DNA of 64,000 bases from an uncultured virus (IMG/VR IMGVR_UViG_3300042934_000354). Its lineage: Duplodnaviria; Heunggongvirae; Uroviricota; Caudoviricetes. Location of the stretch: the IMG/VR virus record IMGVR_UViG_3300042934_000354, one strand, 5' to 3'. Positions within the stretch are counted from its first letter, which is position 1. Every line of letters starts with the position of its first letter. Positions 1 through 64,000 of this stretch are shown here, one piece after another. The notes beneath the pieces were generated by a model that was not told where the DNA came from, made no database searches, and worked only from the letters and a program-made list of their open reading frames with translations. The position numbers and the translations under genes are program-made.

Positions 1-71
1 TCAGCTGCTTCTCTTTGGGTTAAACCACGCTTCTCACGAAGCCATTTTACACGCGCAGAAAAAATATCCAA
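1..71 (-). CDS. XRE-family HTH repressor, N-terminus only (runs off window)
   Basis: SD AGGAGTG then TTG start; reads MDIFSARVKWLREKRGLTQREAA; divergent from the HTH gene at 156. Confidence 0.75.
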   Translation of the reverse strand, partial: MDIFSARVKWLREKRGLTQREAA

Positions 72-127
72 AAAAATCACTCCTGTGTCTTTACATAGAA
101 ACCAAAACGATATATTATTAACTCAAG

Positions 128-144
128 GTATCCAACTAGGATAC
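128..144. promoter_or_regulatory. Operator palindrome GTATCC-N5-GGATAC
   Basis: Perfect inverted repeat between divergent HTH genes; degenerate copy at 381-396 at the end of the cro-like gene. Confidence 0.6.
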
Positions 145-155
145 ATTATAAGGAG

Positions 156-383
156 GTGGGAAAAGAAATGGCTATGCCGAAAACTAAAATTGCTATGATT
201 CGCAGACAAAAATTCCTTAGTCAAAAAGAAGTTGCCACTCACTTGAAAATGTCTGTTGTTAACTACTCCAAGATTGAAAGAGGGGAGAGAAGGCTAACTG
301 TGGATGTTGCAAAACAGCTTGTAGATATATTCAAACTAACCTACATTGATGAACTGTTAGATGATAATCCTTTAGCAAGTTAG
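156..383 (+). CDS. Cro-like XRE HTH protein
   Basis: HTH_3 pattern LSQKEVA...YSKIERGER. Confidence 0.85.
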   Translation: MGKEMAMPKTKIAMIRRQKFLSQKEVATHLKMSVVNYSKIERGERRLTVDVAKQLVDIFKLTYIDELLDDNPLAS

Positions 384-442
384 CCTAAAAGGATACTTTT
401 CATTCTACAGTTGTAAATTATTTTTTACAAGGGAGGATTCCG

Positions 443-826
443 ATGATAGAAGCATTTACAACATGGTACGAAAAACATAAAGCTACATTTGATATGGAAA
501 ACGAAATAATCGCTGACAAACTTTCACAAGGGATCAACGGCATCGAATGGCTTGTCTTACAGACGGAAGTAAACAATCGCAACTCAGAAAAACTCAAGTA
601 TTGGTTGGAACTTATTAGCGATATTGAGGGAAAGAATGCTGAGGATGTAATGAAAGATGCGTTGCAAATGAACCATGAAGAATTCTACAAGAAACACGAA
701 CTAAATTGGTGGATAAGTGTTAAAGATACACTGACATACCTAAGACTTATGAAAGAAAGAAAGTATGATCGTTATTTTATGTTCATCCAAAAATTAAATA
801 TTAGGGAGAATGAATATGACAATTAA
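443..826 (+). CDS. Hypothetical protein
   Basis: GGGAGG SD, 127 aa, coupled to the next gene. Confidence 0.7.
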   Translation: MIEAFTTWYEKHKATFDMENEIIADKLSQGINGIEWLVLQTEVNNRNSEKLKYWLELISDIEGKNAEDVMKDALQMNHEEFYKKHELNWWISVKDTLTYLRLMKERKYDRYFMFIQKLNIRENEYDN

Positions 827-1574
827 AAGTGATGTTCTAGTTGAAAGTAAATCAATGCGTGAATCGGTAATTGATAGAGAAGAAGTTCTAGAAAAGGTTA
901 AAAAGTTAAGTTTTTTATCTGACAACAGTAGTTTGACCATCGAGATGGCTGCAAATTATTACGAAGTAGAAAAATCAGTTATCGAGATGACAATCACCCG
1001 GAATAGAGACGAGCTTGTAACTGATGGTTTGACTGTACTTAGAGGCAGTGAACTTACCAAATACAAGTTGGAGAGTGTTATTCCTAAAAATACTCCTTCA
1101 TTAACGATAATGACGAAAAGAGCATTGCTCAGAATAGGAATGATACTACAAGAAAGCGATGTGGCAAAAAGTGTGAGATCGTATTTATTAGACTCTGAAC
1201 AAGATAAAAAGGATACTTCAATAAACTCATTAAGCCCACAATTGCAATTTCTAATTCAAATGGAGCAACGAACTAACGAATTGGAGAGCAAACAGGCAGA
1301 ATTGAACCAAGCATTCACCCACCTTTCCTTGGTGGTGGACAATGAAGTCTGGATTACGGATCACCAAAAGGCGGATATCAAACAAGCTGTACTTAGCCGC
1401 GTAGGACATTTAAAAAGCCAAGCAGTTGACGCCCACTTCCAAGGTGCATTCAGCGATCTAAATAAATTCTTCAACGTACCTAAATACGATAAGATCAAAC
1501 GCTCAGACTACGCTCAAGCGATGGAATTCGTAAAAGGATGGTTCCCTAAACGCAAAGAATCCACTTCTCTCTAA
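810..1574 (+). CDS. Phage antirepressor-like protein with C-terminal ORF6C-type domain
   Basis: C-terminus FNVPKYDKIKRSDYAQAMEFVKGW resembles ORF6C and matches the C-terminus of 14101-14724. Confidence 0.75.
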   Translation: MNMTIKSDVLVESKSMRESVIDREEVLEKVKKLSFLSDNSSLTIEMAANYYEVEKSVIEMTITRNRDELVTDGLTVLRGSELTKYKLESVIPKNTPSLTIMTKRALLRIGMILQESDVAKSVRSYLLDSEQDKKDTSINSLSPQLQFLIQMEQRTNELESKQAELNQAFTHLSLVVDNEVWITDHQKADIKQAVLSRVGHLKSQAVDAHFQGAFSDLNKFFNVPKYDKIKRSDYAQAMEFVKGWFPKRKESTSL

Positions 1575-1679
1575 ATCCCTGGCAGGAACAAGAAGTGGAT
1601 CACATCGAGGGCAGCGCCCTTACACCCACATTGTAACATTACACCACGAACACGGCAATGCCCTCCACAAGGAGGAAGT

Positions 1680-1799
1680 ATGGAAAATAATCAATTTGTA
1701 TTGACACCGGAAAGTATAATAGAGGTACTAGGCCCAATGTCTAAAAAAGATATTCAGGAGCTAATGGATCGGTTTCGCAAAGGACTTATACATCAATAA
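1680..1799 (+). CDS. Small hypothetical protein (39 aa)
   Basis: AGGAGG SD; MENNQFVLTPESIIEVLGPMSKKDIQELMDRFRKGLIHQ. Confidence 0.45.
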   Translation: MENNQFVLTPESIIEVLGPMSKKDIQELMDRFRKGLIHQ

Positions 1800-1805
1800 T
1801 CATTC

Positions 1806-1879
1806 AAGGGTATTCCGCAAATTGCGGAGTGCCCTTTTTATATACAAAAACTAACAGGGACCCTCTGGGGTCCTTTTTG
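1806..1879 (+). terminator. Two tandem intrinsic terminators
   Basis: GGGTATTCCGC-aaatt-GCGGAGTGCCC-TTTTT and GGGACCCT-ctg-GGGTCC-TTTTT. Confidence 0.65.
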
Positions 1880-1900
1880 CATGCCAAAAGGAGGGTTAAA

Positions 1901-3505
1901 ATGTCCAGCATATTCAACACGGACGCCTGGAAAAAGGCTGTGCAGACGTACAAATCCAAGTCTCCAACCCCGTCTGTACCTTCAACGCCGATTGGTGCGC
2001 TTGCGGGAGTGAGCCAACCTGCACCGCAGCCAACACCCGCCACACTTCCGCCAGCAGCAATACAGGCCGCCAGCAACGTGAGGTCCGGTAAAATGTCTGT
2101 ACCAACAGTCCCGGAATCCGCAAAGGTCGCAGCGCAGAAGATGGTAACCAGGACATCCCAGCAACCTCGTACTGAGCAAGCACTGTCGGCACAGGCGGAT
2201 CTCGTGAACACACCGTTCAGCTACGACCCTACCTCTGATCCGGCCTATCAAGCAGCACTACGGGCCGCACAGCAGACGCTTGAGGTAAACCAGAAGAATA
2301 CAAACGCGCAGCTACGTGCTACGGGGCAGGGAAAATCCTCTTACTCCGAAACGGTAGCCAATCAGTTAGCGAATCAAAGTTCGGAGAACATCGCAAATAA
2401 CGTATTACCGGTATACGCGCAGCAGGCCTACCAGCAGTACCAGGACAGCATCGGCAACCAGCGTAACCTGTACAGTGACTACAACCAGCAGGACTTCCAG
2501 AATCCGATTACAGAGTCCAGCGTAACCGGTAATTATATGCCTGCCGAAGCAACTGCAGCCTACAAGCAACTAATAGCTAATAAGCAAGCCGCAGAGTCAC
2601 CAACGATCACCCGGGATGAACGTGCAGCCATCAGCAGCGAAACGGACGCACTCCGGGCCACGCTGAAGCGTCTTGGCATTGATATCAGCGGACTGGGTGC
2701 AGATAAGACATCGGCACAGGCAGGGGCGGTTAATCCAGGTATTCGCACACTGGCCGGACAGAACCAGGACTTGGCTGCAAGCAATCAGACGTTCAATCAG
2801 AAGCTTTCCACGCGGCAGCAGGACTTTAACGAAGGGATCACAATGGCTGATCTCACTGGATCTATCAATGGTAAGGCAACCACGGCAGAGCAGCAGCGGC
2901 AACTCACAAATCTCTGGACCGTGGCTGAACAAACCGGAACAATACCAGATACATTGGCCGATCAATATGGCATCCCACGGGGAACACAGACTCAGTCAGC
3001 GAAACAACTCGCAGCTCAAATTGCGAATGATGTTCGTGGGCTCGACATATCACAGCAGAATGCAGACACATCACAAGCCAACGCAAGCAGCAGCATAACC
3101 GGTAACACGTTCAACCGATACCTTGATATCTGGAAGGCCACCGGAACCGCGCCATCCGGATTAGAGGCGTATGGTGTAGAGGCTGGATCTCCGTGGTACG
3201 AAGGTGCACAAAACATTAAAGAAGGCGGGTTAACTGTTAACCAAGTAATTGACAATGTTAAATCTTTGTATCAGGAACCCATTACTAGGAAGGAAATAGA
3301 TCCTTCCACTTTAAAAATGATAGAAACAGATACAGGCAAAACAAAGATAACTTCAGACCCGGCTCAAAGGAAAAAAATGTTCGACAATGTAGTCGATTCC
3401 GGTTTAGGCAATAACGAAACGCTTCAAGCCCTGAATTCACTCGGATTTACTAAAGCCGAAATCCAAAAGTTTTACGATGAAGGAATCCAATCATCGGGGG
3501 AGTGA
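1901..3505 (+). CDS. Putative internal virion/DNA ejection protein (Q/A-rich)
   Basis: AGGAGG SD before ATG 1901; homolog of 45038-46546 (FSYDP.DPAYQAAL, IRTLAGQNQDLAA); position matches podoviral ejection genes. Confidence 0.7.
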   Translation: MSSIFNTDAWKKAVQTYKSKSPTPSVPSTPIGALAGVSQPAPQPTPATLPPAAIQAASNVRSGKMSVPTVPESAKVAAQKMVTRTSQQPRTEQALSAQADLVNTPFSYDPTSDPAYQAALRAAQQTLEVNQKNTNAQLRATGQGKSSYSETVANQLANQSSENIANNVLPVYAQQAYQQYQDSIGNQRNLYSDYNQQDFQNPITESSVTGNYMPAEATAAYKQLIANKQAAESPTITRDERAAISSETDALRATLKRLGIDISGLGADKTSAQAGAVNPGIRTLAGQNQDLAASNQTFNQKLSTRQQDFNEGITMADLTGSINGKATTAEQQRQLTNLWTVAEQTGTIPDTLADQYGIPRGTQTQSAKQLAAQIANDVRGLDISQQNADTSQANASSSITGNTFNRYLDIWKATGTAPSGLEAYGVEAGSPWYEGAQNIKEGGLTVNQVIDNVKSLYQEPITRKEIDPSTLKMIETDTGKTKITSDPAQRKKMFDNVVDSGLGNNETLQALNSLGFTKAEIQKFYDEGIQSSGE

Positions 3506-3924
3506 TAAGCCCTACGGCTTCGGCTAGTGGGGCTAAATCAAACCAATATTTAGGCGGAACACTTAAAGACAAGGGAGACGTATTTGAAGCAGCAGCAGCA
3601 AAAGAGGGTATCGACCCTGCATTGTTAAAAGCTATTGCGGTACACGAAACAGGAAATGGAACTAACCCAGGTTCTAAAAATAGGAACAATGTGGGCGGCA
3701 TGATGCGCTCAGACGGCAAAGGGCAGCAGAGTTTTGAAAGCATTGATGAAGGCATCTATGCTCTGGCGTCCTTGTTAAGACGGATGTACATCAGTCAGGG
3801 GTTAGATACAATTGAGAAGATTCAAAAGCGATATGCACCGAACGGTGCGGCTAATGATCCAACTAATCTAAACAGTTACTGGACGAGTGGAGTTAAAAAG
3901 TACTACGACTTATTCTCGAAGTAG
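3502..3924 (+). CDS. Peptidoglycan hydrolase domain (GH73 glucosaminidase-like), probably expressed as a -1 frameshift extension of the upstream gene
   Basis: AIAVHETGNG...NNVGG...F.SI.EGI...KRYAP...W motifs; no well-spaced SD. Confidence 0.7.
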   Translation: MISPTASASGAKSNQYLGGTLKDKGDVFEAAAAKEGIDPALLKAIAVHETGNGTNPGSKNRNNVGGMMRSDGKGQQSFESIDEGIYALASLLRRMYISQGLDTIEKIQKRYAPNGAANDPTNLNSYWTSGVKKYYDLFSK

Positions 3925-3934
3925 GAGGTGAACC

Positions 3935-6900
3935 ATGACACTTGATTTCGAAGCACTACGCAAGAAACGCGGCGTGACCACTTCAGGAACAGGGGAATTT
4001 GATTTTGATGCATACCGCAATCGGAAAGTTACTGAAACGCCGGATGTTGAAAGAGTAACCGTTAACCCTATCTTGAAGAGTACGCTCAGTGGAGTGGGGA
4101 TCGGTGAAAAGCCAATGGAATTCCCTACTTATAGCCGTGCTGTTACGCCGAAACCAGAACCGAAAAAAGAAGAAAAAAGCACACTGAGCAAAGTCCTGGA
4201 TAACGTCAATGCATTTACGGACCGTGCAGCGAGCGCCACGACATTCGGCGGTACCGACCTTGTGGATCGATTGTTTGAGAAATTTGGACCTAAAGCATAT
4301 AGTGACGAGCTTAAAGAAAAAAGAGAGCGTTCCGAAAACCTTGGAGCAGCTGGGGCCGCAGCAGATGTGCTCGGCTCTCTGGTAAGTGGGCAGGCGGCAT
4401 ACAAGGCGGCAGGTGCGGCAGTAGATCCTTTAATCAAAACGTTACCTAAATTGACACAAAGTTTGATACGTGGAGGCGCTGCCGGTGCGGCGTTTGAATT
4501 TCCGCGGCAGGCTAATCAAGAAGCTGCGGAGTACCTGGGTGGAGCGCAGCAGAGTGTCCCGCAGCGCCTTAAAAATGTGGGCTTATCGGCGGCTCTTGGC
4601 GGTCTCACTGATTTAGGTATTGGCGCAGGCGGTCTCGCTGCATCTGGGATCAAGAACCCTGTGCTTGGTAAAGCGGTGGGCGGCGGTATCGGCGTAGGTA
4701 GCTTGGGCGCTGCACTGGGACTTGCAAATGAAGTCCAAGAAAAGGCGTCAGGACAACAACAATCTTTTGGTGGCAGGCTGGCGGATATCGGAAAGTACAC
4801 ATTGGCCGGGGCTGGATTAGGGATTGCTGGAGGTACAGCGGCAGCTACATTTATGCGTAACAAAGGTGTTCCGGAAGAAACGATTGCTGAAGTTCTCGCG
4901 CTACCAGAAGGACGCGGAACGATCCGTCAATCGGCTGCAGCTGAACGTGCCAGCGTACCGGCCGGAACTGATCCAATCATTAACCCATCTGACTTTACTC
5001 CGGAACCTCTGGGATTGCCGCAAGGTAACACTGTGGGGCCGACTGTGGCGCGCCGGGCAACGCAGACGAATGTTTATCGGCAGAAGTTTGAGAACCTCAT
5101 AAGAGAGGCACAGAAGCGTGAATTCAGCCCGGGACGCGAGGACATCGAGCTTGAAAACCTATGGTCTCAGATGGCTGAACGCAACGATCCGGGCTTAGAT
5201 GAACTGGTAGATCTGGCCTATCCGAAGCGCACCAATGTGCCACAACGAGGTATGGTTGGCGCGGCCAGGTCAAATCAGGAAATGCGTGAAGTGGCAGGAG
5301 TGGGCAATCCAGTCCGGAGCAGTGCCGACCGTAACCCTTCACAGGTGATCAGCCCGGCCGCGGCACCACAGACAGTTGCCGGACGCGCCGGAGGTACACC
5401 GCGAGCTGAAATATCTAGTATTCCGGATGTTCCTGTTTCTTCAGCACCGAGACAGCCCGTCCAGGAAAATGTTCCAACCCAAGCCATGAGCCGGGAACAG
5501 GACATCATGAATCGTATTAACAATTTGACACAGGATGATATTGAATACATCCAAAGTGGCCAGTTTGATCAGACGAAGTTACCTCCGGAAGTCTCGTCTA
5601 TCAGCAGACAGGAGCCAGCGGTAAGAGAACAAACTCCACTTGTAGATGCTGCTCCGGATGTAAATGCTCAACCGCAGAGCCAGGACATGTTCACGGATCT
5701 GTTCGGCGATCAGGGGTTAGGCATTTCATCCGGAGGAAGCTCAGCAAGAGTCGGTTCCGGACCGGTAGACACCGCAGATCAGATTGTCCGGCGCGGTATC
5801 AAGAACGACAAGCAAGGCATAAAGCAGGCGGCGGCAGCACAGGCTCGGGCGACCTATCAGAACCTTGTCGATAACCTTGATCCATTAAAACGGATCAGCG
5901 GTGACACATATGAGTCTGCTATGGATGCCACCCGGGCCAATAACCTTGCAAATACTGTTGTTCGTGACAAATTCGTGAATCTTGAAGGCGAAGTGATCGG
6001 CAACAGTTTGAACGATATCTTTAAAAAAGTGGCGCGGGGACAGGATAAGAACTTTATTGATTACCTCACGCTGCGACATGCAAAAACGCGCATGGCCCGG
6101 GGAGAACGGGTGTATGCAGAAAACCTTGATATGACTCCGGATAAGGTGCAGCAGCGCATCGACACATTAAACTCCCGTTACCCTGGATTCGAAGAGATCG
6201 CGAAGGAATGGGATAAATTCAATGATAACGTGCTGCGGGAGATCGGCGTAAAGGAAGGGTTGCTCTCGAATGAACTGTACAATGCGCTGCGGAAGAAGAA
6301 TCCGAATTACTCCCCAATGCGCCGGCAGTTCCTTCGTTCAGAAAAGCCCGGAAAGAACTTCATCCAGAAGACAACAAAATCATCATTCAGCGGTCAGAAA
6401 GCACCAATTCAGCAAGTCAGTCCTACCGGGTCCGTCCGGAACATCGTAGACCCGCGCAAATCCACCATTGAGTCCGTGGGCGCATGGACTAATGCAGCCC
6501 TACGTAACCGGACGATGCAGTCTATGGTAGATGCGATCAAGCGAGATCCGGAGGCATTCAAAGGTGTCGCTGAGATCATCCAGCAGCCGAAGAGTAAGGT
6601 GAATCTCAAGGATGTACTCACCAATGGTGGTCAGGACGACTTCTTAGAAGCGCTGGATGCAGACTTTAAGGACCTGTTCAGCACCGCAAAGGTAGACGGT
6701 GATAATGTAGTTCGAGCAATGGTCAACGGGGAACCGGTACACATCAAGGTACAGGATCCGGAGATTGTCAAAACGCTAATCGGCATGGGTCCACAGGCTT
6801 CCAACATCCTTATTGACACCATGTCTGCATTTTCTAACGCGACCAAGCGCGGTGCAACCGGTCTGCTGGCCCCGGCTTTTGCCATCAAGGGAGCGACAAT

Positions 6901-8386
6901 GGACCTTGCACAGTCTGCTATTCAGTCCAAAAACCCACCGAAGCAGATTGCATACACAATTTATTCCATCTTCAGCGGTATAGGTGATTCGCTGGGCATT
7001 AAAGGACTACGGAATTGGGCGCAGGAGTACCGCCGTGCTGGTGGTGGATACACAGCATCGCTAAAAGGGGATCGGCGCTTAGACACGGGAATATCCGATA
7101 TGACACGATACCCAAAATTGTCACCACAGAATGCAGTTAAAATTGGAGTAAAGGCCGTAAAAGCACCATTCAAAATACTCGAAGGAATAGGTAATATCGC
7201 TGAAAATGCACCGCGTATTGCTGCATCGAAAATAGAACGGCAGAGCCTCGGTAACCAGATCACGCCGCAGAATATCAGGCAGGCCATGAGCGCCGGGCGT
7301 GAAATTACTGTTAACTTCAGCCGGAAGGGTGCACTGACCCGGGATATTGAAGCATTCGTGCCTTACAACAATGCTGCAGTTCAGGGAACGTATCGTGTGC
7401 TACGTGCATTTAAGAATAATCCCGTCCGGACTGTGGCCGCAATCGGCACGCTAGCGGTACTTCCGAAGCTTTATGAATATTCCAAATTCGGTGATGATCC
7501 GGACTATCAGAATCTACCGGCCCGAGACCGTACGCGGTTCCTAATCGTCAAGAAGAACGATGATGGTACATTTGTCCGGATCCCAATGGAGCCAGCCTAC
7601 AACAGCTTTGGGGAGGCGACTATTGAAGCCTTAAGGTATTTCAAGGACAATGACCCAACGGCCTTCAAGGGAACAATGGACGCTTTGGCGAATGCCTGGA
7701 CACCTCCACTTGTGACTGGTGCGCTGCAAGGAGCAACTAAGGGTGGCGGAGCAGAGGGAAGTATTGCTGGGGTGGTCAATTCAACAGTAGCCGCACCGTT
7801 TGTCGCCTCTGTAGCAAACCAAAGTTTCACCGGTGCTCCTATCGTATCTCAGTCTCTCCAGGACCGCAGCAGACCGTATCAGTATGATGAACGCACCAGT
7901 GCTGTAGCGAAGAAGTTAGGACAGACGCTGGATATGTCGCCTCAGAAGGTAGATTACATTATTAAGGCGTACGGTGGAGACTTGGCCCGATTGGTTTTAC
8001 CATTGACTTCCGATCTTGGACAGGGCAACGTCCGAAACACGCTGCTGAAGAACTTCATTGTAGATCCGGAATTCAGCAACACCTTGACGGATGACTTCTA
8101 CGATGCCAAGGACAAACTGAATCAGGCATACGCTGATTTCAACGAGGCCGGGGCAGAATTACCTAAGTGGTATGATGATGACCTGAGAAAGGCGCTTAAT
8201 TCGACTGCGAAAGGATCGGTATCGAAGGAGCTTGCCGGACTGCGCGATTACAAGAAAGAAATCACCGCTGATAAATCACTGACAGACAAGCAGCGCACCG
8301 AGAAACTCCGGGAGGTTCAGAAGCAGATCAACGAAATCTACATCAACATCAACTCTGCGCTGAAAGAGTATGGGGTAATAAAATGA
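3935..8386 (+). CDS. Large ejection/polyvalent protein with LPD38-like C-terminal region
   Basis: 1483 aa; REITVNFSRKG...FVPYNNAAVQG and RIPME motifs; homolog of 46967-51514. Confidence 0.7.
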   Translation: MTLDFEALRKKRGVTTSGTGEFDFDAYRNRKVTETPDVERVTVNPILKSTLSGVGIGEKPMEFPTYSRAVTPKPEPKKEEKSTLSKVLDNVNAFTDRAASATTFGGTDLVDRLFEKFGPKAYSDELKEKRERSENLGAAGAAADVLGSLVSGQAAYKAAGAAVDPLIKTLPKLTQSLIRGGAAGAAFEFPRQANQEAAEYLGGAQQSVPQRLKNVGLSAALGGLTDLGIGAGGLAASGIKNPVLGKAVGGGIGVGSLGAALGLANEVQEKASGQQQSFGGRLADIGKYTLAGAGLGIAGGTAAATFMRNKGVPEETIAEVLALPEGRGTIRQSAAAERASVPAGTDPIINPSDFTPEPLGLPQGNTVGPTVARRATQTNVYRQKFENLIREAQKREFSPGREDIELENLWSQMAERNDPGLDELVDLAYPKRTNVPQRGMVGAARSNQEMREVAGVGNPVRSSADRNPSQVISPAAAPQTVAGRAGGTPRAEISSIPDVPVSSAPRQPVQENVPTQAMSREQDIMNRINNLTQDDIEYIQSGQFDQTKLPPEVSSISRQEPAVREQTPLVDAAPDVNAQPQSQDMFTDLFGDQGLGISSGGSSARVGSGPVDTADQIVRRGIKNDKQGIKQAAAAQARATYQNLVDNLDPLKRISGDTYESAMDATRANNLANTVVRDKFVNLEGEVIGNSLNDIFKKVARGQDKNFIDYLTLRHAKTRMARGERVYAENLDMTPDKVQQRIDTLNSRYPGFEEIAKEWDKFNDNVLREIGVKEGLLSNELYNALRKKNPNYSPMRRQFLRSEKPGKNFIQKTTKSSFSGQKAPIQQVSPTGSVRNIVDPRKSTIESVGAWTNAALRNRTMQSMVDAIKRDPEAFKGVAEIIQQPKSKVNLKDVLTNGGQDDFLEALDADFKDLFSTAKVDGDNVVRAMVNGEPVHIKVQDPEIVKTLIGMGPQASNILIDTMSAFSNATKRGATGLLAPAFAIKGATMDLAQSAIQSKNPPKQIAYTIYSIFSGIGDSLGIKGLRNWAQEYRRAGGGYTASLKGDRRLDTGISDMTRYPKLSPQNAVKIGVKAVKAPFKILEGIGNIAENAPRIAASKIERQSLGNQITPQNIRQAMSAGREITVNFSRKGALTRDIEAFVPYNNAAVQGTYRVLRAFKNNPVRTVAAIGTLAVLPKLYEYSKFGDDPDYQNLPARDRTRFLIVKKNDDGTFVRIPMEPAYNSFGEATIEALRYFKDNDPTAFKGTMDALANAWTPPLVTGALQGATKGGGAEGSIAGVVNSTVAAPFVASVANQSFTGAPIVSQSLQDRSRPYQYDERTSAVAKKLGQTLDMSPQKVDYIIKAYGGDLARLVLPLTSDLGQGNVRNTLLKNFIVDPEFSNTLTDDFYDAKDKLNQAYADFNEAGAELPKWYDDDLRKALNSTAKGSVSKELAGLRDYKKEITADKSLTDKQRTEKLREVQKQINEIYININSALKEYGVIK

Positions 8387-8535
8387 TCCAGTATGACGAA
8401 GCAGAATTTCTAAACCAAGCAGTATCAGACGAGACACTCTATCTGGTGCTGCTTTTTTGCGGCCCTGAAGTGAGGGACAAGTTACTATACGGCGGTGACG
8501 ATATTGTGGAATTGGATACAGTTTCTAGTCTATGA
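8383..8535 (+). CDS. Small acidic protein (50 aa) leading the lysis cassette
   Basis: ATGA overlap with the upstream stop; MIQYDEAEF matches MQYDETEF at 51514-51672. Confidence 0.55.
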   Translation: MIQYDEAEFLNQAVSDETLYLVLLFCGPEVRDKLLYGGDDIVELDTVSSL

Positions 8536-9715
8536 TCTGCCGTATTTCCTATACCGGTCAGCGGATAATTTCAAGTGGGACGCTGTAATCATCTTTTGCG
8601 TGTATCAAATCGGCCGAATCAGCGGAATGCGCCTCTTCAGAAATTACCTGGAGAGGCATTTTCCATATTTCCAGAGTGAGGAGGTTCAGTTTAAGTCATG
8701 GACCATCAAACAGATAACAAAACTAGGCGGGGATCCATTTCTACCCCAAAAAGAATACCGTGGTGCTGGGCGTTCAAGGAAGTTGCCAGCGAAGAACTTC
8801 GATTTATCTTCAATGAGATTACAGGGGGCGGACGCCCCGGAAAGGCGGTACCCGATGAAGACAGTCATAATTGACGGTGGTCATGGAAAGAAAGATTCTG
8901 GAGGCATAGGGGAAAGCGGTAAGCTTGAGAAGGACTTCAATCTATCCATGGTCCTGAAGGTCAATGAGCTGCTGAAGAAGAACCCGGAGATTAATGTAAT
9001 CCTCACACGCTCAACGGACGTATTTGTGGAGCTTGTAGACCGCGCCAAGATCGCCAATAAAGCGAAGGCAGACGTATTCCTATCTATCCATGCCAATGCC
9101 GGGGAACCACCTGCTAATGGCTCTGAGACGCTGTACACGAAGGATATGGACAAACCTTTCGCTACGATCATCCATAAATACCTGATGTCTGTGACCGGTC
9201 TCACCGACCGCAAATGCCGGTATCAGAACCTATCCGTATGCCGGAACACCACCATGCCCGCGGCGCTGATCGAACCGGGATTCCTCACAAATCCAGCCGA
9301 AGAAGAATTGCTCTTTAATGAAGAGTTTCAAAATCGGCTTGCTGTGGCGATGGCGCAGGGTATTTGCGAATACTTGGGCGTTAAATATGGAGTACGAATC
9401 ACTCCGCCCGGAACGTATCCGGTACCCATATTGATTGGAGAGATGTCGCCGTTTGATGGCCTGCTTATAGAAGGTAAAAGTTGGATTCCTGCTAAAGCAG
9501 TGCTGAACGCCCTGGGCGCTCGCTGGTCCTACGCACTGCGGAGTATCTATGTCGGTGACACAAAGGTCGATACGAAGAACTACGATGGCACCAGCTACAT
9601 TAAAGGGACGGATCTCCGGGACCTGGGCGTAGTTCGTGGTGTGTTTCTGGACCCGGATGCCATCAATACCAAACGAGTACTCATTTATCCAAAGGAGAGT
9701 GTGACAAATGAATGA
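8504..9715 (+). CDS. N-acetylmuramoyl-L-alanine amidase (Amidase_3 endolysin) with an in-frame hydrophobic N-terminal extension; internal start at 8855
   Basis: IDGGHG, EKDFNL, SIHANA, LIEPGF zinc-amidase motifs; SD-like sequences before both TTG 8504 and ATG 8855. Confidence 0.9.
   Translation: MWNWIQFLVYDLPYFLYRSADNFKWDAVIIFCVYQIGRISGMRLFRNYLERHFPYFQSEEVQFKSWTIKQITKLGGDPFLPQKEYRGAGRSRKLPAKNFDLSSMRLQGADAPERRYPMKTVIIDGGHGKKDSGGIGESGKLEKDFNLSMVLKVNELLKKNPEINVILTRSTDVFVELVDRAKIANKAKADVFLSIHANAGEPPANGSETLYTKDMDKPFATIIHKYLMSVTGLTDRKCRYQNLSVCRNTTMPAALIEPGFLTNPAEEELLFNEEFQNRLAVAMAQGICEYLGVKYGVRITPPGTYPVPILIGEMSPFDGLLIEGKSWIPAKAVLNALGARWSYALRSIYVGDTKVDTKNYDGTSYIKGTDLRDLGVVRGVFLDPDAINTKRVLIYPKESVTNE
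8698..8874 (+). CDS. Overlapping -1-frame ORF inside the endolysin extension (58 aa)
   Basis: Conserved with 51835-52047 (KE..S.EL..I...ITGG..PG..V.D), with synonymous third-position changes. Confidence 0.55.
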   Translation: MDHQTDNKTRRGSISTPKRIPWCWAFKEVASEELRFIFNEITGGGRPGKAVPDEDSHN

Positions 9716-9977
9716 TGCATTAAATCAGGTGCTTGCTTTGGCGACTGCCCTTACTGTATTCGTTACTGTCGTGCTGAATGGCGTGAAGGCAACTGTTACT
9801 CTTCCGAAGAACCTTATTCCGGTAATCGGCATTGTAATCGGTTTAGGGGTAGGTGCAGCGGCGTATATCTTCACTGACCTAGAATTGATTTACCGTCTAT
9901 GGGCTGGGGCCATCGCGGGGTTCTCTGCCACAGGGTTGTATGAGCTGCAAAAGAACAATCCCGGGACAACAAAATAA
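9708..9977 (+). CDS. Holin, Listeria A118 (Hol118)-like
   Basis: Three hydrophobic segments, WAGAIAG..ATGLYE motif, directly after the endolysin. Confidence 0.85.
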   Translation: MNDALNQVLALATALTVFVTVVLNGVKATVTLPKNLIPVIGIVIGLGVGAAAYIFTDLELIYRLWAGAIAGFSATGLYELQKNNPGTTK

Positions 9978-10071
9978 AAATATGTGTTATAATTAATTAG
10001 CGAGGGATTATATTTTGTGTCCGGATAAAAGGCCATTCTTAACTGGATGGTCTTTTTTTACTGTGGATAAA

Positions 10072-10093
10072 AGAACTTACGTTCGCATATAAT
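10072..10093 (+). promoter_or_regulatory. LexA (SOS/Cheo) box next to the -10 of a SigA-type promoter
   Basis: AGAAC-TTAC-GTTCG at 10072-10085 next to TATAAT at 10088-10093. Confidence 0.8.
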
Positions 10094-10110
10094 AGCATTG
10101 AGGTGAGATT

Positions 10111-10518
10111 ATGAGCGAATATATGAGCTATTCAGATAAACCCCTTGGCAACATGCTTACCGACCTGGAGCGAACGATGATCCGGGAGCTGATCCTGTTA
10201 CCCTACATAGATACGATGGTTGCCAAGAGCATGAAGGAGATTGAGCTGTCCGGAAACGTACTGAGCAGAGCCTACCTGACCACCGGCAGGTACATTCAAA
10301 AGCGCATCATCCAGGATGTGTATGATCTGCGGCGAGAGTTGAAGAAGAGAAACATCAAAGTGCTTGAGGATACGCAGGATGATTTCATCACGTACAACAA
10401 GGTGTTTTTCAGAGGCTACCAAGAACGGTTCGGGATGACGCGGGATGTGATGAGGACGGAGATCAGCTTAAGACTCACGCAGTACACCGCAGACTTAGGC
10501 GATGCTCTCAAAAAATAA
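10111..10518 (+). CDS. YhjD-like SOS-inducible protein
   Basis: Resembles B. subtilis YhjD by eye (..ELKKRNIKV......F..Y....RGY); SOS box upstream. Confidence 0.6.
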   Translation: MSEYMSYSDKPLGNMLTDLERTMIRELILLPYIDTMVAKSMKEIELSGNVLSRAYLTTGRYIQKRIIQDVYDLRRELKKRNIKVLEDTQDDFITYNKVFFRGYQERFGMTRDVMRTEISLRLTQYTADLGDALKK

Positions 10519-10578
10519 GTAAGGCCTACCCATTAACCGGGAGGTCTTTTTACTTTATAAATAGAAGAAAACCGCCTT

Positions 10579-10632
10579 ATCGTGTGCGAATTGATATCTA
10601 TGGAAAACCGTACATAACAATCTACACACGAT
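10579..10632. other. attP-like serine-integrase site, central dinucleotide AA
   Basis: 54-bp imperfect palindrome ATCGTGTG...TTGATATCTATGG-AAAA-CCGTACATAACAA...CACACGAT abutting the integrase stop. Confidence 0.75.
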
Positions 10633-12116
10633 TAATTGAAAATAACACTCTGAATAGACGCCGGAATGAACTTTCCTTTCTTGCCATGTGCTTTATCGAG
10701 TGGTGTGTATAACGTGATTTCCTTGAAGATATCCAGGATCATTTCATGCTTATCTACATCATCCATCTGGTCCCATACTTCAGGCAGGCCGAATAAGATT
10801 TCATTCTGCTCTGCAAAATCCTCTATGTGCACATCCGGCATTTTAGCGAGCTCATCCATCAGCAATTCCTCATTCTGCTTTTCATCGGCGTTGTGATCCC
10901 GCAGTTCCTCTTGGGAGATCAAATCATCGGCATACATACGCTGCCACTTCTTGCGCCGGTCCCGGACCTTATCTAGCTCTCTTACCAGATCCTTGCGCAG
11001 ATCAACCACCGGATCTTCTTCAGCCGTTGCGGCCAATTCCCGGATCGCTGAATAATCTGTGGATAACCTTTCGCCAATCCATTCCAGCAGCAGCGACTCC
11101 ACCAACTCCTGGCGAAACATTGGCATGGTGCATCCTTTACCAGTCTGGCGCCCGGAGCAGATATAAGACAGAATCTTATTGTAGCTGCCATCCTGGCGTT
11201 TGTTCTGGTGGTACCGGCCGGACATCTTCCCGCCGCACTTGCTGCACTTCAGCACACCGCTGAACCAGTATTCCCGAACCTTAGAGTGTCCGGTGAATGA
11301 TCGGCGCTTCATTTCCTCTTTGTGCTCCTGATACTCTTCCCAGGTAAAGGTTAAATCCTGTGTCCCATCCACGATCAGTACATCAACGTGCTCTTCCATT
11401 TTCCGATGTGCGTATTTCCCATTTGCTTTTTTAGTCCCGTATCTCCGTTTGCCTGCATAGTAAGGATTATCCAGTACATACCACACACTGAAGGAGGTCC
11501 ACCGGTACCCGCGCCGCAGCAGGCCCATATCGTTCAGTTTGGTTGCCACGCCTTTTAGTCCCAAGCCCTCCAAGTAAAATTTCCTTACCAGCCGATTCTG
11601 CGTGTATTCCTCTTGTACAATCTTTTCAAATTTGTCATACCCGAAGTTAACCGGACCGCCCGGACGCCGACCATCGTGGACCATCTGCTCCATGCCCATG
11701 CGTACGCGCTCTGCTGTGTTCTCACGCTCCCACTGAGCGATATCAGCCACTAGCCGGATAAATAGTCTACCTGTCGCTGTGCGTGTCTCAAACGACTCCG
11801 TACAGCTCTGAAACTTGACGTTATGGGACTCGAACATCTTGATGAGGTTATCGCAGTCACTGGCGGACCGGGTCATACGGTCAAGCTTATACACCAACAC
11901 CACATCAAATGCATGTATCTCCACATCTTTAATCATACGCTGCATCTCAGGGCGCTTCAGATCCTTTGCAGACCACCCATCATCTATGTACACCTCAGTG
12001 ACTTCCCAGTCCTGAGAATCGGCGTAGGCCAGCAGCCGGCGCTTCTGTGCGTCAATCGAGAATCCTTCAGCTGCTTGCTCGTCTGTAGATACCCTGATGT
12101 ATATTCCTGCTTTCAC
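10632..12116 (-). CDS. int: Large serine recombinase (integrase)
   Basis: YIRVST catalytic motif, VYKLDR.TRS, recombinase domain, CSKCGG zinc ribbon, coiled coil. Confidence 0.96.
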   Translation of the reverse strand: MKAGIYIRVSTDEQAAEGFSIDAQKRRLLAYADSQDWEVTEVYIDDGWSAKDLKRPEMQRMIKDVEIHAFDVVLVYKLDRMTRSASDCDNLIKMFESHNVKFQSCTESFETRTATGRLFIRLVADIAQWERENTAERVRMGMEQMVHDGRRPGGPVNFGYDKFEKIVQEEYTQNRLVRKFYLEGLGLKGVATKLNDMGLLRRGYRWTSFSVWYVLDNPYYAGKRRYGTKKANGKYAHRKMEEHVDVLIVDGTQDLTFTWEEYQEHKEEMKRRSFTGHSKVREYWFSGVLKCSKCGGKMSGRYHQNKRQDGSYNKILSYICSGRQTGKGCTMPMFRQELVESLLLEWIGERLSTDYSAIRELAATAEEDPVVDLRKDLVRELDKVRDRRKKWQRMYADDLISQEELRDHNADEKQNEELLMDELAKMPDVHIEDFAEQNEILFGLPEVWDQMDDVDKHEMILDIFKEITLYTPLDKAHGKKGKFIPASIQSVIFN

Positions 12117-12284
12117 TGGATCACTCCTTAACTCTATCTATGTCTGTATTGTAGGGGAGGGGTAGCAAAAAGACCATACCTCATTAAGTATGGAATATTT
12201 GCCCTGTCATATTTTGTGGAATGATAACTTTATTGCAATAAAGTATGATTTAACTACCCGCGTTTCGGGTAGGAGGGCGACATC

Positions 12285-12617
12285 ATGAAATTACTAACAG
12301 TTAAAATGCAGGACAGATTAGGCGATGACGAAGATTTTGTGGAGCTAGATGTTGACGATGTTGATTACATTAACATTTGGTATCGCACTAAAAGTTCTAC
12401 AGGAGTACCAGCGTTTCACACGGTTTACGGTTCTTTCATTTGTCTTTGCAATCTAACCGATTTAAGCAAGGCACTTAAGTCGTTTGGATTTGAGTCAGCG
12501 GATCAGTCAACGATCATAAATACAAAACGTGTCAAAGAAGTGAAGTCTGTTGACAATAACGGTTCAGTGATTAAATTCACCAGCGGTACCCAAGTAAAGA
12601 TACGAAAGCAGATTTAA
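12285..12617 (+). CDS. Stand-alone LytTR-type DNA-binding protein
   Basis: F...DQSTIIN...V pattern; homolog 54988-55320. Confidence 0.7.
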   Translation: MKLLTVKMQDRLGDDEDFVELDVDDVDYINIWYRTKSSTGVPAFHTVYGSFICLCNLTDLSKALKSFGFESADQSTIINTKRVKEVKSVDNNGSVIKFTSGTQVKIRKQI

Positions 12618-12772
12618 TGTGTGATTGTCAACCCCTCCACGGTTGTTGGACGGGTACAATCGTTCGACCGCGTTCGACAGCGTTTTCATAATCTTGATGT
12701 TATATTAACGACATGAAATAATTAGTACTTATGGGCAGGTGATTATATCGATAACATGTATTATGATTGTCT

Positions 12773-12796
12773 GTAGTACTCCACGTGGAGTACTAC
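12773..12796. repeat. Perfect 24-bp palindrome GTAGTACTCCACGTGGAGTACTAC
   Basis: Seen directly; 22-bp counterpart with a different centre at 55477-55498. Confidence 0.9.
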
Positions 12797-12830
12797 CTTC
12801 CGGGTCGGAGCAGCTGAACGCCACTCAAGC

Positions 12831-13043
12831 CTACTGTTCATAAAAGTCATAGAGATCATCAATGTAGCAGCCCAATTTCATGGATATTGTCTTTGCTGTA
12901 CCTAAAGACATCACCTTCCGATTATTAGCGTAATCAGATATTTGGGCCTTAGGCATACCCAATTCCACAGCCAGCCATTGTTGATTTTGTCTAATCTCTC
13001 TAAGTCTTTTTTTCAGTAGGCAACGACCAGGTACATAACCCAT
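12831..13043 (-). CDS. XRE HTH regulator
   Basis: HTH pattern; near-identical homolog 55534-55746. Confidence 0.85.
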   Translation of the reverse strand: MGYVPGRCLLKKRLREIRQNQQWLAVELGMPKAQISDYANNRKVMSLGTAKTISMKLGCYIDDLYDFYEQ

Positions 13044-13076
13044 GTCGATGTCACCTATATTTTTTTATTTAAAATA

Positions 13077-13115
13077 AGAACATACGTTTTGTTTGCCCCA
13101 GTGATGTGGTAATAT
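13077..13115 (+). promoter_or_regulatory. Degenerate LexA box over the -35 region of an extended -10 promoter
   Basis: AGAAC-ATAC-GTTTT (13077-13090); TGgTAATAT (13107-13115); counterpart CGAAC-ATAC-ATTCC at 55780-55793. Confidence 0.55.
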
Positions 13116-13155
13116 TAACGAATCATCACTGCAAAAACTCTAAGGGGTTGTTTCA

Positions 13156-13326
13156 ATGCAAAAGGTAAAGGTGGACATAACAAGACAAACGTTGGAAGAG
13201 TTAGGAGTACGGACAAGCTGTATATTGCAAGGTATTGAGTCTATGAGCCCCTTGGACATGAAGCCTGAGTACATTAAAGCTTATCTTCTTTTGCGCCTTG
13301 AACCGCAGGAACTTGTTTCTTCATAG
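13156..13326 (+). CDS. Small protein (56 aa), candidate SOS-induced antirepressor
   Basis: SD AAGGGG, ATG; conserved at 55859-56029; overlaps the repressor 3' end on the opposite strand. Confidence 0.6.
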   Translation: MQKVKVDITRQTLEELGVRTSCILQGIESMSPLDMKPEYIKAYLLLRLEPQELVSS

Positions 13327-13690
13327 ACCGTTCAGCCCGGACCAATGCAATAAATCTTCTTACATCGTCATCTTCCAACTTTATCCCATCTACGATAAAG
13401 TCCATTTTGGCCATGATCTCTTCATCAGTGAGATCTAAGGAGTCAATTAAAACCCGGGATGGTTCCGACAAGACCTGTTCTGGGTTATCCGTTCTTCCTA
13501 ATAGATAATCCATTGATACAGAGAAGTAATCAGCAATAAGTTCTAAACGTTCCCTTTTAGGTAGTTCTCCCCTTGTTTCATACCTCCTTAGTGATGAAGA
13601 TGGAATGTCCAAAGCTTCAGCCAATTGATCTTGGGACAAGTTCTTTGTCTTTCTGAGTTCTTTTAACCTATGTTTGAACTCATTTTCCAT
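13274..13690 (-). CDS. CI-like immunity repressor (XRE HTH, no S24 autopeptidase domain)
   Basis: RLKELRKTKNLSQDQLA...DYLLGRTD; divergent from cro across operators; SD before ATG 13690. Confidence 0.9.
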   Translation of the reverse strand: MENEFKHRLKELRKTKNLSQDQLAEALDIPSSSLRRYETRGELPKRERLELIADYFSVSMDYLLGRTDNPEQVLSEPSRVLIDSLDLTDEEIMAKMDFIVDGIKLEDDDVRRFIALVRAERSMKKQVPAVQGAKEDKL

Positions 13691-13735
13691 ATTTGACACC
13701 ATCCTTTTATTCCTCCTTATATTGTAGTTTAAATT

Positions 13736-13829
13736 GTTCATAAAATAAACGTTCAAAAACTGATCAAAAAGGTGTTGACATGTTCAGTAATTGAACTTAT
13801 ACTAAGGTCATGAAGTTCAGTAATTGAAC
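13736..13829. promoter_or_regulatory. P2 operators GTTCA-N5-TGAAC and rightward promoter
   Basis: Perfect copies 13782-13796 and 13815-13829; degenerate copies 13736-13765; distal copy 14062-14076; TTGACA-17-TATACT. Confidence 0.85.
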
Positions 13830-13848
13830 AGAAACGAGGTGAACAAAG

Positions 13849-14088
13849 TTGACTGAAAAAGACCTTAAACCATTGCCGAATTTGATCAAAGCCAGAAATG
13901 AAATAGGATACACTCAAGAGCAGTTAGCCAAGAAATCAAAGGTTTCTCGTCCGTTATTGTGCAACATTGAGCGCGGCTATGCTCTTCCATCGCTTCCAGT
14001 AGCATATAGGATTGCAAAAGTACTGAAGAAACCAATCGAGCATCTTTTTTTTAATGATAATGTTCAAAAATTGAACAAAACAGCCTAA
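13849..14088 (+). CDS. Cro-like HTH protein
   Basis: HTH_3 pattern; first gene of the early rightward operon. Confidence 0.9.
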   Translation: MTEKDLKPLPNLIKARNEIGYTQEQLAKKSKVSRPLLCNIERGYALPSLPVAYRIAKVLKKPIEHLFFNDNVQKLNKTA

Positions 14089-14100
14089 GGAGGAATATGT

Positions 14101-14724
14101 ATGAATCAACTAACTAAAATGTTCAACTATGAAGATGGACAGCAAGTAAGAACAATTTCTATTGATGGTCAACCGTGGTTTGTAGCTAAAGACGTTTGCA
14201 ACATCCTCGGAGTTTCAAACATAACAGAAACGTTCAAAAGGCTTGATGAAGATGAGTTCAGTACTACTGAAGTCGTTGATTCAATCGGAAGATCGCAAGA
14301 AGTGTACATCATCAATGAATACGGCCTTTATTCACTGGTAATGACCAGTAGGAAAAAGGAAGCTAAATCATTCAAACGTTGGGTGACACATGAGGTACTT
14401 CCTTCCATCAGAAGCAACGGTTTTTACATCAGCGATTCTGACGATAAACATCCTGAACTTCTCAAAAAGATCAATGAATTAGAAAACAAAATAGAGTCAT
14501 TTGTAACACTTAACTCTTTTGAAGCAAGGAAGTTGCAGAAGGCCATTGCGAGAAGAGTTTACGATTTCGGTTTAACACCTGAAAACAGACCGCTTGCTTT
14601 CGCAGAGCTACACAGAGAAATAAGAGACAGATTCGGCGTTGCAAGTTATAGAGATGTTGCGAAGTTGGATTTTGATAATGCAATAAATTATGTAAAAGCA
14701 TGGATCCCAAGAAAAGCAGCGTGA
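14101..14724 (+). CDS. BRO-N / ORF6C antirepressor-type protein
   Basis: PWFVAKDVC...NEYGLYSL..SRK.EAK.FKRWVTHEVLPSIR. Confidence 0.9.
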   Translation: MNQLTKMFNYEDGQQVRTISIDGQPWFVAKDVCNILGVSNITETFKRLDEDEFSTTEVVDSIGRSQEVYIINEYGLYSLVMTSRKKEAKSFKRWVTHEVLPSIRSNGFYISDSDDKHPELLKKINELENKIESFVTLNSFEARKLQKAIARRVYDFGLTPENRPLAFAELHREIRDRFGVASYRDVAKLDFDNAINYVKAWIPRKAA

Positions 14725-14816
14725 TAAATGCTCTCACTACAAACTATCAATCTAGTATCAATTATATACCGACATCAATCGACTGAAAAGGATAAAACTT
14801 CCAAGGAGGCTACAGC

Positions 14817-14960
14817 ATGAAACTGCAACCACAAGGCAAAAACCCTGGATTATCACCGCAGGCGTGGTACAAATTGCACGTGAGATTAGCGCGGATGAAC
14901 TTGAAGTACCGGAAGCAGCTGATGGAGGCATACGTGAAAGGGGAGAAGAAAGTTGGTTGA
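14817..14960 (+). CDS. Small basic protein (47 aa)
   Basis: AAGGAGG SD; identical protein at 58137-58280. Confidence 0.7.
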   Translation: MKLQPQGKNPGLSPQAWYKLHVRLARMNLKYRKQLMEAYVKGEKKVG

Positions 14961-15216
14961 ACTGGCCCTATTACCGGCACACGAGAGGCTGGCTGAGCTG
15001 CACATGATCCAGAAGAAACGGAAGCTCACGGCCGAGGAACGTCAGGAACGTGAACACTGCTTAGATGTAAACGCCGCAGTTATGTACGATGTGGCAAATA
15101 TCAAGAACCTAACGGATAGTGCGCTTGCTACCAATGACATTCAATGGTTGATGGTGCTGAAGAAAAGGAAAGAAATCCTGGCAAAACGATTTAAAGGAGG
15201 AATTATCTGTGGCTAA
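14953..15216 (+). CDS. Hypothetical phage protein
   Basis: Coupled; homolog 58403-58669. Confidence 0.7.
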   Translation: MVELALLPAHERLAELHMIQKKRKLTAEERQEREHCLDVNAAVMYDVANIKNLTDSALATNDIQWLMVLKKRKEILAKRFKGGIICG

Positions 15217-15421
15217 GAAGCAATCGGAAGTACGGCGTTTCACATCGGTGTACACCTTCAAAATTCCAAATGAGCCTAAATGCGGCTGCGGTAAGCCAGC
15301 AGAGTATGAGGTCTATGATCACCACGAACCACATTGCCAATCGTGCATGCTGGAAGCAGTAGATTGCCAGATCCCTGTAATGGTACGGAGACTTGAGGGA
15401 GGGTTTGACGATGCAAGCTGA
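15209..15421 (+). CDS. Small Cys/His-rich protein
   Basis: CGCG...HCQSC; homolog 58662-58874. Confidence 0.75.
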   Translation: MAKKQSEVRRFTSVYTFKIPNEPKCGCGKPAEYEVYDHHEPHCQSCMLEAVDCQIPVMVRRLEGGFDDAS

Positions 15422-15611
15422 GACAGAGTTCATCGTAGATACGGAGTGCGGCCGGCACTTCTGCTGGTCGGCTCCCGACTATGAATACTTGGTGCGGAAG
15501 ATACACGACCGCGGATACAGAGCAACGTTCATCATGCCTTACGAGGAATTCCTGCAGCAAATGGAAACAGGCAAAGCCTACATCGAAAGAGAGCTGAAAG
15601 AATCTGCTTAA
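15411..15611 (+). CDS. Hypothetical phage protein
   Basis: GGAGGG SD; homolog 58864-59076. Confidence 0.7.
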   Translation: MQAETEFIVDTECGRHFCWSAPDYEYLVRKIHDRGYRATFIMPYEEFLQQMETGKAYIERELKESA

Positions 15612-15658
15612 GACGGTAGCTGATATTTTAGAACACTACGCGAAGGGAGGAAAGGAGG

Positions 15659-15826
15659 ATGGCTGCGAGACTGAAGTTTCTGGAGCTTGCGAAGATCGCG
15701 AACGGCCGCGGGACGTTGACGGAGAAGCTTAAGCGAGTGTATCTGCTGAACTATGTACGGGAAGTACGCAAAGAAAAGGCCGCTGCAGCAACAGCGACCC
15801 GGGAAAGACTGTTTGAAAATAATTAA
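15659..15826 (+). CDS. Small basic protein (55 aa)
   Basis: Strong SD; MAARLKFLELAK...; positional homolog 59124-59276 (YLELAK). Confidence 0.55.
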   Translation: MAARLKFLELAKIANGRGTLTEKLKRVYLLNYVREVRKEKAAAATATRERLFENN

Positions 15827-15864
15827 TACGGATATTATACCAAAACTTTAGGAGGTAGTACACA

Positions 15865-16509
15865 TTGAACATCTATCAAAAATTGGTCGAGGTAAGAAAG
15901 TCTGTTGATTATCTGAAAAAAGAATCTGAATCAAAACAGTACAAATATACAGGCAGCGCTCAAGTTTTGGCTTCTGTGAGGGACAAAATCAATGAAATGG
16001 GGCTGCTGCTTATCCCGCGAATCATTGAAAAAAACCTTTTGTCTGAAACCGTTGAGTACGAGGAAGGAAATAAACCAAAGAAGACAACAACATATTTTAC
16101 AGAATTGATCATGACTTATACGTGGATTAATGCGGAAAAACCTGATGAAACAATAGAATGCCCGTGGTACTCACAAGGTGTTGATATTGCAGGCGAAAAG
16201 GGAGTCGGCAAGGCTCTCACATACGCTGAAAAATATTTCACACTTAAGTTTTTCAACATCCCTACGGACAAGGACGATCCAGATGCATTCCAAAACAAGT
16301 TCGGCCAGAAAGCAGCTAAAGAGACTTTATCTAAGATAAGAGCTGCCTGGGCAACGTTGGGCATGAGGGCCAATCGGTTAGACGATCAGAGTGTAGCTCT
16401 GTATGGTGTGCCTGTGATGCAATTGGACGATGAAATGGCCGAATCCTTCCTGAACAAATTGACGGAGCAATTGGCGACTGGAGGTAAACGTGATGGAACT
16501 AACGGCTGA
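15865..16509 (+). CDS. erf: ERF-family ssDNA-annealing protein
   Basis: GKALTYAEKY....FNIPT..DDPD signature. Confidence 0.88.
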   Translation: MNIYQKLVEVRKSVDYLKKESESKQYKYTGSAQVLASVRDKINEMGLLLIPRIIEKNLLSETVEYEEGNKPKKTTTYFTELIMTYTWINAEKPDETIECPWYSQGVDIAGEKGVGKALTYAEKYFTLKFFNIPTDKDDPDAFQNKFGQKAAKETLSKIRAAWATLGMRANRLDDQSVALYGVPVMQLDDEMAESFLNKLTEQLATGGKRDGTNG

Positions 16510-17287
16510 AAACTACTACTCTCGTGAAGCGAATCAGGAATATATGAGCGTTTCACAATACAAAGACTTCATCAAGTGCGAATCTGCGGCGATGGCTAAG
16601 CTCAACGGGTCATATACGGACATGAAGCATGAAGCATTATTGGTTGGGTCCTATGTACACGCTGCATTGGAAAGTGACGAGGCGTTTGAAGCTTTTAAAT
16701 CATCAACCCCGGATATTTACACGGCTAAGAAGGAGCTAAAGGCACCTTTTAAGGCAGCTAACAATATGATTGATGCGGTTTTAGCTGATGATCTGTGCAA
16801 TAAGGTGCTTGAAGGAGAGAAAGAAGTGATCCTTACGGCTGATATCTTTGGGACCATGTGGAAATCGAAACTAGATGTACTGTCCCGGGAGAATGGACGG
16901 TTCACTGATATTAAAACGGTGAAATCAATCCGGGAAAAATATTGGAACGGCACAAAATATGTGTCCTTCATCCAGATGTACGGATATGACATTCAAATGG
17001 CAATGTATGCCGAGATCGAAAGATTAAGTGGCGAAATGAAATTCGAATATCTTGAGCCAACATTGCTGGCTGTATCCAAGGAAGAGGTACCAGATAAAGA
17101 AATCATCTGGTTTGACGATCAAATTATCCAAGAAAAGCTTCGAGAAGTAGAGCAGAAGCTGCCACATATTCTGGATGTTAAATTCGGTAATGTTAAGCCG
17201 GCCGGTTGTGGACGCTGCAATTACTGCAAGTCTCAAAAAAGATTGGGCAGCATGACACATTACCTTGACTTGCTTGAGGCTATATAA
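16490..17287 (+). CDS. PD-(D/E)XK exonuclease (DUF3799/RecE-like)
   Basis: SVSQYK, GSYVH, KSKLD...DIKT, Y.IQMAMY, C-terminal CGRCNYC. Confidence 0.85.
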   Translation: MMELTAENYYSREANQEYMSVSQYKDFIKCESAAMAKLNGSYTDMKHEALLVGSYVHAALESDEAFEAFKSSTPDIYTAKKELKAPFKAANNMIDAVLADDLCNKVLEGEKEVILTADIFGTMWKSKLDVLSRENGRFTDIKTVKSIREKYWNGTKYVSFIQMYGYDIQMAMYAEIERLSGEMKFEYLEPTLLAVSKEEVPDKEIIWFDDQIIQEKLREVEQKLPHILDVKFGNVKPAGCGRCNYCKSQKRLGSMTHYLDLLEAI

Positions 17288-17299
17288 CGGAGGTGACTT

Positions 17300-17632
17300 A
17301 TGGCAATCGACATCATCCAGATTAACCAAGAAATCTATGCGGCCTCTCAGCGACTGAGCAAGGCCGCAGACACTCTGTACGCGCTGGGCAAGTCAAAGGC
17401 TGAGTCCGAGCAGGCGTACCGCGTCAAGCTGGCGCAGGAAATGATCAAGCTGAAGACCGAAGGCATGAGCATCGGCATGATCGGTGATGTAGCCAAGGGT
17501 AATGTCGGGGATTACCTATTCAAGCGAGACTATGACGAAACCATTTGGAAGGCTGCTATAGAGTCCATTGGAGCCATTCAGACACAGATATCTGCATTAC
17601 AGTCCATCATCAAATATCAAAATGAGGTGTGA
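17300..17632 (+). CDS. Helical hypothetical protein
   Basis: GGAGG SD, 110 aa. Confidence 0.7.
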   Translation: MAIDIIQINQEIYAASQRLSKAADTLYALGKSKAESEQAYRVKLAQEMIKLKTEGMSIGMIGDVAKGNVGDYLFKRDYDETIWKAAIESIGAIQTQISALQSIIKYQNEV

Positions 17633-18051
17633 CCATGCGAAAGAAGCCCAAAAAGGAAGTGATGCCCTGGAGACAGGGCGTCCTTTCCCACCATCAGCGC
17701 GGCAGCATGAAGAGAGGTGACGCTACAAAAGTTACCTGGGAGGTTAGGCAGGAGGTTAACAGGCGATCCATGGAGCTGCGCGGAACGGATATCCCCTGCT
17801 GCGAGAAATGCGGGACCACAAAGAACCTCACAAAGGCACACATCGTCAACGCCAGCCAAGGCGGTTTAGGTTACGATCCGGCTAACATTATGAATCTCTG
17901 CGGTACGCATGGATTAACAGATACATGCCATCACAAAAGTGACAACTCATATACCGGCCGGCAGTGGAAGAAACAATACGGCGCGATGCTGCGGCTCTAT
18001 TACAGCGAGGGTAACGGTAAAAACTATTGGAGTTATAAGGAGGAAGCCTGA
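17629..18051 (+). CDS. HNH-like endonuclease
   Basis: CEKCG...AHI...GG....N...LC......CH. Confidence 0.7.
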   Translation: MTMRKKPKKEVMPWRQGVLSHHQRGSMKRGDATKVTWEVRQEVNRRSMELRGTDIPCCEKCGTTKNLTKAHIVNASQGGLGYDPANIMNLCGTHGLTDTCHHKSDNSYTGRQWKKQYGAMLRLYYSEGNGKNYWSYKEEA

Positions 18052-18287
18052 TGAAACTGTGGGATCAATTCCTTGAATTGAAAGCTCAAATCCACAACAT
18101 CACCATAGACGAAGATAAACGGCACGCAGACGTTCGTTTCCTCCGGTCCGTTGAATCTATCGAGAGAACCTTGAAACGCTCTCTCACAGGATCTGAGTAC
18201 CGTATCCTGTTCACTTTGGACGATCCGCAGGCTGAGATTGTTAAAAATCTACTGAAAGAGGCGAAAGAGAATGGGCAGAGAGATTAA
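18051..18287 (+). CDS. Hypothetical protein
   Basis: Homolog 61425-61646. Confidence 0.7.
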   Translation: MKLWDQFLELKAQIHNITIDEDKRHADVRFLRSVESIERTLKRSLTGSEYRILFTLDDPQAEIVKNLLKEAKENGQRD

Positions 18288-18696
18288 ATTTAGAGCATGG
18301 GATAACGAAAATAAGTGTTTTTTCGCGGATACCAACAGAGCGTATGATAATGTAATCGAGCAATTGCTGATATCTCCAGCAGGTGACATCAACCTTCGCA
18401 AAATGAACGGAATGTACCACGAGTCAATGTTCCCGGGGCGGTTCGTATTGCAGCAATACACCGGACTCAAGGATATTGACAGCCGTGATATCTACGAAGG
18501 TGATATATGTGAGGCCGAGCAAGTGCTCTATCCACTTACTGGAACTCGTACAGGGATCGTGAAATATCATGACGGTTCGTACCTGCTTGAAGATTTAAAC
18601 GGATTGGATGGAGATTTTCTGTTCAGTGAAACAGCAGAAACTAGGATCATCGGCAACATCTACGAAAACCCCGAACTTTTGGAGGTCACCCCATGA
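18271..18696 (+). CDS. YopX-family protein
   Basis: REIKFRAWD...QYTGLKD...IYEGDI...IGNIYENPELL. Confidence 0.92.
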   Translation: MGREIKFRAWDNENKCFFADTNRAYDNVIEQLLISPAGDINLRKMNGMYHESMFPGRFVLQQYTGLKDIDSRDIYEGDICEAEQVLYPLTGTRTGIVKYHDGSYLLEDLNGLDGDFLFSETAETRIIGNIYENPELLEVTP

Positions 18697-18833
18697 AACA
18701 ACTCGTAACCCGTGATCAGCACGGCACCATATGCACCACCCGGGAAGAGACACTTCCCACCTTGAACGAAATGCTGCTACGTGTGAGCGTGGCCCTACTG
18801 ATCCTTGCTGCGGCACTGGCGGTGATTCTATGA
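18693..18833 (+). CDS. Small C-terminally anchored membrane protein (46 aa)
   Basis: ATGA coupling; conserved at 62052-62192. Confidence 0.7.
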   Translation: MKQLVTRDQHGTICTTREETLPTLNEMLLRVSVALLILAAALAVIL

Positions 18834-18991
18834 GAGAACAAATCGCTATGTGGAAGGAATTCATCACCGTATATACCACAGCCTTAGCAGAGGCAGAGAA
18901 ATACGGTGATGTGGGCGGCACAGAGTGGAACAAGCACATGATTGACTTTTACCAGGAGAAGATTGACGAGGCGGAAAGGCAGAGTGCTTAG
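18830..18991 (+). CDS. Hypothetical protein
   Basis: Coupled ATG; weak homolog 62619-62813. Confidence 0.6.
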   Translation: MREQIAMWKEFITVYTTALAEAEKYGDVGGTEWNKHMIDFYQEKIDEAERQSA

Positions 18992-19206
18992 TCCGGGACG
19001 TGCTCAAGCAGATCACCAGGTTGACACTTGAAATATACACATAACTTGTTAAGGGTATCGTAGTCGATGCCCTTTCCTTCACCATCATATAGCTTCGTCA
19101 GCGTTTTCCTGGTGATGTTCGTTTCTTTCTCAAGAGCTGAGAAACTTTTTATCTTATTAACACCCATTAGTTCAGATAGTTTCACTTTTATCATAGTTAC
19201 CACCAT
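18988..19206 (-). CDS. HTH_26 (YozG-like) regulator
   Basis: TLNKLC.YF.CQPGDLLE; homolog 62810-63043. Confidence 0.88.
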   Translation of the reverse strand: MVVTMIKVKLSELMGVNKIKSFSALEKETNITRKTLTKLYDGEGKGIDYDTLNKLCVYFKCQPGDLLEHVPD

Positions 19207-19329
19207 TTCATTGATTAATTAATTCTATCATATCCATGGTTACGCAAAAATAAATGATTCAATAATAAACTGCGTACTACTGTACACATTATGCGTATTA
19301 TAGTACACTGTAGTTATAGGAGGTGCACG

Positions 19330-19503
19330 ATGATGCTAGTTGATGTAAAACAGATTGGTAATCGGCTTGGAGTTAGCAGAGGCACCGTCTTTCGTCTGAT
19401 GAGAGAAGGGATGCCACACAAGAAGCTCACGCCGCGCACTCTGAGATTTGATGAAGACGAAGTGCTTGAGTGGGTCGAAAAAATTCAGAAGAAGGCTGTT
19501 TAG
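19330..19503 (+). CDS. AlpA/Xis-like winged-helix protein
   Basis: LGVSRGTVFRL...GMP....RF...EV.EW; homolog 63160-63330. Confidence 0.8.
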   Translation: MMLVDVKQIGNRLGVSRGTVFRLMREGMPHKKLTPRTLRFDEDEVLEWVEKIQKKAV

Positions 19504-19514
19504 GTGGTGTCCAT

Positions 19515-20312
19515 ATGGACGGATGGATAAAGCTTCATCGGAAGATTAGGGATAACCCTGTTTTCAACGACATGAATTTATTCCGGTTATGGATGATTTG
19601 TCTCACTGAAGCAACACACAAAGAGCATGATCAACTGGTCGGAAAACAGATCGTAAAGTTGCTGCCAGGAGAGTTCGTTACCGGACGTTTTGACCTTGCT
19701 GAAATGTACAATCGTGGGTTAAAGAAAAAAGATCAAAAACCACCAACTTCTATCTGGAGATGGTTAGAAACTTTAGAAAACAACGATTTTCTGGTCATCA
19801 AATCGAACAACAAATTCTCAGTAGTAGCAGTACTTAAATGGCTAGAATATCAATCTGATGGTCAACAAAGTGGTCAACAAGTGGTCAACAAGCGGTCAAC
19901 AGATGGTCAACAAGTGGTCACAAACAAGAATGTAAAGAATGTAGAGAATGTTGAGAATGTTGAGAATGAAGATAATTTAAAAACTTTGGCGGAAGTTACC
20001 GCCATGTATGATCCAGAGTTTGAACTGTTCTGGATGGAATACCCTTCACAAAGAAGAAGGGATAAAGCTAAGTCTTATACCATTTGGAAAAAGGAAGTAA
20101 AGGCCATCCCCAAAGATCAGTTAACCGAATGTGTTAAACGATACGCCAAGGATAAACGAGCAATTGGGAATGATGGTAAATACGCTAAGATGCCAACTAC
20201 ATTTCTAAACGCAAAAACATATAAAGACTATTTAACGGGAGGGGAAAACTATGCACGCGACAGACTTTCTGAAGGCTCTACCGGAAAATACTCAGAATTT
20301 ATTATTGAGTGA
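19515..20312 (+). CDS. Phage replication initiator / replisome organiser
   Basis: GWIKLHRKI N-terminus, internal iterons, FELFW.EYP...K...PTTFLN C-terminus. Confidence 0.88.
   Translation: MDGWIKLHRKIRDNPVFNDMNLFRLWMICLTEATHKEHDQLVGKQIVKLLPGEFVTGRFDLAEMYNRGLKKKDQKPPTSIWRWLETLENNDFLVIKSNNKFSVVAVLKWLEYQSDGQQSGQQVVNKRSTDGQQVVTNKNVKNVENVENVENEDNLKTLAEVTAMYDPEFELFWMEYPSQRRRDKAKSYTIWKKEVKAIPKDQLTECVKRYAKDKRAIGNDGKYAKMPTTFLNAKTYKDYLTGGENYARDRLSEGSTGKYSEFIIE
19859..19968 (+). repeat. Replication-origin iterons
   Basis: Six ~11-bp GGTCAACAA(GT) repeats, then 9-bp AGAATGT repeats, inside the initiator gene. Confidence 0.8.
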
Positions 20313-21090
20313 TCCTATTGTGGAGCATTGGGGATGTTGTGTCGTCTGCAAAAAATTGCTCGGATATAAAGAGTATTTCGTCCTAGGTAGAACTAAGAGA
20401 TTGCCGATTCATTGCGATTGCGAGATAGCTTATGACAAACGAATGAAGGAAATTGAAGAACGCAAGGTAAGGTTATTATCCGTTCAAAAGACATTTAACC
20501 GTTTCAATCTCATACCGGAATCATTAGAAAATGCTGGATTTAAAAATTTCACAGTAAGACCAGGAACAGAGAAATGCCTTCAGCTTGCGAAAGAGTTTTA
20601 TGTGAATTTCGAAAAAGAAAAGATGGGATATGTATTCTTCGGGAGCGTTGGTAATGGAAAGAGCCATCTAGCAAGAGCAATACAGCGTTCTCTTGATGCG
20701 GATGGATGGCCCACTCTATTTCTGGATTGGCCTAAACTTGCTGACCTCACAAGAAAAGCGATTAGTGACAAGAGTATTAATATTGGTTCAATCGTGCAGG
20801 CCGCAATCAATGTGGATATGCTGGTGCTGGATGATATAGGAACCGGACATATGACGGATTACGAATTCAAAACAGTAGCTTTTCCTTTAATAAACGGAAG
20901 GCAGGGGAAGAAAACAATTTATACCAGCAACCTAGACCCGGATCGACTGGAAGCTTGGTTTGCTGCTGATAAAGATGGAAAACCGTTAGACGAAGATGGG
21001 AGATGCATTGATAGGATCATAGGTTCATGCAGATTTGTATTGAATAAGGCAACAAGCATGCGGCGTGAGAGAGCAAAAATAATCGAATGA
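20251..21090 (+). CDS. DnaC/IstB-like helicase loader ATPase
   Basis: Walker A GSVGNGKSH, Walker B LVLDDIG, TSNL. Confidence 0.92.
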   Translation: MHATDFLKALPENTQNLLLSDPIVEHWGCCVVCKKLLGYKEYFVLGRTKRLPIHCDCEIAYDKRMKEIEERKVRLLSVQKTFNRFNLIPESLENAGFKNFTVRPGTEKCLQLAKEFYVNFEKEKMGYVFFGSVGNGKSHLARAIQRSLDADGWPTLFLDWPKLADLTRKAISDKSINIGSIVQAAINVDMLVLDDIGTGHMTDYEFKTVAFPLINGRQGKKTIYTSNLDPDRLEAWFAADKDGKPLDEDGRCIDRIIGSCRFVLNKATSMRRERAKIIE

Positions 21091-21094
21091 GAGG

Positions 21095-21409
21095 ATGATT
21101 TTAATGGAAATCAATATTAAATTTCCGCAGTTGTTCTGTTTTCAATTAGTGAAAGATACAAAAACAAATAAATTAAACGTGTCAGCTATGCCAATGGGCA
21201 ACAAAGTAAAGAGAGAAAACATTAAATTCAGATCTGTAAAAAGTTACTCATGGGATGGACTAACACATTTTGCTGTCATTAGTGTTGAGGAAATGAATAA
21301 CCATGATGAACTACGGGACGAGTTAAGAAGATTGCAAGATCTTTGGGTCATAGATATAGCAAATCCATTCATAGTGGATGTTTCGAATGATGATTTAATA
21401 ATCAAGTAA
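21095..21409 (+). CDS. Hypothetical protein
   Basis: ORF in the early operon. Confidence 0.55.
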   Translation: MILMEINIKFPQLFCFQLVKDTKTNKLNVSAMPMGNKVKRENIKFRSVKSYSWDGLTHFAVISVEEMNNHDELRDELRRLQDLWVIDIANPFIVDVSNDDLIIK

Positions 21410-21477
21410 TGCTGGGACCGGACCGCAGACCACAAAGCAAGAGTGAACCGGCTTAAATAAGAGAGGATGGATGAACA

Positions 21478-22164
21478 GTGAGTTATTACGATGAGGATTT
21501 TTACTGTGAACCGAGTGAGTTTGAACAGCAAGTAAACGAATTCAAAGAATCTTTGATGAATGCCGTGAAGGATGAACATAAAGCAGAGATTGAACGGCTG
21601 CGGAAAAAAAATATTGAATTACAAGATGTTAAAAAGAACATTGACACAATTAAACGTGATTACAACCAAAAGGTTAGTGAATTAGAAATTCAGAAACGAA
21701 ATCTAAAAAATGAGGTGCGCCGTGAGCGACTACAAGAACTAATGGGTGATTTTATGGCCGAGTTGTTCTCTCCAAGTAGGGATCGGAAAAGCGGACCGAA
21801 ATGTGATAAGTGCAACGACAAGAGACGTATTACTTTTCTATCTCCGTCAGGAAAGGAAATGGAAGAGGTTTGCACATGCAGCAACAACATTATATTTTTC
21901 AAACCAACCGCAAATATATGCTCTTCATTTGCAGTTAGGAACGGGGAATTTATAGCTTGGTATAAATCTTACTCGATTGATAGATCAGACGGCATGGAAT
22001 TAGAATCATTGGGAGTTTCTAGTGTTGCTAAATTCATTTGGTCTGGTGAGAGTTTCGAGAAAATCGAAGAACGACACCACAATGTTTACTTCAGAACCTT
22101 GGAAGATTGTCAGGCATACTGTGACTGGTTGACCGAACAGGAAAATAAAAAGGTGAGCGCATGA
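21478..22164 (+). CDS. Coiled-coil/Zn-ribbon hypothetical phage protein
   Basis: CDKC...CTC motif; SD present. Confidence 0.7.
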   Translation: MSYYDEDFYCEPSEFEQQVNEFKESLMNAVKDEHKAEIERLRKKNIELQDVKKNIDTIKRDYNQKVSELEIQKRNLKNEVRRERLQELMGDFMAELFSPSRDRKSGPKCDKCNDKRRITFLSPSGKEMEEVCTCSNNIIFFKPTANICSSFAVRNGEFIAWYKSYSIDRSDGMELESLGVSSVAKFIWSGESFEKIEERHHNVYFRTLEDCQAYCDWLTEQENKKVSA

Positions 22165-22295
22165 ACGCTCCAATCGACGACTACGACCTATACGACAAAG
22201 ACTTCGCGGCCTGGTGGCGCAAGGGGCTGGAATCCTTCGGGATGGACACGAGCATCGTGGATGAATGGGAACGTGATCAGGCTGAGGCAGCATAA
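22161..22295 (+). CDS. Small acidic protein (44 aa)
   Basis: ATGA coupling; MNAPIDDYDLYDKDFAAWW... Confidence 0.5.
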   Translation: MNAPIDDYDLYDKDFAAWWRKGLESFGMDTSIVDEWERDQAEAA

Positions 22296-22312
22296 CAAGG
22301 GAGGAAACAGGG

Positions 22313-22582
22313 ATGAAGAAGATGAGTAATGGCGAACGTGCACAATTCGTAGGGAAAAAAATTATTGAGGCTACGGAAAATGACAAGACGATGGAGGACT
22401 TAACACAAACGCTGCTGGCTATGAGTTACACACTTGGTAGCATGACATGCGAGTTTCCGAAGGATAAGCGCCCGGAATTGCTGATGTTGATGTGCGAGAT
22501 GGTGGGAAAAGGACATATGGACGTTTCAAAAGGTATGGGAGAGCCAAGTGATCTGCAGATCATCAGAGGACATAGGGATTAG
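22313..22582 (+). CDS. Hypothetical protein
   Basis: GGGAGG SD. Confidence 0.65.
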   Translation: MKKMSNGERAQFVGKKIIEATENDKTMEDLTQTLLAMSYTLGSMTCEFPKDKRPELLMLMCEMVGKGHMDVSKGMGEPSDLQIIRGHRD

Positions 22583-22682
22583 AGCTAATACAAGCCCCAC
22601 ACAGGCGATAAAACCGCAAGGCAAGGCACAAGTTAGGGTATGACCAATCAAGCGCTCTACGGGGCGTATAGAAGGCGAGAGG

Positions 22683-22964
22683 ATGAAGGGAATGATCAGA
22701 ACAATGGTGCTGTTAGAAGACGGAAGTAGCAGAATGGTGACGATGACTGTGGATATGATAGGAAAACTCGCTAAAACGATAAGTGAAACGGGAATTGAAC
22801 ACATGAGAATTGCATCACAAGAAGTATTGACGGTCGTGGGATTTATGGTGATTGGCAAAAAGACTGGTGAGCGAGTGATTGTTTTGCCGAAGGCCCCCGA
22901 ATCGACCGAATCACCCAGCGACAGCGGCAGCCGTATAGAGGGGTCTGGGGGTTCCTATGAATAA
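22683..22964 (+). CDS. Hypothetical protein (C-terminus runs through the repeated motif)
   Basis: ORF track; SD. Confidence 0.5.
   Translation: MKGMIRTMVLLEDGSSRMVTMTVDMIGKLAKTISETGIEHMRIASQEVLTVVGFMVIGKKTGERVIVLPKAPESTESPSDSGSRIEGSGGSYE
22886..22947 (+). repeat. Structured repeat motif, copy 1
   Basis: GCC-GAA-GGC..CGAATC-GACCGAA..ACCCA-GC-GACA-GC-GGCAGCCG. Confidence 0.7.
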
Positions 22965-23247
22965 ACTAACAGAGATCAAACGCCAATACGAAGGATTCAC
23001 TAAGGACCCTAAAACGTATGTAGCCATGCTGTCAATGGAGGAACTAGGCTACCTCCTTTCTCTCCTAGAAGAAAAGGACAAAGCCCTAGCGTTCTACGCA
23101 GACGAAAAGTTGTATGAGCAAGAACTGATGTACTTTGACGATGAGCAAACAGATAGTTATTTTGAAGCGCCGGATATTATGGATGATCACGGAACTATCG
23201 CCCGTAAAGCCCTTAATACATCCTCTAACAACGAAGGAGAGAAATGA
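22957..23247 (+). CDS. Hypothetical protein
   Basis: Coupled accessory ORF. Confidence 0.65.
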   Translation: MNKLTEIKRQYEGFTKDPKTYVAMLSMEELGYLLSLLEEKDKALAFYADEKLYEQELMYFDDEQTDSYFEAPDIMDDHGTIARKALNTSSNNEGEK

Positions 23248-23712
23248 ATGACACCAGAACGGATAGAAGAGATTGAGTTTTGGTACAGGGTAGCAGAAAA
23301 AAGTGTCTTGATAAAGTACGTGAGGGACCTGCTGGCTGCTCTAGAAGAGGCAGAGCAACAAAAAGAATCGTTATGTCGGAAATTAACAAAGCAGGAGCTT
23401 ATCCACGTTAACTATACTCGTCAATTAAAAGAAGCAGAAAAAGAAAACGAACACATTCATCGCTTGCTTAGTGATGAAGATGAATGCGCTCTAGAAGATC
23501 CGCATGACTTTTACAGCCGAAAATATTTTAGTGAGCGAAACGCTGCAGTTGAAGAAATGCAAAAATCAATTAAGCGGTTGGCAGAGGCACAACAGACCAT
23601 AGACCGACTAACCGCCGCATTAATTGCTGAACGGGACGATGCCATCACTTGGGACGGTATAGGCACGGTAAACCGGATCAATAAGGTGCTGGAAGGGGAG
23701 ACACAGCCATGA
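23248..23712 (+). CDS. Coiled-coil hypothetical protein
   Basis: Coupled accessory ORF. Confidence 0.65.
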   Translation: MTPERIEEIEFWYRVAEKSVLIKYVRDLLAALEEAEQQKESLCRKLTKQELIHVNYTRQLKEAEKENEHIHRLLSDEDECALEDPHDFYSRKYFSERNAAVEEMQKSIKRLAEAQQTIDRLTAALIAERDDAITWDGIGTVNRINKVLEGETQP

Positions 23713-24014
23713 GTAAAGAACAACAATTTTTGAATGACCTTCATCGTGGATACGAAATAAGAAGGATTGAAACAGTTATCGAAACTCTTGATGCAGGGGT
23801 TTTTAAAAGCCTGTCATCATATGCCGATGCTGAACATTTCCTAAGATTTGCATTAACAGAGATTCGTAGATTAAAAAAAGAAAATGCAGATGTAGAACAA
23901 CGGGTGCAGCGGCACGAAAAAGCTTTAAACGAAATAATTGCTTACAGTACAGATGAAAATGCTGTAGATGTCGCTAGTGTATCGATGGGATATGTGGAAG
24001 GTGAGCAGCCATGA
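23709..24014 (+). CDS. Hypothetical protein
   Basis: ATGA coupling. Confidence 0.65.
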   Translation: MSKEQQFLNDLHRGYEIRRIETVIETLDAGVFKSLSSYADAEHFLRFALTEIRRLKKENADVEQRVQRHEKALNEIIAYSTDENAVDVASVSMGYVEGEQP

Positions 24015-24403
24015 CACAGGTACAGACAATGACCAACCCGGAGCTTAACCGGGCGCTGGCGGAGTTGATGGGGTACACGGTAGAACCTAGCGTTCAAAGT
24101 GGAGTCTACCGCCTGATGAAAGGCGGGAAGATACAAGCGACATCCAGTGTGCCGGAGGAATTGATCTGGTCCTACGCTCCCGATTATGCCGGTGACCCTG
24201 CTGCCTCTCTAGAGGTACAGACAAAGGCTATAGAACAAGATCCTGCTGGATATATCGATAATCTGCAACTGGTCAAGACAGGACAAACGATGGATGTAGG
24301 ATATTGGACGCATCCAGATATTGCAATGCTACTCACCGCCAGCCCCCGAGAGAGGGCAGAGGCGGCATATATCACGCTACAGGAGGCGAAAGAGAATGGA
24401 TAG
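24011..24403 (+). CDS. Phage ABA-sandwich-like protein
   Basis: ELNRALAELMGY...PDY..D..AS..V pattern. Confidence 0.6.
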   Translation: MTQVQTMTNPELNRALAELMGYTVEPSVQSGVYRLMKGGKIQATSSVPEELIWSYAPDYAGDPAASLEVQTKAIEQDPAGYIDNLQLVKTGQTMDVGYWTHPDIAMLLTASPRERAEAAYITLQEAKENG

Positions 24404-24593
24404 ATATGAGAATCACCATGATGAATGGCGCGAAGAAGATAAAATGCTGAAGCTTGGAATTAATCCAGACTCAAGAAAATGTACCGAGTGCGGAGATAAC
24501 ATTGATGATCTATACCCTGAGTTCGATACATGCCATTCATGTTTCTTTGAGAAAGCGAGTGAAGAAAATGCCGAACGAACAGGGACGATATAA
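24396..24593 (+). CDS. Small Zn-binding protein
   Basis: AGGAGG SD; CTECG...CHSC. Confidence 0.6.
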   Translation: MDRYENHHDEWREEDKMLKLGINPDSRKCTECGDNIDDLYPEFDTCHSCFFEKASEENAERTGTI

Positions 24594-24906
24594 CCGGCAG
24601 GAAGTACTTGAAAGCAAATTGCCATACTTTATACCGCGTTCGCAACTCTGGAATGGACCTGTTTATCCCTTCGCGGTCCTACTGAGTAAGACACGATGCA
24701 AGGAGTTAGGCGTGCCGATCCTTAAAGATGGACATGAGCAGCCGTCAGCGTTCCTATATTCACCTAATGCCGGTAGAGGCACTAACGATCTGAATCACCG
24801 TTATCACGCCTTATATGACCGGACAGACGCTTACGAGGCGATTAAAGATAGGCTGCATCCACGCGAGATTATGGGTACACGGCCCGATGATGGTAGTAAG
24901 CAGTAG
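24568..24906 (+). CDS. Hypothetical protein
   Basis: Likely start ATG 24568 (MPNEQGR). Confidence 0.6.
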   Translation: MPNEQGRYNRQEVLESKLPYFIPRSQLWNGPVYPFAVLLSKTRCKELGVPILKDGHEQPSAFLYSPNAGRGTNDLNHRYHALYDRTDAYEAIKDRLHPREIMGTRPDDGSKQ

Positions 24907-24935
24907 ACGCATACGGCGCAGGAAGGGGAGGTAAT

Positions 24936-25754
24936 ATGTCAGTCCCGAGAATACTTCAATACCCGGGCAGCAAATGGAGCATGTATGACTGGATTAATGG
25001 TTACATGCCTTCCACACAGGCATTTCCGACCTATGTTGACTTGTTCTTCGGATCCGGCGGCGAGTTTTTTAATAAGCCGCGCCATCCGCTAGAGACGATT
25101 AATGATTTGGACGGGAATGTGGTTAATTTATTCAAAGTCATTCGGGACGATCCGGAAAAGTTAGCTCACGTGATGGAATGGACGCCGTACAGTCGGGAGG
25201 AGTACTACAGATCCTATGACGATGCAGATACGGACATTGAAAAAGCTCGGCGCTTCCTGGTGCGTACATGGCAAGCCATCGGAGCAAAAACAAGTGACCG
25301 GACCGGATGGAAAAGCGTCATACAGTTTGATAAAGCGCCCAATAAGACATTCGCCAAGGCATGGATGGAAGTGCCTGACAAGATAATGGCAGTCACCGAA
25401 AGGCTGAAAGGCGTTCAAATCGAGCAGCAACCAGCAGTGCAGATACTTCAGAGATACAAGCATAACGATGTTTTGATTTATGCGGATCCTCCTTATGTGC
25501 TATCAACCAGGTCGAAACGGATGTATAGGCACGAAATGAAGGATTCCGATCACATTGAATTGCTGGAAGCCTTGAAGGAGCACCCGGGTCCGGTTTTGTT
25601 GTCTGGATATGACCATCCTCTGTACAACGATATGCTGCATAACTGGAGGCGGGAAGAGTTAGCGGCTTATGCGGATTCAAAACGGCCACGGACTGAGGTT
25701 CTTTGGCTAAATCCAGTAGCAGCAGAACACAGCGCCCAGATAACGTTGTTTTGA
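24936..25754 (+). CDS. DNA adenine methyltransferase (D12/Dam class)
   Basis: YPGSK, DLFFGSG, NDLD, YADPPY. Confidence 0.93.
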   Translation: MSVPRILQYPGSKWSMYDWINGYMPSTQAFPTYVDLFFGSGGEFFNKPRHPLETINDLDGNVVNLFKVIRDDPEKLAHVMEWTPYSREEYYRSYDDADTDIEKARRFLVRTWQAIGAKTSDRTGWKSVIQFDKAPNKTFAKAWMEVPDKIMAVTERLKGVQIEQQPAVQILQRYKHNDVLIYADPPYVLSTRSKRMYRHEMKDSDHIELLEALKEHPGPVLLSGYDHPLYNDMLHNWRREELAAYADSKRPRTEVLWLNPVAAEHSAQITLF

Positions 25755-25825
25755 TGAACAGTACGAAAATACAGGGGACAGAGAGGGTATACAGCCCTCC
25801 TCTCCCACTAAGGGAGGAACAAACA

Positions 25826-26134
25826 GTGAACGTGTATAAAGTCAACGACTACTGGATTGCTGCAAAGGACGCTGATTCGGCATTCGTACAGTATTTAGAA
25901 GAGACAGATGGCATGGAGAACATGGAACCTGATGATATCGCAGAAGGAGAAGAGACAGAAATAACCGTGAGCATTTACAGATTAACATCACATGAAATTG
26001 AAGTGCAAACCGTCCCTTGTTGCGAGGATGGGTGCGATCGCTGCGATGGATTGAATGAACAACTTTACGACACATATCAAGAGTTACTGGCGCGGAGAAC
26101 TGATTTCCCGTGCGTCCTAGCAAAAGAACTTTAG
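25826..26134 (+). CDS. Acidic Cys-rich hypothetical protein
   Basis: GGGAGG SD before GTG 25826. Confidence 0.65.
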   Translation: MNVYKVNDYWIAAKDADSAFVQYLEETDGMENMEPDDIAEGEETEITVSIYRLTSHEIEVQTVPCCEDGCDRCDGLNEQLYDTYQELLARRTDFPCVLAKEL

Positions 26135-26147
26135 GGGAGGAAGCCCA

Positions 26148-26792
26148 ATGACACAAACACCATCGAGGGACTGGCAAAAGGATATGGAGATAGCCGAGCA
26201 GCTAAAATTATGGGACGTAGATCCGGGAGGCGAGGAGGACGGCGCGGCCTTTTACACGATGGATGCCGATGGTATTTACACTACTGTCCGCGCTGACAAC
26301 ATGCTTGGCAAGGATGCCGAATTGCTTCATGAGGCGCTATATGCCCTTCCCTACTGGCTCCAAGAAGCCAAGAAACAATTCGATTTAGCAGAAGAGCTGA
26401 ACAATGAAGTATTCTCGGCAAATTGCGAAAGAGAAACCTTCGATCAAACGATAAAAGGTGGACTGGAGCGAGCGCTCAAGACAACGGACCCTTACGAGAT
26501 GCTGAAAGTAATACAAAGCTTGTATCGCACCCTATACCCAGATACCCCAGCACCCACCCAGACTGCCGGAATAAAGGTTAAATGCATACGAGATAATTAT
26601 TCCGGTGAAGGGAAGTTGTCGTTCATTTCCGGAAAAACCTATGAAGCTGATAAAACCGATGGCGACATTATCGTAGTTAACGAGCAAGGCAGCCGGCACA
26701 TAATCAAAACAGAAACGGGCTTGCATGAATTTTTCAGTACGTACTTTGAATTCATCACCCCAGCACCCAAGGAGGGCAGCCATGAAAATTAA
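26148..26792 (+). CDS. Mosaic hypothetical protein
   Basis: SD; internal segment bounded by 13-bp direct repeats. Confidence 0.65.
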   Translation: MTQTPSRDWQKDMEIAEQLKLWDVDPGGEEDGAAFYTMDADGIYTTVRADNMLGKDAELLHEALYALPYWLQEAKKQFDLAEELNNEVFSANCERETFDQTIKGGLERALKTTDPYEMLKVIQSLYRTLYPDTPAPTQTAGIKVKCIRDNYSGEGKLSFISGKTYEADKTDGDIIVVNEQGSRHIIKTETGLHEFFSTYFEFITPAPKEGSHEN

Positions 26793-26916
26793 ATCAGAAG
26801 TGACTATGTCAATCAAAGGATTCTTACACGATATGGGATTCACCGAAAGCGCAAAGTTAATCAGCGTTGAAGTCAAAGGTAACAAGGTGGTCATCACTGC
26901 GGAGGAGGGTGCTTAA
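26782..26916 (+). CDS. Small hypothetical protein
   Basis: AAGGAGG SD. Confidence 0.55.
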   Translation: MKIKSEVTMSIKGFLHDMGFTESAKLISVEVKGNKVVITAEEGA

Positions 26917-27179
26917 TGACACTCACAAGGGAAGAGAAGATAGACATTCTGAATTCGTTCTTTTTGCTGGAATGGGATTCATCAAGCAATGTGATTGACT
27001 ATATCTTCATCAATAACAACAGAACTAACGTTGATAAGCTGATGAATATCGGCGTGCCGGTGGATGAAATCAAAGCGAAGACAAGCGTTGCAGGAATAGA
27101 CATTGCTGAATTTGTCTTTAGTTATGGGGAAGCCGAGTGGCTATCTGAGACTGGAGAATTCTTAGACTATATACCTTGA
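26916..27179 (+). CDS. Hypothetical protein
   Basis: TAATG coupling. Confidence 0.65.
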   Translation: MTLTREEKIDILNSFFLLEWDSSSNVIDYIFINNNRTNVDKLMNIGVPVDEIKAKTSVAGIDIAEFVFSYGEAEWLSETGEFLDYIP

Positions 27180-27181
27180 TT

Positions 27182-27242
27182 GGCCGTCAGGCCTCCGATT
27201 CGACCGCACTACTCAGCGTCAGCGGAGGCCGACACAGGTCTG
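27182..27242 (+). repeat. Structured repeat motif, copy 2
   Basis: GGCC-GTCA-GGCC..CGATTC-GACCGCA..ACTCA-GC-GTCA-GC-GGAGGCCG. Confidence 0.75.
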
Positions 27243-27347
27243 GTACTTAACTTATAAGGGGGCAGAGACAACTGCTTGGTTGTTAAATTACCGGAAATTA
27301 AGGAATTTGGTTGTTACGCTAATTTACCCCAAAGGGAGAGGATACAC

Positions 27348-27761
27348 ATGAGCAAAGCGCCGATGTTCAAAGCCTGGGACATACGCCGAAAAAGGATGCG
27401 GGTGGTTCGAGAGATTAAATTCTTCGCTGATGGCATACGGGTGGATGTGGCCAAGCGTGAGGAAGATTACGAACCTCTACTCAATATGTCTGGATACGAT
27501 CCGGAATTCATACTTCTCAGGCACGTGGGGCTTGAAGGTGAAAATGTAAAAGAAGCATATGAAGGAAGTATCCTTAAAATTCCCGATTTATATGAAACCC
27601 CTGAAAATACAGAAATGACATATCATTACGAAAAAATTACTCATTCAGAAGGGACCTTTAAAGTTGGAGGATTTCCTATAGGTGAAGATTGGGATTATCT
27701 AAACGAAGCGGCAGAAGTTGTGGGAAATATATATGAGAATCCCGGAGTTGTCTGGGTATAA
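27348..27761 (+). CDS. YopX-family protein (second copy in P2)
   Basis: FKAWD...YEGSI...EVVGNIYENP. Confidence 0.85.
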   Translation: MSKAPMFKAWDIRRKRMRVVREIKFFADGIRVDVAKREEDYEPLLNMSGYDPEFILLRHVGLEGENVKEAYEGSILKIPDLYETPENTEMTYHYEKITHSEGTFKVGGFPIGEDWDYLNEAAEVVGNIYENPGVVWV

Positions 27762-27776
27762 GGGGGAGAAGAGGAT

Positions 27777-28124
27777 ATGAGCGAATGGATGACAGGCCAC
27801 TTAAATATCGGCAAGAAAATCACTGTGTACGGTAGAAATGCTATGAGTTGGGGAGTAAATATCCAATCAAAGAAATACGGATATATTTGCTTCAGATTAC
27901 CTTTCAGGTGTTTCGGCAGATGGGAACCACTTTACTTTTACTGCAGCCCTAATGCAACTCCTTGGGCGGCAACGTTCATGATAGGTAAAAAGCATGACAG
28001 CCGTGATTGGGCGTTATCTCGGGTTCGCCGGGTGGCACTAGGTCATAACTTCTATTACGATTCCGAAAACGATGACAACGGAAATTATGCAAGGCTGCGA
28101 CAAATAAACGACAGGGTGCTATAA
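27777..28124 (+). CDS. Hypothetical protein
   Basis: SD; 115 aa. Confidence 0.65.
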   Translation: MSEWMTGHLNIGKKITVYGRNAMSWGVNIQSKKYGYICFRLPFRCFGRWEPLYFYCSPNATPWAATFMIGKKHDSRDWALSRVRRVALGHNFYYDSENDDNGNYARLRQINDRVL

Positions 28125-28189
28125 GGCCGAAGGCCATCGAGTCAGACCGAAATACTCAGGCGGAGCCGGTGGCCGTATAGGGCTATCTG
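28125..28189 (+). repeat. Structured repeat motif, copy 3
   Basis: GGCC-GAA-GGCC..CGAGTC-AGACCGAA..ACTCA-GGC-GGA-GCC-GGTGGCCG. Confidence 0.75.
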
Positions 28190-28218
28190 CTCCCCATAAA
28201 GAAAGGAACAACAAACCT

Positions 28219-28428
28219 ATGATCAATTGGATAGAATACGACCCAGCGAATCCGCCGAGTGACTTTGAGATATATCTTATCTACCAGGAGTACAACGGGA
28301 AAGACGAGGTCTGTACAGCTTACCGGATGGGCGGACAATGGTTCACTTGCCAAGGGAGTGAAGCAGTAGAGGGCATCACTTATTACGGAGACTTCAACCT
28401 ACCAGGGGAGGATAAAGCAGATGACTAA
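28219..28428 (+). CDS. Small phage protein (DUF551-like)
   Basis: WI....P...YL...W.....IT pattern. Confidence 0.55.
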   Translation: MINWIEYDPANPPSDFEIYLIYQEYNGKDEVCTAYRMGGQWFTCQGSEAVEGITYYGDFNLPGEDKADD

Positions 28429-28885
28429 GTACCGGAAGAAGCCAGTAGTAATCGAAGCCGTTCAATGGTTTGAAGGGGATCAAGTGGAGGGCGTACAGGA
28501 TTTAGCCATGCTATCAGAAATGTATTTCAGCAAGTCGGCCGCCGATGGCAGATATGTCGTTAAGACGCTGGAAGGCATGATGCAGGTAAGCCCGGGCGAT
28601 TGGATCATTACTGGTGTCAAAGGCGAGAAGTATCCGTGTAAACCAGATATCTTTGAATTGACCTATGAACCGGCTGAGCCCACACCACCAGTACAGCCAG
28701 ACATTAAGCCGGGGGATAACGTGGAACACAAACATAGACCAGAGTGGGGCATAGGTACAGTGATGGCGGCCGCAGATAACGCTTTAGTATTTTTCAATGC
28801 CCGTAATTTTGATGATCAATTAACAGAATGTGAGTTTACTGAACTGGAGGTAATAACCGATGATCAGCCAACAAAAGAAGCATAA
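28421..28885 (+). CDS. Phage protein (PGDYG-like) with C-terminal SH3-like domain
   Basis: KYRKKPVVIEAVQW...TLEG...SPGDWII.GVKGE.YPCKPDIF..TYE. Confidence 0.8.
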   Translation: MTKYRKKPVVIEAVQWFEGDQVEGVQDLAMLSEMYFSKSAADGRYVVKTLEGMMQVSPGDWIITGVKGEKYPCKPDIFELTYEPAEPTPPVQPDIKPGDNVEHKHRPEWGIGTVMAAADNALVFFNARNFDDQLTECEFTELEVITDDQPTKEA

Positions 28886-29183
28886 GCGCGTCACCCCTAT
28901 GCCGGTAGTATCCAGTTTCCCACCACCGAACCGTGAGACGGTCCACAGCATAGTGACCACATACACGTTAACGCCGGAAGAACTGGCCGAAGTGATTGCC
29001 AAGTACGGACCACCAACACGGCCATACGGAAGCTACAGCAGCATAGCAACACCGCCAACACGCCAGCAGGGAGGTGCCAAGCGTGGTACAGTTCGAGATA
29101 AAAGTAAAACCAATGGGAAGCGTACGAATGACGCAAAAGGGAAAGTGGACGGACCCGGCAGCACAAAGGTATCTGGACTATAA
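28860..29183 (+). CDS. Hypothetical protein overlapping rusA
   Basis: TYTLTPEELAE...KYG motif; start uncertain. Confidence 0.45.
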   Translation: MISQQKKHKRVTPMPVVSSFPPPNRETVHSIVTTYTLTPEELAEVIAKYGPPTRPYGSYSSIATPPTRQQGGAKRGTVRDKSKTNGKRTNDAKGKVDGPGSTKVSGL

Positions 29184-29487
29184 GAAACTGCTGGGATACG
29201 AAGCACGCAAGCACATTAAGACACCGTTAGATCAGCCTATCATCGTCACAGTGGACTTTTATTATCAGATCCCTACCTCATTTACGAAAGCCAAGAAGAA
29301 GCTCATACAGGAAGGTAAGCTACGTCCTGTGGTCAAGCCGGACATCGACAATGCCGCCAAAGGGATCATGGACTCACTCAACAAGATAGCTTATCTGGAT
29401 GATAACCAAGTCGTGGGGCTACACACAAACAAGTACTATGCAGACGAGGCACGAATCGTAATCCAAATTGAGGAGTGGATCGCATGA
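29083..29487 (+). CDS. rusA: RusA-family Holliday junction resolvase
   Basis: KPDIDN..K...DSLN...DDNQV. Confidence 0.92.
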   Translation: MVQFEIKVKPMGSVRMTQKGKWTDPAAQRYLDYKKLLGYEARKHIKTPLDQPIIVTVDFYYQIPTSFTKAKKKLIQEGKLRPVVKPDIDNAAKGIMDSLNKIAYLDDNQVVGLHTNKYYADEARIVIQIEEWIA

Positions 29488-29681
29488 GAGCAGCATGGAT
29501 CAACCTTGTCACTGGATATAAGCTTCTGGACGACTATGGAGCCCATAGAGGCACTATCATCACCTTGGACAAGCAAACACACCAGCGTAGCTTAAGGGCG
29601 CTGTATGAGCCTCCTGTGGTGGTATACACGGAAGGCAGCAAGATCCTGCACAAAGGTGAGATTGATCGCAAAACGGCATGA
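29484..29681 (+). CDS. Hypothetical protein
   Basis: ATGA coupling. Confidence 0.55.
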   Translation: MRAAWINLVTGYKLLDDYGAHRGTIITLDKQTHQRSLRALYEPPVVVYTEGSKILHKGEIDRKTA

Positions 29682-29789
29682 TTAATTCTATGAAAACGTG
29701 AGAAAACGAAAGATATTTGTACAATAGTCGCGGGAAATAGTGTATAATATAGGTAATAATCAATTATTTGAGCGAAAAGAGGGGTATTC

Positions 29790-30785
29790 GTGGAAATATC
29801 GGAATTGCAAGATCAAATCGAGCAGCTACAGTATGAGTTGAACATGGAAAATCAGCGCGGTGGGTTGAAGGATGCAGCCAAGGTAGAGGGCCTGGAATCA
29901 CAGATTGCTGAATTGAAAGCTGAGATGGAAAAACCAGAACTTCCCCCAGAGATTGTAAAGGCAAATGAGGAAGCAGAACTGTTCGGGACAGCCTTTGAAC
30001 CATTCTGCAAAAACACCCTATCTTATAACGTGATCCGCGAAAAAGTATTCGCTAAAACGTATGCCCTGATGGACGCTTTAACTGATGCACAAGTGCAGGC
30101 GGAAGAAACAGCGGCTATCACGAACAGCGAACTATCTGAACTATCACAACAGATTGAGGACCGTGACGCGATTATCTCCGGGCTGCGCAAGGAACTGTTT
30201 GAAGCGAAGGAACTGGCAGAGGACAATGCCAACAAGCGTGACGCAGCAGGCCGTGAGCTATCGGAAGCCTCACAGACCATAGATGCGCTTAAGGATAAGC
30301 TTGCAGCTGCCGAAGTAGAGCCGCCGAAGAAGAGAACAAACGTGGAAGGATCCGAAGAAGCGTCCGAAGAGCTCAAAAAGACACTACCCGTTATATACGA
30401 TGTGGAAGAACTGGACCACCGCAGAAGCCGGTTCCGGGCGAAATTTGCAGAGACAGACGAATCTTTCGAAGACTGGTTTATTTACAAAGAGGCCAGATAT
30501 GTGGAGGTGTCCGCTGAACAAGCGGTGACATTTCGAACCGAGTACCTTGCAGCGCAACAACCGGCGCCTGTTGAAGAGGATCATTCATACGATATTCCCG
30601 ACAGCACAGACGAGGTAGAAACGACTTACACCGCACCTGCCTTTCGTGGCGAAGACGAGAACGCCGCAGAGCCTGGATTGGCTGCTGAGGCATCAACAGT
30701 GGCTGGATCGCCAGTTACACGCGAAGAATTCGAAGAGCTCAAAGCCAGAGTCGCCCAGATCGAATCCAATAGATCGGTTGCTTAA
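29790..30785 (+). CDS. Acidic coiled-coil protein with its own promoter and terminator
   Basis: TATAAT upstream; GGCGGCTCCGGTCGCC-TTTT downstream. Confidence 0.75.
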   Translation: MEISELQDQIEQLQYELNMENQRGGLKDAAKVEGLESQIAELKAEMEKPELPPEIVKANEEAELFGTAFEPFCKNTLSYNVIREKVFAKTYALMDALTDAQVQAEETAAITNSELSELSQQIEDRDAIISGLRKELFEAKELAEDNANKRDAAGRELSEASQTIDALKDKLAAAEVEPPKKRTNVEGSEEASEELKKTLPVIYDVEELDHRRSRFRAKFAETDESFEDWFIYKEARYVEVSAEQAVTFRTEYLAAQQPAPVEEDHSYDIPDSTDEVETTYTAPAFRGEDENAAEPGLAAEASTVAGSPVTREEFEELKARVAQIESNRSVA

Positions 30786-30837
30786 GAAGATAAATGAATG
30801 AGGCGGCTCCGGTCGCCTTTTCCCCTAAGGTGATGAA

Positions 30838-30981
30838 ATGAACGTAGGCGATAGGGTCCAGCACAAGTCAGGCTTAACCGGCAGGATCGTAAGCATCACA
30901 GAGTGGGTATATGTATTGATAGACGAGTCGATGACGGTAGTACCGTATTATGCAGTGAGCCTGGAAGTGATTGAGGATTAA
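30838..30981 (+). CDS. Small SH3/KOW-like protein (47 aa)
   Basis: MNVGDRVQHKSGLTGRIV; SD AAGGTG. Confidence 0.55.
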   Translation: MNVGDRVQHKSGLTGRIVSITEWVYVLIDESMTVVPYYAVSLEVIED

Positions 30982-31001
30982 TCTATAGGGGGGATTAACA
31001 C

Positions 31002-31268
31002 ATGATCAAGTTCCAAGTAGGGGAAAGTGAAATGATCATGCAAGATGGTGAAGATGCTGAATCATTTATATCTCAAATGGTAGCAAAAGCCATGGTAGAG
31101 CGTCAGAACGGAGACTTTAGGATTACTGCAGATGATGCTGTTGTTAGGATTGAAAAACATCCAGCGAGTGTAGATGATGCTCACGAGACATTGGCAGAGT
31201 ACTTAAAGGGTAAATGCCGTATGATCGTTCTGAGGTCCGTTAGAACAAGACATCTTGAACGTTATTAA
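31002..31268 (+). CDS. Hypothetical protein
   Basis: SD GGGGG. Confidence 0.6.
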   Translation: MIKFQVGESEMIMQDGEDAESFISQMVAKAMVERQNGDFRITADDAVVRIEKHPASVDDAHETLAEYLKGKCRMIVLRSVRTRHLERY

Positions 31269-31280
31269 GGGGGGATAACC

Positions 31281-31700
31281 ATGAACTGGAAGGAGTCATA
31301 CGCTGATACGTGTGCGGAGCTGCAGATACTTCGTCTCAGGGAAAAGGAAGTCAAGCGAAGAGTTGAGTTGGCATATAAGTACACAGTAATCGGCAGCATG
31401 CCATCATCAGGGCCATACGTGCATATCTCTCTAGATAAAGGGCTGGAGAAGATTGAGAGAGAACAGCATGAATTGGAATGCATCCGGGAAGAGATCGACC
31501 GTGTGCAGAAGATGAAGAATGACATGGACGTGGAGATTGCTAAGTTCACCGGACTGGAAAATATGATCCAAAGCAGACGACTTGCAGGTAAAAAGTACAA
31601 GGAAATTGCAATGGAATTAGGCTACAGTGAAAGCCATATTCGCACTTATTGCTACAAAAGAGGATACAAAAAGGATACACAAAGTACAAATGCATCGTGA
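31281..31700 (+). CDS. Late transcriptional activator (RinA/ArpU-like, sigma70 region-4 HTH)
   Basis: KKYKEIAMELGYSESHIR; last early gene before the packaging module. Confidence 0.75.
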   Translation: MNWKESYADTCAELQILRLREKEVKRRVELAYKYTVIGSMPSSGPYVHISLDKGLEKIEREQHELECIREEIDRVQKMKNDMDVEIAKFTGLENMIQSRRLAGKKYKEIAMELGYSESHIRTYCYKRGYKKDTQSTNAS

Positions 31701-31717
31701 TATTATAGTAGTATGAG

Positions 31718-32098
31718 GAATTGGCGATCAGTGACCCGGGGACTGCCCCTATCGCCGATTCCCATCACTTGGATGATTCACTCCTACCCCTTGGCGCTGG
31801 GAGACTGGCGCTACATTTTAGCAACACCCATCCATAACGCGCTAATGCGCACACTTCGATGTTGGGGATGGTTTGCATATAGGCCTGCATGTACGTTATG
31901 ACGGTTAAGCTATGCTTAGCTTAGTACTTGTGGGCTATCTCATAGTGATAACGCCGGTCGGCCTATGGGATTACAGGGATCGGGCATAAAAGGGAAACAC
32001 AAGGCAAAGCATCAAGGGGCCGAGTGCACGCGCATGACGGGGTTTAGGGCGCGCTGAATCTGCAAGAGGTAACGGTATACGCCGTTGCCTTTTTTGTT
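31718..32098 (+). ncRNA. Putative structured late-leader RNA ending in an intrinsic terminator
   Basis: Several long hairpins with G-U pairs on the + strand; terminator GGTAACGG-tatacg-CCGTTGCC-TTTTTT. Confidence 0.45.
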
Positions 32099-32103
32099 TT
32101 TAT

Positions 32104-32163
32104 CTCTGCATCGATTCGACCGAATTACCCAGTGAAACGGGGGCCGCAATGAGGCATTCAGAG
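32104..32163 (+). repeat. Structured repeat motif, copy 4
   Basis: CGATTC-GACCGAA..ACCCA-GT-GAA-AC-GGGGGCCG. Confidence 0.65.
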
Positions 32164-32223
32164 TATTACTTATCTATTATATTTATCATTATGATGACTA
32201 TAGTGATCGAGGTGGTGAGATAG

Positions 32224-32442
32224 ATGAAACTACATCCAGATGGAACGGTTGAAGGTACGCCAGAGGAAATTATGAAGTATCAGCAGCTTAAACCAGTGGG
32301 AGTAAAGCCTATTGGCGCAGCAACAAGCATTGGATCACCACTGAGTGGCGCCGTAACGTATCCGGGAGACGGCCAAACGTATATATCAACTAAGCCATCA
32401 CAGGCGAGATATGACGCAAATGCGCAGACTACAACAGTATAA
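32224..32442 (+). CDS. Hypothetical protein
   Basis: SD; MKL.PDGTVEGTPEEI. Confidence 0.6.
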   Translation: MKLHPDGTVEGTPEEIMKYQQLKPVGVKPIGAATSIGSPLSGAVTYPGDGQTYISTKPSQARYDANAQTTTV

Positions 32443-32532
32443 GTCTCCGAAATTACGAGTGTTATACTTTGTAAATCGAAAATAGGCGTGAATTATAGCG
32501 CAATTAAGTTAGATTAGAGGGAGGTGAACACA

Positions 32533-33027
32533 ATGGCAGGAGGCAGACCAAGCAAGTACCATTCCAACGTTGAACCGAAACTCCTGCTCATTGAGGCATG
32601 GTGCAGGGACGGATTAACTGTTGAAGATATCGCGGCTAACCTAGAGGTTTCTGCTGCAAGTATGTATGAGTATCAAAAAAAATATCCTGAGTTGTTAGAG
32701 GCCTTAAAAAGGAATAGGGAATTTGCAGACGCGATTGTCGAGAATTCTTTGTACAAACGGGCTCTTGGATATGAATTTGATGAAATCACACACGAACCTC
32801 TATATAACATGCTGGGTGATCCTATATTAAATCCAGACGGAACTCCAAAAGTGGCTGTAACAAAGATTGTTCGTAAGCAAGTGGTACCAGATACTACTGC
32901 TCAAATCTTCTGGCTGAAGAACCGTAAGCCGCAGCAGTGGAGAGATAAGCAAGAGCTTGGCATAGAAGGTGAACTCAACATAAAAGTGTCCTTACCGAAA
33001 GGATTGACCCCAGATGCCGACAATTAA
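32533..33027 (+). CDS. terS: Terminase small subunit
   Basis: GRPSKY...HTH...PDTTAQIFWLKNR.P..WRDK; directly before TerL. Confidence 0.88.
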   Translation: MAGGRPSKYHSNVEPKLLLIEAWCRDGLTVEDIAANLEVSAASMYEYQKKYPELLEALKRNREFADAIVENSLYKRALGYEFDEITHEPLYNMLGDPILNPDGTPKVAVTKIVRKQVVPDTTAQIFWLKNRKPQQWRDKQELGIEGELNIKVSLPKGLTPDADN

Positions 33028-34489
33028 CATCGACTTAACCGAGTTGCCGAACCTTACGAATGATCGGTTCTATCCCCTTTACATGAATAAGGATAGATAC
33101 TTGGTGCTGATGGGCGGCGGCGGTTCGGGTAAGTCGGTGTTTACGGCTCAGAAGATCATCTTCCGGCTACTGACTGAACAGAAGCACCGTATCCTCGTAC
33201 TACGTAAGGTAGCGAAGACGCTGCGTGAATCGGTGTTTATGGAGCTTAAGAACGCGATATACCGGTGGGGCTTGGAAAAGCTGTTCAAGATTCCGAAAGG
33301 AACGAGCTCAGAACTGCACATAAGCTGCATCAACGGCAATGAGATCCTATTTGCTGGATTGGATGATGTAGAGAAGCTTAAGTCCATTTCAGGTGTCACC
33401 AGCGTCTGGATGGAAGAAGCAAGCGAGTGTTCACCGGAAGACTTCAGGCAGCTAGATATCCGGTTACGTGGCAAGCATATCAATTACAAGCAGATGATGA
33501 TCACCTTTAACCCGATTGACATCAACCATTGGCTGAAGAAAGAATTCTTCGATCAACCCAAGCCAAACGCCACTACGATCCACAGCACATACAAGCACAA
33601 TAAGTTCCTGGACGATGAAGCCATTAAGGTGCTGGAGGCGTTCAGGGAGACCGACCCATACTTCTACCAGGTGTACGCGCTTGGAGAATGGGGAGTGCTT
33701 GGTAAGACCATATTCAACGCTCAGAAAGTAAGTGAGCGCATCTCATACCTTCGCGACCATGATCCATTGGTGCAGCGAGGGTATTTTGTTTATCAGAAAG
33801 ATGCTGCAGATAAGATCATGGACAGCACTATCAAGTGGATTGAGGACGACAACGGGTATATCAAGTTATTTGAGAGACCGCAGTCGCAGACACCTTATGT
33901 AATCGGCGGTGACACGGCTGGTGATGGATCGGATAACTTTATAGGCCAAGTGATCAACAACGTCACAGGCAGGCAATCAGCCGTGTATAAGAACCAGTTT
34001 GACGAGGATTTGTATGCAGAGCAGATGTATTGCCTAGGAAAGCATTACAATTACGCGCTGGAGAGCATTGAAACCAATTTCAGCAGCCATCCGGTTAAGG
34101 TACTCAGCCGACTTGAGTATACGAATCAGTACATCCGGGAGCGCGAGGATACATTCACCGGTTCCATTACCAAAGCGTATGGCTTCCGAACAGATAAGCT
34201 TACCCGTCCTTCGGCAATAGCTGAACTAGTGAAGATCGTACGTGAGTCCGTGAACCTTATCAACGATATCGATACGCTGAACGAGATGTTGACCTTTGTA
34301 CGCAACGAGAAAGGGCGACCACAGGCACAAGAAGGCGCTCATGATGATTTGATCATGGCCCTTGCGATTGCTTATTACAGCCGAGGACAGCAGGAAAGTA
34401 GATTGCTGCAGAAGGCGATAGAAACACCTGTCACACCGTTCCCATTCCGCACAGACGAACCCACCGGAGGTGATTACTTAGCATGGTAA
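33014..34489 (+). CDS. terL: Terminase large subunit, PBSX family
   Basis: GGGGSGKS, WMEEASE, TFNP, HDD..MA. Confidence 0.96.
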   Translation: MPTINIDLTELPNLTNDRFYPLYMNKDRYLVLMGGGGSGKSVFTAQKIIFRLLTEQKHRILVLRKVAKTLRESVFMELKNAIYRWGLEKLFKIPKGTSSELHISCINGNEILFAGLDDVEKLKSISGVTSVWMEEASECSPEDFRQLDIRLRGKHINYKQMMITFNPIDINHWLKKEFFDQPKPNATTIHSTYKHNKFLDDEAIKVLEAFRETDPYFYQVYALGEWGVLGKTIFNAQKVSERISYLRDHDPLVQRGYFVYQKDAADKIMDSTIKWIEDDNGYIKLFERPQSQTPYVIGGDTAGDGSDNFIGQVINNVTGRQSAVYKNQFDEDLYAEQMYCLGKHYNYALESIETNFSSHPVKVLSRLEYTNQYIREREDTFTGSITKAYGFRTDKLTRPSAIAELVKIVRESVNLINDIDTLNEMLTFVRNEKGRPQAQEGAHDDLIMALAIAYYSRGQQESRLLQKAIETPVTPFPFRTDEPTGGDYLAW

Positions 34490-34671
34490 AAGAGGCCGCA
34501 GACCTTGGTGAGCTACTTAAGTTGCCAAACCTGGAGGAAGAGACAACCGCACTAATCAATGCGAAGATGCGCGAATTCATAGGCGAAGTGAAGCCGACAC
34601 CACCGGAGGTCAAACAGGAAGTTGAAAGTATCGTGGCCGAGTGGCTAGGCGCACAGAAAGAAGGTGAGTAA
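34483..34671 (+). CDS. Small hypothetical protein
   Basis: GGAGG SD; between TerL and portal. Confidence 0.6.
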   Translation: MVKEAADLGELLKLPNLEEETTALINAKMREFIGEVKPTPPEVKQEVESIVAEWLGAQKEGE

Positions 34672-36408
34672 ATGGCAAGGGAAGAGGCGACAACGTATGA
34701 CAAGCTGGCTGGAGAGGTAGAGAAGCAATACAAAGAGGGCCTATCCTTCCTGCGCAAGATGGGTTACCTGGACAAATGGCCGGAGTATGAGAGGTTCAGA
34801 GCAGGTGACCAATGGCCTCCAGCGACACCACGAACCAAATCACTGCCGCGTCCGGTGTTTAATTTGATCAAGATGATTGAGACGCATAAGGTCGCCAACG
34901 TCATGAGTGAGCAAATTAACATGCTGTTCAGTCGTGAAGAAGCAGACGAAACCATGGAGCAAGATGATACAGGCGATTTGTTCAGCCGGTACTCAGCAGC
35001 TACCTGGGAACGCGTCAAGCAGGACGATATCAATGAGGAAGCGCTGGACATTGCAGCCAACACAGGCACAGTGGCCGTGCATTATCACTACGATATGAGT
35101 ATCCAAGGCGGCGTGAAGTTCCCTTTCATCGGTGAAATGGACGGCGAGGTCATTGACCCGATCAACATATTCTTTGGTAATGAGCAGCAGCGTAATGTAC
35201 AACGACAGCCATACATCATAATCAGCAGCCGCGAGAGCGTCAACAGTGTCCGTGAATACGCCAGAAAGAATGGCATGAGCAAGGAAATGGTATCCCAGAT
35301 CAAGCCGGACAAGGACACAGAGGATGAGGGGTATGATCTTGCAAAGGTCGAGATTGACGACAGCAAGAAGATTGCAGTTATCACCAAGTACTGGAAGGGC
35401 AACGGCGGCAAGATCATGTTCTGCAAAGTTGCTGGTGGCATGACCATCAAGAAGCCTACGGACACAATGCTGAGCCGGTATCCTATCGCGGTCATGCAAT
35501 GGGAACGCCGCAAGAAGTCAATACGCGGTATAGGAGACACTGAGGGATTGATCCCGAACCAAAAGGCTATTAACACACTGGTCGCTATGCAGATACTATC
35601 TGTGCAGCTCACAGGCTGGCCCAAGCTCATTTACAAGAAAGGCGCGATTGATCCGAGCAAGGTAACCAATGCCCCTGGTGAAATGATCGAGGATCACCTA
35701 CCCGTGGGCCAGGGTGACGGGGCCAAGTACCTAACACCCGGTAACATCAGCTCCGTTGCTGGCAGCTTGGTAGAGTCCATACTGACCTATACACGCCAAA
35801 TGACCGGGGCCGATGAAGCTTCAACAGGATCTGCACCATCAGCTGATCTCAATGCCACTGCTATCATGCTGCTGCAAAAGGCTTCAGCCATCCCAATTGA
35901 GTCCATTAAGCGCCGTTTTTACTCCTTTATTGAGGACATTGGCCGCATATGGGAGGACATTTGGAAGGTAAAGTACAATCTACCGCGCCAAGTCACTCTA
36001 AAAGACGATGATGGCGAGGAATATCCGGCAATGTTTGACGGATCACAGTACCAGGACGTGCCGATGTCGCTCAAAATTGATGTTGGACCTTCATCCACTT
36101 ACTCCGAATCACTCATGTTGTCGAGCTTGGACAAGGCTCTGGACCGTGGGGATATCGACTATATGCAGTATCTCAAGTATGCGCCGCATGCTGTCGTTCC
36201 GTTCAGAGACCGCCTCATGAAGGAAATGGAAGAGAAGAAAGGTGTTATCGGCCAAATGGAACAATTAGTCGCTTCCATGCAGCCGGAGGAAAGAGAAATG
36301 TTCCAGTCCATGCAGCCGGATCAACAATTTATGTTCCTTCAGCAGAACATCTTAGCTCCACAAGTATCACAAGCAGTGCCGAATCAACCTACAGCCGTAG
36401 GAATGTAA
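34672..36408 (+). CDS. Portal protein (P22-like)
   Basis: GDQW, NQKAIN, NATAI..LQ motifs; position after TerL. Confidence 0.88.
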   Translation: MAREEATTYDKLAGEVEKQYKEGLSFLRKMGYLDKWPEYERFRAGDQWPPATPRTKSLPRPVFNLIKMIETHKVANVMSEQINMLFSREEADETMEQDDTGDLFSRYSAATWERVKQDDINEEALDIAANTGTVAVHYHYDMSIQGGVKFPFIGEMDGEVIDPINIFFGNEQQRNVQRQPYIIISSRESVNSVREYARKNGMSKEMVSQIKPDKDTEDEGYDLAKVEIDDSKKIAVITKYWKGNGGKIMFCKVAGGMTIKKPTDTMLSRYPIAVMQWERRKKSIRGIGDTEGLIPNQKAINTLVAMQILSVQLTGWPKLIYKKGAIDPSKVTNAPGEMIEDHLPVGQGDGAKYLTPGNISSVAGSLVESILTYTRQMTGADEASTGSAPSADLNATAIMLLQKASAIPIESIKRRFYSFIEDIGRIWEDIWKVKYNLPRQVTLKDDDGEEYPAMFDGSQYQDVPMSLKIDVGPSSTYSESLMLSSLDKALDRGDIDYMQYLKYAPHAVVPFRDRLMKEMEEKKGVIGQMEQLVASMQPEEREMFQSMQPDQQFMFLQQNILAPQVSQAVPNQPTAVGM

Positions 36409-36489
36409 AACATAGGGCTTCCGCTGAGACTGCGGTGGCCCTTTTTATATACAAATTTGCCCCAACCATAGGGCAAGGAGGCGTTACAC

Positions 36490-37287
36490 ATGGAAGAGAC
36501 CGCCAACCATAGCGGCATTGAACAGGCAGAACCGGTTACTGAGCAAGCATCGGTAACGGAGACAGTTGAATCACAAGCCACAGGGGAGACTGCAACACCA
36601 GCGGAGGAACCTAGAGGGATAAAGGTCAAGTACAACAAGGAAGAACGCTTTGTGCCAGAGGATGAGGTTCCGAATTGGGTTCAGAAAGGTTTGAACTATG
36701 ACAAGGTATCCGAAAAAGCCCAGCAAGCCGAGCGTTATCAGCAATCACTTGACCGTGTTGCGAAATATTACGGGTTTGATACTCACGAATCTTACATGGA
36801 AGCGCTGGAACAGGCCGAAACAGACCGCCGCATCACTGAAGAGGCGGATCGTCTCGGTGTGTCGGAGGATGTAATACGAGAATACGTCCAGCCACTGAAG
36901 AGTGAGCTTGATCAACTGAAGCAGCGCGACCAACAACGGTCCGAACAGGATGCACTCCAGAAGGTGGAGGCTCAAATATCAAGCATGGAGAGCGATATCG
37001 CTAACTATCCAAACTTTGCACAGCACAAAATGGATGTCATCAACCTTGCCGCAGTTAAAGGATACAGCTTGGATGATGCCTACAAGATCCTTACTTACGA
37101 CACGCGGGTAACAACCGCATCGCAACAGGCCCAGCAGGAGGCCATACGAAGACTGCAACAAAATGCCGACAGCTCAACAGGCGCACTGGGCGCTGACGCA
37201 CCGGAACAGGCCACAGGATACATGGCGATGTCTCCAGCAGAGCGAAAAGCGTACCGTGAGGCCATTAAGCGCGGACAACCATACTAA
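36490..37287 (+). CDS. Capsid scaffolding protein
   Basis: Acidic; IKVKYNKEE...QKGLNYD; before the capsid gene. Confidence 0.8.
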   Translation: MEETANHSGIEQAEPVTEQASVTETVESQATGETATPAEEPRGIKVKYNKEERFVPEDEVPNWVQKGLNYDKVSEKAQQAERYQQSLDRVAKYYGFDTHESYMEALEQAETDRRITEEADRLGVSEDVIREYVQPLKSELDQLKQRDQQRSEQDALQKVEAQISSMESDIANYPNFAQHKMDVINLAAVKGYSLDDAYKILTYDTRVTTASQQAQQEAIRRLQQNADSSTGALGADAPEQATGYMAMSPAERKAYREAIKRGQPY

Positions 37288-37301
37288 GGGGATGACTTAC
37301 C

Positions 37302-38264
37302 ATGGCAACATCAGTACAAGGGTATAACGCAACAGCCGGAGTAAATGCACTTACCGCAGAACAACATACGTATTTCCAGGATGAATTGCTCGAAAGACTG
37401 CTGCCGGAACTCAAATGGACGCAGTTCGGCGAGAAGAAGACTATCCCGAATCGCAAAGGTGCTACAACAAGCTTCCGCCGGCTTAATTCTCTGGCCGTAT
37501 CTACAACGGCACTGACCGAGGGTGTTACACCAGACGGCGTAAACCTGGATATCGTGGCAATCACAGCCACAGTAGCCGAATATGGCAGCTGGACCAAGAT
37601 TTCTGAATTCATCAACATGACAGGATATGACCCACTCTTGACTGAAGCGTCTGGACTTATGGGTGAAAACGCTGGTGAATCCATTGACACCATCGTGCGC
37701 GACATCGTGGCCGCAGGAACGAACGTAATTTATGCCAACGGTAAAGCTTCCCGAATCCTCACAGCTGCAACCGACAAGATTACTGCTGCAGACATCCTGA
37801 AGGTACGACGCACCATGAAGAATAATAGAGTCAAGGAAATCAAACTTCCTGGTGGTGGCTCTGGGTTTGTGGCTCTGGTACATCCTTTCGTAGCAATGGA
37901 CCTTATGCAGACACAGGAATGGAAAGATCAAAACACCTACGTAGACACCAAGAACCGCGAAGAAGGTATCCTGGGCAAAATATACGGCATCTACTTCATG
38001 GAAGTGGATAACGGTGTGAAATTCACTGGTGCCGGTGCATCGTCTGCGGACATCTACGGCACTATCTTCCTGGGCCGGGGCGCTTATGGCTTGCCTGACA
38101 TCGGCGGCAGCATGAAGCCTGAAATCATCGTACACCCTGCCGGTTCCGCCGGATCTGCTGACCCATTGAACCAATTCAACACCATCGCATGGAAATGTGC
38201 ATTCACTGCTGTTCGTTTGCAGGAACTGGCTATCATCCGTTACGAATCTGGCGCATCTGTATAA
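37302..38264 (+). CDS. Major capsid protein, N4-gp56 family
   Basis: FGEKK.IP..G.T..FRR, LTEGVTP, DPLNQ..T..WK. Confidence 0.93.
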   Translation: MATSVQGYNATAGVNALTAEQHTYFQDELLERLLPELKWTQFGEKKTIPNRKGATTSFRRLNSLAVSTTALTEGVTPDGVNLDIVAITATVAEYGSWTKISEFINMTGYDPLLTEASGLMGENAGESIDTIVRDIVAAGTNVIYANGKASRILTAATDKITAADILKVRRTMKNNRVKEIKLPGGGSGFVALVHPFVAMDLMQTQEWKDQNTYVDTKNREEGILGKIYGIYFMEVDNGVKFTGAGASSADIYGTIFLGRGAYGLPDIGGSMKPEIIVHPAGSAGSADPLNQFNTIAWKCAFTAVRLQELAIIRYESGASV

Positions 38265-38318
38265 AATCACTGAATGAGGGGGCCTAACGGCTCCCTTTTA
38301 ATTTGAGGAGGAACCACC

Positions 38319-38609
38319 ATGGCAACAGAAAAATCACTCGAAAAACAAGCAGCAGAAGCAGAAAAAAGCGCAGCACAACAACTGCAGGAAATGCCGAAAG
38401 TGAAAATAATCATCCCGGACGACCCTCAGAACCCATCTGACAAAGTCGTTCCAGTTGGATTTAACGGCGTAATATACGCGATTCCGCGGGGAATTACAGT
38501 AGAAGTCCCACAGGTGATTGCTGAGATTTGGCAGGACTCATACGAACGGACCCGGGCTGTCAATCAACGCATTGAAAGAAGCACGAGCCAAGAAATCAAA
38601 GTAATGTGA
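38319..38609 (+). CDS. Conserved head-associated protein
   Basis: V..NG..Y.IPRG..VEVP..IAE pattern after the capsid gene. Confidence 0.7.
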   Translation: MATEKSLEKQAAEAEKSAAQQLQEMPKVKIIIPDDPQNPSDKVVPVGFNGVIYAIPRGITVEVPQVIAEIWQDSYERTRAVNQRIERSTSQEIKVM

Positions 38610-38655
38610 CACTGGCCCCGCAATGGGGCCTTTTTGTCTATTAAGGGGTGATAAC

Positions 38656-39240
38656 GTGACTCTACAGGAGATCATAGATGAAATAACCGAGAAGTACCCT
38701 CATGGCCTGTCCAATGATAGTGTAATCCGCAAGGTTAACCAGGTACAAAATGAACTGTTCCGAACAACATTCCCGGTGCGCAGTTTGGCGATATATAACC
38801 TGCAGAAAGAGGTATTTGCTTACAACCTACCATTTCCAAAATCAAGCTTGGTTGGAGTGTTCGCTAATGGTGTTGAACATCGATACCAGGACGTTCGCAG
38901 GGCTTCAAATACGCCGTTCTATTACTTTGTGGGAACAACAGGCTTTGCTATCTACCCAACACCCACAGAGGACGTTACAGGCGGCCTGACGCTGTTCTAC
39001 AACAAGTACCCAACTCAATTATCTGTTTCAACTCTGACAGCAGTACCGGAGCTTGATGCAGACTTTCACATGCTGCTGGTGTATGGGACATTGGTACAAA
39101 TCGCGGAGAACTTCAATGATGTGGCGATGGTTAACAATTACACAGCGAAATATAACGGTTTAATTGAAGAATTTAACAAAGTCAATGATGAAACACCGGA
39201 TTACCTTGTCATTGAAGATGTCATGGGGGGGTTGTTATGA
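38656..39240 (+). CDS. Head-tail adaptor (podoviral)
   Basis: IYPTP, PELDADFH.LLVY; SD before GTG 38656. Confidence 0.75.
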   Translation: MTLQEIIDEITEKYPHGLSNDSVIRKVNQVQNELFRTTFPVRSLAIYNLQKEVFAYNLPFPKSSLVGVFANGVEHRYQDVRRASNTPFYYFVGTTGFAIYPTPTEDVTGGLTLFYNKYPTQLSVSTLTAVPELDADFHMLLVYGTLVQIAENFNDVAMVNNYTAKYNGLIEEFNKVNDETPDYLVIEDVMGGLL

Positions 39241-41282
39241 GCTCACAAGGCGATATTGCACAGCAGTTTATAGATGGTGGCGTGATCCCAGCTGACCTAG
39301 TAGGGCAAGCATCTGTATCTAAGGTATATGTCGATGGTCAATTAGCTGAGCGTGATACTGATATTTCAGCTGCGGCGTCTTTAGCAGCAGCAGCTCAGGG
39401 GTCTATCAATACGCATGAGGCTTCAGCGTCTGCCCACTCATCGTCAGCAATCACGTATACAGGGCCAATAGCAGCCAGCAACGTTAAGCAAGCCATTGAT
39501 GCAACTGATCAAAGAGTGAGTACCATCGTGGCAGGAGCCGGTGCGAGTAACACGGAGATTCTTGATGCCAGACAGCCGGCTACAGGAGAGGCTTTCCCGA
39601 TTCTTGGCGCCAGACTCAATGACGTTGATGCGCGGTTGGCGGAAACTACGGAACGTTTAGTGGATTTAGGCCTTAACGTAAAAAGTTTTGGAGCAATCGG
39701 TGACGGGGGTTCACATCCGTTATCCGATTATTTTCCGTCCCTTGCTTTAGCCCAAATGAAATATCCACATGCCCAGGCGCTGACTGATCAAGTAGATTGG
39801 GCGGCTATTCAATTGGCAATCGACTACGGATACGACATTGGACGATATACCATTCAAGTACCTAAAGGCGAATATAATATGACCTATCCGTTATTACATT
39901 GGGATGGGATGAGGCTAATTGGAGATGGCAGGAGTTTCGGTGCTGAGCAAAAGGGCACTCGTATTTTTAAACATAATCATTTCACTCTGAATGATGGTTC
40001 GATTTATGCTGATACTGATGCCGTTGTCATTTTAGCCAATAAATCAAAAGTGATAGAGGGATATGTTCAGGCCAATCAAGAGATCCATAACATATTTATT
40101 GACGGAATTATCGACTTTGACACTGCCAATTTCACTGCTTATGGGGTCGTAAGTTATACTAACACTTCGTTTTGCACAATTAATAGCTGTGAGATTGGAT
40201 CAGATATATCATTACAATTTAGACATCACTTATTCCAATCGACTGTTACAAATAATCTTTTTACTGGGTGGCACAAAGGATTCTCAATGCTGCGACTCGG
40301 AACAAGCAATTACCTATCCAAATGCTATGTTCTTAATTCTCGCGCTGATGATACTGCGATTGCGTATGAATTAAGAGGAATTTATTCATCCGGAAACAAC
40401 TTGGCCTGTGACAGCGGAAAAGGGACTGTCTATTATTTTGTTAATGCTGATTGGGATTTATCTGGTGTTGGATGTGAGGACTGTAATCATGCGAAGACAA
40501 TCGTTGAAGTTGATGGAAATAGCAACGTTACAATTAATACTCCAACGCTATTAGGTAACTTTGATGTTGGCTCTACAGTATTTAAAGTAGGCACTGAATC
40601 ACGTTTAACGATAAATAATGGAACGATCGGTGATGTTCATACTCCTCAGAAGGTGAGCGAAGGTAGTCTATATCAACTTGGATACAGATGTGCTCTCACG
40701 CTCAATAATGTTCAAATGAGAGACAAATACAACACCAGACCCACTAACCTGGACATCAATAATAGCTATGCAAAAATAACACCAAAAGGCTCAACGGAAA
40801 TCGGGTTATTTGGACTTGAAAGCCCAACTGTCTTTAAAAGTCCAAGACAGTTCATCGGCTCGCTAGGACCTATTGATGATTACAACACCTTTAATCAATT
40901 AACACCAAGAGTAATTTTTTTGGGAGTGGATAACCCGTACTATAACTTTGATGGGGCTAATTATGCCGGTTCGATGGCTCTGCCAATAGGCACAGTTTTT
41001 TTAACAGGAAATCCCTTGAAATATGGCTGTGTCGGTTGGACGATTACAGGATACTACACAGGAGATGAAAACTTTTTATACGGTGCTATCGTCACCCCTA
41101 TACCTATCGTACTATCGGGTACTACAGCGGAAAGGCCAGTATTGCAGAACTTCACTATTGGCGGACGCACATTTAAAAGCTTAGCGCCGGGACAACCGTT
41201 CTTGGATACAACAATCAGTAAAATGATATATAGAAACGTTGCAAATGATGGATGGATGGATTCGAATGGTACAGCGGTATAG
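39237..41282 (+). CDS. Tailspike / receptor-binding protein with pectate-lyase-like beta-helix
   Basis: NVKSFGAIGDG...AAIQ.AID...VPKGEY; lower-GC C-terminal part. Confidence 0.82.
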   Translation: MSSQGDIAQQFIDGGVIPADLVGQASVSKVYVDGQLAERDTDISAAASLAAAAQGSINTHEASASAHSSSAITYTGPIAASNVKQAIDATDQRVSTIVAGAGASNTEILDARQPATGEAFPILGARLNDVDARLAETTERLVDLGLNVKSFGAIGDGGSHPLSDYFPSLALAQMKYPHAQALTDQVDWAAIQLAIDYGYDIGRYTIQVPKGEYNMTYPLLHWDGMRLIGDGRSFGAEQKGTRIFKHNHFTLNDGSIYADTDAVVILANKSKVIEGYVQANQEIHNIFIDGIIDFDTANFTAYGVVSYTNTSFCTINSCEIGSDISLQFRHHLFQSTVTNNLFTGWHKGFSMLRLGTSNYLSKCYVLNSRADDTAIAYELRGIYSSGNNLACDSGKGTVYYFVNADWDLSGVGCEDCNHAKTIVEVDGNSNVTINTPTLLGNFDVGSTVFKVGTESRLTINNGTIGDVHTPQKVSEGSLYQLGYRCALTLNNVQMRDKYNTRPTNLDINNSYAKITPKGSTEIGLFGLESPTVFKSPRQFIGSLGPIDDYNTFNQLTPRVIFLGVDNPYYNFDGANYAGSMALPIGTVFLTGNPLKYGCVGWTITGYYTGDENFLYGAIVTPIPIVLSGTTAERPVLQNFTIGGRTFKSLAPGQPFLDTTISKMIYRNVANDGWMDSNGTAV

Positions 41283-41297
41283 AAAGGGAGGATAATT

Positions 41298-41582
41298 ATG
41301 GCACTACTTACTAAATCAATACTTGAAAACGGTCTTGAGGTTGATAATTCATACACGCGTATATTTTTTCTAAATATGAACGGGGATAAAGAGAAGCTTA
41401 CCATCGGGGTTCAGTATTTTATCAGCCAAGAAGCTATTCAAGAGGGTAAAACACCTTTGAAGTCTGAATACTACGATTTCGTACCCTCTGTTGAAGACGG
41501 ATCAGAGAACTTTATCAAGCAAGGATACGAGCATTTGAAAACATTACCGGAGTTTTCCGGTGCAATTGATGTTTTAGAGTAG
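41298..41582 (+). CDS. Small tailspike-associated protein
   Basis: QGYEHLKTLPEFSGA.DV motif. Confidence 0.65.
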   Translation: MALLTKSILENGLEVDNSYTRIFFLNMNGDKEKLTIGVQYFISQEAIQEGKTPLKSEYYDFVPSVEDGSENFIKQGYEHLKTLPEFSGAIDVLE

Positions 41583-41664
41583 GGCCGGGACGAGGATCGC
41601 AAATTTCAACACAAATAATAGCCTCCTTGTCGGGAGGCTCTTTAAATTTTAGGAGGTGATGAGC

Positions 41665-41805
41665 ATGTTCAGAAGGATCAGAGAATGGCTGATTTTCAAA
41701 CTGGTTGGAAATCAGCCGGTAATCATGAACATTGATTGTGTATTGTGTCCAAAAACATATGATATGGATTCTACAATCTTAACTAAAAATTCTAATCTTG
41801 TGTAG
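41665..41805 (+). CDS. Small hypothetical protein (46 aa)
   Basis: AGGAGGTG SD; MFRRIREWLIFKLVG... Confidence 0.5.
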   Translation: MFRRIREWLIFKLVGNQPVIMNIDCVLCPKTYDMDSTILTKNSNLV

Positions 41806-42034
41806 GTGGACTAGACAGGTTGTACTTCTTGCATTTAGGGCAGTGAAGTACAATGCCTGTTACCCCTGATAATTCCACACCTTGAGCGAGAACGAAATCG
41901 CAGAATCCACAAGTCAGTTTATAACTTCCTTCACCCTTTATAAAGGGTTCTCGATTAGGGCTATTGCCTTTAGTGAAAACAGTGGCTGTTCCTTCGTCTG
42001 GTTTTGGTATGATCTTTAGTCTTATCTTTTTCAA
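41792..42034 (-). CDS. Zn-ribbon (Com-like) moron protein
   Basis: AAGGAGG SD + TTG; CGFC...CPKCKKYN; own TATAAT upstream. Confidence 0.7.
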   Translation of the reverse strand: MKKIRLKIIPKPDEGTATVFTKGNSPNREPFIKGEGSYKLTCGFCDFVLAQGVELSGVTGIVLHCPKCKKYNLSSPPTQD

Positions 42035-42159
42035 ATGCTTTACCTCCTTTCTAAAAAATGACAACGCATGTCTCATTTTAAAGGAAATGGAGGATTTATA
42101 CTATTATAAAAAGTTTTGAATAGTAGGATCATACTGCGCAATAAGAAAGGAGGTGCTTC

Positions 42160-43550
42160 ATGCAACCTTGGGTATCTGCACCGAATAAATCCAAACCAGT
42201 CATTGTCACGCTGGCCGATGGCATAAATCAATCCGTAGAGTCCATAGAGCTTGCTGACGGTCAAAGTACCGCGGCACTCAATGTGGACTCTTTTATTTAT
42301 CCAACGCTTCAGGTGCGTGACGGGTACGCACTGCACAGCACCCACACGGGCTATATTAACCGCCTGTTCAAGTTCCTGGGTGTTTGGTACTGTGGCAATG
42401 GAAGGGGCCTGTATCGCTTTACAGGTTCCTCCTGGGTGTCTGTGTATGAGCATGGTGACGTAAACAATGATCGGCTATGGGATGCGGCTATGTTCTTCGA
42501 TGGCAGTAAGCTTTACTTCTTGGACGGATCTCTTCAGCTGCAGCAATGGGACGGCACCACTTTAACCACGATGAGCGCTGCCCCGGCATCCAGTGCGTTC
42601 CTTACAACACACGCCAACCGGTTCTATCTGGCGAACCGCAACGACAACCTGTTGTCATACTCCGGCCTGCGAGATGCTGCGGACTGGACGAGCACCAACA
42701 AATACACCGGAACCGGGAAGATCACCGTTGAAACGCCGGACGGAGAGAAGCCAACTGGCCTTATTGCTTACGCGGATCATGTGATACTGTTCAAAAAGTA
42801 CACACTACACGAGCTGTACGGTGAGGATTCAACCAACTTCCAGATGCAAAACCCTTACGGGGTAGGTTGTATCTCAGATCGGACCATCGTTCCAACCAAT
42901 TCGGCGCTTTTTGGCTAGGCCCTGACGGAGTATATTCCTACTCAGGAGGGGCCGCACCCGTCAAAATAAGCGATCCTATCAAAAATTACATTGCGTCCAT
43001 CAACCAAGCTTACGCGAAACACTGCGTGGCCGGCACTGATGGGCGTTTTCTTTACCTGTCCCTAGTGACCGGGGGAAATACCCTTCCTAACATAACTCTC
43101 AAATACGACCTACAGGGTGGCCGCTGGTGGCCTTGTAGCTTTGTGGCTACATCTTATTACCTTGACGGTCAGACGCTCTACATCGGGACTGTAGACGGTC
43201 AGGTGCTGCAAATGGGAGGGGCAACAGACAACGGGGCGGTAATCAACTGGTCTATTGAAACTAAACCGTTCAGTGAAGGTGACGAAACCGTCCGGAAGAC
43301 CATTAACCGCCTGTGGGTGATTGCGGATATTGAGCCGAGCTCTTCTCTCTATGCGGCCTACGCCACAGGCACAGAAGGTTCCACCTGGAACGTGGTAAAC
43401 TCCACGACCAACGGCACCGGAGCTATTCAAAGCATCCGCATACCGGTAATCGTCAACACACCGCAAATATGGTACCGCCTGAAGCTATACGGTACTGGGA
43501 AGGTCAAAATACACCGCATTATCCGCGAGGTCACAGGGAGGAATTCATAA
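42160..43550 (+). pseudogene. Tail nozzle/stabilisation protein (P22 gp10-like beta-propeller), frameshifted at a T5 run (42908-42912)
   Basis: Two ORFs join as ...GCISDRTIVPTNSALF/WLGPDGVY with one extra T. Confidence 0.75.
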
Positions 43551-44284
43551 TGGCTGGAGTTAACTTGCCGAATGTTGAGGGTATGACCTCGCTATCGGAT
43601 TTAAAGAACGCTGTCGGTAAAATGACGAAGGAACTGTCGTGGCTGCTGAACAACTTGGATACGCGCAACCTGAACTATGTTGATGGTGATCTACTGGTAG
43701 AGGGTACGGTGACGGCGCTGAAACTGCAGGTGGAGGAATTATCTGCGATCAGTGCAAACCTGGGTAAGATTGTATCAGGTGAAATCTATGGCGCGTATAT
43801 TGCAACCAAGGAAGCTGCATATCCGAGAGCAGAAATGAGCTCTACGAGCGATTTGTTCGGTGCATATAAAGATGCAGATAATTTCATCCGTATTGTTGCT
43901 GATTATGGCGGTTCTCCAGCATTAGAAGTGTGGAGTGCTGGGGCTATTAAGGGCAGAATCAATACTTTATTAGGCGTTCTGGCTGTCGAGGGATATTCGG
44001 GTATAACAGTATCTTCCTATAGTTCAACTGATTTGCGATCAGCCGAATATGTTCTTGTTCCAAAGTCGGACTGGAGTGGACTTATTAAGGAGGATGGACT
44101 TTCACTTCAAGATGAATTCGATACATTGAGTGATGAACTAGCGGGAAAGGCTACTGTAGGGATATCAACAAGCCTTTCTGGTTCAGCGAATGGAGGTATA
44201 CCTATTGGAACAGTACTGATGGTATCTGGAGGCGGTACAGTTACATGGACAGGAGTACCTTTGCATTCACACGCCCAAAATTAA
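43550..44284 (+). CDS. Tail-associated protein
   Basis: TAATG coupling and GGGAGG SD; LSAISANLG motif. Confidence 0.7.
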   Translation: MAGVNLPNVEGMTSLSDLKNAVGKMTKELSWLLNNLDTRNLNYVDGDLLVEGTVTALKLQVEELSAISANLGKIVSGEIYGAYIATKEAAYPRAEMSSTSDLFGAYKDADNFIRIVADYGGSPALEVWSAGAIKGRINTLLGVLAVEGYSGITVSSYSSTDLRSAEYVLVPKSDWSGLIKEDGLSLQDEFDTLSDELAGKATVGISTSLSGSANGGIPIGTVLMVSGGGTVTWTGVPLHSHAQN

Positions 44285-44324
44285 ATGCTATACTTATCCC
44301 AAAGTCTAACATTGGGGTGCAATT

Positions 44325-44936
44325 ATGAAGAAATTCGGAATGCTAGTGGTTGGTTTTGTCATCGGGGCAACACTTACGCTTTCGCCGCAGATATACGGTG
44401 CTGGATCAAAGTTATTGGGTAGCAAGGTAGATAATACTTTAGACATTAAACTCAATGGATCATCTATAGGTCAAGGCGCTGTGATTAACGGTACAAGTTA
44501 TATACCAGTTAGATCCGCAGCTAATGCCCTAGGATTGGAGGTAAACGTGGATAACACTCAGGTTAATTTAACGGAAACTTCTAACGAAGATAATGCAAGA
44601 ATAGCACAAGAAGAACAAGCTAAAATGGATAAGGAACAGAAAGAAAATGATGACGCTGCATATAAGGATAAATTAAACCGTGACATTACAAGTTCCAAGC
44701 GTAAACTGGAAAGTTATACAAAAGCATTGACATTATCTGAAAGTGAAATAGTTAGAACTAAGGCTATGCTTGATACAATAAACGCAAATCCACAGGCCCC
44801 CGCAGACTCAATAAAAGAAGCTCAAGATAAGTACAACACAGCGTTAAGTGCAAAAGAAGCAATGCAGAAAAAAATAAACGATGAAACAAAAGTATTATCT
44901 GATTTACAAACTGAACTATCGAAAATGCAACAATAA
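44325..44936 (+). CDS. Exported moron protein (signal peptide, copper-amine-oxidase-N-like stalk, coiled coil)
   Basis: MKKFG + hydrophobic stretch; INGTSYIPVR; upstream TGcTATACT and downstream terminator. Confidence 0.75.
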   Translation: MKKFGMLVVGFVIGATLTLSPQIYGAGSKLLGSKVDNTLDIKLNGSSIGQGAVINGTSYIPVRSAANALGLEVNVDNTQVNLTETSNEDNARIAQEEQAKMDKEQKENDDAAYKDKLNRDITSSKRKLESYTKALTLSESEIVRTKAMLDTINANPQAPADSIKEAQDKYNTALSAKEAMQKKINDETKVLSDLQTELSKMQQ

Positions 44937-45037
44937 TAATCAAAACCTATTGACCCCACATGCTACACTGAAATAAATAACAGATCGGCCAGAGGACTCC
45001 ATACGGGGTCCTTTTTCTATTGCAAAGGAGTGAGAAG

Positions 45038-46546
45038 ATGGCGACAACGTTAGGAAATGGCGTAGTGGACTACAACACAGCCGCAGCAGAAGCCAAGAAG
45101 AAACTCGTGCAGAATCAACTAAAGATCAACAATGATCCCGGATATGTAGCCAGTGAGCAGCAACGAGCCTTACAGGTGATTGCGCAGCGACAAGCACAGG
45201 GACTGGACACCAGCGGCCAACAGAAGTACCTCACGCAGCAGCTTGGGTACAAAGCTCCGGCAGCAACTACAACCGCAGCACCGGCAGCGCCAGCGGTCGC
45301 AGCGCCTAAGACAAATGCACAGCAAGGATCTGATTACATGGCACAGATGGCGGCTATAGCTAACCGTCAGGTCACACCGTTTTCGTATGATCCCGAAACT
45401 GATCCAGCCTACCAAGCAGCATTGAAACGAGCCAGCGCGAATATTGATGCTGGAACCTCGCAGGTACAAGCAGAAATGAATCGGAGAAATATTCTGAATA
45501 GTTCTATCACGACTGATAGATCCGCAGAAATAGGTGCTTTAGAAAAAGCTAACGTGGAGACAACCGTCCTACCGCAGCTGATGCAGCAAGCTTACCAGAA
45601 ATATGCGGATCAATTGGCACAAGAGCAGCAGCAGTTCGCTAACCTTGGCACTGTAGCGAATTCCTACCTCAGTGAGGATCAACGTGCTATCGATAACACC
45701 AATACCACCGCAGGGCTCACGGGTAACCTGCCGGGCGGCGAGCAGGCGCAGCAGCTTTACTCTCAACTAATGTCCCTGAAGCAGCAGGCCGAGGCTAAAG
45801 GCATCACCGCAGCAGACCGCAGCAAGTTAAGCAATCAGGCTGACGGTATCCGGGCTATGCTGTCTACCATGGGCGTGGATATCAGCAAACTGGGAGCGAA
45901 TACAAACTCCGTCACAGCAGGACAGATCACACCAACTATTCGCACGCTGGCCGGACAGAACCAGGACTTGGCAGCACAGAATCAGACATTTAACCAAGCC
46001 ACTCAGACCCGCCAACTGGATACAGCGGATAAGCAGTACGGTGAACAGTTTGCTTACACTAAAGCGCGTGATGCCATCTCTGATAAGCAATGGCAGGCTA
46101 AGTTTGACGAGGATGTACGACAAAACGGCCTGAGTTATGGCCTACAGCAATTGTCACAGCAGAATGATCAGGCATACCGTCAAGCTCAATTGGCGCTCTC
46201 CCAGGACGATAACGCCCGGGCATGGGCTACGCTTGATTATGACCAGTCACAACCGGGATCAACAAAGACCAGCAGTTTAACGCCTAACCAAGTATTAGAA
46301 AGTGTGAAATCATTGTATTCTGAACCTATTTACACGACAGGAACAGAATATGACGCTAATGGTGAATTGGTCCAGAAAGATACTGGAAAAACAAAAATCA
46401 CAACAGATTCTGGGAAAAGAAAACAAATGTTTGAAACTGTTGTTGACTATGGGCTAAGTGATTCAGAGACCAATCAAATTCTTTTATCACTTGGCATGAC
46501 CAAGAAAGAAATTGATTCACTCATTAAGCAATATTCGGGGGAGTAA
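45038..46546 (+). CDS. Putative internal virion/DNA ejection protein
   Basis: SD before ATG 45038; homolog of 1901-3505; ends TCG GGG GAG TAA. Confidence 0.72.
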   Translation: MATTLGNGVVDYNTAAAEAKKKLVQNQLKINNDPGYVASEQQRALQVIAQRQAQGLDTSGQQKYLTQQLGYKAPAATTTAAPAAPAVAAPKTNAQQGSDYMAQMAAIANRQVTPFSYDPETDPAYQAALKRASANIDAGTSQVQAEMNRRNILNSSITTDRSAEIGALEKANVETTVLPQLMQQAYQKYADQLAQEQQQFANLGTVANSYLSEDQRAIDNTNTTAGLTGNLPGGEQAQQLYSQLMSLKQQAEAKGITAADRSKLSNQADGIRAMLSTMGVDISKLGANTNSVTAGQITPTIRTLAGQNQDLAAQNQTFNQATQTRQLDTADKQYGEQFAYTKARDAISDKQWQAKFDEDVRQNGLSYGLQQLSQQNDQAYRQAQLALSQDDNARAWATLDYDQSQPGSTKTSSLTPNQVLESVKSLYSEPIYTTGTEYDANGELVQKDTGKTKITTDSGKRKQMFETVVDYGLSDSETNQILLSLGMTKKEIDSLIKQYSGE

Positions 46547-46962
46547 CGTCCGGCGTAGCATCCGTTAAGGTGCCGACAAAATACGCCGGAGTAATATCGT
46601 CGGCAACAAGTAAGTATGGACTACCAGATGGGTTGCTTGCTGCTGTCGCCAGTGCGGAGTCTAGCTTCAATCCTAACGCAACCAACAGCAAGAGCGGAGC
46701 CTCAGGCATGTTCCAGTTCATGCCAGCGACAGCCAAGGGCTACAATATTGATCCATACAACGTGAATCAAGCTGCAGACGCCGCTGGGAAAATGTTGAAC
46801 GGACTCATTGCCAAGTATGATGGAGATGTTTCCAAAGCACTGGCAGGCTACAACTGGGGCGGTGGGAATGTAGACAAGGCAGTAAAGAAATACGGCAACA
46901 ATTGGTTACAACATGCGCCTACAGAAACAAAGAACTACATCAAAAAAATATTAGGACGGTGA
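46543..46962 (+). CDS. Lytic transglycosylase (SLT/GH23) domain, probably a -1 frameshift extension
   Basis: AESSFNPNA...GASGMFQFMP.TA...ALAGYNWG...ETKNY; frame open from the slip site; no SD at GTG 46570. Confidence 0.85.
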   Translation, partial: VTSGVASVKVPTKYAGVISSATSKYGLPDGLLAAVASAESSFNPNATNSKSGASGMFQFMPATAKGYNIDPYNVNQAADAAGKMLNGLIAKYDGDVSKALAGYNWGGGNVDKAVKKYGNNWLQHAPTETKNYIKKILGR

Positions 46963-46966
46963 GGAA

Positions 46967-49900
46967 ATGGCCACTTTTGACGCAGTTCGCAATCGAAAAA
47001 GGGGTGAAGAGGCCAAGCAGCGCGTGCTGTCTCGGACCTATTCACCTGCAGAGGAACAGCCAGAAAGTTCATTTTCTGCCGTCCGTAATCGAAAGGTTAC
47101 AGATACAACATCTACAGACTCAGCAGAATCATCCAGAACAAAGGAGATCCTTGGTGACACACTGGCAGGAGTCGGTATTGGTTCACAGCCGCAGGGATTC
47201 AACACTACTCCGGATCCGCAGAAGACGATTGATTTCAAAGCAGAACAATCTAAGAAAAACGCATCTGTATTTCAGGATAAGCTACCGGCCGCCAACCTGA
47301 TCCAAACCGGCCAGGGAGTTCAATCCACACTGAAGGATAAAGTTCCAGCAGCCAACCTCGTGCAGCAGACCGGACGCGGACCGGCTAATGCTTCAAACAT
47401 CCCTGGAGTTTCGCAATATGAGATCACCAAGAAAGAAATAGCCAACGACTCTGTGCCGTACGCAGTTAAAGCATACGCGAATATCATGAACTACATCACA
47501 CAGGGTAATCCAGCAGTGGTGGCGGTGTCCCGGGCTTTTGCTGGTAACTCTGGTGCGACCCGTAGAGACACTACAAAATTCCCTGTAATTGACAAGGTGA
47601 CCGATGCAATTAACAACTTTGTGACACCTTTTGTGACACCTACAGGTGCGCCAGTGGGCCAAGGCATTATCGGATCAACGTATGGAGCGACAGAGAAGGC
47701 GTTGAGCGGTAAAGCTGGGCAATCCATTCTCAACGCAGCTAGCAAAGTTATTCCGGGTTCACAGAACGTTGCGCGTGTGACAGCCACAGAGGCGCTTGCA
47801 GGCGGCATGCAGGGTGTAGGATTCGGGCTGCAACAAGGACAAGACAGCGGCAACGAAATCGCCCGTAACGCCCTCTTAGGGACCGCGGCAGGCGGTGTAC
47901 TTGGTGGTATAGGCGCTGCAGCCAGCGAAGGACTCACATCTGCACTCAGCAAGATCATGAAGAGATCCGGCCGGGCAGATGATGAAGTCGCCGCAACGCT
48001 GGAAGAAGTATTTACACCTCGTCAGGCGGAGATTGTACCGCAAAGCGAAATCAGAAATAACCTGCCTGAAACGAATCCTTTAGCTCTGCCACAATCACCT
48101 GAACTGTTGGCACTACCACCTGGACGAAGTACAGCCACGACAGCACGTATTGAACAACGTACCAACGTGTACCGGCAGAAGTTCGAAAACCTTATTGCTG
48201 AAGCACAAAAGCGTCCATTAACACCGGGTCGCGAAGACTTGGAACTGGAGAACATATGGTCCCAAATGGCTGACCGCACGGATCCAAGCCTCAACGAACT
48301 GATTGATCTGGCTTATCCGAAACGTACCGCCGTTCCGCAGAAAGGTATGGTCGGCGCGGCCCGAGCCAATCAAGAAATGCGCGAGGTGGCAGGTGTAGGA
48401 AACCCAGTTAAAAGTTCAGCTCCGCAGGTGTTTGCTGATGCTGCTGCACCAACGCAGGTATTGGGCAGAAGGGGTTCGGTTGGTACGTCATCCGAAGGGA
48501 CGATCAGAAGCAGCACTTTGACGCGTGAACAGGAAATCATGAACAAGGTCAATGCAAAGCAGCCTCTGACGCAAGCAGACATTGAGTTTGCCCAAAGTGC
48601 GGAGTTTGATAAAAACAAGTTATTCCCTGAGTCCACGCCTGAGAAATCAACCTATGCCAAAGCGAGACCAGCACAGCCGGAAGTAAAGTCACCTTCTAAG
48701 CCAGAACCGGTAATGAAATCAACTCCGAAAAATGAGGTTCAGGAAGTTGAAGAAGCTATCAAAGCTGTCAATCAGCCTAATGTCCGGGACAAGGTTTACT
48801 CTTACCTGGATGAAGCAGAAAAGGCAGCTAGAGAGCGCATAGCCAAGCGCAAAGGATATCTGAACTCCAGTCCTTTGCCGGAGTGGGCGGACTACGCGGT
48901 GATTATGGCGGCCAAACTCGGTAAGGGAACAATCAAGGTCGCGAACTTCACAGAGGAACTGGTTAAGGAATTCGGTGAATCTGCCCGGCCACATGCAGAA
49001 AAAATACTTCGTATGAGCCGGGAGGAACTGCGTAAACAGGAACGATTGGCGAGTAAAGAAGGTAAATCAGCAGTTGAATTCAATGCTAAACCTGAAGGTG
49101 ATGCCGCCTCGTTCGCTGAGAAAATCAGCCGTAACGCACCGAAAAAGTCAACTCCATTTGCGGAACGGTGGCAAAAGTGGCGTACACAGACTACAGACGA
49201 CCTAGCAGCCTTGGAGACGGTCGAAAAGAACGTTCGTGGTGGAAAGTTATCCAGCGCAGAAGACAGCCTTTATAAGGCAGCTAGAATGTTCAAAGGAGCG
49301 CCGGAACGTGCCAGCCAAATTGTGCAGGACCGATTAGGATCGGTAATCAATAAGGTTGAACAGGCCGGAAACTCCGTGGAGGACCTAGAATTGTATGCTC
49401 TTGCTAAACATGCACAGGATGTGAATGCAGCCGGATATAAATCTGGATTTACTAACCAAGAAATCAAGTCCATTCTGAATGAATTCGGATCTGATGAAAT
49501 GAAAGCAGCACAGCAAGAACTGGTTAAGGTAAACCGCGATATGCTGAAAGAATTGTTGGACAGTGGGGTAGTTTCACAAGAACTATATGATGTGCTGGGC
49601 GAACGTTGGAAGAATTACATTCCGTTGTTCCGAGAAATGGATAATGAAAAGGTAGGGTTCGGCGATGGACTGTCGAGCGCACTTGCCAATGTAACCAGCC
49701 CGATCAAGGCGCTGCAGGGGTCGGAACGAAAGGTCATTGCACCACTGGAAAACATGGTGAAGAACATCTTCCAGAGTGTTAATGCGGCAGAACGAAACAA
49801 GGTGGCTCAGCAGATTACGAAGCTTGCTGAACTGGACGAGAACGGGACATATATCCGCAAACTCACCAATGCTGAACAAGTTGGAGAGAAAAACGTAGTC

Positions 49901-51514
49901 AAGGTTAAAGTCGATGGCAAGGAAGTTCGGTACGAGGTGCAGCCAGAGGTATACAAAGCTCTGATGAACCTTGATCAAGAGTCCAGTAATACGCTGATGA
50001 ACATCCTATCTAAGCCTGCCAGTCTACTACGTGCCGGAGCTACCATAACACCAGAGTTCGCGCTTCGAAACCCGATCCGAGATATTAACAACGCCTTTGT
50101 TGTCTCAGAGAGTGGCTTCAATCCTATTACTGACTTTGGTGCCGGTCTGATACAGACAATCAAGAAGGGACCTCTGTATAAGGACTGGATTGATAACCTG
50201 GGAGCTTACGGTAATACACTTTCGCTGGATAGAAATGTCCACAAAAAAGCCTTAGAAACCGTACTGAAGCAGCCAAATTCAAAGAAATTTGTCAATTTGG
50301 TGAATGGAAAATCACTCATCGGACTGCTGAGGTCGATTTCAGACACAACCGAATCAGCAACTAAGGTCGGAGAGTACCGGGCTGCGCTACGTTCCGGCGC
50401 GAGCAAACAAGAGGCAGCGTATCGTTCGAGGGATTTGATGGACTTTGCCAGGGCAGGATCTAGCATACGCCCAACTAATAGAATAGTTGCTTTTTTGAAT
50501 GCAAACATTCAGGGGAAATCAAAACTTATCCGAGCTATTAAAAACGATTGGGTTGGCGTTACTACTCGAGGGATTGTATCGGTAACGGTTCCGACAATTG
50601 GGATATTCATCTTGAACCACAAGTATGCTAACGATACACAGAAATCCACCATCAGCAACGCCCCGGACTGGATGAAGGATTCATTCTGGTTGATGGCCAT
50701 ACCTGGAACGGATACAGTAGCGCGAATACCAAAACCATTCGATCTGGCAACATTGTTTGCAAATTTGCCAGAAAAAGCACTGTCTTTTGTTTTGGATAAA
50801 GATCCTGAAGCATTCGATGGATATGTAAGGCGATCTATCAAAAGCAATGCTTTACCAACCCAAATATCCGGTATACTGCCAGTAATTGAAGGGATGTCTA
50901 ACTATTCATTCTTTAAGGAAGGATCAATTATTCCTAAGGCAGAGCAAGGATTACAGTACAAAGACCAGTACGATCCGGTTCGCACCACATCTACGGCCCG
51001 GATTATTGCGGGAGGAGTAGATAAATTGACCGGAGGAAAGGGATCGTTCAAGAACTTCAGCTCTCCGCGGGTGATCGATAATACACTGCAGGGCCTGACG
51101 GCTGGACTTGGTAAATATGCCACCGATGCCATTGATATCATTCTTGATAAAACAGGAGCATATGAACGAACCACAAAGCCAGCAAAGTCCATTGAACAAG
51201 CGCCGTTCACAAGATCGTTTCTGGTTGATCCAAATCAGGGCGGCAAGGCTATGGATAAATTTTATTCATTGAAAGACAAACTCACGAAGGAAAAGTCTTC
51301 CTCCAAACTGAATAAGGTTCCGTTCAAAAAACTGAGCGAATTGGAACGGATCAATAATGTTTCCGAAGTAGTGAGCGACATAAATAAATCGATCAAGGCT
51401 ATAGAACGTGGTGAATTGTCAGCCAAGGAAAAGCAATTAAAGATTGAACCTTTAATCAAACGCCGGAATGACTTAGTGCAGCGCGTCACACAAAGCCTGA
51501 AGGACAAAAAATAA
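46967..51514 (+). CDS. Large ejection/polyvalent protein with LPD38-like region
   Basis: 1515 aa; RDLMDFARAG...FLNANIQG, RIPKPF motifs. Confidence 0.75.
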   Translation: MATFDAVRNRKRGEEAKQRVLSRTYSPAEEQPESSFSAVRNRKVTDTTSTDSAESSRTKEILGDTLAGVGIGSQPQGFNTTPDPQKTIDFKAEQSKKNASVFQDKLPAANLIQTGQGVQSTLKDKVPAANLVQQTGRGPANASNIPGVSQYEITKKEIANDSVPYAVKAYANIMNYITQGNPAVVAVSRAFAGNSGATRRDTTKFPVIDKVTDAINNFVTPFVTPTGAPVGQGIIGSTYGATEKALSGKAGQSILNAASKVIPGSQNVARVTATEALAGGMQGVGFGLQQGQDSGNEIARNALLGTAAGGVLGGIGAAASEGLTSALSKIMKRSGRADDEVAATLEEVFTPRQAEIVPQSEIRNNLPETNPLALPQSPELLALPPGRSTATTARIEQRTNVYRQKFENLIAEAQKRPLTPGREDLELENIWSQMADRTDPSLNELIDLAYPKRTAVPQKGMVGAARANQEMREVAGVGNPVKSSAPQVFADAAAPTQVLGRRGSVGTSSEGTIRSSTLTREQEIMNKVNAKQPLTQADIEFAQSAEFDKNKLFPESTPEKSTYAKARPAQPEVKSPSKPEPVMKSTPKNEVQEVEEAIKAVNQPNVRDKVYSYLDEAEKAARERIAKRKGYLNSSPLPEWADYAVIMAAKLGKGTIKVANFTEELVKEFGESARPHAEKILRMSREELRKQERLASKEGKSAVEFNAKPEGDAASFAEKISRNAPKKSTPFAERWQKWRTQTTDDLAALETVEKNVRGGKLSSAEDSLYKAARMFKGAPERASQIVQDRLGSVINKVEQAGNSVEDLELYALAKHAQDVNAAGYKSGFTNQEIKSILNEFGSDEMKAAQQELVKVNRDMLKELLDSGVVSQELYDVLGERWKNYIPLFREMDNEKVGFGDGLSSALANVTSPIKALQGSERKVIAPLENMVKNIFQSVNAAERNKVAQQITKLAELDENGTYIRKLTNAEQVGEKNVVKVKVDGKEVRYEVQPEVYKALMNLDQESSNTLMNILSKPASLLRAGATITPEFALRNPIRDINNAFVVSESGFNPITDFGAGLIQTIKKGPLYKDWIDNLGAYGNTLSLDRNVHKKALETVLKQPNSKKFVNLVNGKSLIGLLRSISDTTESATKVGEYRAALRSGASKQEAAYRSRDLMDFARAGSSIRPTNRIVAFLNANIQGKSKLIRAIKNDWVGVTTRGIVSVTVPTIGIFILNHKYANDTQKSTISNAPDWMKDSFWLMAIPGTDTVARIPKPFDLATLFANLPEKALSFVLDKDPEAFDGYVRRSIKSNALPTQISGILPVIEGMSNYSFFKEGSIIPKAEQGLQYKDQYDPVRTTSTARIIAGGVDKLTGGKGSFKNFSSPRVIDNTLQGLTAGLGKYATDAIDIILDKTGAYERTTKPAKSIEQAPFTRSFLVDPNQGGKAMDKFYSLKDKLTKEKSSSKLNKVPFKKLSELERINNVSEVVSDINKSIKAIERGELSAKEKQLKIEPLIKRRNDLVQRVTQSLKDKK

Positions 51515-51672
51515 TGGACAAATTAATGCAGTATGACGAAACCGAATTTCAAGACGGTCTAACCGCCTGGGCGCTGGACTGGATCACGCACCTATACGGG
51601 GCAGAGATGGCGGAGTTACTTGATCCGGAGGCGGTGCCAATCGATGTGGGGGACCATAGAGTCGCTGTATGA
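51514..51672 (+). CDS. Small acidic protein (52 aa) leading the lysis cassette
   Basis: TAATG coupling; homolog of 8383-8535. Confidence 0.55.
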   Translation: MDKLMQYDETEFQDGLTAWALDWITHLYGAEMAELLDPEAVPIDVGDHRVAV

Positions 51673-52858
51673 TCTGACGTACTTCATATTAAAGAACATG
51701 GAGGGCCTTAAATGGGAGGCCCTTTTGTTCTACCTATTTTACCTATACGGGAAACGCAGTGGTATGAAGATGTTCCGGAAGTTTCTGCAGGGACACTTCC
51801 CCTACCTTGCTGACGAAAATGAGGACTGGCGCAGATGGGCAACGAACCAAATCGAATTGTTAGGTGGTCGAAAATGGCAGCCAACGAAGCAGTATGGGCG
51901 TACCAAACGATTAAAGAGTCGGGCAGCGGAGAGCTCAACTATATCATTGACCTTATCACTGGAGGACACCCTCCGGGAAGGAGTGTTAAAGATGGCGAAG
52001 AAAAAAGTCAAAAAAGTAAAGATAGACCCGGGACACGGGGGGCATGACTCAGGAGCGATCAGCATCACCGGTGTGAAAGAAAAGGATATCAACCTTGCAA
52101 CGGCGCTGAAAATCGCTGAACTGCTCAAGCCAAACCCCAACATTGAATGTACTTTAACCCGGGACACAGACGTATTCATCGGTCTGAGCGAACGGGCGAA
52201 AATGGCGAATAAAGATAATGTTGATGCGTTCATTTCCATCCACGTGAATAGTTTCAAAGACACATCTACTGGCACCGAGACAGAATACACGCGGACCGGT
52301 GAGAGCGAGAAGTTGGCAAAGATTGTGCAGAAGCACCTGGTAAAGGCTACAGGCTTCAAGGATCGCGGCATTAACAAATACAACCTTGCAGTGACCAGGG
52401 AGACGACCATGGCCGCAGCGCTGACAGAGCCGGGCTATTTAAGCAACCCTGCGGAGGAACTGATATTGGTTTCCCCTGACTTCATCCCGCGCTATGCAGA
52501 GGCTGTAGCCCGGGGAGTATGCGAGTATCTGGAAATCCAATATGAGGCTGTTCCATCAAATACAAACCCAGTTACCGTACGCATCGGCGGCCTGGACATT
52601 GAGCAGCCGGGTATTATCATCGATGGCCGCAGCTGGGTACCGGCTAAGCTCACCTTAGGGATGTTGGGCTTCCTGCAATGGACCTTTTCAAACAAGACGA
52701 TCTTAATCAACGGAACACCGGTGGAGACCAAGATATACAACAATACCAGTTATATCCGATCTACGGACCTTATGACGCTCGGCCTAATCCGCAGCGTGTT
52801 TATGGAGCCGGACGCATCCAATCCAAAAAGAGTATTGATCATTCCGAAGGAGGGGTAA
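51644..52858 (+). CDS. Amidase_3 endolysin with in-frame N-terminal extension; internal start at 51992
   Basis: IDPGHGG, EKDINL, SIHVN, TEPGY; SDs before ATG 51644 and ATG 51992. Confidence 0.9.
   Translation: MWGTIESLYDLTYFILKNMEGLKWEALLFYLFYLYGKRSGMKMFRKFLQGHFPYLADENEDWRRWATNQIELLGGRKWQPTKQYGRTKRLKSRAAESSTISLTLSLEDTLREGVLKMAKKKVKKVKIDPGHGGHDSGAISITGVKEKDINLATALKIAELLKPNPNIECTLTRDTDVFIGLSERAKMANKDNVDAFISIHVNSFKDTSTGTETEYTRTGESEKLAKIVQKHLVKATGFKDRGINKYNLAVTRETTMAAALTEPGYLSNPAEELILVSPDFIPRYAEAVARGVCEYLEIQYEAVPSNTNPVTVRIGGLDIEQPGIIIDGRSWVPAKLTLGMLGFLQWTFSNKTILINGTPVETKIYNNTSYIRSTDLMTLGLIRSVFMEPDASNPKRVLIIPKEG
51835..52047 (+). CDS. Overlapping -1-frame ORF (70 aa)
   Basis: Conserved with 8698-8874. 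Confidence 0.55.
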   Translation: MGNEPNRIVRWSKMAANEAVWAYQTIKESGSGELNYIIDLITGGHPPGRSVKDGEEKSQKSKDRPGTRGA

Positions 52859-52860
52859 CA

Positions 52861-53220
52861 ATGAAAGAAATTTGGGATCAAGTACAACCGCAGGTGGCTA
52901 CTGTTGTGGTTACGCTTATAGGGATAGCGGCTACTGTAGCCCTCTCTCTGCTGGCCGTATTGCAAAGTAAGGTAAAGATCTGGTTAGCAAGTAAAACATC
53001 CCTAGCAGAGCGTGAGCTGATCCACAAGATCGCTTTAGAGGCTTATGCTTTTGCCGAAAAGGAGTTCAAAACTCTGGGCGGACCGACCAAGCTTTCAGAA
53101 GCTTATAACTACGCATCTAGATTGTTAAACCAGTCCGGGATGCAAGTAGCGCCGGAAGAAATTAAAGCAGCAATCGAGAAAGCGGTGCTTGATTATAACC
53201 AGCCGAAAAAGTCCGCATGA
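52861..53220 (+). CDS. Holin, LL-H-like family
   Basis: One N-terminal TM segment; AYAFAE...K..EA......IKAAIEKAV; SD before ATG 52861. Confidence 0.8.
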   Translation: MKEIWDQVQPQVATVVVTLIGIAATVALSLLAVLQSKVKIWLASKTSLAERELIHKIALEAYAFAEKEFKTLGGPTKLSEAYNYASRLLNQSGMQVAPEEIKAAIEKAVLDYNQPKKSA

Positions 53221-53281
53221 CGAGTAGGCCATCCTTAACCGGGTGGCCTTTTTTACTTTATATATAGAAGAAAAACGCGTT

Positions 53282-53335
53282 ATCGTGTGCGTCTTGATAT
53301 CTATGGATTACCGAAGATAACAAACTACACACGAT
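53282..53335. other. attP-like serine-integrase site, central dinucleotide TT
   Basis: ATCGTGTG...TTGATATCTATGG-ATTA-CCGAAGATAACAA...CACACGAT. Confidence 0.75.
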
Positions 53336-54819
53336 TAATTGAAAATAACACTCTGAATGGATGCCGGAATGAACTTACCTTTTCGGGCATGTGCTTTCTC
53401 AAGAGGTGTGTATAACGTAATTTCTTTGAAGATATCCAGAATCATGTCGTGCTTATCCACATCGTCCATCTGGTCCCATACTTCCGGTAGGCCAAACAGG
53501 ATTTCGTTCTGCTCTGCATAATCCTCTATGTGGACGTCCGGCATTTTTGCAAGCTCTGCCATCAGTAATTCCTCATTCTGCTTCTCATCAGCGTTGTGAT
53601 CCCGCAGTTCCTCCTGAGAGATCAGATCATCGGCGTACATGCGCTGCCACTTCTTGCGCCGGTCCCGGACCTTTTCAAGCTCCCTCGCCAAGTCCTTGCG
53701 CAGATCAACGACCGGATCTTCTTCTGCAGTTGCGGCCAGTTCCCGGATAGCTGAATAATCTGTGGATAACCTTTCACCAATCCATTCCAGCAGCAACGAC
53801 TCCACTAACTCCTGGCGGAACATCGGCATGGTGCATCCTTTCCCCGTCTGCCGGCCGGAACAGATATAGGATAGGATCTTATTGTAGCTGCCATCCTGGC
53901 GTTTGTTCTGGTGGTACCGTCCGGACATCTTGCCCCCGCACTTGCTGCACTTCAGCACACCGGAGAACCAGTATTCCCGAACCTTTGAGTGTCCGGTGAA
54001 TGATCGGCGCTTCATTTCTTCCTTATGTTCCAAATACTCTTCCCAGGTAAAGGTTAAATCCTGTGGACCATCCACAATCAGCACATCCACTTGCTCTTCC
54101 ATCTTGCGATTTGTGTACTTGCCGTTTGCTTTCTTGGACCCATATCTCCGTTTACCGGCATAGTAAGGGTTGTCCAGTACATACCAAACGCTGAAGGATG
54201 TCCACCGATACCCGCGCCGAAGCAGTCCCATATCGTTCAGTTTGGTTGCCACTCCCTTTAACCCCAATCCCTCCAGGTAAAATTTCCTGACCAGCCTATT
54301 CTGTGTATATTCCTCTTGGACAAGCTTTTCATTCTTGTCATACCCGAAGTTAACCGGACCGCCCGGCCGCCGTCCCTCGTGCACCATTTGCTCCATACCC
54401 ATGCGTACACGCTCTGCCGTGTTCTCACGCTCCCACTGAGCGATGTCGGCCACGAGGCGGATAAATAGTCTACCTGTCGCCGTGCGCGTCTCAAACGACT
54501 CCGTACAGCTCTGAAACTTGACATTGTGGGACTCGAACATCTTAATAAGATTGTCACAGTCACTGGCGGACCGGGTCATGCGGTCAAGCTTGTACACGAG
54601 CACCACGTCAAAAGCATGTATCTCCACGTCTTTGATCATACGCTGCATCTCAGGGCGCTTCAGATCCTTCGCGGACCATCCATCATCAATGTATACATCT
54701 GATACTTCCCAGTCCTGAGAATCGGCGTAGGCCAGCAGACGGCGCTTCTGTGCGTCAATCGAGAAACCTTCAGCTGCTTGCTCGTCCGTGGATACCCGGA
54801 TGTATATACCTGCTTTCAC
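53335..54819 (-). CDS. int: Large serine recombinase (integrase)
   Basis: Same length as, and nearly identical to, 10632-12116. Confidence 0.96.
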   Translation of the reverse strand: MKAGIYIRVSTDEQAAEGFSIDAQKRRLLAYADSQDWEVSDVYIDDGWSAKDLKRPEMQRMIKDVEIHAFDVVLVYKLDRMTRSASDCDNLIKMFESHNVKFQSCTESFETRTATGRLFIRLVADIAQWERENTAERVRMGMEQMVHEGRRPGGPVNFGYDKNEKLVQEEYTQNRLVRKFYLEGLGLKGVATKLNDMGLLRRGYRWTSFSVWYVLDNPYYAGKRRYGSKKANGKYTNRKMEEQVDVLIVDGPQDLTFTWEEYLEHKEEMKRRSFTGHSKVREYWFSGVLKCSKCGGKMSGRYHQNKRQDGSYNKILSYICSGRQTGKGCTMPMFRQELVESLLLEWIGERLSTDYSAIRELAATAEEDPVVDLRKDLARELEKVRDRRKKWQRMYADDLISQEELRDHNADEKQNEELLMAELAKMPDVHIEDYAEQNEILFGLPEVWDQMDDVDKHDMILDIFKEITLYTPLEKAHARKGKFIPASIQSVIFN

Positions 54820-54987
54820 TAGATCACTCCTTAACTCTATCTATGTCTGTATTGTAGGGGAGGGGTAACAAAAAGACCATACTAATAGAGGTATGGAATA
54901 TTTCCCCTGTCATATTTTGTGGAATGATAACTTTATCGCAATAAAGTATGATTTAACTACCCACGTTTTGGGTAGGAGGGTGACATC

Positions 54988-55320
54988 ATGAAATTACTAA
55001 CAGTGCGAATGAACGATCGAAAGGGAGACGAAACAGATTTTGTTGAGTTAGATATTGGAGACGTAGATTACATTAATGTATGGCACCGCACAAAAAACTC
55101 TTATGGAGTACCCGCATTCCATACTTTTTACGGATCTTACATCTGTCTTTGTAACTTGGGAGATTTAGGAAAAGCCCTTAAACATTTAGGATTTGAACCA
55201 ATGGATCAATCGACTATCATCAATACAAAAAATGTCCAACAAGTAAAGTCAATTGATAATAATGGATCAGTAATTAAATTTGTCAGCGGATTGAAAGTTC
55301 GGATACGCAAGCATATTTGA
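54988..55320 (+). CDS. Stand-alone LytTR-type protein
   Basis: Homolog of 12285-12617. Confidence 0.7.
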   Translation: MKLLTVRMNDRKGDETDFVELDIGDVDYINVWHRTKNSYGVPAFHTFYGSYICLCNLGDLGKALKHLGFEPMDQSTIINTKNVQQVKSIDNNGSVIKFVSGLKVRIRKHI

Positions 55321-55533
55321 TATGTGATTGTCAACCCCTCCACTGTTGTTGGACGGGTACAATCGTTCGACCTCGTTCGACAGCGTTTTCATAAATAGAG
55401 TGATATATTAACGACATAAAGTAATTAGTACTAAAGGGCAGGTGATTATTGCAGAATTATGTATTATGATTGTTTGTAGTACTCCGTACGGAGTACTAAC
55501 AACCGGGTCGGAGCAGCTGAATGCCGCTCAAGC

Positions 55534-55746
55534 CTACTGTTTATTAAAGTCATAGAGATCATCGATGTAGCAACCCAATGCCACGGCAATTGTTTTCGCA
55601 GTAGCGAGAGACATTACCTTCCGATTATTCGCGTAATCAGATATTTGGGCCTTTGGCATATTTAATTCACCGGCTAGCCATTGTTGATTCTGCCTGATTT
55701 CTCTAAGTCTTTTCTTCAGTAGGCAACGACCAGGTACATAACCCAT
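55534..55746 (-). CDS. XRE HTH regulator
   Basis: Homolog of 12831-13043. Confidence 0.85.
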   Translation of the reverse strand: MGYVPGRCLLKKRLREIRQNQQWLAGELNMPKAQISDYANNRKVMSLATAKTIAVALGCYIDDLYDFNKQ

Positions 55747-55858
55747 GTCGATGTCACCTATATTTTTTTATTTAAAATACGAACATACATTCCGTAATGC
55801 CCAGTGATGTGGTAATATTAACGGATCATCGCTGTAAAAACTCTAAGGGGTTGTTTCA

Positions 55859-56029
55859 ATGGACAAGGTAAAGATGGACATAACAAGACAAACGTTGGAA
55901 GAGCTAGGAGTACGGACAAGCCGCATATTGCAAGGTATTGAATCAATGAGCCCCCTGGACATGAAGCCTGAGTACATTAAAGCTTATCTTCTTTTGCGCC
56001 TTGAACCGCAGGAACTTGTTTCTTCATAG
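55859..56029 (+). CDS. Small protein (56 aa), candidate antirepressor
   Basis: Differs from 13156-13326 at three residues. Confidence 0.6.
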   Translation: MDKVKMDITRQTLEELGVRTSRILQGIESMSPLDMKPEYIKAYLLLRLEPQELVSS

Positions 56030-56396
56030 ACCGTTCGGCCCTGACCAGTGCAATAAACCTTCTTACGTCTTCGTCATCCAACTTTATCCCATCCACGATA
56101 AAGTCCATTTTTGCTATGATCTCTTCATCTGTAAGGTCCAAGGAATCAATTAAAACCCGGGATGGTTCCGACAGGACCTGCTCTGGGTTTTCTGTTCTTC
56201 CCTGTAAGTAATCAACTGAACAATTAAAATAATCGGCTATTTTATTCATTCGCTCTTTTCTTGGGTCTCCATTATTTGATTCATATCTTCTTATTGAAGA
56301 TGCTGGCACATCTAATGCTGCTGCAAGTTCCTCTTGAGTAAGTCCTCTCCTTTCCCTAAGTTCTTTCAATATTTCCTTAAATGGTCTATTAGGCAA
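55977..56396 (-). CDS. CI-like immunity repressor
   Basis: SD AAGGAGTG + TTG 56396; diverged HTH, C-terminus almost identical to the P2 repressor. Confidence 0.9.
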   Translation of the reverse strand: MPNRPFKEILKELRERRGLTQEELAAALDVPASSIRRYESNNGDPRKERMNKIADYFNCSVDYLQGRTENPEQVLSEPSRVLIDSLDLTDEEIIAKMDFIVDGIKLDDEDVRRFIALVRAERSMKKQVPAVQGAKEDKL

Positions 56397-56437
56397 TTTA
56401 ACCACTCCTTGTATTTGTTTTAATATTACAGCAAAAT

Positions 56438-56535
56438 GCTCGTATAATAAACGTTTGAAAATCGAGCTAAAAAGTATTGACACGCTCGATAAACGAGCAT
56501 ATAATAAACCCATAAGCAACGCTCGATAAACGAGC
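56438..56535. promoter_or_regulatory. P3 operators GCTCG-N5-CGAGC and rightward promoter
   Basis: Perfect copies 56484-56498 and 56521-56535; distal copy 56770-56784; TTGACA-17-TATAAT. Confidence 0.85.
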
Positions 56536-56556
56536 ATGAAGAAAGGGGGTTTAACA

Positions 56557-56796
56557 GTGACTAAAAAAAATCTAGTACCGTTAACGAGTTTAATCAATGC
56601 TCGCAAGGAAATGAAGCTAACTCAAGAAGAGTTGGCGACACTTGCTGGCATATCAAGAGCATTAATTAGTAACATTGAAAGGGGAGAATATAACCCTTCA
56701 TTGCATGTTGCATATCGCATATCTCGAACATTAAAAAAACCAATTGAACAGATTTTTTTTAATTCAAACGCTCGAAAAACGAACATTTCAGCATAA
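56557..56796 (+). CDS. Cro-like HTH protein
   Basis: LTQEELA...ISNIERGEYNPSL. Confidence 0.9.
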   Translation: MTKKNLVPLTSLINARKEMKLTQEELATLAGISRALISNIERGEYNPSLHVAYRISRTLKKPIEQIFFNSNARKTNISA

Positions 56797-56810
56797 AGGA
56801 GAGGTTATGT

Positions 56811-57632
56811 ATGAACCAACTCAGGATCGTAAGTAAAGGTGGTAAGTTGCTCGCTGATAGTAGGGAAATCGCTTTAATGATTGGCAAAAGACATGACAAT
56901 TTGCTAAGGGATGTGGATTTTTACGTTTCTGTTCTTAATGAATCAACCTCCTCAGATTTGAGGGCGTTAACCGGACCAGATTTGGACCCGTTGAACTTCT
57001 TCATTGAGGAGACATACATCGACTCCAAAGGTGAAGAACGAAGACGGTATGACATAACAAAAAAAGGCTGCGACATGGTAGCTAACAAAATGACTGGAGC
57101 TAAAGGAGTTCTCTTCACCGCAACTTATGTAACTCGCTTTGAAGAGATGGAACGTAAATTGCTGAATCCTGAAACTCCGTCATACATGATTCCTGATCCT
57201 GTAGAACGTGCAAAGAAATGGATTGCTGAGGAAGAGACACGTCAGAATCTTGAATCTAAAACACTTCTGCTGGAACAACAATTATCAGAAATAGAACCTA
57301 AACTTACTTACCTCGATAAAATACTAACTTCTAAAGGGACAATTACCATTACTCAGATTGCAAAGGACTACGGATTATCCGGATCAGCACTCAACAAGAT
57401 ACTCCATGAAGAAAGAATACAATACAAGGTCAACAAACAATGGGTTCTTTACACCAAATATACAAATAAAGGATTAACCCAGTCAGAAACTATTGACATT
57501 AAAAGAAGCAACGGAGAGCCAGACGTGACAATGAATACCCGATGGACACAAAAAGGACGGCTATTCATACACGAAATAATGACTAAACGTGGAATTATCG
57601 CATTCATGGATAGAGAAAGCTTGGGTGCATAA
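56811..57632 (+). CDS. Rha-N / KilAC (ANT) antirepressor-type protein
   Basis: DSREIA.MIGKRH..LLRD; ITQIAKDYG...WTQKGRLFI. Confidence 0.9.
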   Translation: MNQLRIVSKGGKLLADSREIALMIGKRHDNLLRDVDFYVSVLNESTSSDLRALTGPDLDPLNFFIEETYIDSKGEERRRYDITKKGCDMVANKMTGAKGVLFTATYVTRFEEMERKLLNPETPSYMIPDPVERAKKWIAEEETRQNLESKTLLLEQQLSEIEPKLTYLDKILTSKGTITITQIAKDYGLSGSALNKILHEERIQYKVNKQWVLYTKYTNKGLTQSETIDIKRSNGEPDVTMNTRWTQKGRLFIHEIMTKRGIIAFMDRESLGA

Positions 57633-58068
57633 AGTGAGTGAATTAAACCCATACGAGAGCATGATCAAATTCGGACGAATACTTGTTGGTGCACCTAATG
57701 TTGATATGGCAGAACAAAAACCTGAATTAATAATTCATTTTGTGAAATTGGTCGAAAAGGATCTGCTGTTCAAGCCAATAGATGATTTCTTCTTATTATT
57801 CCCTCCAATTAAAAGATATAAGGATGACGGCTCATGGGATTACTTCTCGACTCAAAAGATGAGAGAGGAAAAGCTAGGAACACATTTCGGAAAAGGTGAT
57901 CTTGCTCATTTGCTTATGACTACTTGTTACGAGAATAAGTTCATTCAAGCTCTAGGGGACGCACTTATTGAATCCATAACGAACATGCACAGGAACACAA
58001 CTGGTAGAAGTTTGATGATGGACTTTCTCGCACAGAACGGAGCTAAGTTCACGTTTATACCAGATTGA
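57589..58068 (+). CDS. Hypothetical protein (start uncertain)
   Basis: FPP.K.Y.D...WDYF motif; absent from P2. Confidence 0.6.
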   Translation: MELSHSWIEKAWVHKVSELNPYESMIKFGRILVGAPNVDMAEQKPELIIHFVKLVEKDLLFKPIDDFFLLFPPIKRYKDDGSWDYFSTQKMREEKLGTHFGKGDLAHLLMTTCYENKFIQALGDALIESITNMHRNTTGRSLMMDFLAQNGAKFTFIPD

Positions 58069-58136
58069 TTACTAGTATCAATTATATACCGACACCAATC
58101 GACTTAAAAGGATAAAACTTCCAAGGAGGCTACAGC

Positions 58137-58280
58137 ATGAAACTGCAACCACAAGGCAAAAACCCTGGACTATCACCGCAGGCTTGGTACAAATTGCACG
58201 TGAGATTAGCGCGGATGAACTTGAAGTACCGGAAGCAGCTGATGGAGGCATACGTGAAAGGGGAGAAGAAAGTTGGATAA
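58137..58280 (+). CDS. Small basic protein (47 aa)
   Basis: Identical to 14817-14960. Confidence 0.7.
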   Translation: MKLQPQGKNPGLSPQAWYKLHVRLARMNLKYRKQLMEAYVKGEKKVG

Positions 58281-58401
58281 CAAAAGCACACTTATACAGT
58301 TGATCGATTACTGGCTGGATACGGCTGAGGACTCAGAGATCCTTGCAGACCGCATCATTAAACAGTTGGGCCTAACCGACATCCAAGAAGTGGAGGTGTA
58401 A
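58273..58401 (+). CDS. Small acidic protein (42 aa) present only in P3
   Basis: Uses the same SD/TTG as P2 14953; MDNKSTLIQLIDYWLD... Confidence 0.55.
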   Translation: MDNKSTLIQLIDYWLDTAEDSEILADRIIKQLGLTDIQEVEV

Positions 58402-58402
58402 C

Positions 58403-58669
58403 ATGATCGAACTGGCCCTATTACCGGCACACGAGAGGTTGGCTGAGCTGCACATGATATCCAAGAAACGCAAACTCAGAAAGTCGGAGCAAACGGAACT
58501 GGATCAATGCATGGAGCTTAACGCTAAGGTCATGATTGAGATCGGATATATCAAAAACGAATCACAAATGTCCCACAAGATTGACGATGTGGAATGGCAG
58601 CACGACATCTGCGCCCGGATCGAGGCAGTAAGCAAGAAATTCATTCGAGGGGGAATATACAGTGGCTAA
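58403..58669 (+). CDS. Hypothetical protein
   Basis: Homolog of 14953-15216. Confidence 0.7.
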   Translation: MIELALLPAHERLAELHMISKKRKLRKSEQTELDQCMELNAKVMIEIGYIKNESQMSHKIDDVEWQHDICARIEAVSKKFIRGGIYSG

Positions 58670-58874
58670 GAAGCAATCGGAGATTCGGAAATTCACATCG
58701 GTGTACACCTTCAAAATTCCAAATGAGCCTAAATGCGGCTGCGGACGTGACGCAGAGTACGAGGTATACGATCACCACGAGCCACATTGTCAATCCTGCA
58801 TGCTTGAGGCGGTAGATTGCCAGATCCCGGTGATGGTGCGGAGACTTGAAGGAGGGTTTGACGATGCAAGCTGA
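58662..58874 (+). CDS. Small Cys/His-rich protein
   Basis: Homolog of 15209-15421. Confidence 0.75.
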   Translation: MAKKQSEIRKFTSVYTFKIPNEPKCGCGRDAEYEVYDHHEPHCQSCMLEAVDCQIPVMVRRLEGGFDDAS

Positions 58875-59076
58875 TACAGAGTTCATCGTAGATACAGAGT
58901 GCGGCCGGCACTTCTGTTGGTCGGCTCCGGACTATGAATACTTGGTGCGGAAGATACACGACCGGGGATACAAAGCAACGTTCATCAAACCCTACGAGGA
59001 ATACCTTGCTGAAATGGAACTTGCTGCTGAGTTTATGAAACGCGAAGAGGAAAGAGAGCTGAAAGAATCTGCTTAA
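58864..59076 (+). CDS. Hypothetical protein
   Basis: Homolog of 15411-15611. Confidence 0.7.
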   Translation: MQADTEFIVDTECGRHFCWSAPDYEYLVRKIHDRGYKATFIKPYEEYLAEMELAAEFMKREEERELKESA

Positions 59077-59123
59077 GACGGTACTGGACATAATCGAACA
59101 TTACGGGAAGGAGACGAAGGAGG

Positions 59124-59276
59124 ATGATCCCACAGGACCGGACACTATACCTGGAACTGGCGAAGCAGAGGCCGAATGATAAACGCTGGGTGAGGACGTG
59201 CTTTAAGAACTACGCAAGGGTGCTAAAAAGAGAATGGGCAGCCGTTGGAGGGCCACCCATGTCAGTTGCTTTATAA
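59124..59276 (+). CDS. Small basic protein (50 aa)
   Basis: SD; MIPQDRTLYLELAK... Confidence 0.5.
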   Translation: MIPQDRTLYLELAKQRPNDKRWVRTCFKNYARVLKREWAAVGGPPMSVAL

Positions 59277-59317
59277 AATTCACAAATTAATTCTACCACG
59301 GAAAGGGTGAGTGATCA

Positions 59318-60193
59318 ATGCAAGCACTTCGCTTAGTTGGCACAAAGGACCTAGAACATGAGGACTGGCTGGAATGGCGTAAGCGCGGGATTGGTGGATC
59401 TGATGTAGCTGCGATCTGCGGACTGAGCCGGTATAAATCGGCCTTGGAAGTCTACCTGGATAAGATCGGAGAGATACCGCCGATTCCTGACAATCCAAAA
59501 ATGAAGGCTGGCCGGATACTTGAGCCGGTTGTCGCGGACTGGTTTGCAGAAGAAACCGGCATCCGGGTCCAGAAGCAGAATTACATCTTCCAACATAAAG
59601 ACTACCCGTTCATGCTGGCGAATATTGACCGCTGGGTTCCCGGGGAGAATGCGGGGCTTGAGATTAAAAATACTGCTGAGTATTCGCGTAACAACTGGTT
59701 TGATGGGCAAACCGAGATCATTCCCACGGAGTATCAGCTACAGGCTAACCACTATATGGCGGTGACCGGTGCGGACAAATGGTATGTGGCCGTGCTGATC
59801 GGCGGTTGGGACTTTCAGTGGCGGGTGATCGAGCGTGACGACAACCTGATCAAGAACCTTATCACCATTGAAGAAAACTTTTGGACACAGCATGTTACGG
59901 CCGGAGTACTTCCGGAAGTTAAGGCTCAGGACACGGATCTGATGAACTATATGTACCCTGCCAGCGCCCCTACAAGCGTCAACATCAGCGAGGCATACTA
60001 CGAACTCATTAAGAGACTCATAGACACGAAACAGGCCTTAAAACAGGCCGAGGAAGCCCATGAAGATGTGAAGAACAAAGTTAAAAACCTTATGGGCGAA
60101 AACGAACTGGCTTTATGGCAGGGCGAAAAGTTCTGTTCTTGGAAAACAAATGCACGCGGCAGTCGCGTATTCAAAATAATCGGAGGTCTATAA
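59318..60193 (+). CDS. yqaJ: YqaJ-like viral recombinase exonuclease
   Basis: W...RKRGIGGSD, ANID, LEIK, YQLQ..HYM.VTG. Confidence 0.93.
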   Translation: MQALRLVGTKDLEHEDWLEWRKRGIGGSDVAAICGLSRYKSALEVYLDKIGEIPPIPDNPKMKAGRILEPVVADWFAEETGIRVQKQNYIFQHKDYPFMLANIDRWVPGENAGLEIKNTAEYSRNNWFDGQTEIIPTEYQLQANHYMAVTGADKWYVAVLIGGWDFQWRVIERDDNLIKNLITIEENFWTQHVTAGVLPEVKAQDTDLMNYMYPASAPTSVNISEAYYELIKRLIDTKQALKQAEEAHEDVKNKVKNLMGENELALWQGEKFCSWKTNARGSRVFKIIGGL

Positions 60194-60196
60194 ACC

Positions 60197-61039
60197 ATGA
60201 ATATGAAAGCACCCACTAACCAAAACGCACTAGCAGGAGCATTGACCGGAATTGCTACAGCACCAGCAACCAGAGGCAAAACCATCAATGACCTGTTTGA
60301 GCAGATGAAGCCAGCGATTGCACAAGCCATCCCGAAACACCTCACTCCTGACCGTCTCCTACGTATTGCAACAACCAGCATACGGACTAACCCCAAACTG
60401 AAGGTATGCACGCCCGAGAGCCTTCTAGGAGCTGTAATGCAGTGTGCGCAGCTGGGACTTGAGCCTTCCATCCTTGGTCATGCTTACCTCATTCCATATA
60501 AGAATAAAGGCGTGGACGAATGCCAGTTTCAGATTGGTTACAAAGGCCTGATAGAGCTTGCCCGGCGCACCGGACAGATCAGCAGCATCATGGCCCAGGC
60601 AGTCCACCAGAATGATGAATTTGAGTACGAATATGGTATCAACGAAAAGCTGCGGCACGTTCCGGCAGACGGTGAGCGCGGCCCCGTAGTGAAATATTAC
60701 TCTTACGCCAAGTTCAAAGACGGCGGCTACTCCTTCATGGTCATGAGTCGCCAGGATATCATGATCCACCGCGATAAATTCAGCAAGGCCAAGACTTACG
60801 GCCCATGGGTTGACCACTTTGACGAGATGGCGAAGAAGACCGTGCTTAAGGCGCTAATGAAATATATGCCGATCAGCGTAGAGTTCCAGCGTGCCGTGGA
60901 TCAGGACGAAACAACCAAACATTTCGAGTCCGGGACTGATGATATGAGCGAGATTGTGGATGTAACAGATTGGGCAGAAGCTCCCGGTGAAGTAACAGAA
61001 GTCAGTGAAGATCCGAATCAGGCTGCACTCGAAATCTAA
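60197..61039 (+). CDS. recT: RecT-family recombinase
   Basis: AQLGLEP..LGHAYLIPY, FQIGYKG...LARR, MAKKTV. Confidence 0.95.
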   Translation: MNMKAPTNQNALAGALTGIATAPATRGKTINDLFEQMKPAIAQAIPKHLTPDRLLRIATTSIRTNPKLKVCTPESLLGAVMQCAQLGLEPSILGHAYLIPYKNKGVDECQFQIGYKGLIELARRTGQISSIMAQAVHQNDEFEYEYGINEKLRHVPADGERGPVVKYYSYAKFKDGGYSFMVMSRQDIMIHRDKFSKAKTYGPWVDHFDEMAKKTVLKALMKYMPISVEFQRAVDQDETTKHFESGTDDMSEIVDVTDWAEAPGEVTEVSEDPNQAALEI

Positions 61040-61047
61040 TCGGAGGT

Positions 61048-61425
61048 GTGACCATGCAAAAGAAGAAGAAAAAGGAAGTATCGGCGTGGAAAAAGGACAT
61101 TCTCAAGCACCATAAAAAGAGTAAGACCCGTTCACAGCGTGCAGAGTTTCCCCTGTGGGTAGTCGGTGAACTAATTGCTGAGTCCGGTGGTCTTTGCCAA
61201 GTCTGCTTCGTCAGCCGCGGAACTCAAACACATCACATCATGCCCCGGAGCGGATCCGGCCGGGGCGTTAAAGAGAACGGACTTCGTGTCTGCAATTACT
61301 GCCACAAGGTGATCCATGAGAAGAACTCTGTGCTGAACAAATACATTGAGCTGCAGCGTGAGAAGTACGGAGAAAACTTTTGGTTCGATGAACTTGATCG
61401 AATCCAGTACAAGGAGGAAGCCTGA
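61048..61425 (+). CDS. HNH endonuclease
   Basis: CQVC...HHI.PRS..G.....N...C..CH..IH. Confidence 0.85.
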   Translation: MTMQKKKKKEVSAWKKDILKHHKKSKTRSQRAEFPLWVVGELIAESGGLCQVCFVSRGTQTHHIMPRSGSGRGVKENGLRVCNYCHKVIHEKNSVLNKYIELQREKYGENFWFDELDRIQYKEEA

Positions 61426-61646
61426 TGTTCAAACGTTTCTTGGCATCATTATCCGGCACTCTCACAGACGAGCTAGAACAGGCCAAACAGGCGTCATTCA
61501 TCGACTTGGTAGTTTTACTGGAGCGTAAGCTCAAACGATCCTTAGGGGCAAACGAGCTTCGCGTGGTATGGAGCATGGATGATATTCAGACGGAAGTTAT
61601 TACAAATCTACTGAAAGAGGCGAAAATTAATGAGCAGAGAAATTAA
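61425..61646 (+). CDS. Hypothetical protein
   Basis: Homolog of 18051-18287. Confidence 0.7.
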   Translation: MFKRFLASLSGTLTDELEQAKQASFIDLVVLLERKLKRSLGANELRVVWSMDDIQTEVITNLLKEAKINEQRN

Positions 61647-62055
61647 ATTCCGCGTTTGGGATAACGAAAATAAAAGTTTCTTCAGAGATACAAATAGGGC
61701 GTACGAGAATGTAATAGAGCAATTGGTTATATCACCTGCCGGAGACATCAACCTTCGCAAAATGGATGGGATGTACCATGAATCAATGTTCCCAGGACGG
61801 TTTGTTTTGCAACAATACACTGGATTAAAAGACAAAAATGGAATGGATATTTATGAAGGTGACATCATTCGGCACGAAGACTTCTCTATTGGCTGCACAG
61901 TCGATTTGAACATCACAGGTGTTGTGAAAATGGTAGACGGTTCATGGTGTGTGGAGCGTGGAGATAACGGTGATTACCTGTTTACCGAAACAGGAACGAA
62001 TGAAGTATTAGGTTCAATCCACGAAAATCCAGAACTGCTGGAGGTCACCCCATGA
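61630..62055 (+). CDS. YopX-family protein
   Basis: Homolog of 18271-18696. Confidence 0.92.
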   Translation: MSREIKFRVWDNENKSFFRDTNRAYENVIEQLVISPAGDINLRKMDGMYHESMFPGRFVLQQYTGLKDKNGMDIYEGDIIRHEDFSIGCTVDLNITGVVKMVDGSWCVERGDNGDYLFTETGTNEVLGSIHENPELLEVTP

Positions 62056-62192
62056 AACAACTCGTAACCCGTGACCAGCACGGAACCATATGCACCGTGC
62101 GTGAAGAGACGCTGCCCACCTTAAACGACATGCTGATTCGTATATGTGTGTCTATCTTACTCTTGGCGGCATCATTGGCGGTGCTGATATGA
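62052..62192 (+). CDS. Small membrane protein (46 aa)
   Basis: Homolog of 18693-18833. Confidence 0.7.
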   Translation: MKQLVTRDQHGTICTVREETLPTLNDMLIRICVSILLLAASLAVLI

Positions 62193-62410
62193 CCCGCAAG
62201 GAAACGCTGCTGAATCTGGATGAACTACTCAAGGTTTGCAGCAGCTGCACTAAGAAGAAAACAGCCGGATACCTATCTACCCAACACAACCGGTTCCAGC
62301 ACTATTGCCACAATACATGTAAGACAGGAAAGAAGCTGCAAAGTATCGCAGATGACCTGGACGCAGAAGTCCGGGCGCGGAGGAAGCAAAAGAAAGGGAT
62401 GAGCGCATGA
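62189..62410 (+). CDS. Zinc-finger protein
   Basis: CSSC...YC...C.TGKKLQ. Confidence 0.7.
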   Translation: MTRKETLLNLDELLKVCSSCTKKKTAGYLSTQHNRFQHYCHNTCKTGKKLQSIADDLDAEVRARRKQKKGMSA

Positions 62411-62622
62411 CTACCGGAACGCGCGTTACCGCAAAAACCTTCTGGGTATGGACGGAGACAGCAGCCGCAGCGAATCCCTGCCGGATCCCGGGCGCTCCGG
62501 TGCAGCAGCAATTCTTCAACTACGGCAGTTCTGCCCCGGCCGGTTGGCTGGAGCGTGAGTACATCGTTGATGCAGAAGATTATGAGGGACAAGTTGATTT
62601 ATTCGGGGTGGTGAGCGCATGA
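62407..62622 (+). CDS. Hypothetical protein
   Basis: ATGA coupling. Confidence 0.6.
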   Translation: MTTGTRVTAKTFWVWTETAAAANPCRIPGAPVQQQFFNYGSSAPAGWLEREYIVDAEDYEGQVDLFGVVSA

Positions 62623-62813
62623 GCAGAAGAAGTCAATTAATCGCAGACATCTCCGTTATGAAACGGGAAATCGAAGTATACGAAAACTGTTTGCTATACG
62701 CAACGAAATACAGCGTGTTAGGAGATATCGAATACTACGGCGAGTTGAGGAATCACATAACCCGCCGTATCGAAAAAGCCGAGGCTGAGCTGCAGCAGTT
62801 AAAGAGTGCTTAG
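62619..62813 (+). CDS. Hypothetical protein
   Basis: ATGA coupling. Confidence 0.6.
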   Translation: MSRRSQLIADISVMKREIEVYENCLLYATKYSVLGDIEYYGELRNHITRRIEKAEAELQQLKSA

Positions 62814-63043
62814 TCCGGGATGTATTCCAGAAGATCCCCTACGTTGCAATCAAAATGCTCACAAAGCTTATTGAGAGTTTCATAGTCAATTCTCTTATTC
62901 TTTTCATCCCAGATATTGGTGAGGGTGCGCCGGTCCAATTCCGTCACCCTTGCCAACTCAGATATATTTCTAACTTTATGCTTCAACATTTGTTCGTGGA
63001 GTTTGCTTTTAATCACATTATTCACCAGCCATTTTATAGTCAT
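62810..63043 (-). CDS. HTH_26 regulator
   Basis: Homolog of 18988-19206. Confidence 0.88.
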   Translation of the reverse strand: MTIKWLVNNVIKSKLHEQMLKHKVRNISELARVTELDRRTLTNIWDEKNKRIDYETLNKLCEHFDCNVGDLLEYIPD

Positions 63044-63159
63044 AACCTATTTCTATCATATACATCATGCCCATAAAGTAAATGATTCAGAACATTATGT
63101 ACAAGTAGATGTACAAATTGCGTAACTTATAGTAAGATAAGTACAAAGAGGTGATAACA

Positions 63160-63330
63160 ATGTTAGTAGACGCAAAAGACATTCAAAAGAAGTACAAGAT
63201 CAGCAGACCCACCGTCTACGAGCTGATTAAAGAAGGTATGCCGCACATTCGAATCTCTGAACGGATACTGCGGTTTGATCCAGACGAAGTTATGCGGTGG
63301 TTTGAGGAACGTCAAACCAAGGCGGTGTAA
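63160..63330 (+). CDS. AlpA/Xis-like protein
   Basis: MLVDAKDIQKKYKISRPTVYELIKEGMP...RFDPDEVMRW; SD GAGGTG. Confidence 0.8.
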   Translation: MLVDAKDIQKKYKISRPTVYELIKEGMPHIRISERILRFDPDEVMRWFEERQTKAV

Positions 63331-63332
63331 TC

Positions 63333-64000
63333 ATGGCAAAAAAGGCTCCATTCTTTTCGCACGATATGAACGCCAGACATGACCCGAAAATATCAGCAAT
63401 GCGCGGCGTATATGGTGCCGAAGGGTATGGGTGGTTCTGGATGCTAAATGAACTCATGGCCGAATCAGACGGGTATCAACTGGATTGTAAGAGCAAGTAC
63501 GCATTCAATGCTTATGCAATGCAATTGCAATGCAAATCAGATATTTTGCAGAAATTTGTATCGGATTGCATTGAAGAATTCGAACTGTATGCAACGGACG
63601 GAATCACATTTTGGTCTAATTCCCTTCGAAAAAGGATGCAATATCGGGACGCTGTATCAGAAAAACGGTCCGAAGCAGCTAATAAACGATGGGAAAAGAA
63701 GCAATCAGATGCAAATGCATCTAAAAGTGATGCAAATGCAATGCAAAAAAATGCAAACAAAACAAAACAAAACAAAACAAAACTAGAACCTGAAATTCCT
63801 GACACAAATTATCGTCAACAGGTGCTGGAATGGATCAATAAATACGAACTGAAATGCAAGGGAGTTTTACAACTAGAGGAAATTACATCATTCATCGGAA
63901 CAGTTGATATCGAAGTAATAGAATATGCCATTAAGAAGGCTGAAAAGAAAAACGCTCCATATGCCAAAAGAGTACTTGAAGAACTGGTTGAAGAAGGTAA
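63333..64000 (+). CDS. Replication initiator, DUF4373-type N-terminus with DnaD-like C-terminus (partial)
   Basis: FFSHD.NAR.DPKI...YGAEGYG.FW; (A)TGCAAATGC repeats at about 63709-63760. Confidence 0.85.
   Translation, partial: MAKKAPFFSHDMNARHDPKISAMRGVYGAEGYGWFWMLNELMAESDGYQLDCKSKYAFNAYAMQLQCKSDILQKFVSDCIEEFELYATDGITFWSNSLRKRMQYRDAVSEKRSEAANKRWEKKQSDANASKSDANAMQKNANKTKQNKTKLEPEIPDTNYRQQVLEWINKYELKCKGVLQLEEITSFIGTVDIEVIEYAIKKAEKKNAPYAKRVLEELVEEG

Follow-up and report, generated by a model that had tools for sequence, protein, structure and literature searches.

Two junctions with a lysin frame in -1 phase

The window, by which we mean the whole stretch of 64,000 nucleotides analysed here from an uncultured Caudoviricetes virus (IMG/VR record IMGVR_UViG_3300042934_000354), holds two junctions, P1 and P2, one in each of two adjacent prophages of Paenibacillus type, at which a large gene stops directly behind the same candidate slip site and a lysin reading frame continues in the -1 phase. 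Their features are the following:

1829..3505, + strand: P1 upstream gene, 0 frame, 558 codons from GTG 1829 in the ORF list
3496..3502, + strand: P1 candidate -1 slip site G GGG GAG, seen in the sequence and recurring at relatives' junctions
3503..3507, + strand: P1 0-frame stop TGA (3503-3505), directly 3' of the heptamer, with the 5-nt spacer UGAUA
3508..3534, + strand: P1 hairpin, candidate stimulator, 27 nt, with an 8-bp outer stem, a 3-bp inner stem and a UUCG loop
3502..3924, + strand: P1 -1 frame ORF, 140 codons, linker plus GH73-like glucosaminidase domain
3935..8386, + strand: P1 downstream gene for an LPD38 polyvalent protein, 1483 aa (PF18857 at 5e-40)
45020..46546, + strand: P2 upstream gene, homologue of the P1 gene, 508 codons (ORF list, comparison)
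46537..46543, + strand: P2 candidate -1 slip site G GGG GAG, with the TAA stop directly after it (46544-46546)
46549..46590, + strand: P2 hairpin, 9-bp outer stem UCCGGCGUA/UACGCCGGA plus an inner 5-bp stem, 5 nt past the heptamer
46543..46962, + strand: P2 -1 frame ORF, 139 codons from the slip, linker plus SLT lytic transglycosylase
46967..51514, + strand: P2 downstream gene for an LPD38 polyvalent protein, 1515 aa (Pfam/PHROG search)

Inspection of the sequence places TCG GGG GAG TGA at the 3' end of the P1 upstream gene (3494-3505), the predicted source of a short product of 558 aa. The start of this gene is uncertain, the database copy P0001 having 534 aa. The -1 frame carries a TGA at 3478-3480 and is open from 3481, 22 nt before the 0-frame stop; since it opens only there, the change of frame must fall in 3481-3505. 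The P2 gene, a 100% identical copy of which is present in virus record G001, is built in the same way, ending in TCG GGG GAG TAA (46535-46546), with a -1 frame that opens at 46528, 16 nt ahead of the stop. With the -1 ORF appended, the long product would have about 698 aa at P1 and about 647 aa at P2. The P2 0-frame protein and its -1 ORF are collinear with a relative in which the two parts are fused in frame (L028), the -1 ORF matching the C-terminal part. The initial annotation had held that P1 and P2 share slip site and phase, and both copies agree with it.

A hairpin had also been proposed to begin 5 nt after the heptamer, and it does so at both copies. The P1 hairpin, AGCCCUAC-GGC-UUCG-GCU-A-GUGGGGCU, which codes for SPTASASGA in the -1 frame, has a folding energy of -18.2 kcal/mol (RNAfold, z -3.87), and the P2 hairpin one of -20.5 kcal/mol (z -3.95); 0 of 200 shuffles were as stable in either case, those for P1 preserving dinucleotides. 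Both sites thereby show what marks frameshift cassettes, a stable structure on the 3' side, set off by a spacer of about 5-9 nt. The P2-type stem has an 8-bp consensus in six sequences, with one compensatory pair, G-C to A-U, in two of them. An Rfam search at E <= 1 around the two sites gave no relevant match.

Profile searches of the two -1 ORFs uphold the earlier distinction between a GH73-like domain at P1 and an SLT domain at P2. The P1 ORF matches PF01832 (Glucosaminidase) at 37.3 bits, above the Pfam cut-off of 30.2, as do lysin ORFs of three relatives at 42.6-53.9 bits; an SLT identity (PF01464) was rejected at 17.6 bits, below the cut-off of 21.3. A PDB profile search returned 8yxk at E 8e-31 and then GH73 enzymes. 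The AF2 model of this ORF (pLDDT 86.3, pTM 0.83) found 8yxk (C. difficile endolysin glucosaminidase domain, TM 0.78), LytB, AtlE and 4qdn as its best Foldseek matches, with SLT enzymes only at E > 0.4. The P1-type domain carries a glutamate, E49 in HETGNG, that 8 of 8 sequences share unchanged and that is the putative GH73 catalytic acid. The P2 ORF matches PF01464 at 85.2 bits and phrog_342, "internal virion protein with endolysin domain", at 5e-28. The two enzymes have no significant likeness to each other (24% identity, E 0.024).

The P1 and P2 upstream proteins are 36% identical. Homologues of the P1 protein number 85 and come mostly from Paenibacillus. Searches with the upstream proteins gave no Pfam family, only a weak PHROG match of unknown function and only unnamed clusters in the protein atlas. 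The AF2 model consists of long helices (pTM 0.36) and had 0 matches at E <= 0.001 in a BFVD fold search, and none of the four resources (Pfam, PHROG, atlas, BFVD) linked the protein by homology or fold to a characterised podovirus internal virion protein. We regard it as a helix-rich virion protein, presumed to be packaged and ejected, a role that we assign from gene order only. The 3935..8386 gene that follows the P1 lysin ORF has its own ATG with a strong SD (GGAGG; duplex -11.5 kcal/mol). When 50,697 phage records were searched by tblastn with the two upstream proteins, none matched, and as the family is missing from this set of sequenced phage isolates, experiments on it have probably yet to be done.

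Conservation of the joint among relatives

A survey of relatives yielded 43 unique junctions, and because these are related sequences, the counts and p-values given here and below overstate the number of independent events. A contig search with a smaller alignment, A2, found six loci, three of them new. The lysin ORF lies in the -1 frame at 36 junctions, is fused in frame at three and is lacking at four; a split into the +1 frame or a separate lysin gene with its own start was found at 0 of the 43. In two of the junctions without a lysin gene (L036, L041), a Pfam search of the first ~1000 aa of the large proteins revealed no lysin domain.

A canonical heptamer stands in phase at the orthologous position in 26 of the 36 split junctions (72%); the background is 2.2%, with one lying 0-9 nt from the stop in 14 of the 628 other open frames. 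The canonical forms are G GGA AAC (17 junctions), A AAA AAC (3), G GGA AAG (2), C CCA AAA (2), G GGA AAA (1) and G GGG GGG (1). G GGG GAG, the heptamer of both window sites, occupies nine of the 36, where it is preceded by six different codons, each ending in G, and G GUU UUU occupies one. The 0-frame stop lies directly 3' of the heptamer at 31 of the 36. Homologous C-termini alternate between ...YSGE, encoded with G GGG GAG, and ...YSGN, encoded with G GGA AAC. At P1 and P2, G GGG GAG departs from the strict X XXY YYZ rule: re-pairing of the P-site codon (GGG to GGG) is perfect, and that of the A-site codon (GAG to GGA) works only with a G-U pair in the middle. Its non-canonical form weakens the case for counting it among strictly defined -1 frameshift sites and leaves the working model unaffected. 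Since G GGG GAG has 0 occurrences in the searched text of the review PMC5009743, we infer its shiftiness from its recurrence alone. The pattern GGGAAACTGANNAGCCCC has 48 matches in viral contigs, 32 within the family and 16 outside it; a Pfam search of three of the non-family pairs gave no match.

Pairing downstream of the heptamer is also maintained. A stem starts 4-8 nt past the heptamer at 33 of the 36 split junctions, and only weak structure follows at two split junctions, L024 and L029. In the MAFFT alignment A4, paired cells make up 79.4%; shuffling lowers this to 71.4%, with 0 of 500 shuffles attaining the observed value, and sliding to 46.7% or less. The covariation score is 0.209 as against 0.108, and 7 of 11 pairs show double changes; all these figures come from related sequences and hence are not strict probabilities. 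The relatives' stems are kept through compensatory changes. Codon choice over the first 14 codons of the -1 frame is skewed: glycine is encoded by GGG in 29 of 58 cases, compared with 62 of 438 elsewhere (p ~1e-9), and proline by CCC in 18 of 27, compared with 20 of 170 (p ~1e-9). As the hairpin falls within a coding stretch, its conservation could be due in part to the protein.

The enzyme behind the joint varies. The initial annotation spoke of a plug-in muralytic slot, and our domain survey gives substance to the term, with four classes of enzyme at the 36 split junctions (GH73, two SLT types and VgrG3-like). Two relatives, L006 and L004, are 94-96% identical as far as the hairpin and about 50% identical beyond it. 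The further proposal that enzyme and RNA stimulator are swapped together stands in part: P1 and P2 differ in both, but the P1-type hairpin GCCCCAC/GUGGGGC precedes GH73, SLT or VgrG3-like domains, depending on the relative.

In the three fused relatives (L027, L028 and L035), one continuous ORF ends in a C-terminal SLT domain. All three retain the in-phase heptamer and the hairpin, the latter being indistinguishable from shuffles in L035 (z -0.7), and the -1 frame stops after 2, 2 and 1 codons, respectively. We read this arrangement, from its sequence, as a reversed wiring like that of dnaX, in which a slip would give the short form. Because heptamer and hairpin persist in the fused relatives, where the -1 frame soon stops, the split and fused wirings would both encode a short and a long form.

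A probable frameshift cassette and its alternatives

The conserved arrangement of heptamer, stop and hairpin makes it very probable that the joint is a programmed -1 ribosomal frameshift cassette, located at the 3' end of the gene for a virion protein in podovirus-like Paenibacillus prophages and fitted with an exchangeable enzyme. In the proposed mechanism, a ribosome on G GGG GAG would meet the 0-frame stop next, with the hairpin 5 nt on, at the mRNA entrance. The majority of ribosomes would terminate and release the short protein (558 aa at P1, 508 aa at P2). A minority would slip back by one base, tRNA-Gly moving from GGG to GGG and tRNA-Glu from GAG to GGA with one G-U pair, and would then translate the hairpin as a Ser/Thr/Ala/Gly linker and go on into the peptidoglycan hydrolase, GH73-like at P1 and SLT at P2. 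The outcome would be a fixed minority of long copies that bear the enzyme; these could be packaged into the virion and assist wall penetration at entry. The joint would double as an exchange point, in keeping with the four enzyme classes found behind it in relatives.

Translational coupling would give a different product. Here, ribosomes would terminate at the TGA or TAA and restart at GTG 3502 (P1) or GTG 46570 (P2), yielding a free small lysin and no fusion. At P1, the listed GTG start overlaps the upstream stop as GTGA, which is a classic arrangement for coupling, and the G-rich run resembles an SD; this run abuts the GTG with zero spacer. The P2 GTG lies 24 nt past the stop. Yet the start codon is not conserved: it is GTA at seven of the nine G GGG GAG sites, because the stop there is TAA, and CTG at G GGA AAC sites. 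Moreover, of 34 intact lysin ORFs, 10 lack any ATG, GTG or TTG ahead of the catalytic motif; the best SD duplex of the remaining 24 has a mean of -3.8 kcal/mol, as against -8.3 for the start of the next gene (n=33). This accords with the earlier view that the downstream ORF lacks a proper SD, and leaves it with no usable initiation site. The -1 frame residues are conserved right from the slip site, ahead of any start codon, in-frame fusions occur, and coupling would leave both the hairpins and the excess of canonical heptamers over background unexplained. We consider it unlikely.

Still less probable is transcriptional slippage, whereby RNA polymerase would add a G in the G5 run so that some mRNAs carry the two ORFs in frame. 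Both window sites do have a run of five G, and three relatives have runs of six or seven A, but five is short relative to known transcriptional slippage sites, the commonest heptamer, G GGA AAC (17 of 36), has no homopolymer of sufficient length, and slippage needs neither a precisely spaced hairpin nor an adjacent stop. It is hardly credible, finally, that a lysin once in frame was split by a frameshift mutation or an assembly error and left a dead remnant downstream. The fused relatives would fit such decay, as would L034 and L045, whose lysin ORFs are broken elsewhere than at the joint. Decay does not, however, account for all 36 split junctions changing frame at one place and in one direction with slip heptamer and hairpin, nor for an arrangement common to P1 and P2 at 36% identity. 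The relatives' lysin ORFs, open for 127-208 codons and with strong Pfam matches, show the opposite of the stops and indels of neutral evolution.

Beyond the frameshift cassette itself, a broader reading is attractive but tentative, and we would place it slightly short of probable. The joint may be a recoding module, both conserved and reversible, that sets the ratio of enzyme-free to enzyme-bearing protein and works in either polarity, a slip giving the long form where the genes are split and the short form where they are fused. It may also serve as a recombination joint behind which phages otherwise about 95% identical swap muralytic domains that are unrelated or only distantly related, at least four in number (GH73, two SLT types, VgrG3-like). 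G GGG GAG plus stop would then be a -1 shift site that occurs naturally in bacteria and can be exchanged with G GGA AAC. The slot may tune entry to peptidoglycan chemistry, as the initial annotation suggested from the sequence.

Comparison with known systems

Programmed frameshifting in tailed phages is textbook knowledge for tail chaperones and a few capsid and tail genes. If our reading is true, setting the number of virion protein copies that carry a wall-degrading enzyme would be a new use, giving phages of thick-walled Gram-positive hosts both stoichiometric control and rapid exchange of an entry-associated muralytic activity. The family also offers a natural experiment open to direct tests, in which a single joint comes in eight heptamer versions and numerous hairpin versions, with two polarities and four enzyme cargoes. 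In annotation, lysin ORFs of this kind will be missed or mis-started because they have no start codon, and the upstream genes will be called complete.

The frameshift of tail assembly chaperones of the lambda G/GT type is conserved among dsDNA phages with long tails. These chaperones slip by -1 on heptamers like G GGA AAG and G GGA AAC and make a major short product and a minor long one at a fixed ratio, according to the searched text of PMC5009743. The joint described here shares with them, as far as that text goes, a predicted -1 slip close to a late phage gene's 3' end, such heptamers and a predicted short and long form. In contrast, G/GT proteins are small chaperones, encoded upstream of the tape-measure gene and absent from virions, whereas here an upstream protein of 508-558 aa would gain an enzyme domain that varies between relatives. 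We rejected a G/GT identity, given the large upstream ORF followed by lysin and LPD38 genes and the lack of a tape-measure match among the P2 structural genes.

With E. coli dnaX (tau/gamma), as described in the texts consulted, the joint has in common a heptamer followed by a hairpin, and in L027, L028 and L035 a slip would give the short form, as for gamma. Unlike in dnaX, a slip at the window sites would give the long form, and neither the A AAA AAG site nor the upstream SD-like enhancer of dnaX is present.

The closest description in the full texts searched, a scope outside which subscription journals fall, is a single sentence on one genome: in Alteromonas virus vB_AspP-H4/4, a putative slippery sequence and -1 frameshift join an endolysin to an internal virion protein, genes 39/40 (genome announcement PMC5658483). 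By that description, it too is a podovirus in which a putative -1 frameshift links lysin and virion protein genes, but with the lysin first and the virion protein second. Those searches found no other account of a muralytic domain appended by frameshifting.

Phage-type polyvalent proteins provide another parallel: in the consulted text of Iyer et al. 2017 (PMC5512222), LPD38 is given as restricted to them and lysozyme domains stand on proteins predicted to be injected, and in the window an LPD38 gene lies directly downstream. Those proteins are in-frame multidomain fusions, whereas here the lysin would be attached to the neighbouring gene by recoding; the word "frameshift" has 0 occurrences in the text of PMC5512222 that was searched.

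The joint also resembles internal virion proteins of the T7 gp16 type and virion-associated peptidoglycan hydrolases in placing a muralytic domain on a presumed internal or ejected protein. In all of those proteins, this domain belongs to one ordinary ORF, with an N-terminal position in gp16; here it is C-terminal and exchangeable, and would be added through recoding.

Junction anatomy and enzyme identity in P1 and P2

We find that the two neighbouring Paenibacillus-type prophage copies of the window, P1 and P2, share a common anatomy at the junction between the upstream virion-protein gene and the lysin ORF, where a -1 ribosomal frameshift would append a muralytic domain. The elements are:

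1829..3505, P1 upstream ORF, 558 codons, ending TCG GGG GAG TGA (3494-3505)
3496-3502, proposed P1 slip heptamer, G GGG GAG
3502..3924, P1 lysin ORF, 140 codons, -1 frame
3508-3534, P1 hairpin, AGCCCUAC-GGC-UUCG-GCU-A-GUGGGGCU, starting 5 bases past the heptamer
45020..46546, P2 upstream ORF, ending TCG GGG GAG TAA
46528 through 46962, open P2 -1 frame
46549-46590, P2 hairpin, differing in sequence from that of P1

The initial annotation had described a P1 gene ending TCG GGG GAG and a stop, a downstream ORF in the -1 frame and a hairpin 5 nt on, and this stands as written. Because a TGA at 3478-3480 closes the P1 -1 frame, the change of frame is confined to 3481-3505. The sole start codon near the P1 lysin ORF is a GTG that overlaps the upstream stop, and the G-run abuts this GTG 3502 directly, with no spacer. 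Neither hairpin (-18.2 kcal/mol, z -3.87 in P1; -20.5 kcal/mol, z -3.95 in P2) was equalled by any of 200 dinucleotide shuffles. The two upstream proteins are distant homologues (36% identity, E 2e-57). Where the P1 upstream gene starts is uncertain (1829-1900), the longest ORF from GTG 1829 giving 558 aa and a database copy 534 aa; an antisense ORF of 101 codons (3450-3755, - strand), with no support as a gene, overlaps the P1 slip site and the first part of the lysin ORF.

The P1 domain had been called GH73-like rather than SLT, and Pfam scores, a PDB profile search and a fold search all agree. The P1 lysin ORF scores 37.3 bits against Glucosaminidase PF01832 (cut-off 30.2) and 17.6 bits against SLT, below the cut-off of 21.3, whereas that of P2 holds a clear SLT domain (85.2 bits in Pfam); direct comparison of the two domains gave no significant similarity. 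A profile built from eight P1-type domains retrieved PDB 8yxk first (E 8e-31), followed by the GH73 enzymes LytB, Atl, AtlE and a C. perfringens autolysin. Likewise, the AF2 model of the P1 domain (pLDDT 86.3, pTM 0.83) matched 8yxk, titled as the glucosaminidase domain of the C. difficile endolysin Ecd09610, at TM 0.78, then LytB, AtlE and 4qdn, with SLT enzymes appearing solely at E > 0.4.

Conservation of the proposed frameshift signal among relatives

A protein search returned 85 homologues of the upstream protein, nearly all from Paenibacillus or metagenomes. Their C-termini read Gly-Glu, Gly-Asn or Gly-Lys in 56 of 85 cases, after widely different residues, and three homologues (640-717 aa) carry an in-frame SLT domain. 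Junction DNA came from 35 viral-contig, 6 genome and 14 metagenome loci, which, less 9 duplicates and 5 running off the contig end, and with the two window sites added, gave 43 unique junctions. The lysin ORF lies in the -1 frame at 36 of these, is fused in frame at three (L027, L028 and L035) and is absent from four (L036, L041, L042 and L056), where the next gene is already the large one, with an SD and ATG of its own; over their first ~1000 aa, the L036 and L041 products of that gene showed no lysin domain. Splits in any other phase, and lysin genes initiated separately, are absent from the 43. Scanning viral contigs for the motif gave 19 more unique family junctions, identical in layout, which were left out of all frequencies as they were selected by motif. 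In a further group of viral contigs, unrelated to the family (match at 1801-1818; L060, L061, L064, L071, L073, L078, L083, L087 and L093), a 136-247-codon frame ends with G GGA AAC TGA AC AGCCCC and is followed by a 77-83-codon -1 frame; Pfam found nothing in three of these gene pairs, which may be another frameshift pair, perhaps tail-chaperone-like.

Canonical in-phase X XXY YYZ heptamers occur at 26 of the 36 split junctions. As background, the same DNA has 628 further open frames of 100 codons or more, of which 14 (2.2%) have such a heptamer 0-9 nt from the stop. The sites are G GGA AAC (17/36), G GGG GAG (9/36, both window sites among them), A AAA AAC (3/36), G GGA AAG and C CCA AAA (2/36 each), and G GGA AAA, G GGG GGG and G GUU UUU (1/36 each), and the 0-frame stop immediately follows the heptamer in 31/36. 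The nine G GGG GAG sites are preceded by six kinds of codon (TCG, CAG, GCG, TTG, CCG and AAG), each ending in G, as P-site re-pairing requires. Close kin alternate between C-termini ...YSGE (G GGG GAG) and ...YSGN (G GGA AAC), which argues that the two heptamers would do the same job.

The stem starts 4-8 nt past the heptamer at 33/36 split junctions; downstream structure is weak in L024 and L029, and the longest helix begins later in L015. Its arms vary by group while complementarity is kept:

Stem arms of the putative stimulator hairpin
GCCCCAC / GUGGGGC
GCCCCGG / CCGGGGC
GCUCCGG / CCGGAGC
AGCUCCA / UGGAGCU
CCGGCGUA / UACGCCGG
CCAGCGUA / UACGCUGG

In an unguided MAFFT alignment, 79.4% of cells are paired versus 71.4% after shuffling (reached by 0/500 shuffles) and at most 46.7% with the partner slid, and the covariation score is 0.209 versus 0.108. 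Six sequences retain the P2-type stem, and one of its pairs shows a compensatory change. Some relatives share the UUCG loop of P1 and others have other tetraloops; a search of Rfam (E <= 1) around the two window sites gave no relevant family. The hairpin lies within coding sequence, and synonymous sites are skewed towards pairing: in the first 14 -1 codons GGG makes up 29/58 Gly codons (62/438 elsewhere) and CCC 18/27 Pro codons (20/170 elsewhere), the p-values being indicative only, as the sequences are related.

Translational coupling or reinitiation at GTG 3502 is consistent with P1 alone, but the relatives do not fit. That GTG exists only because the P1 stop is TGA; with TAA, the stop at seven of nine G GGG GAG sites, the codon reads GTA. 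Of the 34 intact lysin ORFs, 10 lack any ATG, GTG or TTG ahead of the catalytic motif; for the remaining 24, the strongest SD duplex has a mean of -3.8 kcal/mol (best -6.4), versus -8.3 for starts of the next gene (n=33), bearing out the earlier remark that a proper SD is missing. Moreover, a -1-frame linker, SPTASASGAK-N--L-G-L---GD-F, is conserved upstream of any start codon. Transcriptional slippage, for its part, leaves the G GGA AAC sites unexplained, and decay or sequencing error cannot account for 36 junctions with one place and one direction of shift and intact enzymes. The lysin is intact in 34 of the 36; L034 has an additional frame change in the A-run of the GH73 linker (about 4900-4930) and L045 a premature stop inside the SLT ORF (4159-4314); either could be genuine decay or a sequencing error.

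Exchangeable enzymes and fused relatives

Surveying the domains that follow the upstream gene, as the initial annotation had suggested, gave four cargo classes over the 36 split junctions: a short SLT subtype (13/36), GH73-like (10/36), P2-type SLT (7/36) and a VgrG3-like C-terminal domain, PF21277 (6/36). Classes were assigned by motif, and Pfam agreed on 16 representatives (P1, P2, L075 and 13 split relatives). Loci L006 (GH73) and L004 (SLT) are 94-96% identical across 400 nt upstream, 87% over slip site and hairpin, 47-50% in the lysin ORF and 72% in the next gene; by this identity profile, their exchange point is directly past the hairpin. L030 and L033 are two prophages in a single isolate genome record, one with short SLT and the other with VgrG3-like cargo; identity between the upstream genes is 78-89% as far as the heptamer, where divergence begins. 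The claimed joint swap of stimulator and enzyme holds for P1 versus P2 but not as a general rule, since GH73, SLT and VgrG3-like cargo can each, depending on the phage, follow a P1-type stem.

In each of the three fused relatives a single ORF, 705-719 codons long from stop to stop, carries an SLT domain at its C-terminus. L028 is collinear with the P2 0-frame protein (residues 140-560 versus 121-494) and -1 ORF (583-709 versus 16-140). All three joints carry a canonical heptamer in phase and a hairpin, and their -1 frame soon meets a stop (hairpin energies in kcal/mol):

L027, G GGA AAC at 4826-4832; hairpin -19.2, z -5.9; -1 stop after 2 codons
L028, C CCA AAG at 4787-4793; hairpin -11.1, z -3.1; -1 stop after 2 codons
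L035, C CCA AAG at 4937-4943; hairpin -14.6, z -0.7; -1 stop after 1 codon

A -1 slip here would yield the short form, so that split and fused wirings appear to encode the same product pair. To us this dual wiring is the strongest indication that both forms are of use and that the signal is functional.

Gene context, proposed mechanism and known systems

P2 encodes TerS, TerL, portal, major head and tail proteins, a serine integrase and an ORF resembling an internal virion protein; its genes gave no tape-measure hit. Each lysin ORF is followed by an LPD38 domain protein (1483 aa in P1, 1515 aa in P2). Iyer et al. 2017 (PMC5512222) describe LPD38 as restricted to phage-type polyvalent proteins, predicted to enter the host with DNA. 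The upstream protein (558/508 aa) has no family match, and its AF2 model (long helices, pTM 0.36) gave no significant match in a fold search; from gene order we infer an ejection protein. Three related prophage-like units follow one another in tandem in the window at intervals of ~43.3 kb (the P1 tail end, complete P2 and the beginning of a third), with repeats between units (e.g. 10547-10846 / 53250-53549 and 14752-14956 / 58072-58276) and serine integrases (10632-12116 and 53335-54819) sharing 96% identity; P2 equals virus record G001 (42,176 bp, direct terminal repeats flagged). This could reflect tandem polylysogeny or an assembly running through related phages.

The signal, its phase, conservation and covariation, the absent initiation sites and the viable fusions are read from the DNA itself. 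In the mechanism we propose, ribosomes would slip at the heptamer at some frequency, through both tRNAs or P-site tRNA-Gly alone, possibly aided by the adjacent stop, as in the "shifty stop" idea of a neighbouring stop helping frameshift. Short and long products may both be packaged, and the enzyme would act at entry.

This class of mechanism, -1 frameshifting, is well known. We found no member of this family in the isolated-phage collection searched, no description of a frameshift-appended muralytic domain in open-access full-text literature, and no G GGG GAG in a 2016 review (PMC5009743) up to the final part of its text. What is new, as far as searched, is the setting of the genes, the exchange of cargo, the presence of two polarities and the G GGG GAG site. 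The fused relatives resemble dnaX, in that a slip would give the short form, and the closest published item found (PMC5658483) is on Alteromonas phage H4/4, for which one sentence proposes that -1 frameshifting leads from an endolysin gene into one for an internal virion protein.

Follow-up and report, generated by a model that had tools for sequence, protein, structure and literature searches.

Two lysis loci in the same stretch of phage DNA raise the question of how many proteins an endolysin gene can encode, and by what route, when protein conservation leaves one reading frame and continues in another. The window, i.e., the whole stretch of 64,000 nucleotides analyzed here, contains the first locus at 8504 to 8874 (P1) and the second at 51644 to 52047 (P2), with the following features.

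P1, 3935..8386, + strand: giant virion-internal-type gene, 1483 aa (phrog_9854, unknown function), context only
P1, 8383..8535, + strand: 50-aa ORF, with a 32-nt overlap with the start of the long endolysin ORF
P1, 8504..9715, + strand: ORF of the putative long endolysin isoform, frame 0, ca. 403 to 406 aa
P1, 8504..8758, + strand: N-domain, frame 0, 85 aa, ending at the conserved Tyr codon
P1, 8698..8874, + strand: small ORF in the −1 frame, 58 aa counted from ATG 8698, with the conserved core beginning near 8758
P1, 8759..8854, + strand: dual-coded stretch, a 32-codon linker in frame 0 and the small-protein conserved core in the −1 frame
P1, 8855..9715, + strand: short endolysin, 286 aa, from an internal in-frame ATG, Amidase_3 plus C-terminal part
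P1, 9708..9977, + strand: holin, 89 aa (Phage_holin_5_1), overlapping the end of the endolysin gene
P2, 46967..51514: giant gene, layout as in P1
P2, 51514..51672, + strand: 52-aa ORF, homologous to 8383..8535 by position and motif
P2, 51644..52858, + strand: ORF of the putative long endolysin isoform, frame 0, from ATG 51644, with the N-domain to 51895 and the linker at 51896 to 51991
P2, 51835..52047, + strand: −1-frame small ORF, 70 aa from ATG 51835
P2, 51992..52858, + strand: short endolysin, 288 aa, from an internal ATG, Amidase_3
P2, 52861..53220, + strand: holin, 119 aa (Holin_LLH), of a different family from the P1 holin

This layout agrees, at both loci, with the first-pass annotation, which had described an ORF of ca. 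50 aa coupled to the giant gene and followed by a stop-free ORF running into an amidase. The stop of the P1 giant gene overlaps the ATG of the next ORF (ATGA, 8383 to 8386), and the gene preceding the giant gene in P2 matches lytic tail and internal virion protein families. The 50-aa ORFs, which carry the motif Q/K-Y/F-D-E..E...GPEV[RK]D in relatives, had no family in Pfam or PHROG. Both endolysins are Amidase_3 enzymes (PF01520, 174.3 and 172.5 bits against a cutoff of 27; E = 3e-51 for P1 in Pfam) and match the phrog_435 endolysin (E values of 3.8e-45 and 5.1e-46). The P1 frame-0 ORF is open from 8474 to a first stop at 9715, with candidate starts at GTG 8495 and TTG 8504. The long isoform probably begins at TTG 8504, which aligns with the ATG of its relatives and has the Shine-Dalgarno (SD) sequence GGCGGTGA 5 nt upstream, with GTG 8495 as a possible alternative; for P2, 51620 is an alternative 5' coordinate to 51644. 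The internal ATG of P1, earlier placed at 8866, is actually at 8855, with the SD-like sequence AAGGCGGT 5 nt upstream, and that of P2 (51992) has the SD GGAAGGAG 8 nt upstream. The −1 ORFs lie wholly within the long endolysin ORFs, on the same strand and in another frame, in P1, in P2, and in all 39 sequences aligned below. They stop 20 nt (P1, TGA) and 56 nt (P2) beyond the internal ATG, and the ends of the two loci, 8874 and 52047, are these stops. The P2 small ORF has a second possible start, ATG 51874 (57 aa), with TAGGTGG 6 nt upstream.

Homologous loci were collected (62 in total), from which 39 distinct sequences were aligned, and 3 further loci of the genus were checked by eye. The architecture was identical in all of them, and the 42 distinct sequences, which come from isolate genomes, IMG/VR contigs, and metagenomes, all have the same frame relation, within one narrow phage clade. 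In every complete locus an uninterrupted frame 0 connects the N-domain with an endolysin-sized ORF, and every indel 5' of alignment column 366 is a multiple of three. Two loci whose contigs end too early for the alignment (L039 and L064) show the same layout in their visible part. We dropped two matches as spurious, namely, L017, which was never among the aligned set (E = 6.5e-4, two TGA codons, unrelated sequence), and L028, a 20-residue match to an unrelated ORF resembling a membrane protein. HMMER matches P0009 to P0018 (E values of 8e-9 to 9e-4; 531 to 2216 aa, several with short repeated stretches) were taken as low-complexity or repeat matches. A tblastn search of the frame-0 extension and the −1 ORF against 50,697 phage records gave no match, and a small literature search found no description of the arrangement in Paenibacillus phages. 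A search of sequencing runs listed no RNA run containing this region. Annotation pipelines list the −1 ORF in Paenibacillus genomes as a hypothetical protein of 47 to 99 aa (20 clusters). Gene callers report either an “amidase” of more than 400 aa or a short amidase plus a hypothetical protein, and the nested structure is missed.

Across the 39 sequences, conservation lies in frame 0 up to the Tyr codon and in the −1 frame thereafter, where the small protein has the conserved core W.[YWF]..I[KR]E.GSEEL.YII[DE][IL]ITGG..PG[KR]. Substitutions were counted by the Fitch method at frame-0 codon positions 1, 2, and 3, of which position 2 is the third base of the −1 frame. In 5-codon windows before the Tyr codon, the counts peak at frame-0 third positions (e.g., 8, 10, and 53), while in those after it the peak moves to the −1-frame third positions (e.g., 13, 54, and 14 or 23, 79, and 24) and extends over ca. 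32 codons to the internal endolysin ATG. In the 8 codons preceding Tyr, third-position changes in frame 0 drop by about half, as would be expected were both frames read in that part. At the protein level, the linker DNA has a mean pairwise identity of 0.36 for its frame-0 translation versus 0.57 for the −1 peptide. Between P1 and P2, over the 27 codons before the amidase ATG, the identical residues number 13 in the −1 frame, of which 10 are spelled by different codons, against 3 in frame 0 and 6 in the +1 frame. The first-pass annotation had reported 14, 10, and about 3 for the −1 identities, the codon changes, and frame 0; the last two figures hold and the first is 13. Its main claim, a switch of conservation from the main frame to the −1 frame, is borne out by the change of phase at the Tyr codon; across the homologues, the −1 frame beyond it is conserved and variable at its third positions. 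Together, these patterns demonstrate, at the level of sequence comparison, purifying selection on both frames in adjacent segments.

Frame 0 behaves differently beyond the Tyr codon, conserving continuity. It contains no stop in any of the 39 sequences over the 33 −1-frame codons that follow. When the −1 peptide was shuffled synonymously, with codon usage taken from four genes of the window, frame 0 stayed open in 0.7 to 54% of the trials per sequence (mostly 2 to 15%), and the +1 control frame over this stretch has at least one stop in 35 of 39 sequences. These per-sequence probabilities are not simply multipliable, since the sequences share one narrow clade. From the avoidance of stops relative to shuffles and control, the long endolysin isoform of ca. 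400 to 430 aa appears to be under selection, in keeping with the earlier proposal that the unshifted product is a long endolysin. Frame 0 of the linker, in turn, would be selected solely for staying open. The internal Met is likewise present with an SD-like motif in 39/39 sequences, across several divergent endolysin N-termini, with binding energies of −4.7 to −11.2 kcal/mol at spacings of 4 to 9 nt for the chosen Met, computed with an anti-SD sequence that may not be that of the host; the amidase had been said to possess its own SD and ATG, and this extends to the whole set.

The most likely source of the −1 peptide is a small overprinted gene that is initiated independently. An ATG, GTG, or TTG is found in the −1 frame between the last stop and the conserved core in 39/39 sequences, and an SD-like motif lies 4 to 12 nt from the −1 start in 37/39, again by an anti-SD that may differ from the host's. 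The −1 start codons are formed where an A or G precedes a frame-0 Trp codon, and the SD-like motifs are supplied by the codons of an acidic patch (GAG GAG) or of Leu-Gly-Gly. This part of the evidence is in some measure almost free, because it is a by-product of frame-0 codons. In 37/39 sequences the −1 frame is also open throughout the 21 codons that precede the frame switch (columns 204 to 266), versus a mean of 0.32 in synonymous frame-0 shuffles and 0/39 for the +1 frame. The two exceptions, L026 and L060, have a TAA at column 239 and, directly after it, a GTG (column 242) that has TAGGTGG 6 nt ahead of it. We take the alignment to establish that the −1 frame has been kept open back to a putatively usable start, whose position varies by lineage (column 194, 203, or 242), which gives the small protein an N-terminus of 8 to ca. 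24 residues ahead of the conserved Trp. In L006 and L044 the sole −1 start is an ATG with the SD 0 nt away, and independent initiation looks poor. Of the two explanations offered in the first-pass annotation, an overlapping small gene is the better supported, by candidate starts of its own, SD-like sites, the open −1 frame upstream, and the GTG with an SD directly after the −1 stop in the two exceptions.

The other was a second −1 frameshift. Programmed recoding near the Tyr codon, as in dnaX, would yield a protein of ca. 120 aa composed of the N-domain and the −1 C-peptide, the N-domain-endolysin fusion being the unshifted product. The last frame-0 residue (Tyr) and the first −1 residue (Trp) do abut or overlap, in TA-TGG, the N-domain and the C-peptide always occur together whatever the type of endolysin downstream, and the openness of frame 0 is maintained, as one would predict were both products important. 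In addition, no well-spaced SD for independent initiation is present in L006 and L044, and one natural protein of 123 aa (P0008, a singleton found on a single assembled contig) fuses the N-domain to the −1 peptide, so both can be encoded in one frame. An AF2 model of P0008 computed without an alignment (pLDDT, 50.6) was discarded. We consider recoding unlikely, however, as its usual signals are missing. A canonical in-frame X_XXY_YYZ heptamer occurs between columns 228 and 296 in only 3/39 sequences, with no shared site, 13/39 lack even a single-tRNA X_XXN site between columns 242 and 290, with none common across clades, and RNAalifold, applied to the interval between the LGG codons and the internal ATG in 24 diverse sequences, found 0 conserved pairs. 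Frame 0 has no stop after the junction, and by codon-anticodon rules tRNA-Tyr would be unable to re-pair at −1 (GUA or AUA). Apart from P0008, one singleton among the ca. 5.8 billion clusters searched, in-frame forms of the N-domain plus C-peptide are absent. Recoding would also leave unexplained both the upstream openness of the −1 frame in 37/39 sequences, against a chance of ca. 0.32, and the GTG with its SD directly after the only two −1 stops. A version that dispenses with slippery heptamer and RNA fold, giving the N-domain two alternative C-termini, is in our view quite improbable; if true, the N-domain would end in either a regulatory tail of ca. 35 aa or a whole endolysin, the product ratio would determine the time and place of wall cleavage, and the locus would represent both a novel type of frameshift signal and a novel device for timing lysis.

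The low conservation of the linker in frame 0 (0.36, versus 0.57 for the −1 peptide) and the retention of the internal ATG with its SD-like motif in every sequence would also suit a gene whose functional products are limited to the short endolysin and the small −1 protein, the fusion being a tolerated by-product of a lost stop or the N-domain being released by proteolysis. This is very doubtful. Frame-0 stops are avoided in 39/39 sequences despite the low shuffle expectation, with the +1 frame closed in 35/39, the indels are all multiples of three, and the internal ATG is in frame with the N-domain across several endolysin N-termini, which argues for selection on frame-0 continuity. As for a sequencing or assembly frameshift, a pseudogene, or a conserved ribosome-binding site or RNA element mimicking −1 coding, the end of the −1 peptide (PG[KR]) does coincide with the SD-like GGAAGG or GGAAAGG of the internal ATG, and the GG..P codons can form a GGNGG...CCNCC hairpin in some sequences. 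Such an origin is nonetheless extremely improbable and already contradicted by the comparative data, in which the frame relation recurs across isolates, IMG/VR contigs, and metagenomes, the three-base periodicity runs over ca. 32 codons, far longer than a ribosome-binding site, and RNAalifold detected no conserved structure.

Neither protein looks membrane bound. The N-domain, of ca. 85 aa and conserved in frame 0, has a best 19-residue Kyte-Doolittle mean of 0.77 to 1.42 in 20 of the 20 examined, with hydrophobic runs of 11 to 13 residues flanked by charges. The description of this ORF as hydrophobic therefore holds loosely, but not by comparison with the two holins of the window (2.29 and 2.62). 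Hydropathy predicted no transmembrane or signal segment in these 20 N-domains, and the N-terminal hydrophobic segment that marks a SAR or signal-peptide (membrane-tethered) endolysin was not found. The small protein reaches −0.22 to 0.72 by the same measure in 20/20, with no transmembrane-grade segment in the 20 examined, below what a holin-like protein would have. Membrane tethering is unsupported because no transmembrane segment is predicted, and the membrane protein or membrane-tethered endolysin earlier suggested finds no sufficiently hydrophobic segment in either partner. An AF2 model of the N-domain built from 20 sequences consists of four short helices (pLDDT, 70; pTM, 0.38). Foldseek with this model gave no PDB match at an E value of ≤0.001 (best, 4.7), and a profile search against PDB sequences gave nothing usable (best E values of 0.22 for the N-domain and 0.93 for the small protein). 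Pfam and PHROGs contained no family for the N-domain or the −1 ORFs, the sole match being to phrog_23321 at a chance-level E value of 0.022, and the ESM Atlas returned unnamed clusters with low recognition (0.75 for the small protein and 0.94 for the N-extension), also not usable.

On this sequence evidence, we think it rather likely that three nested products are encoded by the endolysin gene in this group of Paenibacillus phages. The long endolysin of ca. 400 to 430 aa, made up of the four-helix N-domain of ca. 85 aa, a linker of ca. 32 aa, Amidase_3, and a C-terminal part, would be translated from a conserved (A/T)TG-TGG start that has a strong SD, while an ordinary endolysin of ca. 290 to 310 aa probably begins at an internal in-frame ATG with an SD of its own. 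The independently initiated small gene would overprint, in the −1 frame, the last part of the N-domain and all of the linker; its predicted product is soluble, of 45 to 70 aa, and ends 20 to 65 nt beyond the internal ATG. We infer that all three products are made. The small protein may act on or with the long isoform, e.g., as a partner or regulator of the N-domain, and ribosomes finishing the small ORF just beyond the internal ATG could influence initiation of the short endolysin. From its position only, we infer a possible role of the locus in lysis timing or targeting. Compact gene regulation is classically seen in phage lysis cassettes, and endolysins are in development as antibacterials. 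Here, 42 distinct sequences provide a well-replicated natural case of a long endolysin whose linker is overprinted by a small, conserved protein belonging to no known family. If true, the three-product gene would offer an accessory lysis protein and an N-terminal endolysin domain, both new, and a clean model of two frames on one DNA, one constrained in sequence and the other in continuity.

Several known systems share parts of this design. Phage 187 (hol187/ply187) reportedly has a small lysis-cassette gene wholly inside the endolysin ORF, in another frame of the same strand. Judging by the title of the paper, its embedded product is holin-like, whereas the one here is predicted to be soluble (hydropathy means of ≤0.72) and a separate holin gene follows; the overprinted stretch here is also the linker joining an extra N-domain to the catalytic domain, which, as far as that title goes, sets it apart. 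In the lambda Rz/Rz1 spanins, one lysis gene is nested out of frame in another and both are conserved, in a system of the Gram-negative outer membrane whose product is a lipoprotein. The present host is a Gram-positive bacterium, and the nested small protein lacks any hydrophobic stretch resembling a signal or lipobox. The −1 programmed frameshifts of dnaX (tau/gamma) and the phage tail chaperones G/GT give two products with a common N-terminus; here too conservation passes from frame 0 to the −1 frame, and a shifted product would share the N-domain, but the defining frameshift signals were not found and frame 0 continues past the junction. In mycobacteriophage Ms6, the lysA gene produces Lysin384 and Lysin241 from nested in-frame starts with an internal ribosome-binding site, and mutants making a single form are viable but defective in lysis timing (PMC3111421). 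The internal in-frame start with a ribosome-binding site upstream of the catalytic domain is the same here (39/39), both products being predicted. We saw no sequence relationship between Ms6 lysA and this locus, and an out-of-frame gene over the isoform-specific part, present here, is not reported in the portion of the Ms6 account consulted (PMC3111421). Finally, in Lys170, CD27L, and CTP1L, internal translation starts lead to hetero-oligomers (PMC6023083), so that, as proposed here, a single lysis gene encodes several polypeptides through alternative starts. According to the part of that work consulted, their extra product is the C-terminal wall-binding domain in the same frame (PMC6023083), while the extra product predicted here is read in the −1 frame and has no residues in common with the enzyme.

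The window contains an end-to-end pair of related phage genomes (P1 and P2) that share a nested arrangement. In both, the reading frame of an N-terminal domain (N-domain), a linker, and an Amidase_3 endolysin (frame 0) is overprinted across the linker by a small ORF in the -1 frame.

Cassette features and terminal genes of P1 and P2
P1, 3935-8386: 1,483-aa gene; its stop overlaps the ATGA that starts the next ORF
P1, 8383-8535 (+): 50-aa ORF overlapping the frame-0 reading frame
P1, 8474 onward: frame 0 open, no stop before 9715; candidate starts GTG 8495 and TTG 8504
P1, 8698-8874: -1-frame ORF
P1, from ATG 8855 inside frame 0: Amidase_3 endolysin (Pfam, E=3e-51; PHROG endolysin)
P1, 9708-9977: holin (Phage_holin_5_1), next gene 3' of the endolysin
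P1, 10632-12116 (-): serine recombinase, 494 aa, ends the phage genome
P2, 46967-51514: giant gene, 1,515 aa
P2, 51514-51672 (+): counterpart of the 50-aa ORF, layout as in P1
P2, 51644-52858: frame-0 long ORF, internal ATG at 51992
P2, 51835-52047: -1 ORF
P2, 52861-53220: holin (Holin_LLH)
P2, 53335-54819 (-): serine recombinase, 494 aa, ends the phage genome

The first-pass annotation had described conservation in two successive frames in both genomes, and pairwise frame comparison bore this out, the sole correction in position being that of the amidase ATG (8855). Over the extension, P1 and P2 were 34% identical in frame 0, with identities ending after LGG....P.K.Y, and the block that they have in common in the -1 frame was W...KE..S.EL..I...ITGG..PG..V.D. 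Within the 27 codons that precede the amidase ATG, we counted 13/27 identities in the -1 frame (one fewer than the 14 reported), 10 of them with different codons, as had been stated. Frame 0 had 3/27, as estimated earlier (1 with different codons), and the +1 frame had 6/27 (3 with different codons).

Pattern and profile searches located the N-extension in Paenibacillus genomes as well as in contigs of viral (IMG/VR) and metagenome origin; among 50,697 deposited phage genomes, there was no sequence similar to the extension or the -1 ORF. Initial scans provided 7 loci in viral contigs and 1 in genome contigs, broader scans provided 36 viral and 11 metagenome loci (1 spurious), and genome searches were positive for 8 of 401 family genomes (1 spurious) and 10 of 116 genus genomes. 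Given that an exhaustive HMMER search against 1.84 billion representatives returned just 8 convincing relatives, the family is narrow. With 2 spurious and 2 truncated loci dropped beforehand, 62 loci were reduced to 39 distinct sequences; 3 more genus loci, checked by eye, had an unchanged layout.

All gaps 5' of the endolysin start in the 39-sequence alignment were multiples of three. Substitutions per column were counted on the tree by Fitch parsimony and summed over five codons as frame-0 codon positions 1, 2, and 3. Across the N-domain as far as the conserved Tyr codon that closes LGG....P.K.Y, changes concentrated at frame-0 third positions (e.g., [8 10 53] and [16 5 46]), and from two codons past Tyr to the internal ATG, the in-frame start of the short endolysin, they concentrated at the third position of the -1 frame (e.g., [13 54 14] and [23 79 24]). 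This frame-specific check across homologs, of the kind suggested by the first-pass annotation, placed the switch in substitution phase at the Tyr codon. Judging from these patterns, the frame switch is genuine coding in two frames, an observation that the alignment leaves well supported.

A ribosome-binding site or RNA element as the source of the -1 signal was incompatible with its 32-codon periodicity, and RNAalifold (24 sequences) predicted 0 conserved pairs in this stretch. The codons for GG..P of the -1 peptide are able to form a 5-bp hairpin in P1 (8823-8842, GGGGG/CCCCG), P2 (51962-51975, GGAGG/CCTCC), and the homologous locus L004 (columns ~104-120 of the RNAalifold alignment, GGTGG/CCACC), with the middle pair varying on both sides. 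This hairpin is missing from many sequences (e.g., L006, L009, and L013) and absent from the RNAalifold output.

Of the two origins proposed earlier for the -1 peptide, an overlapping small gene or a -1 frameshift, the evidence leans toward a nested, independently initiated gene. Every sequence had a -1-frame ATG, GTG, or TTG past the last stop and ahead of the conserved core (columns 194, 203, or 242), and an SD-like motif was found 4 to 12 nt from this start in 37/39. This evidence is partly free, since frame-0 Trp codons give rise to the start codons, and acidic or Gly-Gly codons to the SD-like motifs. The start position also varies between lineages, and in two loci (L006 and L044) the SD directly abuts the ATG, both of which count against independent initiation. 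Stops in the -1 frame, named earlier as evidence against coding, were looked for in the 21 codons preceding the switch, which were stop-free in 37/39 sequences (synonymous frame-0 shuffles, mean of 0.32; +1 frame open in 0/39). L026 and L060, which are the exceptions, carry a TAA and, right after it, a GTG with TAGGTGG 6 nt upstream; both are members of the clade possessing that proximal start; in the ca. ten lineages without it, the longer -1 stretch was open in all. Over the eight codons leading up to Tyr, frame-0 synonymous change was roughly halved, which suggests that both frames are read there.

Production of the -1 peptide by frameshifting out of frame 0 seems unlikely. P0008 (123 aa) is the single database protein with the N-domain and the C-peptide in one frame, as frameshifting would have it, but the corresponding signals were not found: a canonical in-frame slippery heptamer was present in only 3/39 sequences, an X_XXN site near the junction was missing in 13/39 with none common to different clades, no conserved downstream structure was detected (RNAalifold, 24 sequences), and frame 0 runs on past the junction. 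Moreover, P0008 is a singleton from one assembled contig (18,994 bp) and changes frame 15 codons upstream of the usual junction; from "VNKQ" on, its N-domain and the -1 peptide share one frame, the LGG..P.K.Y segment being read in the other. A 1-nt indel or a faulty assembly accounts for P0008 more readily than the view that it shows what the normal product looks like.

Along with the nested gene, frame 0 itself appears to be maintained, with stops across the overprinted stretch in 0/39 sequences. When the -1 peptide of each sequence was fixed and its codons were redrawn according to codon usage in the window, frame 0 remained open in 0.7 to 54% of trials per sequence (mostly 2 to 15%; 2.1% for P2), probabilities that are not simply multipliable because the lineages are related. 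Stop avoidance was directly visible in the Leu codons before an A-initial codon, always CTT or CTC though CTG is the commonest Leu codon. The +1 control frame had at least one stop in 35/39 sequences, a contrast with frame 0 that is strong despite the kinship of the lineages. With its frame preserved in this way, the long endolysin probably exists. In loci with several very different endolysin N-termini, the internal ATG keeps to the frame of the N-domain, and the predicted long forms measure 396 to 429 aa (complete loci); one such form, P0019 (425 aa), is publicly annotated as an amidase. P0001 (115 aa) equals P0019 up to "...ANLSQG," beyond which it diverges and ends; it probably represents a further indel variant, one whose long isoform would be truncated immediately ahead of the catalytic domain.

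The N-domain had no family, solved relative, or fold match in Pfam, PHROGs, PDB sequences, or Foldseek, and its AF2 model (20 sequences) consisted of four helices at moderate confidence (pLDDT of 70, pTM of 0.38). Membrane tethering of the long endolysin, as postulated earlier, was not borne out: the most hydrophobic 19-residue window of the domain scored 0.77 to 1.42, below the holins (2.29 and 2.62), so that a transmembrane anchor is not supported. Aromatic amphipathic helices of the domain could nonetheless contact a membrane or another protein. The small protein is predicted to be soluble (19-residue hydropathy of ≤0.72) and near-neutral to acidic, with a core formed by a short, helix-like stretch that ends in ITGG..PG[KR] and then a variable charged tail encoded across the endolysin start. 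Its stop falls 20 to 65 nt beyond the internal ATG in 39/39 sequences.

The nested architecture is common to P1 and P2, yet their holin families differ (Phage_holin_5_1 versus Holin_LLH), and among relatives at least three divergent endolysin N-termini occur together with this N-domain and small ORF. The internal ATG thus seems to be where mosaic exchange takes place. The 50- to 52-aa ORF at 8383-8535 and 51514-51672 (+), of no known family, has a conserved motif ([QK][YF]DE.E....GPEV[RK]D.LL) and a start coupled to the giant gene. It overlaps the first ca. 10 codons of the long endolysin ORF, with third-position variation in the endolysin frame only. Upstream genes in P2 are of terminase, portal, major head, tail, and internal-virion types, which makes the earlier label of "ejection gene" plausible for the giant gene, although the giant protein itself matches only a PHROG of function unknown. 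Directly before the 1,515-aa gene of P2, 46570-46962 (+) encodes a 130-aa lytic-transglycosylase-like protein; its PHROG matches (lytic tail protein, internal virion protein with endolysin domain, and transglycosylase; E down to 3.8e-37) indicate that the phage has, in addition to the amidase, another wall hydrolase of virion type.

The two serine recombinases are 96% identical (475/494), each closing one otherwise mosaic phage genome. P2, at ca. 12.2 to 54.8 kb, has a match in IMG/VR, a record of 42,176 bp that carries terminal repeats; the pair looks like either tandem prophages that share one type of integrase or the result of concatenation in the record. Similar 42-aa ORFs (MR[IL]DIYG.P.IT.YTRLIENNTLN...) at 10584-10712 and 53287-53415 (+) overlap the 3' end region of each recombinase gene, a likeness that may simply be conserved DNA at an attachment or junction region.

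In the working model that we consider most likely, one mRNA segment would give three products: a long endolysin bearing the extra N-domain, a probable short endolysin initiated at the internal ATG, and a small -1-frame protein over the linker. The selection patterns are evident in the alignment, and we infer that all three proteins are produced; the small protein could be linked physically or by regulation to the long isoform, and termination of the small ORF could affect internal initiation. This nested endolysin arrangement was not found in the literature searched. Rz/Rz1, dnaX, and G/GT provide analogies to nested or frameshifted products. The nearest precedent in kind, as cited in PMC6023083, is the holin-like gene out of frame within ply187 of staphylococcal phage 187, although the embedded product here is not holin-like. 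The internal-start endolysins Lys170, CD27L, and CTP1L (PMC6023083) are a looser parallel. The logic of long and short endolysins resembles that of Ms6 lysA, where phages with only one endolysin form had abnormal lysis timing (PMC3111421).

Follow-up and report, generated by a model that had tools for sequence, protein, structure and literature searches.

A hairpin-bearing border element between genes of temperate phages of Paenibacillaceae

The window analyzed here is a stretch of 64,000 nucleotides from an uncultured Caudoviricetes virus (IMG/VR record IMGVR_UViG_3300042934_000354). At its prophage end is an integrase gene (10632-12116) whose product is a serine recombinase with Resolvase, Recombinase and Zn-ribbon domains, and an early promoter-like site lies at 13775-13803. 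The end of the early operon is marked by an intrinsic terminator on the + strand (32064-32101; listed in the scan as 32064-32093) with a 13-bp stem and a T-tract, the top-ranked (13 pairs) of the three + strand terminator-like sites identified in a 20-kb scan (13100-33000). A + strand gene for a small sigma-like regulator (31281-31700) precedes this terminator, and a small ORF (32224), terS (32524) and terL (33014) follow it. A sequence-only reading of this DNA had described four copies of an unnamed structured motif, and we located all four on the + strand, at 22886-22933, 27182-27231, 28125-28175 and 32112-32146, the first of them 9 kb downstream of the early promoter-like site.

The element is approximately 45-60 bases in size and has a fixed, strand-asymmetric layout that consists of an optional GC hairpin (H1), YCGANNC, an invariant GACCGMANNACYCAG, a variable mini-hairpin (H2) and then GGNNGCCG. 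In copy 1, H1 (GCC GAA GGC, 22886-22894) is followed by CGAATC with the invariant block (GACCGAATCACCCAG, 22898-22918), H2 (GC GACA GC, 22918-22925) and the 3' block (GGCAGCCG, 22926-22933); the next gene begins with ATG at 22957, and an open frame at 22683-22964 encloses the copy. Copy 2 begins 2 nt past a stop codon (TGA, 27177-27179) with H1 (GGCC GTCA GGCC, 27182-27193), continues through CGATTC and the invariant block (GACCGCACTACTCAG, 27196-27216) and ends with H2 (GC GTCA GC) and the 3' block (GGAGGCCG, 27216-27231), with a YopX gene downstream. H1 of copy 3 (GGCC GAA GGCC, 28125-28135) adjoins the stop codon TAA (28122-28124) with no gap, as had been reported of these two copies, and precedes CGAGTCA, which has a 1-nt insertion, the invariant block (GACCGAAATACTCAG, 28138-28159), and H2 (GGC GGA GCC) with the 3' block (GGTGGCCG, 28159-28175). 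Copy 4 starts 10 nt past the tail of the terminator, is without H1, and comprises CGATTC with the invariant block (GACCGAATTACCCAG, 32112-32132), then H2 (GT GAA AC) and the 3' block (GGGGGCCG, 32132-32146). The H2 loops of copies 1-4 are thus GACA, GTCA, GGA and GAA, and the parts of the consensus proposed earlier, namely the 5' hairpins of copies 1-3, the H2 stems and loops and the 3' block GGNRGCCG, were correct.

Searches with the strict 21-nt core, CGANTCRRMCGMANNWCYCAG, gave exact matches at 22898, 27196 and 32112, and five matches at three or fewer mismatches versus 1.30 ± 1.14 expected. The core of copy 3 has the 1-nt insertion (CGAGTCAGACCG), and this copy was detected by the profile at 28136-28175. 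The copies are not terminators, as had been stated, with no T-run after any of them and none of the four in the terminator scan. A promoter scan identified no sigma-70-like promoter at any of the four.

Across IMG/VR phage contigs the element recurred at 71 unique sites, and the window copies belong to a real signal family, far beyond chance. The model R1 matched 17 of 151 Paenibacillaceae genomes versus 0 of 150 other genomes of the class, and the titles of the matching records named Paenibacillus, Cohnella and Gordoniibacillus. Among the genome-contig matches listed, only the Paenibacillaceae records were true, with high-GC genomes giving chance matches. The element is a border signal between genes of temperate phages of Paenibacillaceae. 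It is indeed an unnamed family, in that Rfam 15 gave 0 matches at the gathering threshold in the whole window and, at E ≤ 10 over 22000-33000, nothing that overlapped the element; ARAGORN identified no tRNA or tmRNA. To our knowledge, the consensus sequences of sigma factors, Chi, LexA and Spo0A have no consistent match to it. At one or fewer mismatches the core occurred at background level (reversed-pattern control) in four host genomes, revealing no host regulon or pairing target. Isolated phages (INPHARED) had no match beyond two chance 26-nt ones in Serratia phages, and megablast of 22000-33000 returned a single unrelated 62-nt match. The accessible literature on Paenibacillus phage motifs yielded nothing beyond a motif that large lytic Brevibacillus phages have, which is unrelated (PMC4909266).

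Alignment of the 71 unique instances revealed 19 invariant columns and an H2 hairpin that forms in all 71, in 18 distinct sequences. H2 stem pairs totaled 42 versus 24.5 ± 2.4 in shuffles, none of the 23 distinct H2 strings had a wobble pair, and G-T pairs made up 7 of 185 in stems. The claim that the small hairpin stems covary, which had been based on the window stems (GC/GC, GC/GC, GGC/GCC and GT/AC), held up, as compensation extends across the 71 instances. The H2 stem was GC/GC in 45/71, and the loop was of the G..A type in 62/71, mostly GNA or GNNA. These sequences correspond literally to GCGNAGC and GCGNNAGC, types of DNA mini-hairpin treated in the available part of a review (PMC13037366), in line with the sequence-only reading. 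In 45/71 instances H2 has only 2 bp and a 3-4-nt loop, and standard energy rules predict no folding alone as RNA. The hairpin that bridges the invariant blocks varies in length from 5 to 12 nt; based on the blocks being held adjacent by a hairpin of variable length, we infer that the element is read in single-stranded form. Of 91 unique instances, 69 had an H1-type hairpin adjoining the core. Wider pairings fared less well. The outer stem said to close the element did not stand, since only 70% of cells pair (81 distinct sequences) and the variable middle pair is unpaired in 39/81. An extended helix, CYY/GGN, was also rejected, its middle pair being paired in 49/81 sequences and C.C, U.U or similar in 32. 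The whole element was not unusually stable (mean fold z about -0.5), and a downstream hairpin, H3, was weak (mean z -0.7 as RNA and -0.1 as DNA).

Typically the element occupies the few bases between the upstream stop codon and the ribosome-binding site (RBS) of the next gene; the stop codon adjoined it in 41 of 91 instances, and the RBS may begin only 2-5 nt past it. Most instances were co-oriented with the downstream RBS and start. Copies antisense to both neighbor genes numbered 12 of 91 by rule (a reverse RBS upstream) and at least 13 by eye (about 13%), some of them inside the first codons of a gene, and were conserved as well as sense ones. The element is optional, with one to four copies per phage at changing places. 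The order of terminator and then element was seen also in other phages; these instances fall in few lineages and so represent few independent events. Of the 16 genomes with the sigma-like gene, only 8 had the element before the late operon. By eye, the six bases after GCCG mostly ended in G rather than T where flanks were visible among the 91 instances.

Gene-content breakpoints coincided with the element, as had been suggested. For 16 of 46 copies, the start of homology fell no more than 25 nt from the 5' edge, versus 126 of 1570 control gene-upstream sites (8%; odds ratio 6.1, p = 5.5e-7); between the window and G001, for example, homology begins at 22881 and 27182. The element marks where phages swap gene modules. 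Pairs of instances that shared the downstream flank only numbered 25, compared to 3 that shared the upstream flank only. Among the 46 copies, homology blocks took in the element with its downstream side alone in 17 and the upstream side alone in 6; 2 copies had both flanks covered and 24 had none. These comparisons showed that inheritance of the element is for the most part linked to that of the gene 3' of it. The exchange looks like an ordinary homologous crossover at a repeated sequence; crossover points were not fixed: the 5' part follows the upstream gene, the 3' part follows the downstream one, and there are further joints beyond the element. This set held no orthologous gene pairs with versus without the element, and comparison of downstream genes gave two informative empty sites. 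Insertion footprints, in which the old stop/RBS junction is present on either side as a direct repeat of 9-15 bp, were found in two lineages, one with filled sites in G006, L048, L038 and G016p versus an empty site in G018, and the other represented by G019. General target-site duplication was not supported, with significant flanking repeats in only 4/91 instances versus 1.1% of cross pairs.

All-against-all clustering identified no constant phage-encoded partner, that is, no regulator common to all 23 genomes. The sigma-like regulator family, a candidate partner that is not constant, was present in 16/23 genomes and absent from 7, of which G016 was covered over the first 40 kb of 68.9 kb only; a single-sequence search found the regulator in 12 of 50 records. 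The NusG N-terminal family was found in 0/23 phage records, as were the DnaG zinc ribbon (0/23) and Prim-Pol (0/23) of a phage primase. Element-bearing phages encode helicase loaders or DnaB helicase, and the loader or helicase gene of G017 and of G036 has a copy immediately behind it, with other copies far from such genes.

We tentatively favor, at somewhat under even probability, the reading that the element is a portable border cassette with a role like that of the promoter-early stem-loop (PeSL) of T4-type phages, one that travels with its downstream gene, is read single-stranded as transcription proceeds and is at the same time a crossover point. The reader would be a conserved host factor rather than a phage protein. 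Reading would occur while the downstream cassette is transcribed, either from the nascent RNA or from the non-template DNA strand while that is exposed, and the element would act as a leader signal of the antitermination, anti-pausing or processing kind that makes cassette expression independent of upstream content. An RNA antitermination or processing element was also the alternative offered by the sequence-only reading. The 45-60-bp repeat may also be the site of homologous cassette exchange, the role that PeSL cassettes play in T4-type phages. According to the available parts of the PeSL reports, the PeSL is a conserved cassette of short length that lies between genes and includes a stem-loop, and recombination between copies leads to insertions, deletions and swaps among close relatives (PMC2839356, PMC4122927). 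To the extent those parts describe PeSLs, the element is similar in that its copies flank variable genes and are enriched for breakpoints (16/46 vs 126/1570), and dissimilar in that PeSLs carry a terminator that works effectively and a strong sigma-70-like promoter, and neither a sigma-70-like promoter nor a U-tract was found at the four window copies. In terms of the PeSL terminator or attenuator, H1 is present in the 69/91 instances and a stop codon adjoins in the 41/91 given above, without a U-tract. There is no sequence relation between the two, and the hosts here are Gram-positive spore formers whose phages are temperate and siphophage-like.

The border-cassette reading is consistent with the homology breakpoints at the 5' edge, the shared downstream flanks, the sense bias, the position of copy 4 between the top-ranked terminator and terS/terL, the lack of a host regulon of the core and the precedent in the accessible portions of the PeSL reports (PMC2839356, PMC4122927). 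A transcript-level signal does not explain the equally conserved antisense copies. Also against it are the H2 that are predicted not to fold alone as RNA (45/71) and their loops of DNA mini-hairpin types, the optional element with its one to four copies at changing places, NusG-like genes in 0/23 phage records, the inconsistent wider pairings of an element that is not unusually stable as a whole, and the few independent events behind the instances after a terminator. Two known transcription signals differ from the element. The lambda-type nut site is promoter-proximal on early transcripts, unlike these copies, the first of which lies 9 kb from the early promoter-like site. The ops element is about a dozen nucleotides long. 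In the sections available of one report, ops forms a tiny hairpin on the transcription bubble's non-template DNA strand that recruits the antitermination factor RfaH, which acts where long operons gained by horizontal transfer begin (PMC5995543). At 45 nt the element is too long for one bubble, its loop bases are not conserved, and a NusG-family gene was found in 0/23 phage records.

The main rival, which we consider possible and yet rather doubtful, is a single-stranded DNA signal on the lagging-strand or displaced template, in which two mini-hairpins, resistant to SSB, display the invariant blocks to the host primase or primosome, so that complementary-strand synthesis starts at the element as at the G4, St-1 and alpha3 origins or RSF1010 ssiA/ssiB, with crossovers a by-product. 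We know of no such priming signal in double-stranded DNA temperate phages, and this counts against it. H2 is literally GCGNAGC or GCGNNAGC in 45/71 and H1 is often GGCC-GAA-GGCC; in the review, as far as its available part goes, such mini-hairpins occur at the G4, St-1 and alpha3 priming sites, RSF1010 ssiA and N4 hairpin promoters (PMC13037366). The same part of the review describes signals of ~40 nt (RSF1010 ssiA is a 40-nt site) that resemble the element in having GCGNAGC, GCGNNAGC or CCGAAGG-type mini-hairpins with conserved single-stranded flanks and in being strand-specific and possible on both strands (PMC13037366). Those signals are at origins of single-stranded DNA phages or a plasmid, and RSF1010 has its own primase, whereas the element is spread over gene borders in double-stranded DNA temperate phages with a primase in 0/23. 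The near absence of G-T stem pairs (7/185) counts in favor, and opposite-strand copies, even within coding sequence, are expected of a strand-specific DNA signal. The lack of a constant phage partner and the one-family range fit a host enzyme; the helicase loaders or DnaB without a detected primase and the copies directly after these genes in G017 and G036 also speak for priming; the sense bias would fit the lagging-strand template if replication is co-directional with transcription. Priming leaves unexplained the co-inheritance with the downstream gene and the flush placement after the terminator at the late operon, and the positions of inverted copies misfit one origin, with antisense between sense copies in G077, G135 and G103.

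The remaining explanations were each judged improbable to differing degrees. A double-stranded promoter for the small sigma-like late regulator, with the core as the recognition sequence and H2 as the transcript start, is unlikely. The order of sigma-like gene, terminator, element and terS/terL in the window and in G009, G019, G025, G040, G045 and G048 speaks for it, and the sigma-like gene itself has the element ahead of it in G034, G048 and G021. The regulator family is absent from 7/23 genomes (G016 over its first 40 kb of 68.9 kb), the spacing of the invariant blocks differs by as much as 7 nt, compensatory changes in a hairpin are meaningless in duplex DNA, an RBS can be as near as 2-5 nt past the element, and antisense copies occur and no sigma-70-like site was found at the four window copies, all of which argue against such a promoter. 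We give similarly little probability to a selfish or neutral miniature repeat that recombination carries into tight junctions between genes, in one orientation or the other, and that is of no benefit to the phage. Both orientations, the optional copy number and the insertion footprints in two lineages would suit such a repeat; the invariant core and strictly compensatory hairpin changes across the whole host family would not, as they point to selection on a recognized structure, nor would the lack of terminal inverted repeats and a transposase or the rarity of flanking repeats (4/91 vs 1.1% of cross pairs). Integron attC sites lie at cassette borders, and their active form is a folded single strand; each is a long imperfect inverted repeat that forms a single hairpin in which the core sites are paired. 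The sequence-only reading had proposed an attC-like site, which would capture and reshuffle cassettes through a dedicated site-specific recombinase, and the coincidence of cassette borders and breakpoints with the element and its hairpins of the single-stranded DNA type accord with this. The proposal was otherwise not supported: there is no imperfect-palindrome architecture (z about -0.5), the outer stem fails, the integrase encoded at the window's prophage end is of the serine recombinase type, with no tyrosine integrase of the integron kind nearby, crossover points are not fixed and some joints lie beyond the element, and the cassettes are not promoterless arrays beside an integrase. An integron-like site-specific mechanism is unlikely, and the attC-like site as such very improbable.

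These findings add a well-defined, testable cis element to a phage group without described regulatory or replication signals, and the 88 aligned sequences and working covariance model allow immediate searching. A bolder reading is that, in genomes that have both sense and antisense copies, transcripts would be able to pair over more than 20 invariant bases and so produce cross-talk between cassettes. The "extraordinarily stable" DNA mini-hairpins provide a natural system in which to ask what role they have in vivo, as DNA (priming or non-template reading) or as RNA. If the priming reading is true, these phages would dictate where the host starts complementary-strand synthesis on the displaced strand. 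The element is a Gram-positive, temperate-phage counterpart, with measured breakpoint enrichment, to the PeSL idea of border cassettes that drive module shuffling.

The window is phage DNA, with a serine integrase gene (10632-12116) and a CI-like repressor gene (13274-13756) on the minus strand, an early promoter-like site (13775-13803) and a cro-like gene starting at 13849. Its early region contains ERF recombinase, DnaD-like and DnaC-like genes, 3' of which lie a run of small accessory genes and, at 31281-31700, a gene for a small sigma-like regulator. The best + strand terminator-like site in the 20 kb scanned (13 pairs) is at 32064-32093, with terS, terL and a portal gene downstream; the same scan identified two weaker + strand sites of 7 pairs each, at 13289 and 19095. 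Positions 30412-64000 are 100% identical to G001, a circular IMG/VR record, and positions 1-30411 derive from a different, related phage with 83-92% identity in parts. The integrase-repressor region is also present twice (10518-13498 and 53223-56201, 87% identity). The window is composite: it contains tandem related prophages, or else its assembly joined co-occurring variants into a chimera. An Rfam match to tmRNA at 23390-23611, below threshold (12.9 bits against a gathering score of 47, E 0.08), is probably due to chance, as ARAGORN found no tmRNA in the window.

All four copies of the element claimed by the sequence-only reading were located on the + strand, at 22886-22933, 27182-27231, 28125-28175 and 32112-32146. 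The strict 21-nt core was exact in three of them, and the third copy, which has a one-base insertion, was detected by the profile. An open frame (22683-22964) passes through the first copy and its end overlaps the ATG of the next gene; the same frame through the element was open in two of the genomes compared (G017 and G036) and at two other loci (L078 and L115), as read by eye from the sequences. D12-class N6-adenine methyltransferase genes occur in the same accessory region in the window (24936-25754) and at locus L301 (18029-18973), and in genome G015 such a gene is directly 5' of the element.

Scanning IMG/VR with the strict core identified 66 loci, of which 37 contained the element, 27 were a single unrelated coding sequence matched by chance and 2 were a second chance match. 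The 27 loci (L006, L009-L014 and others) represent a highly conserved gene start found in many viral contigs, which needs to be filtered from any pattern search for the element. A looser pattern requiring both invariant blocks matched 101 loci, 80 of which were retrieved; chance matches in coding DNA of high GC content (21) and their duplicates (5) were left out. Filtering yielded 71 unique instances, whose alignment had 19 invariant columns; common descent links many of the instances, and counts of them are therefore not counts of independent events. A profile search of the window and 22 phage records (21 in full; G016 over its first 40 kb) showed between 1 and 4 copies in each genome, some of them diverged. 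The motif had been described as unnamed, and Rfam indeed has no such family; a covariance model built from 88 sequences recovered it. This model found the element in all four genomes identified as Paenibacillaceae by their record titles, in 17 of a sample of 151 from that family (1-5 copies each, mostly clustered within a few kb) and in none of a further 150 sampled from the rest of the class; the family assignment of the hosts is based on those four titles and two samples. There was no true match among the isolated phages of INPHARED.

The element begins with a GC-rich hairpin, H1, which occurs in 69 of the 91 unique instances as 34 distinct sequences. Next come a YCGANNC stretch, in which insertions of 1-2 nt are tolerated, the invariant block GACCGMANNACYCAG, a mini-hairpin, H2, and the 3' block GGNNGCCG. 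H2 was formed in 71/71 instances, with a stem of 1-4 bp and 18 distinct sequences; its stem pairs totaled 42, compared to 24.5 +/- 2.4 in shuffles. The loop was of the G..A type in 62/71, and there were no G-T pairs among 23 distinct H2 strings. In 45/71 instances H2 was exactly GCGNAGC or GCGNNAGC, which are referred to as "extraordinarily stable" DNA mini-hairpins in PMC13037366; standard energy rules predict that isolated 7-8-mers of this type do not fold. The outer stem proposed from the sequence alone was not supported, having many unpaired cells, as did an extension of H2 into a longer helix, and the stability of the whole element was not unusual. A small hairpin whose length varies keeps the two invariant blocks together, and this arrangement can be understood only if the element is read single-stranded.

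Based on script gene calls, which are crude, 41 of 91 instances adjoin a stop codon that ends a long open frame, 19 have a T-rich tract on their 5' side (often the tail of a terminator), and 12 by rule (at least 13 by eye among the instances listed) are antisense to both neighboring genes. Among the instances listed, an RBS and start codon are usually 2-45 nt downstream. At locus L103 the 3' block's GGAGG resembles a Shine-Dalgarno sequence and is 6 nt 5' of the ATG of a small hydrophobic ORF, indicating that the element can supply this sequence. Antisense copies lie between the stop and RBS of opposite-strand genes or within a gene's first codons. Four host genomes have an antisense and a sense copy 200-450 bp apart; in G135 and in G052, the latter with a context identical to that of G007, such a pair flanks one small gene. 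The start of a small Zn-ribbon-like gene (locus L360, 1467-1859, minus strand; L385) is 13 nt from an antisense copy, through which the gene reads. The last codons of this gene contain a degenerate sense copy, and a relative in another genome has no more in common with it than its first 8 codons and the element. Directly upstream of a diverged copy in record G009 is a 149-aa ORF (locus L298, 15804-16253), a singleton among the 23 genomes whose match to the GreA/GreB N-terminal domain is borderline (24.8 bits versus a cut-off of 24.5).

G001 also has four copies, at places equivalent to those in the window, and at 22881 and 27182 homology between the two starts precisely with the element. Across 23 genomes, a homology block started no more than 25 nt from the element's 5' edge in 16 of 46 copies, compared to 126 of the 1570 control sites upstream of genes (odds ratio 6.1, p 5.5e-7), which supports the coincidence of gene-content breakpoints with the element. 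At 17 copies the blocks comprised just the element and downstream sequence, at 6 just the upstream side, at 2 both flanks and at 24 neither; among 4095 instance pairs, 25 had the downstream flank alone in common and 3 the upstream flank alone. In two lineages the element has a 9-15-bp duplication of the old stop/RBS junction on its two sides and a relative has the empty site, which indicates insertion into tight junctions. Flanking direct repeats were significant in only 4 of 91 instances.

We tentatively favor a putative transcript-level signal tied to the downstream cassette, based on the common orientation of copies, the linkage of the element to the downstream gene and the recurring order of terminator, element and late genes. 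A putative single-stranded-DNA signal is somewhat less probable; the mini-hairpin chemistry, the near absence of wobble pairs, the well-kept antisense copies and the precedents at priming sites described in PMC13037366 speak for it. It is unlikely that the element is a duplex promoter for the sigma-like factor, a family present in 16 of 23 genomes, and a selfish repeat seems similarly improbable. An attC-like site is very improbable, and the probability left over was given to no specific reading.

No constant phage protein partner was identified among the genomes compared, and NusG-type genes, DnaG-type zinc ribbons and Prim-Pol were each found in 0 of 23 phage records. As no such partner was found, and there was no excess of the core in the chromosomes of four host genomes, a conserved host machine is the likeliest putative reader of the element. 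Of all statements on the element, the best supported is that its evolutionary role is that of a crossover point; it is similar to the PeSL cassettes of T4-type phages in role and unlike them in content.
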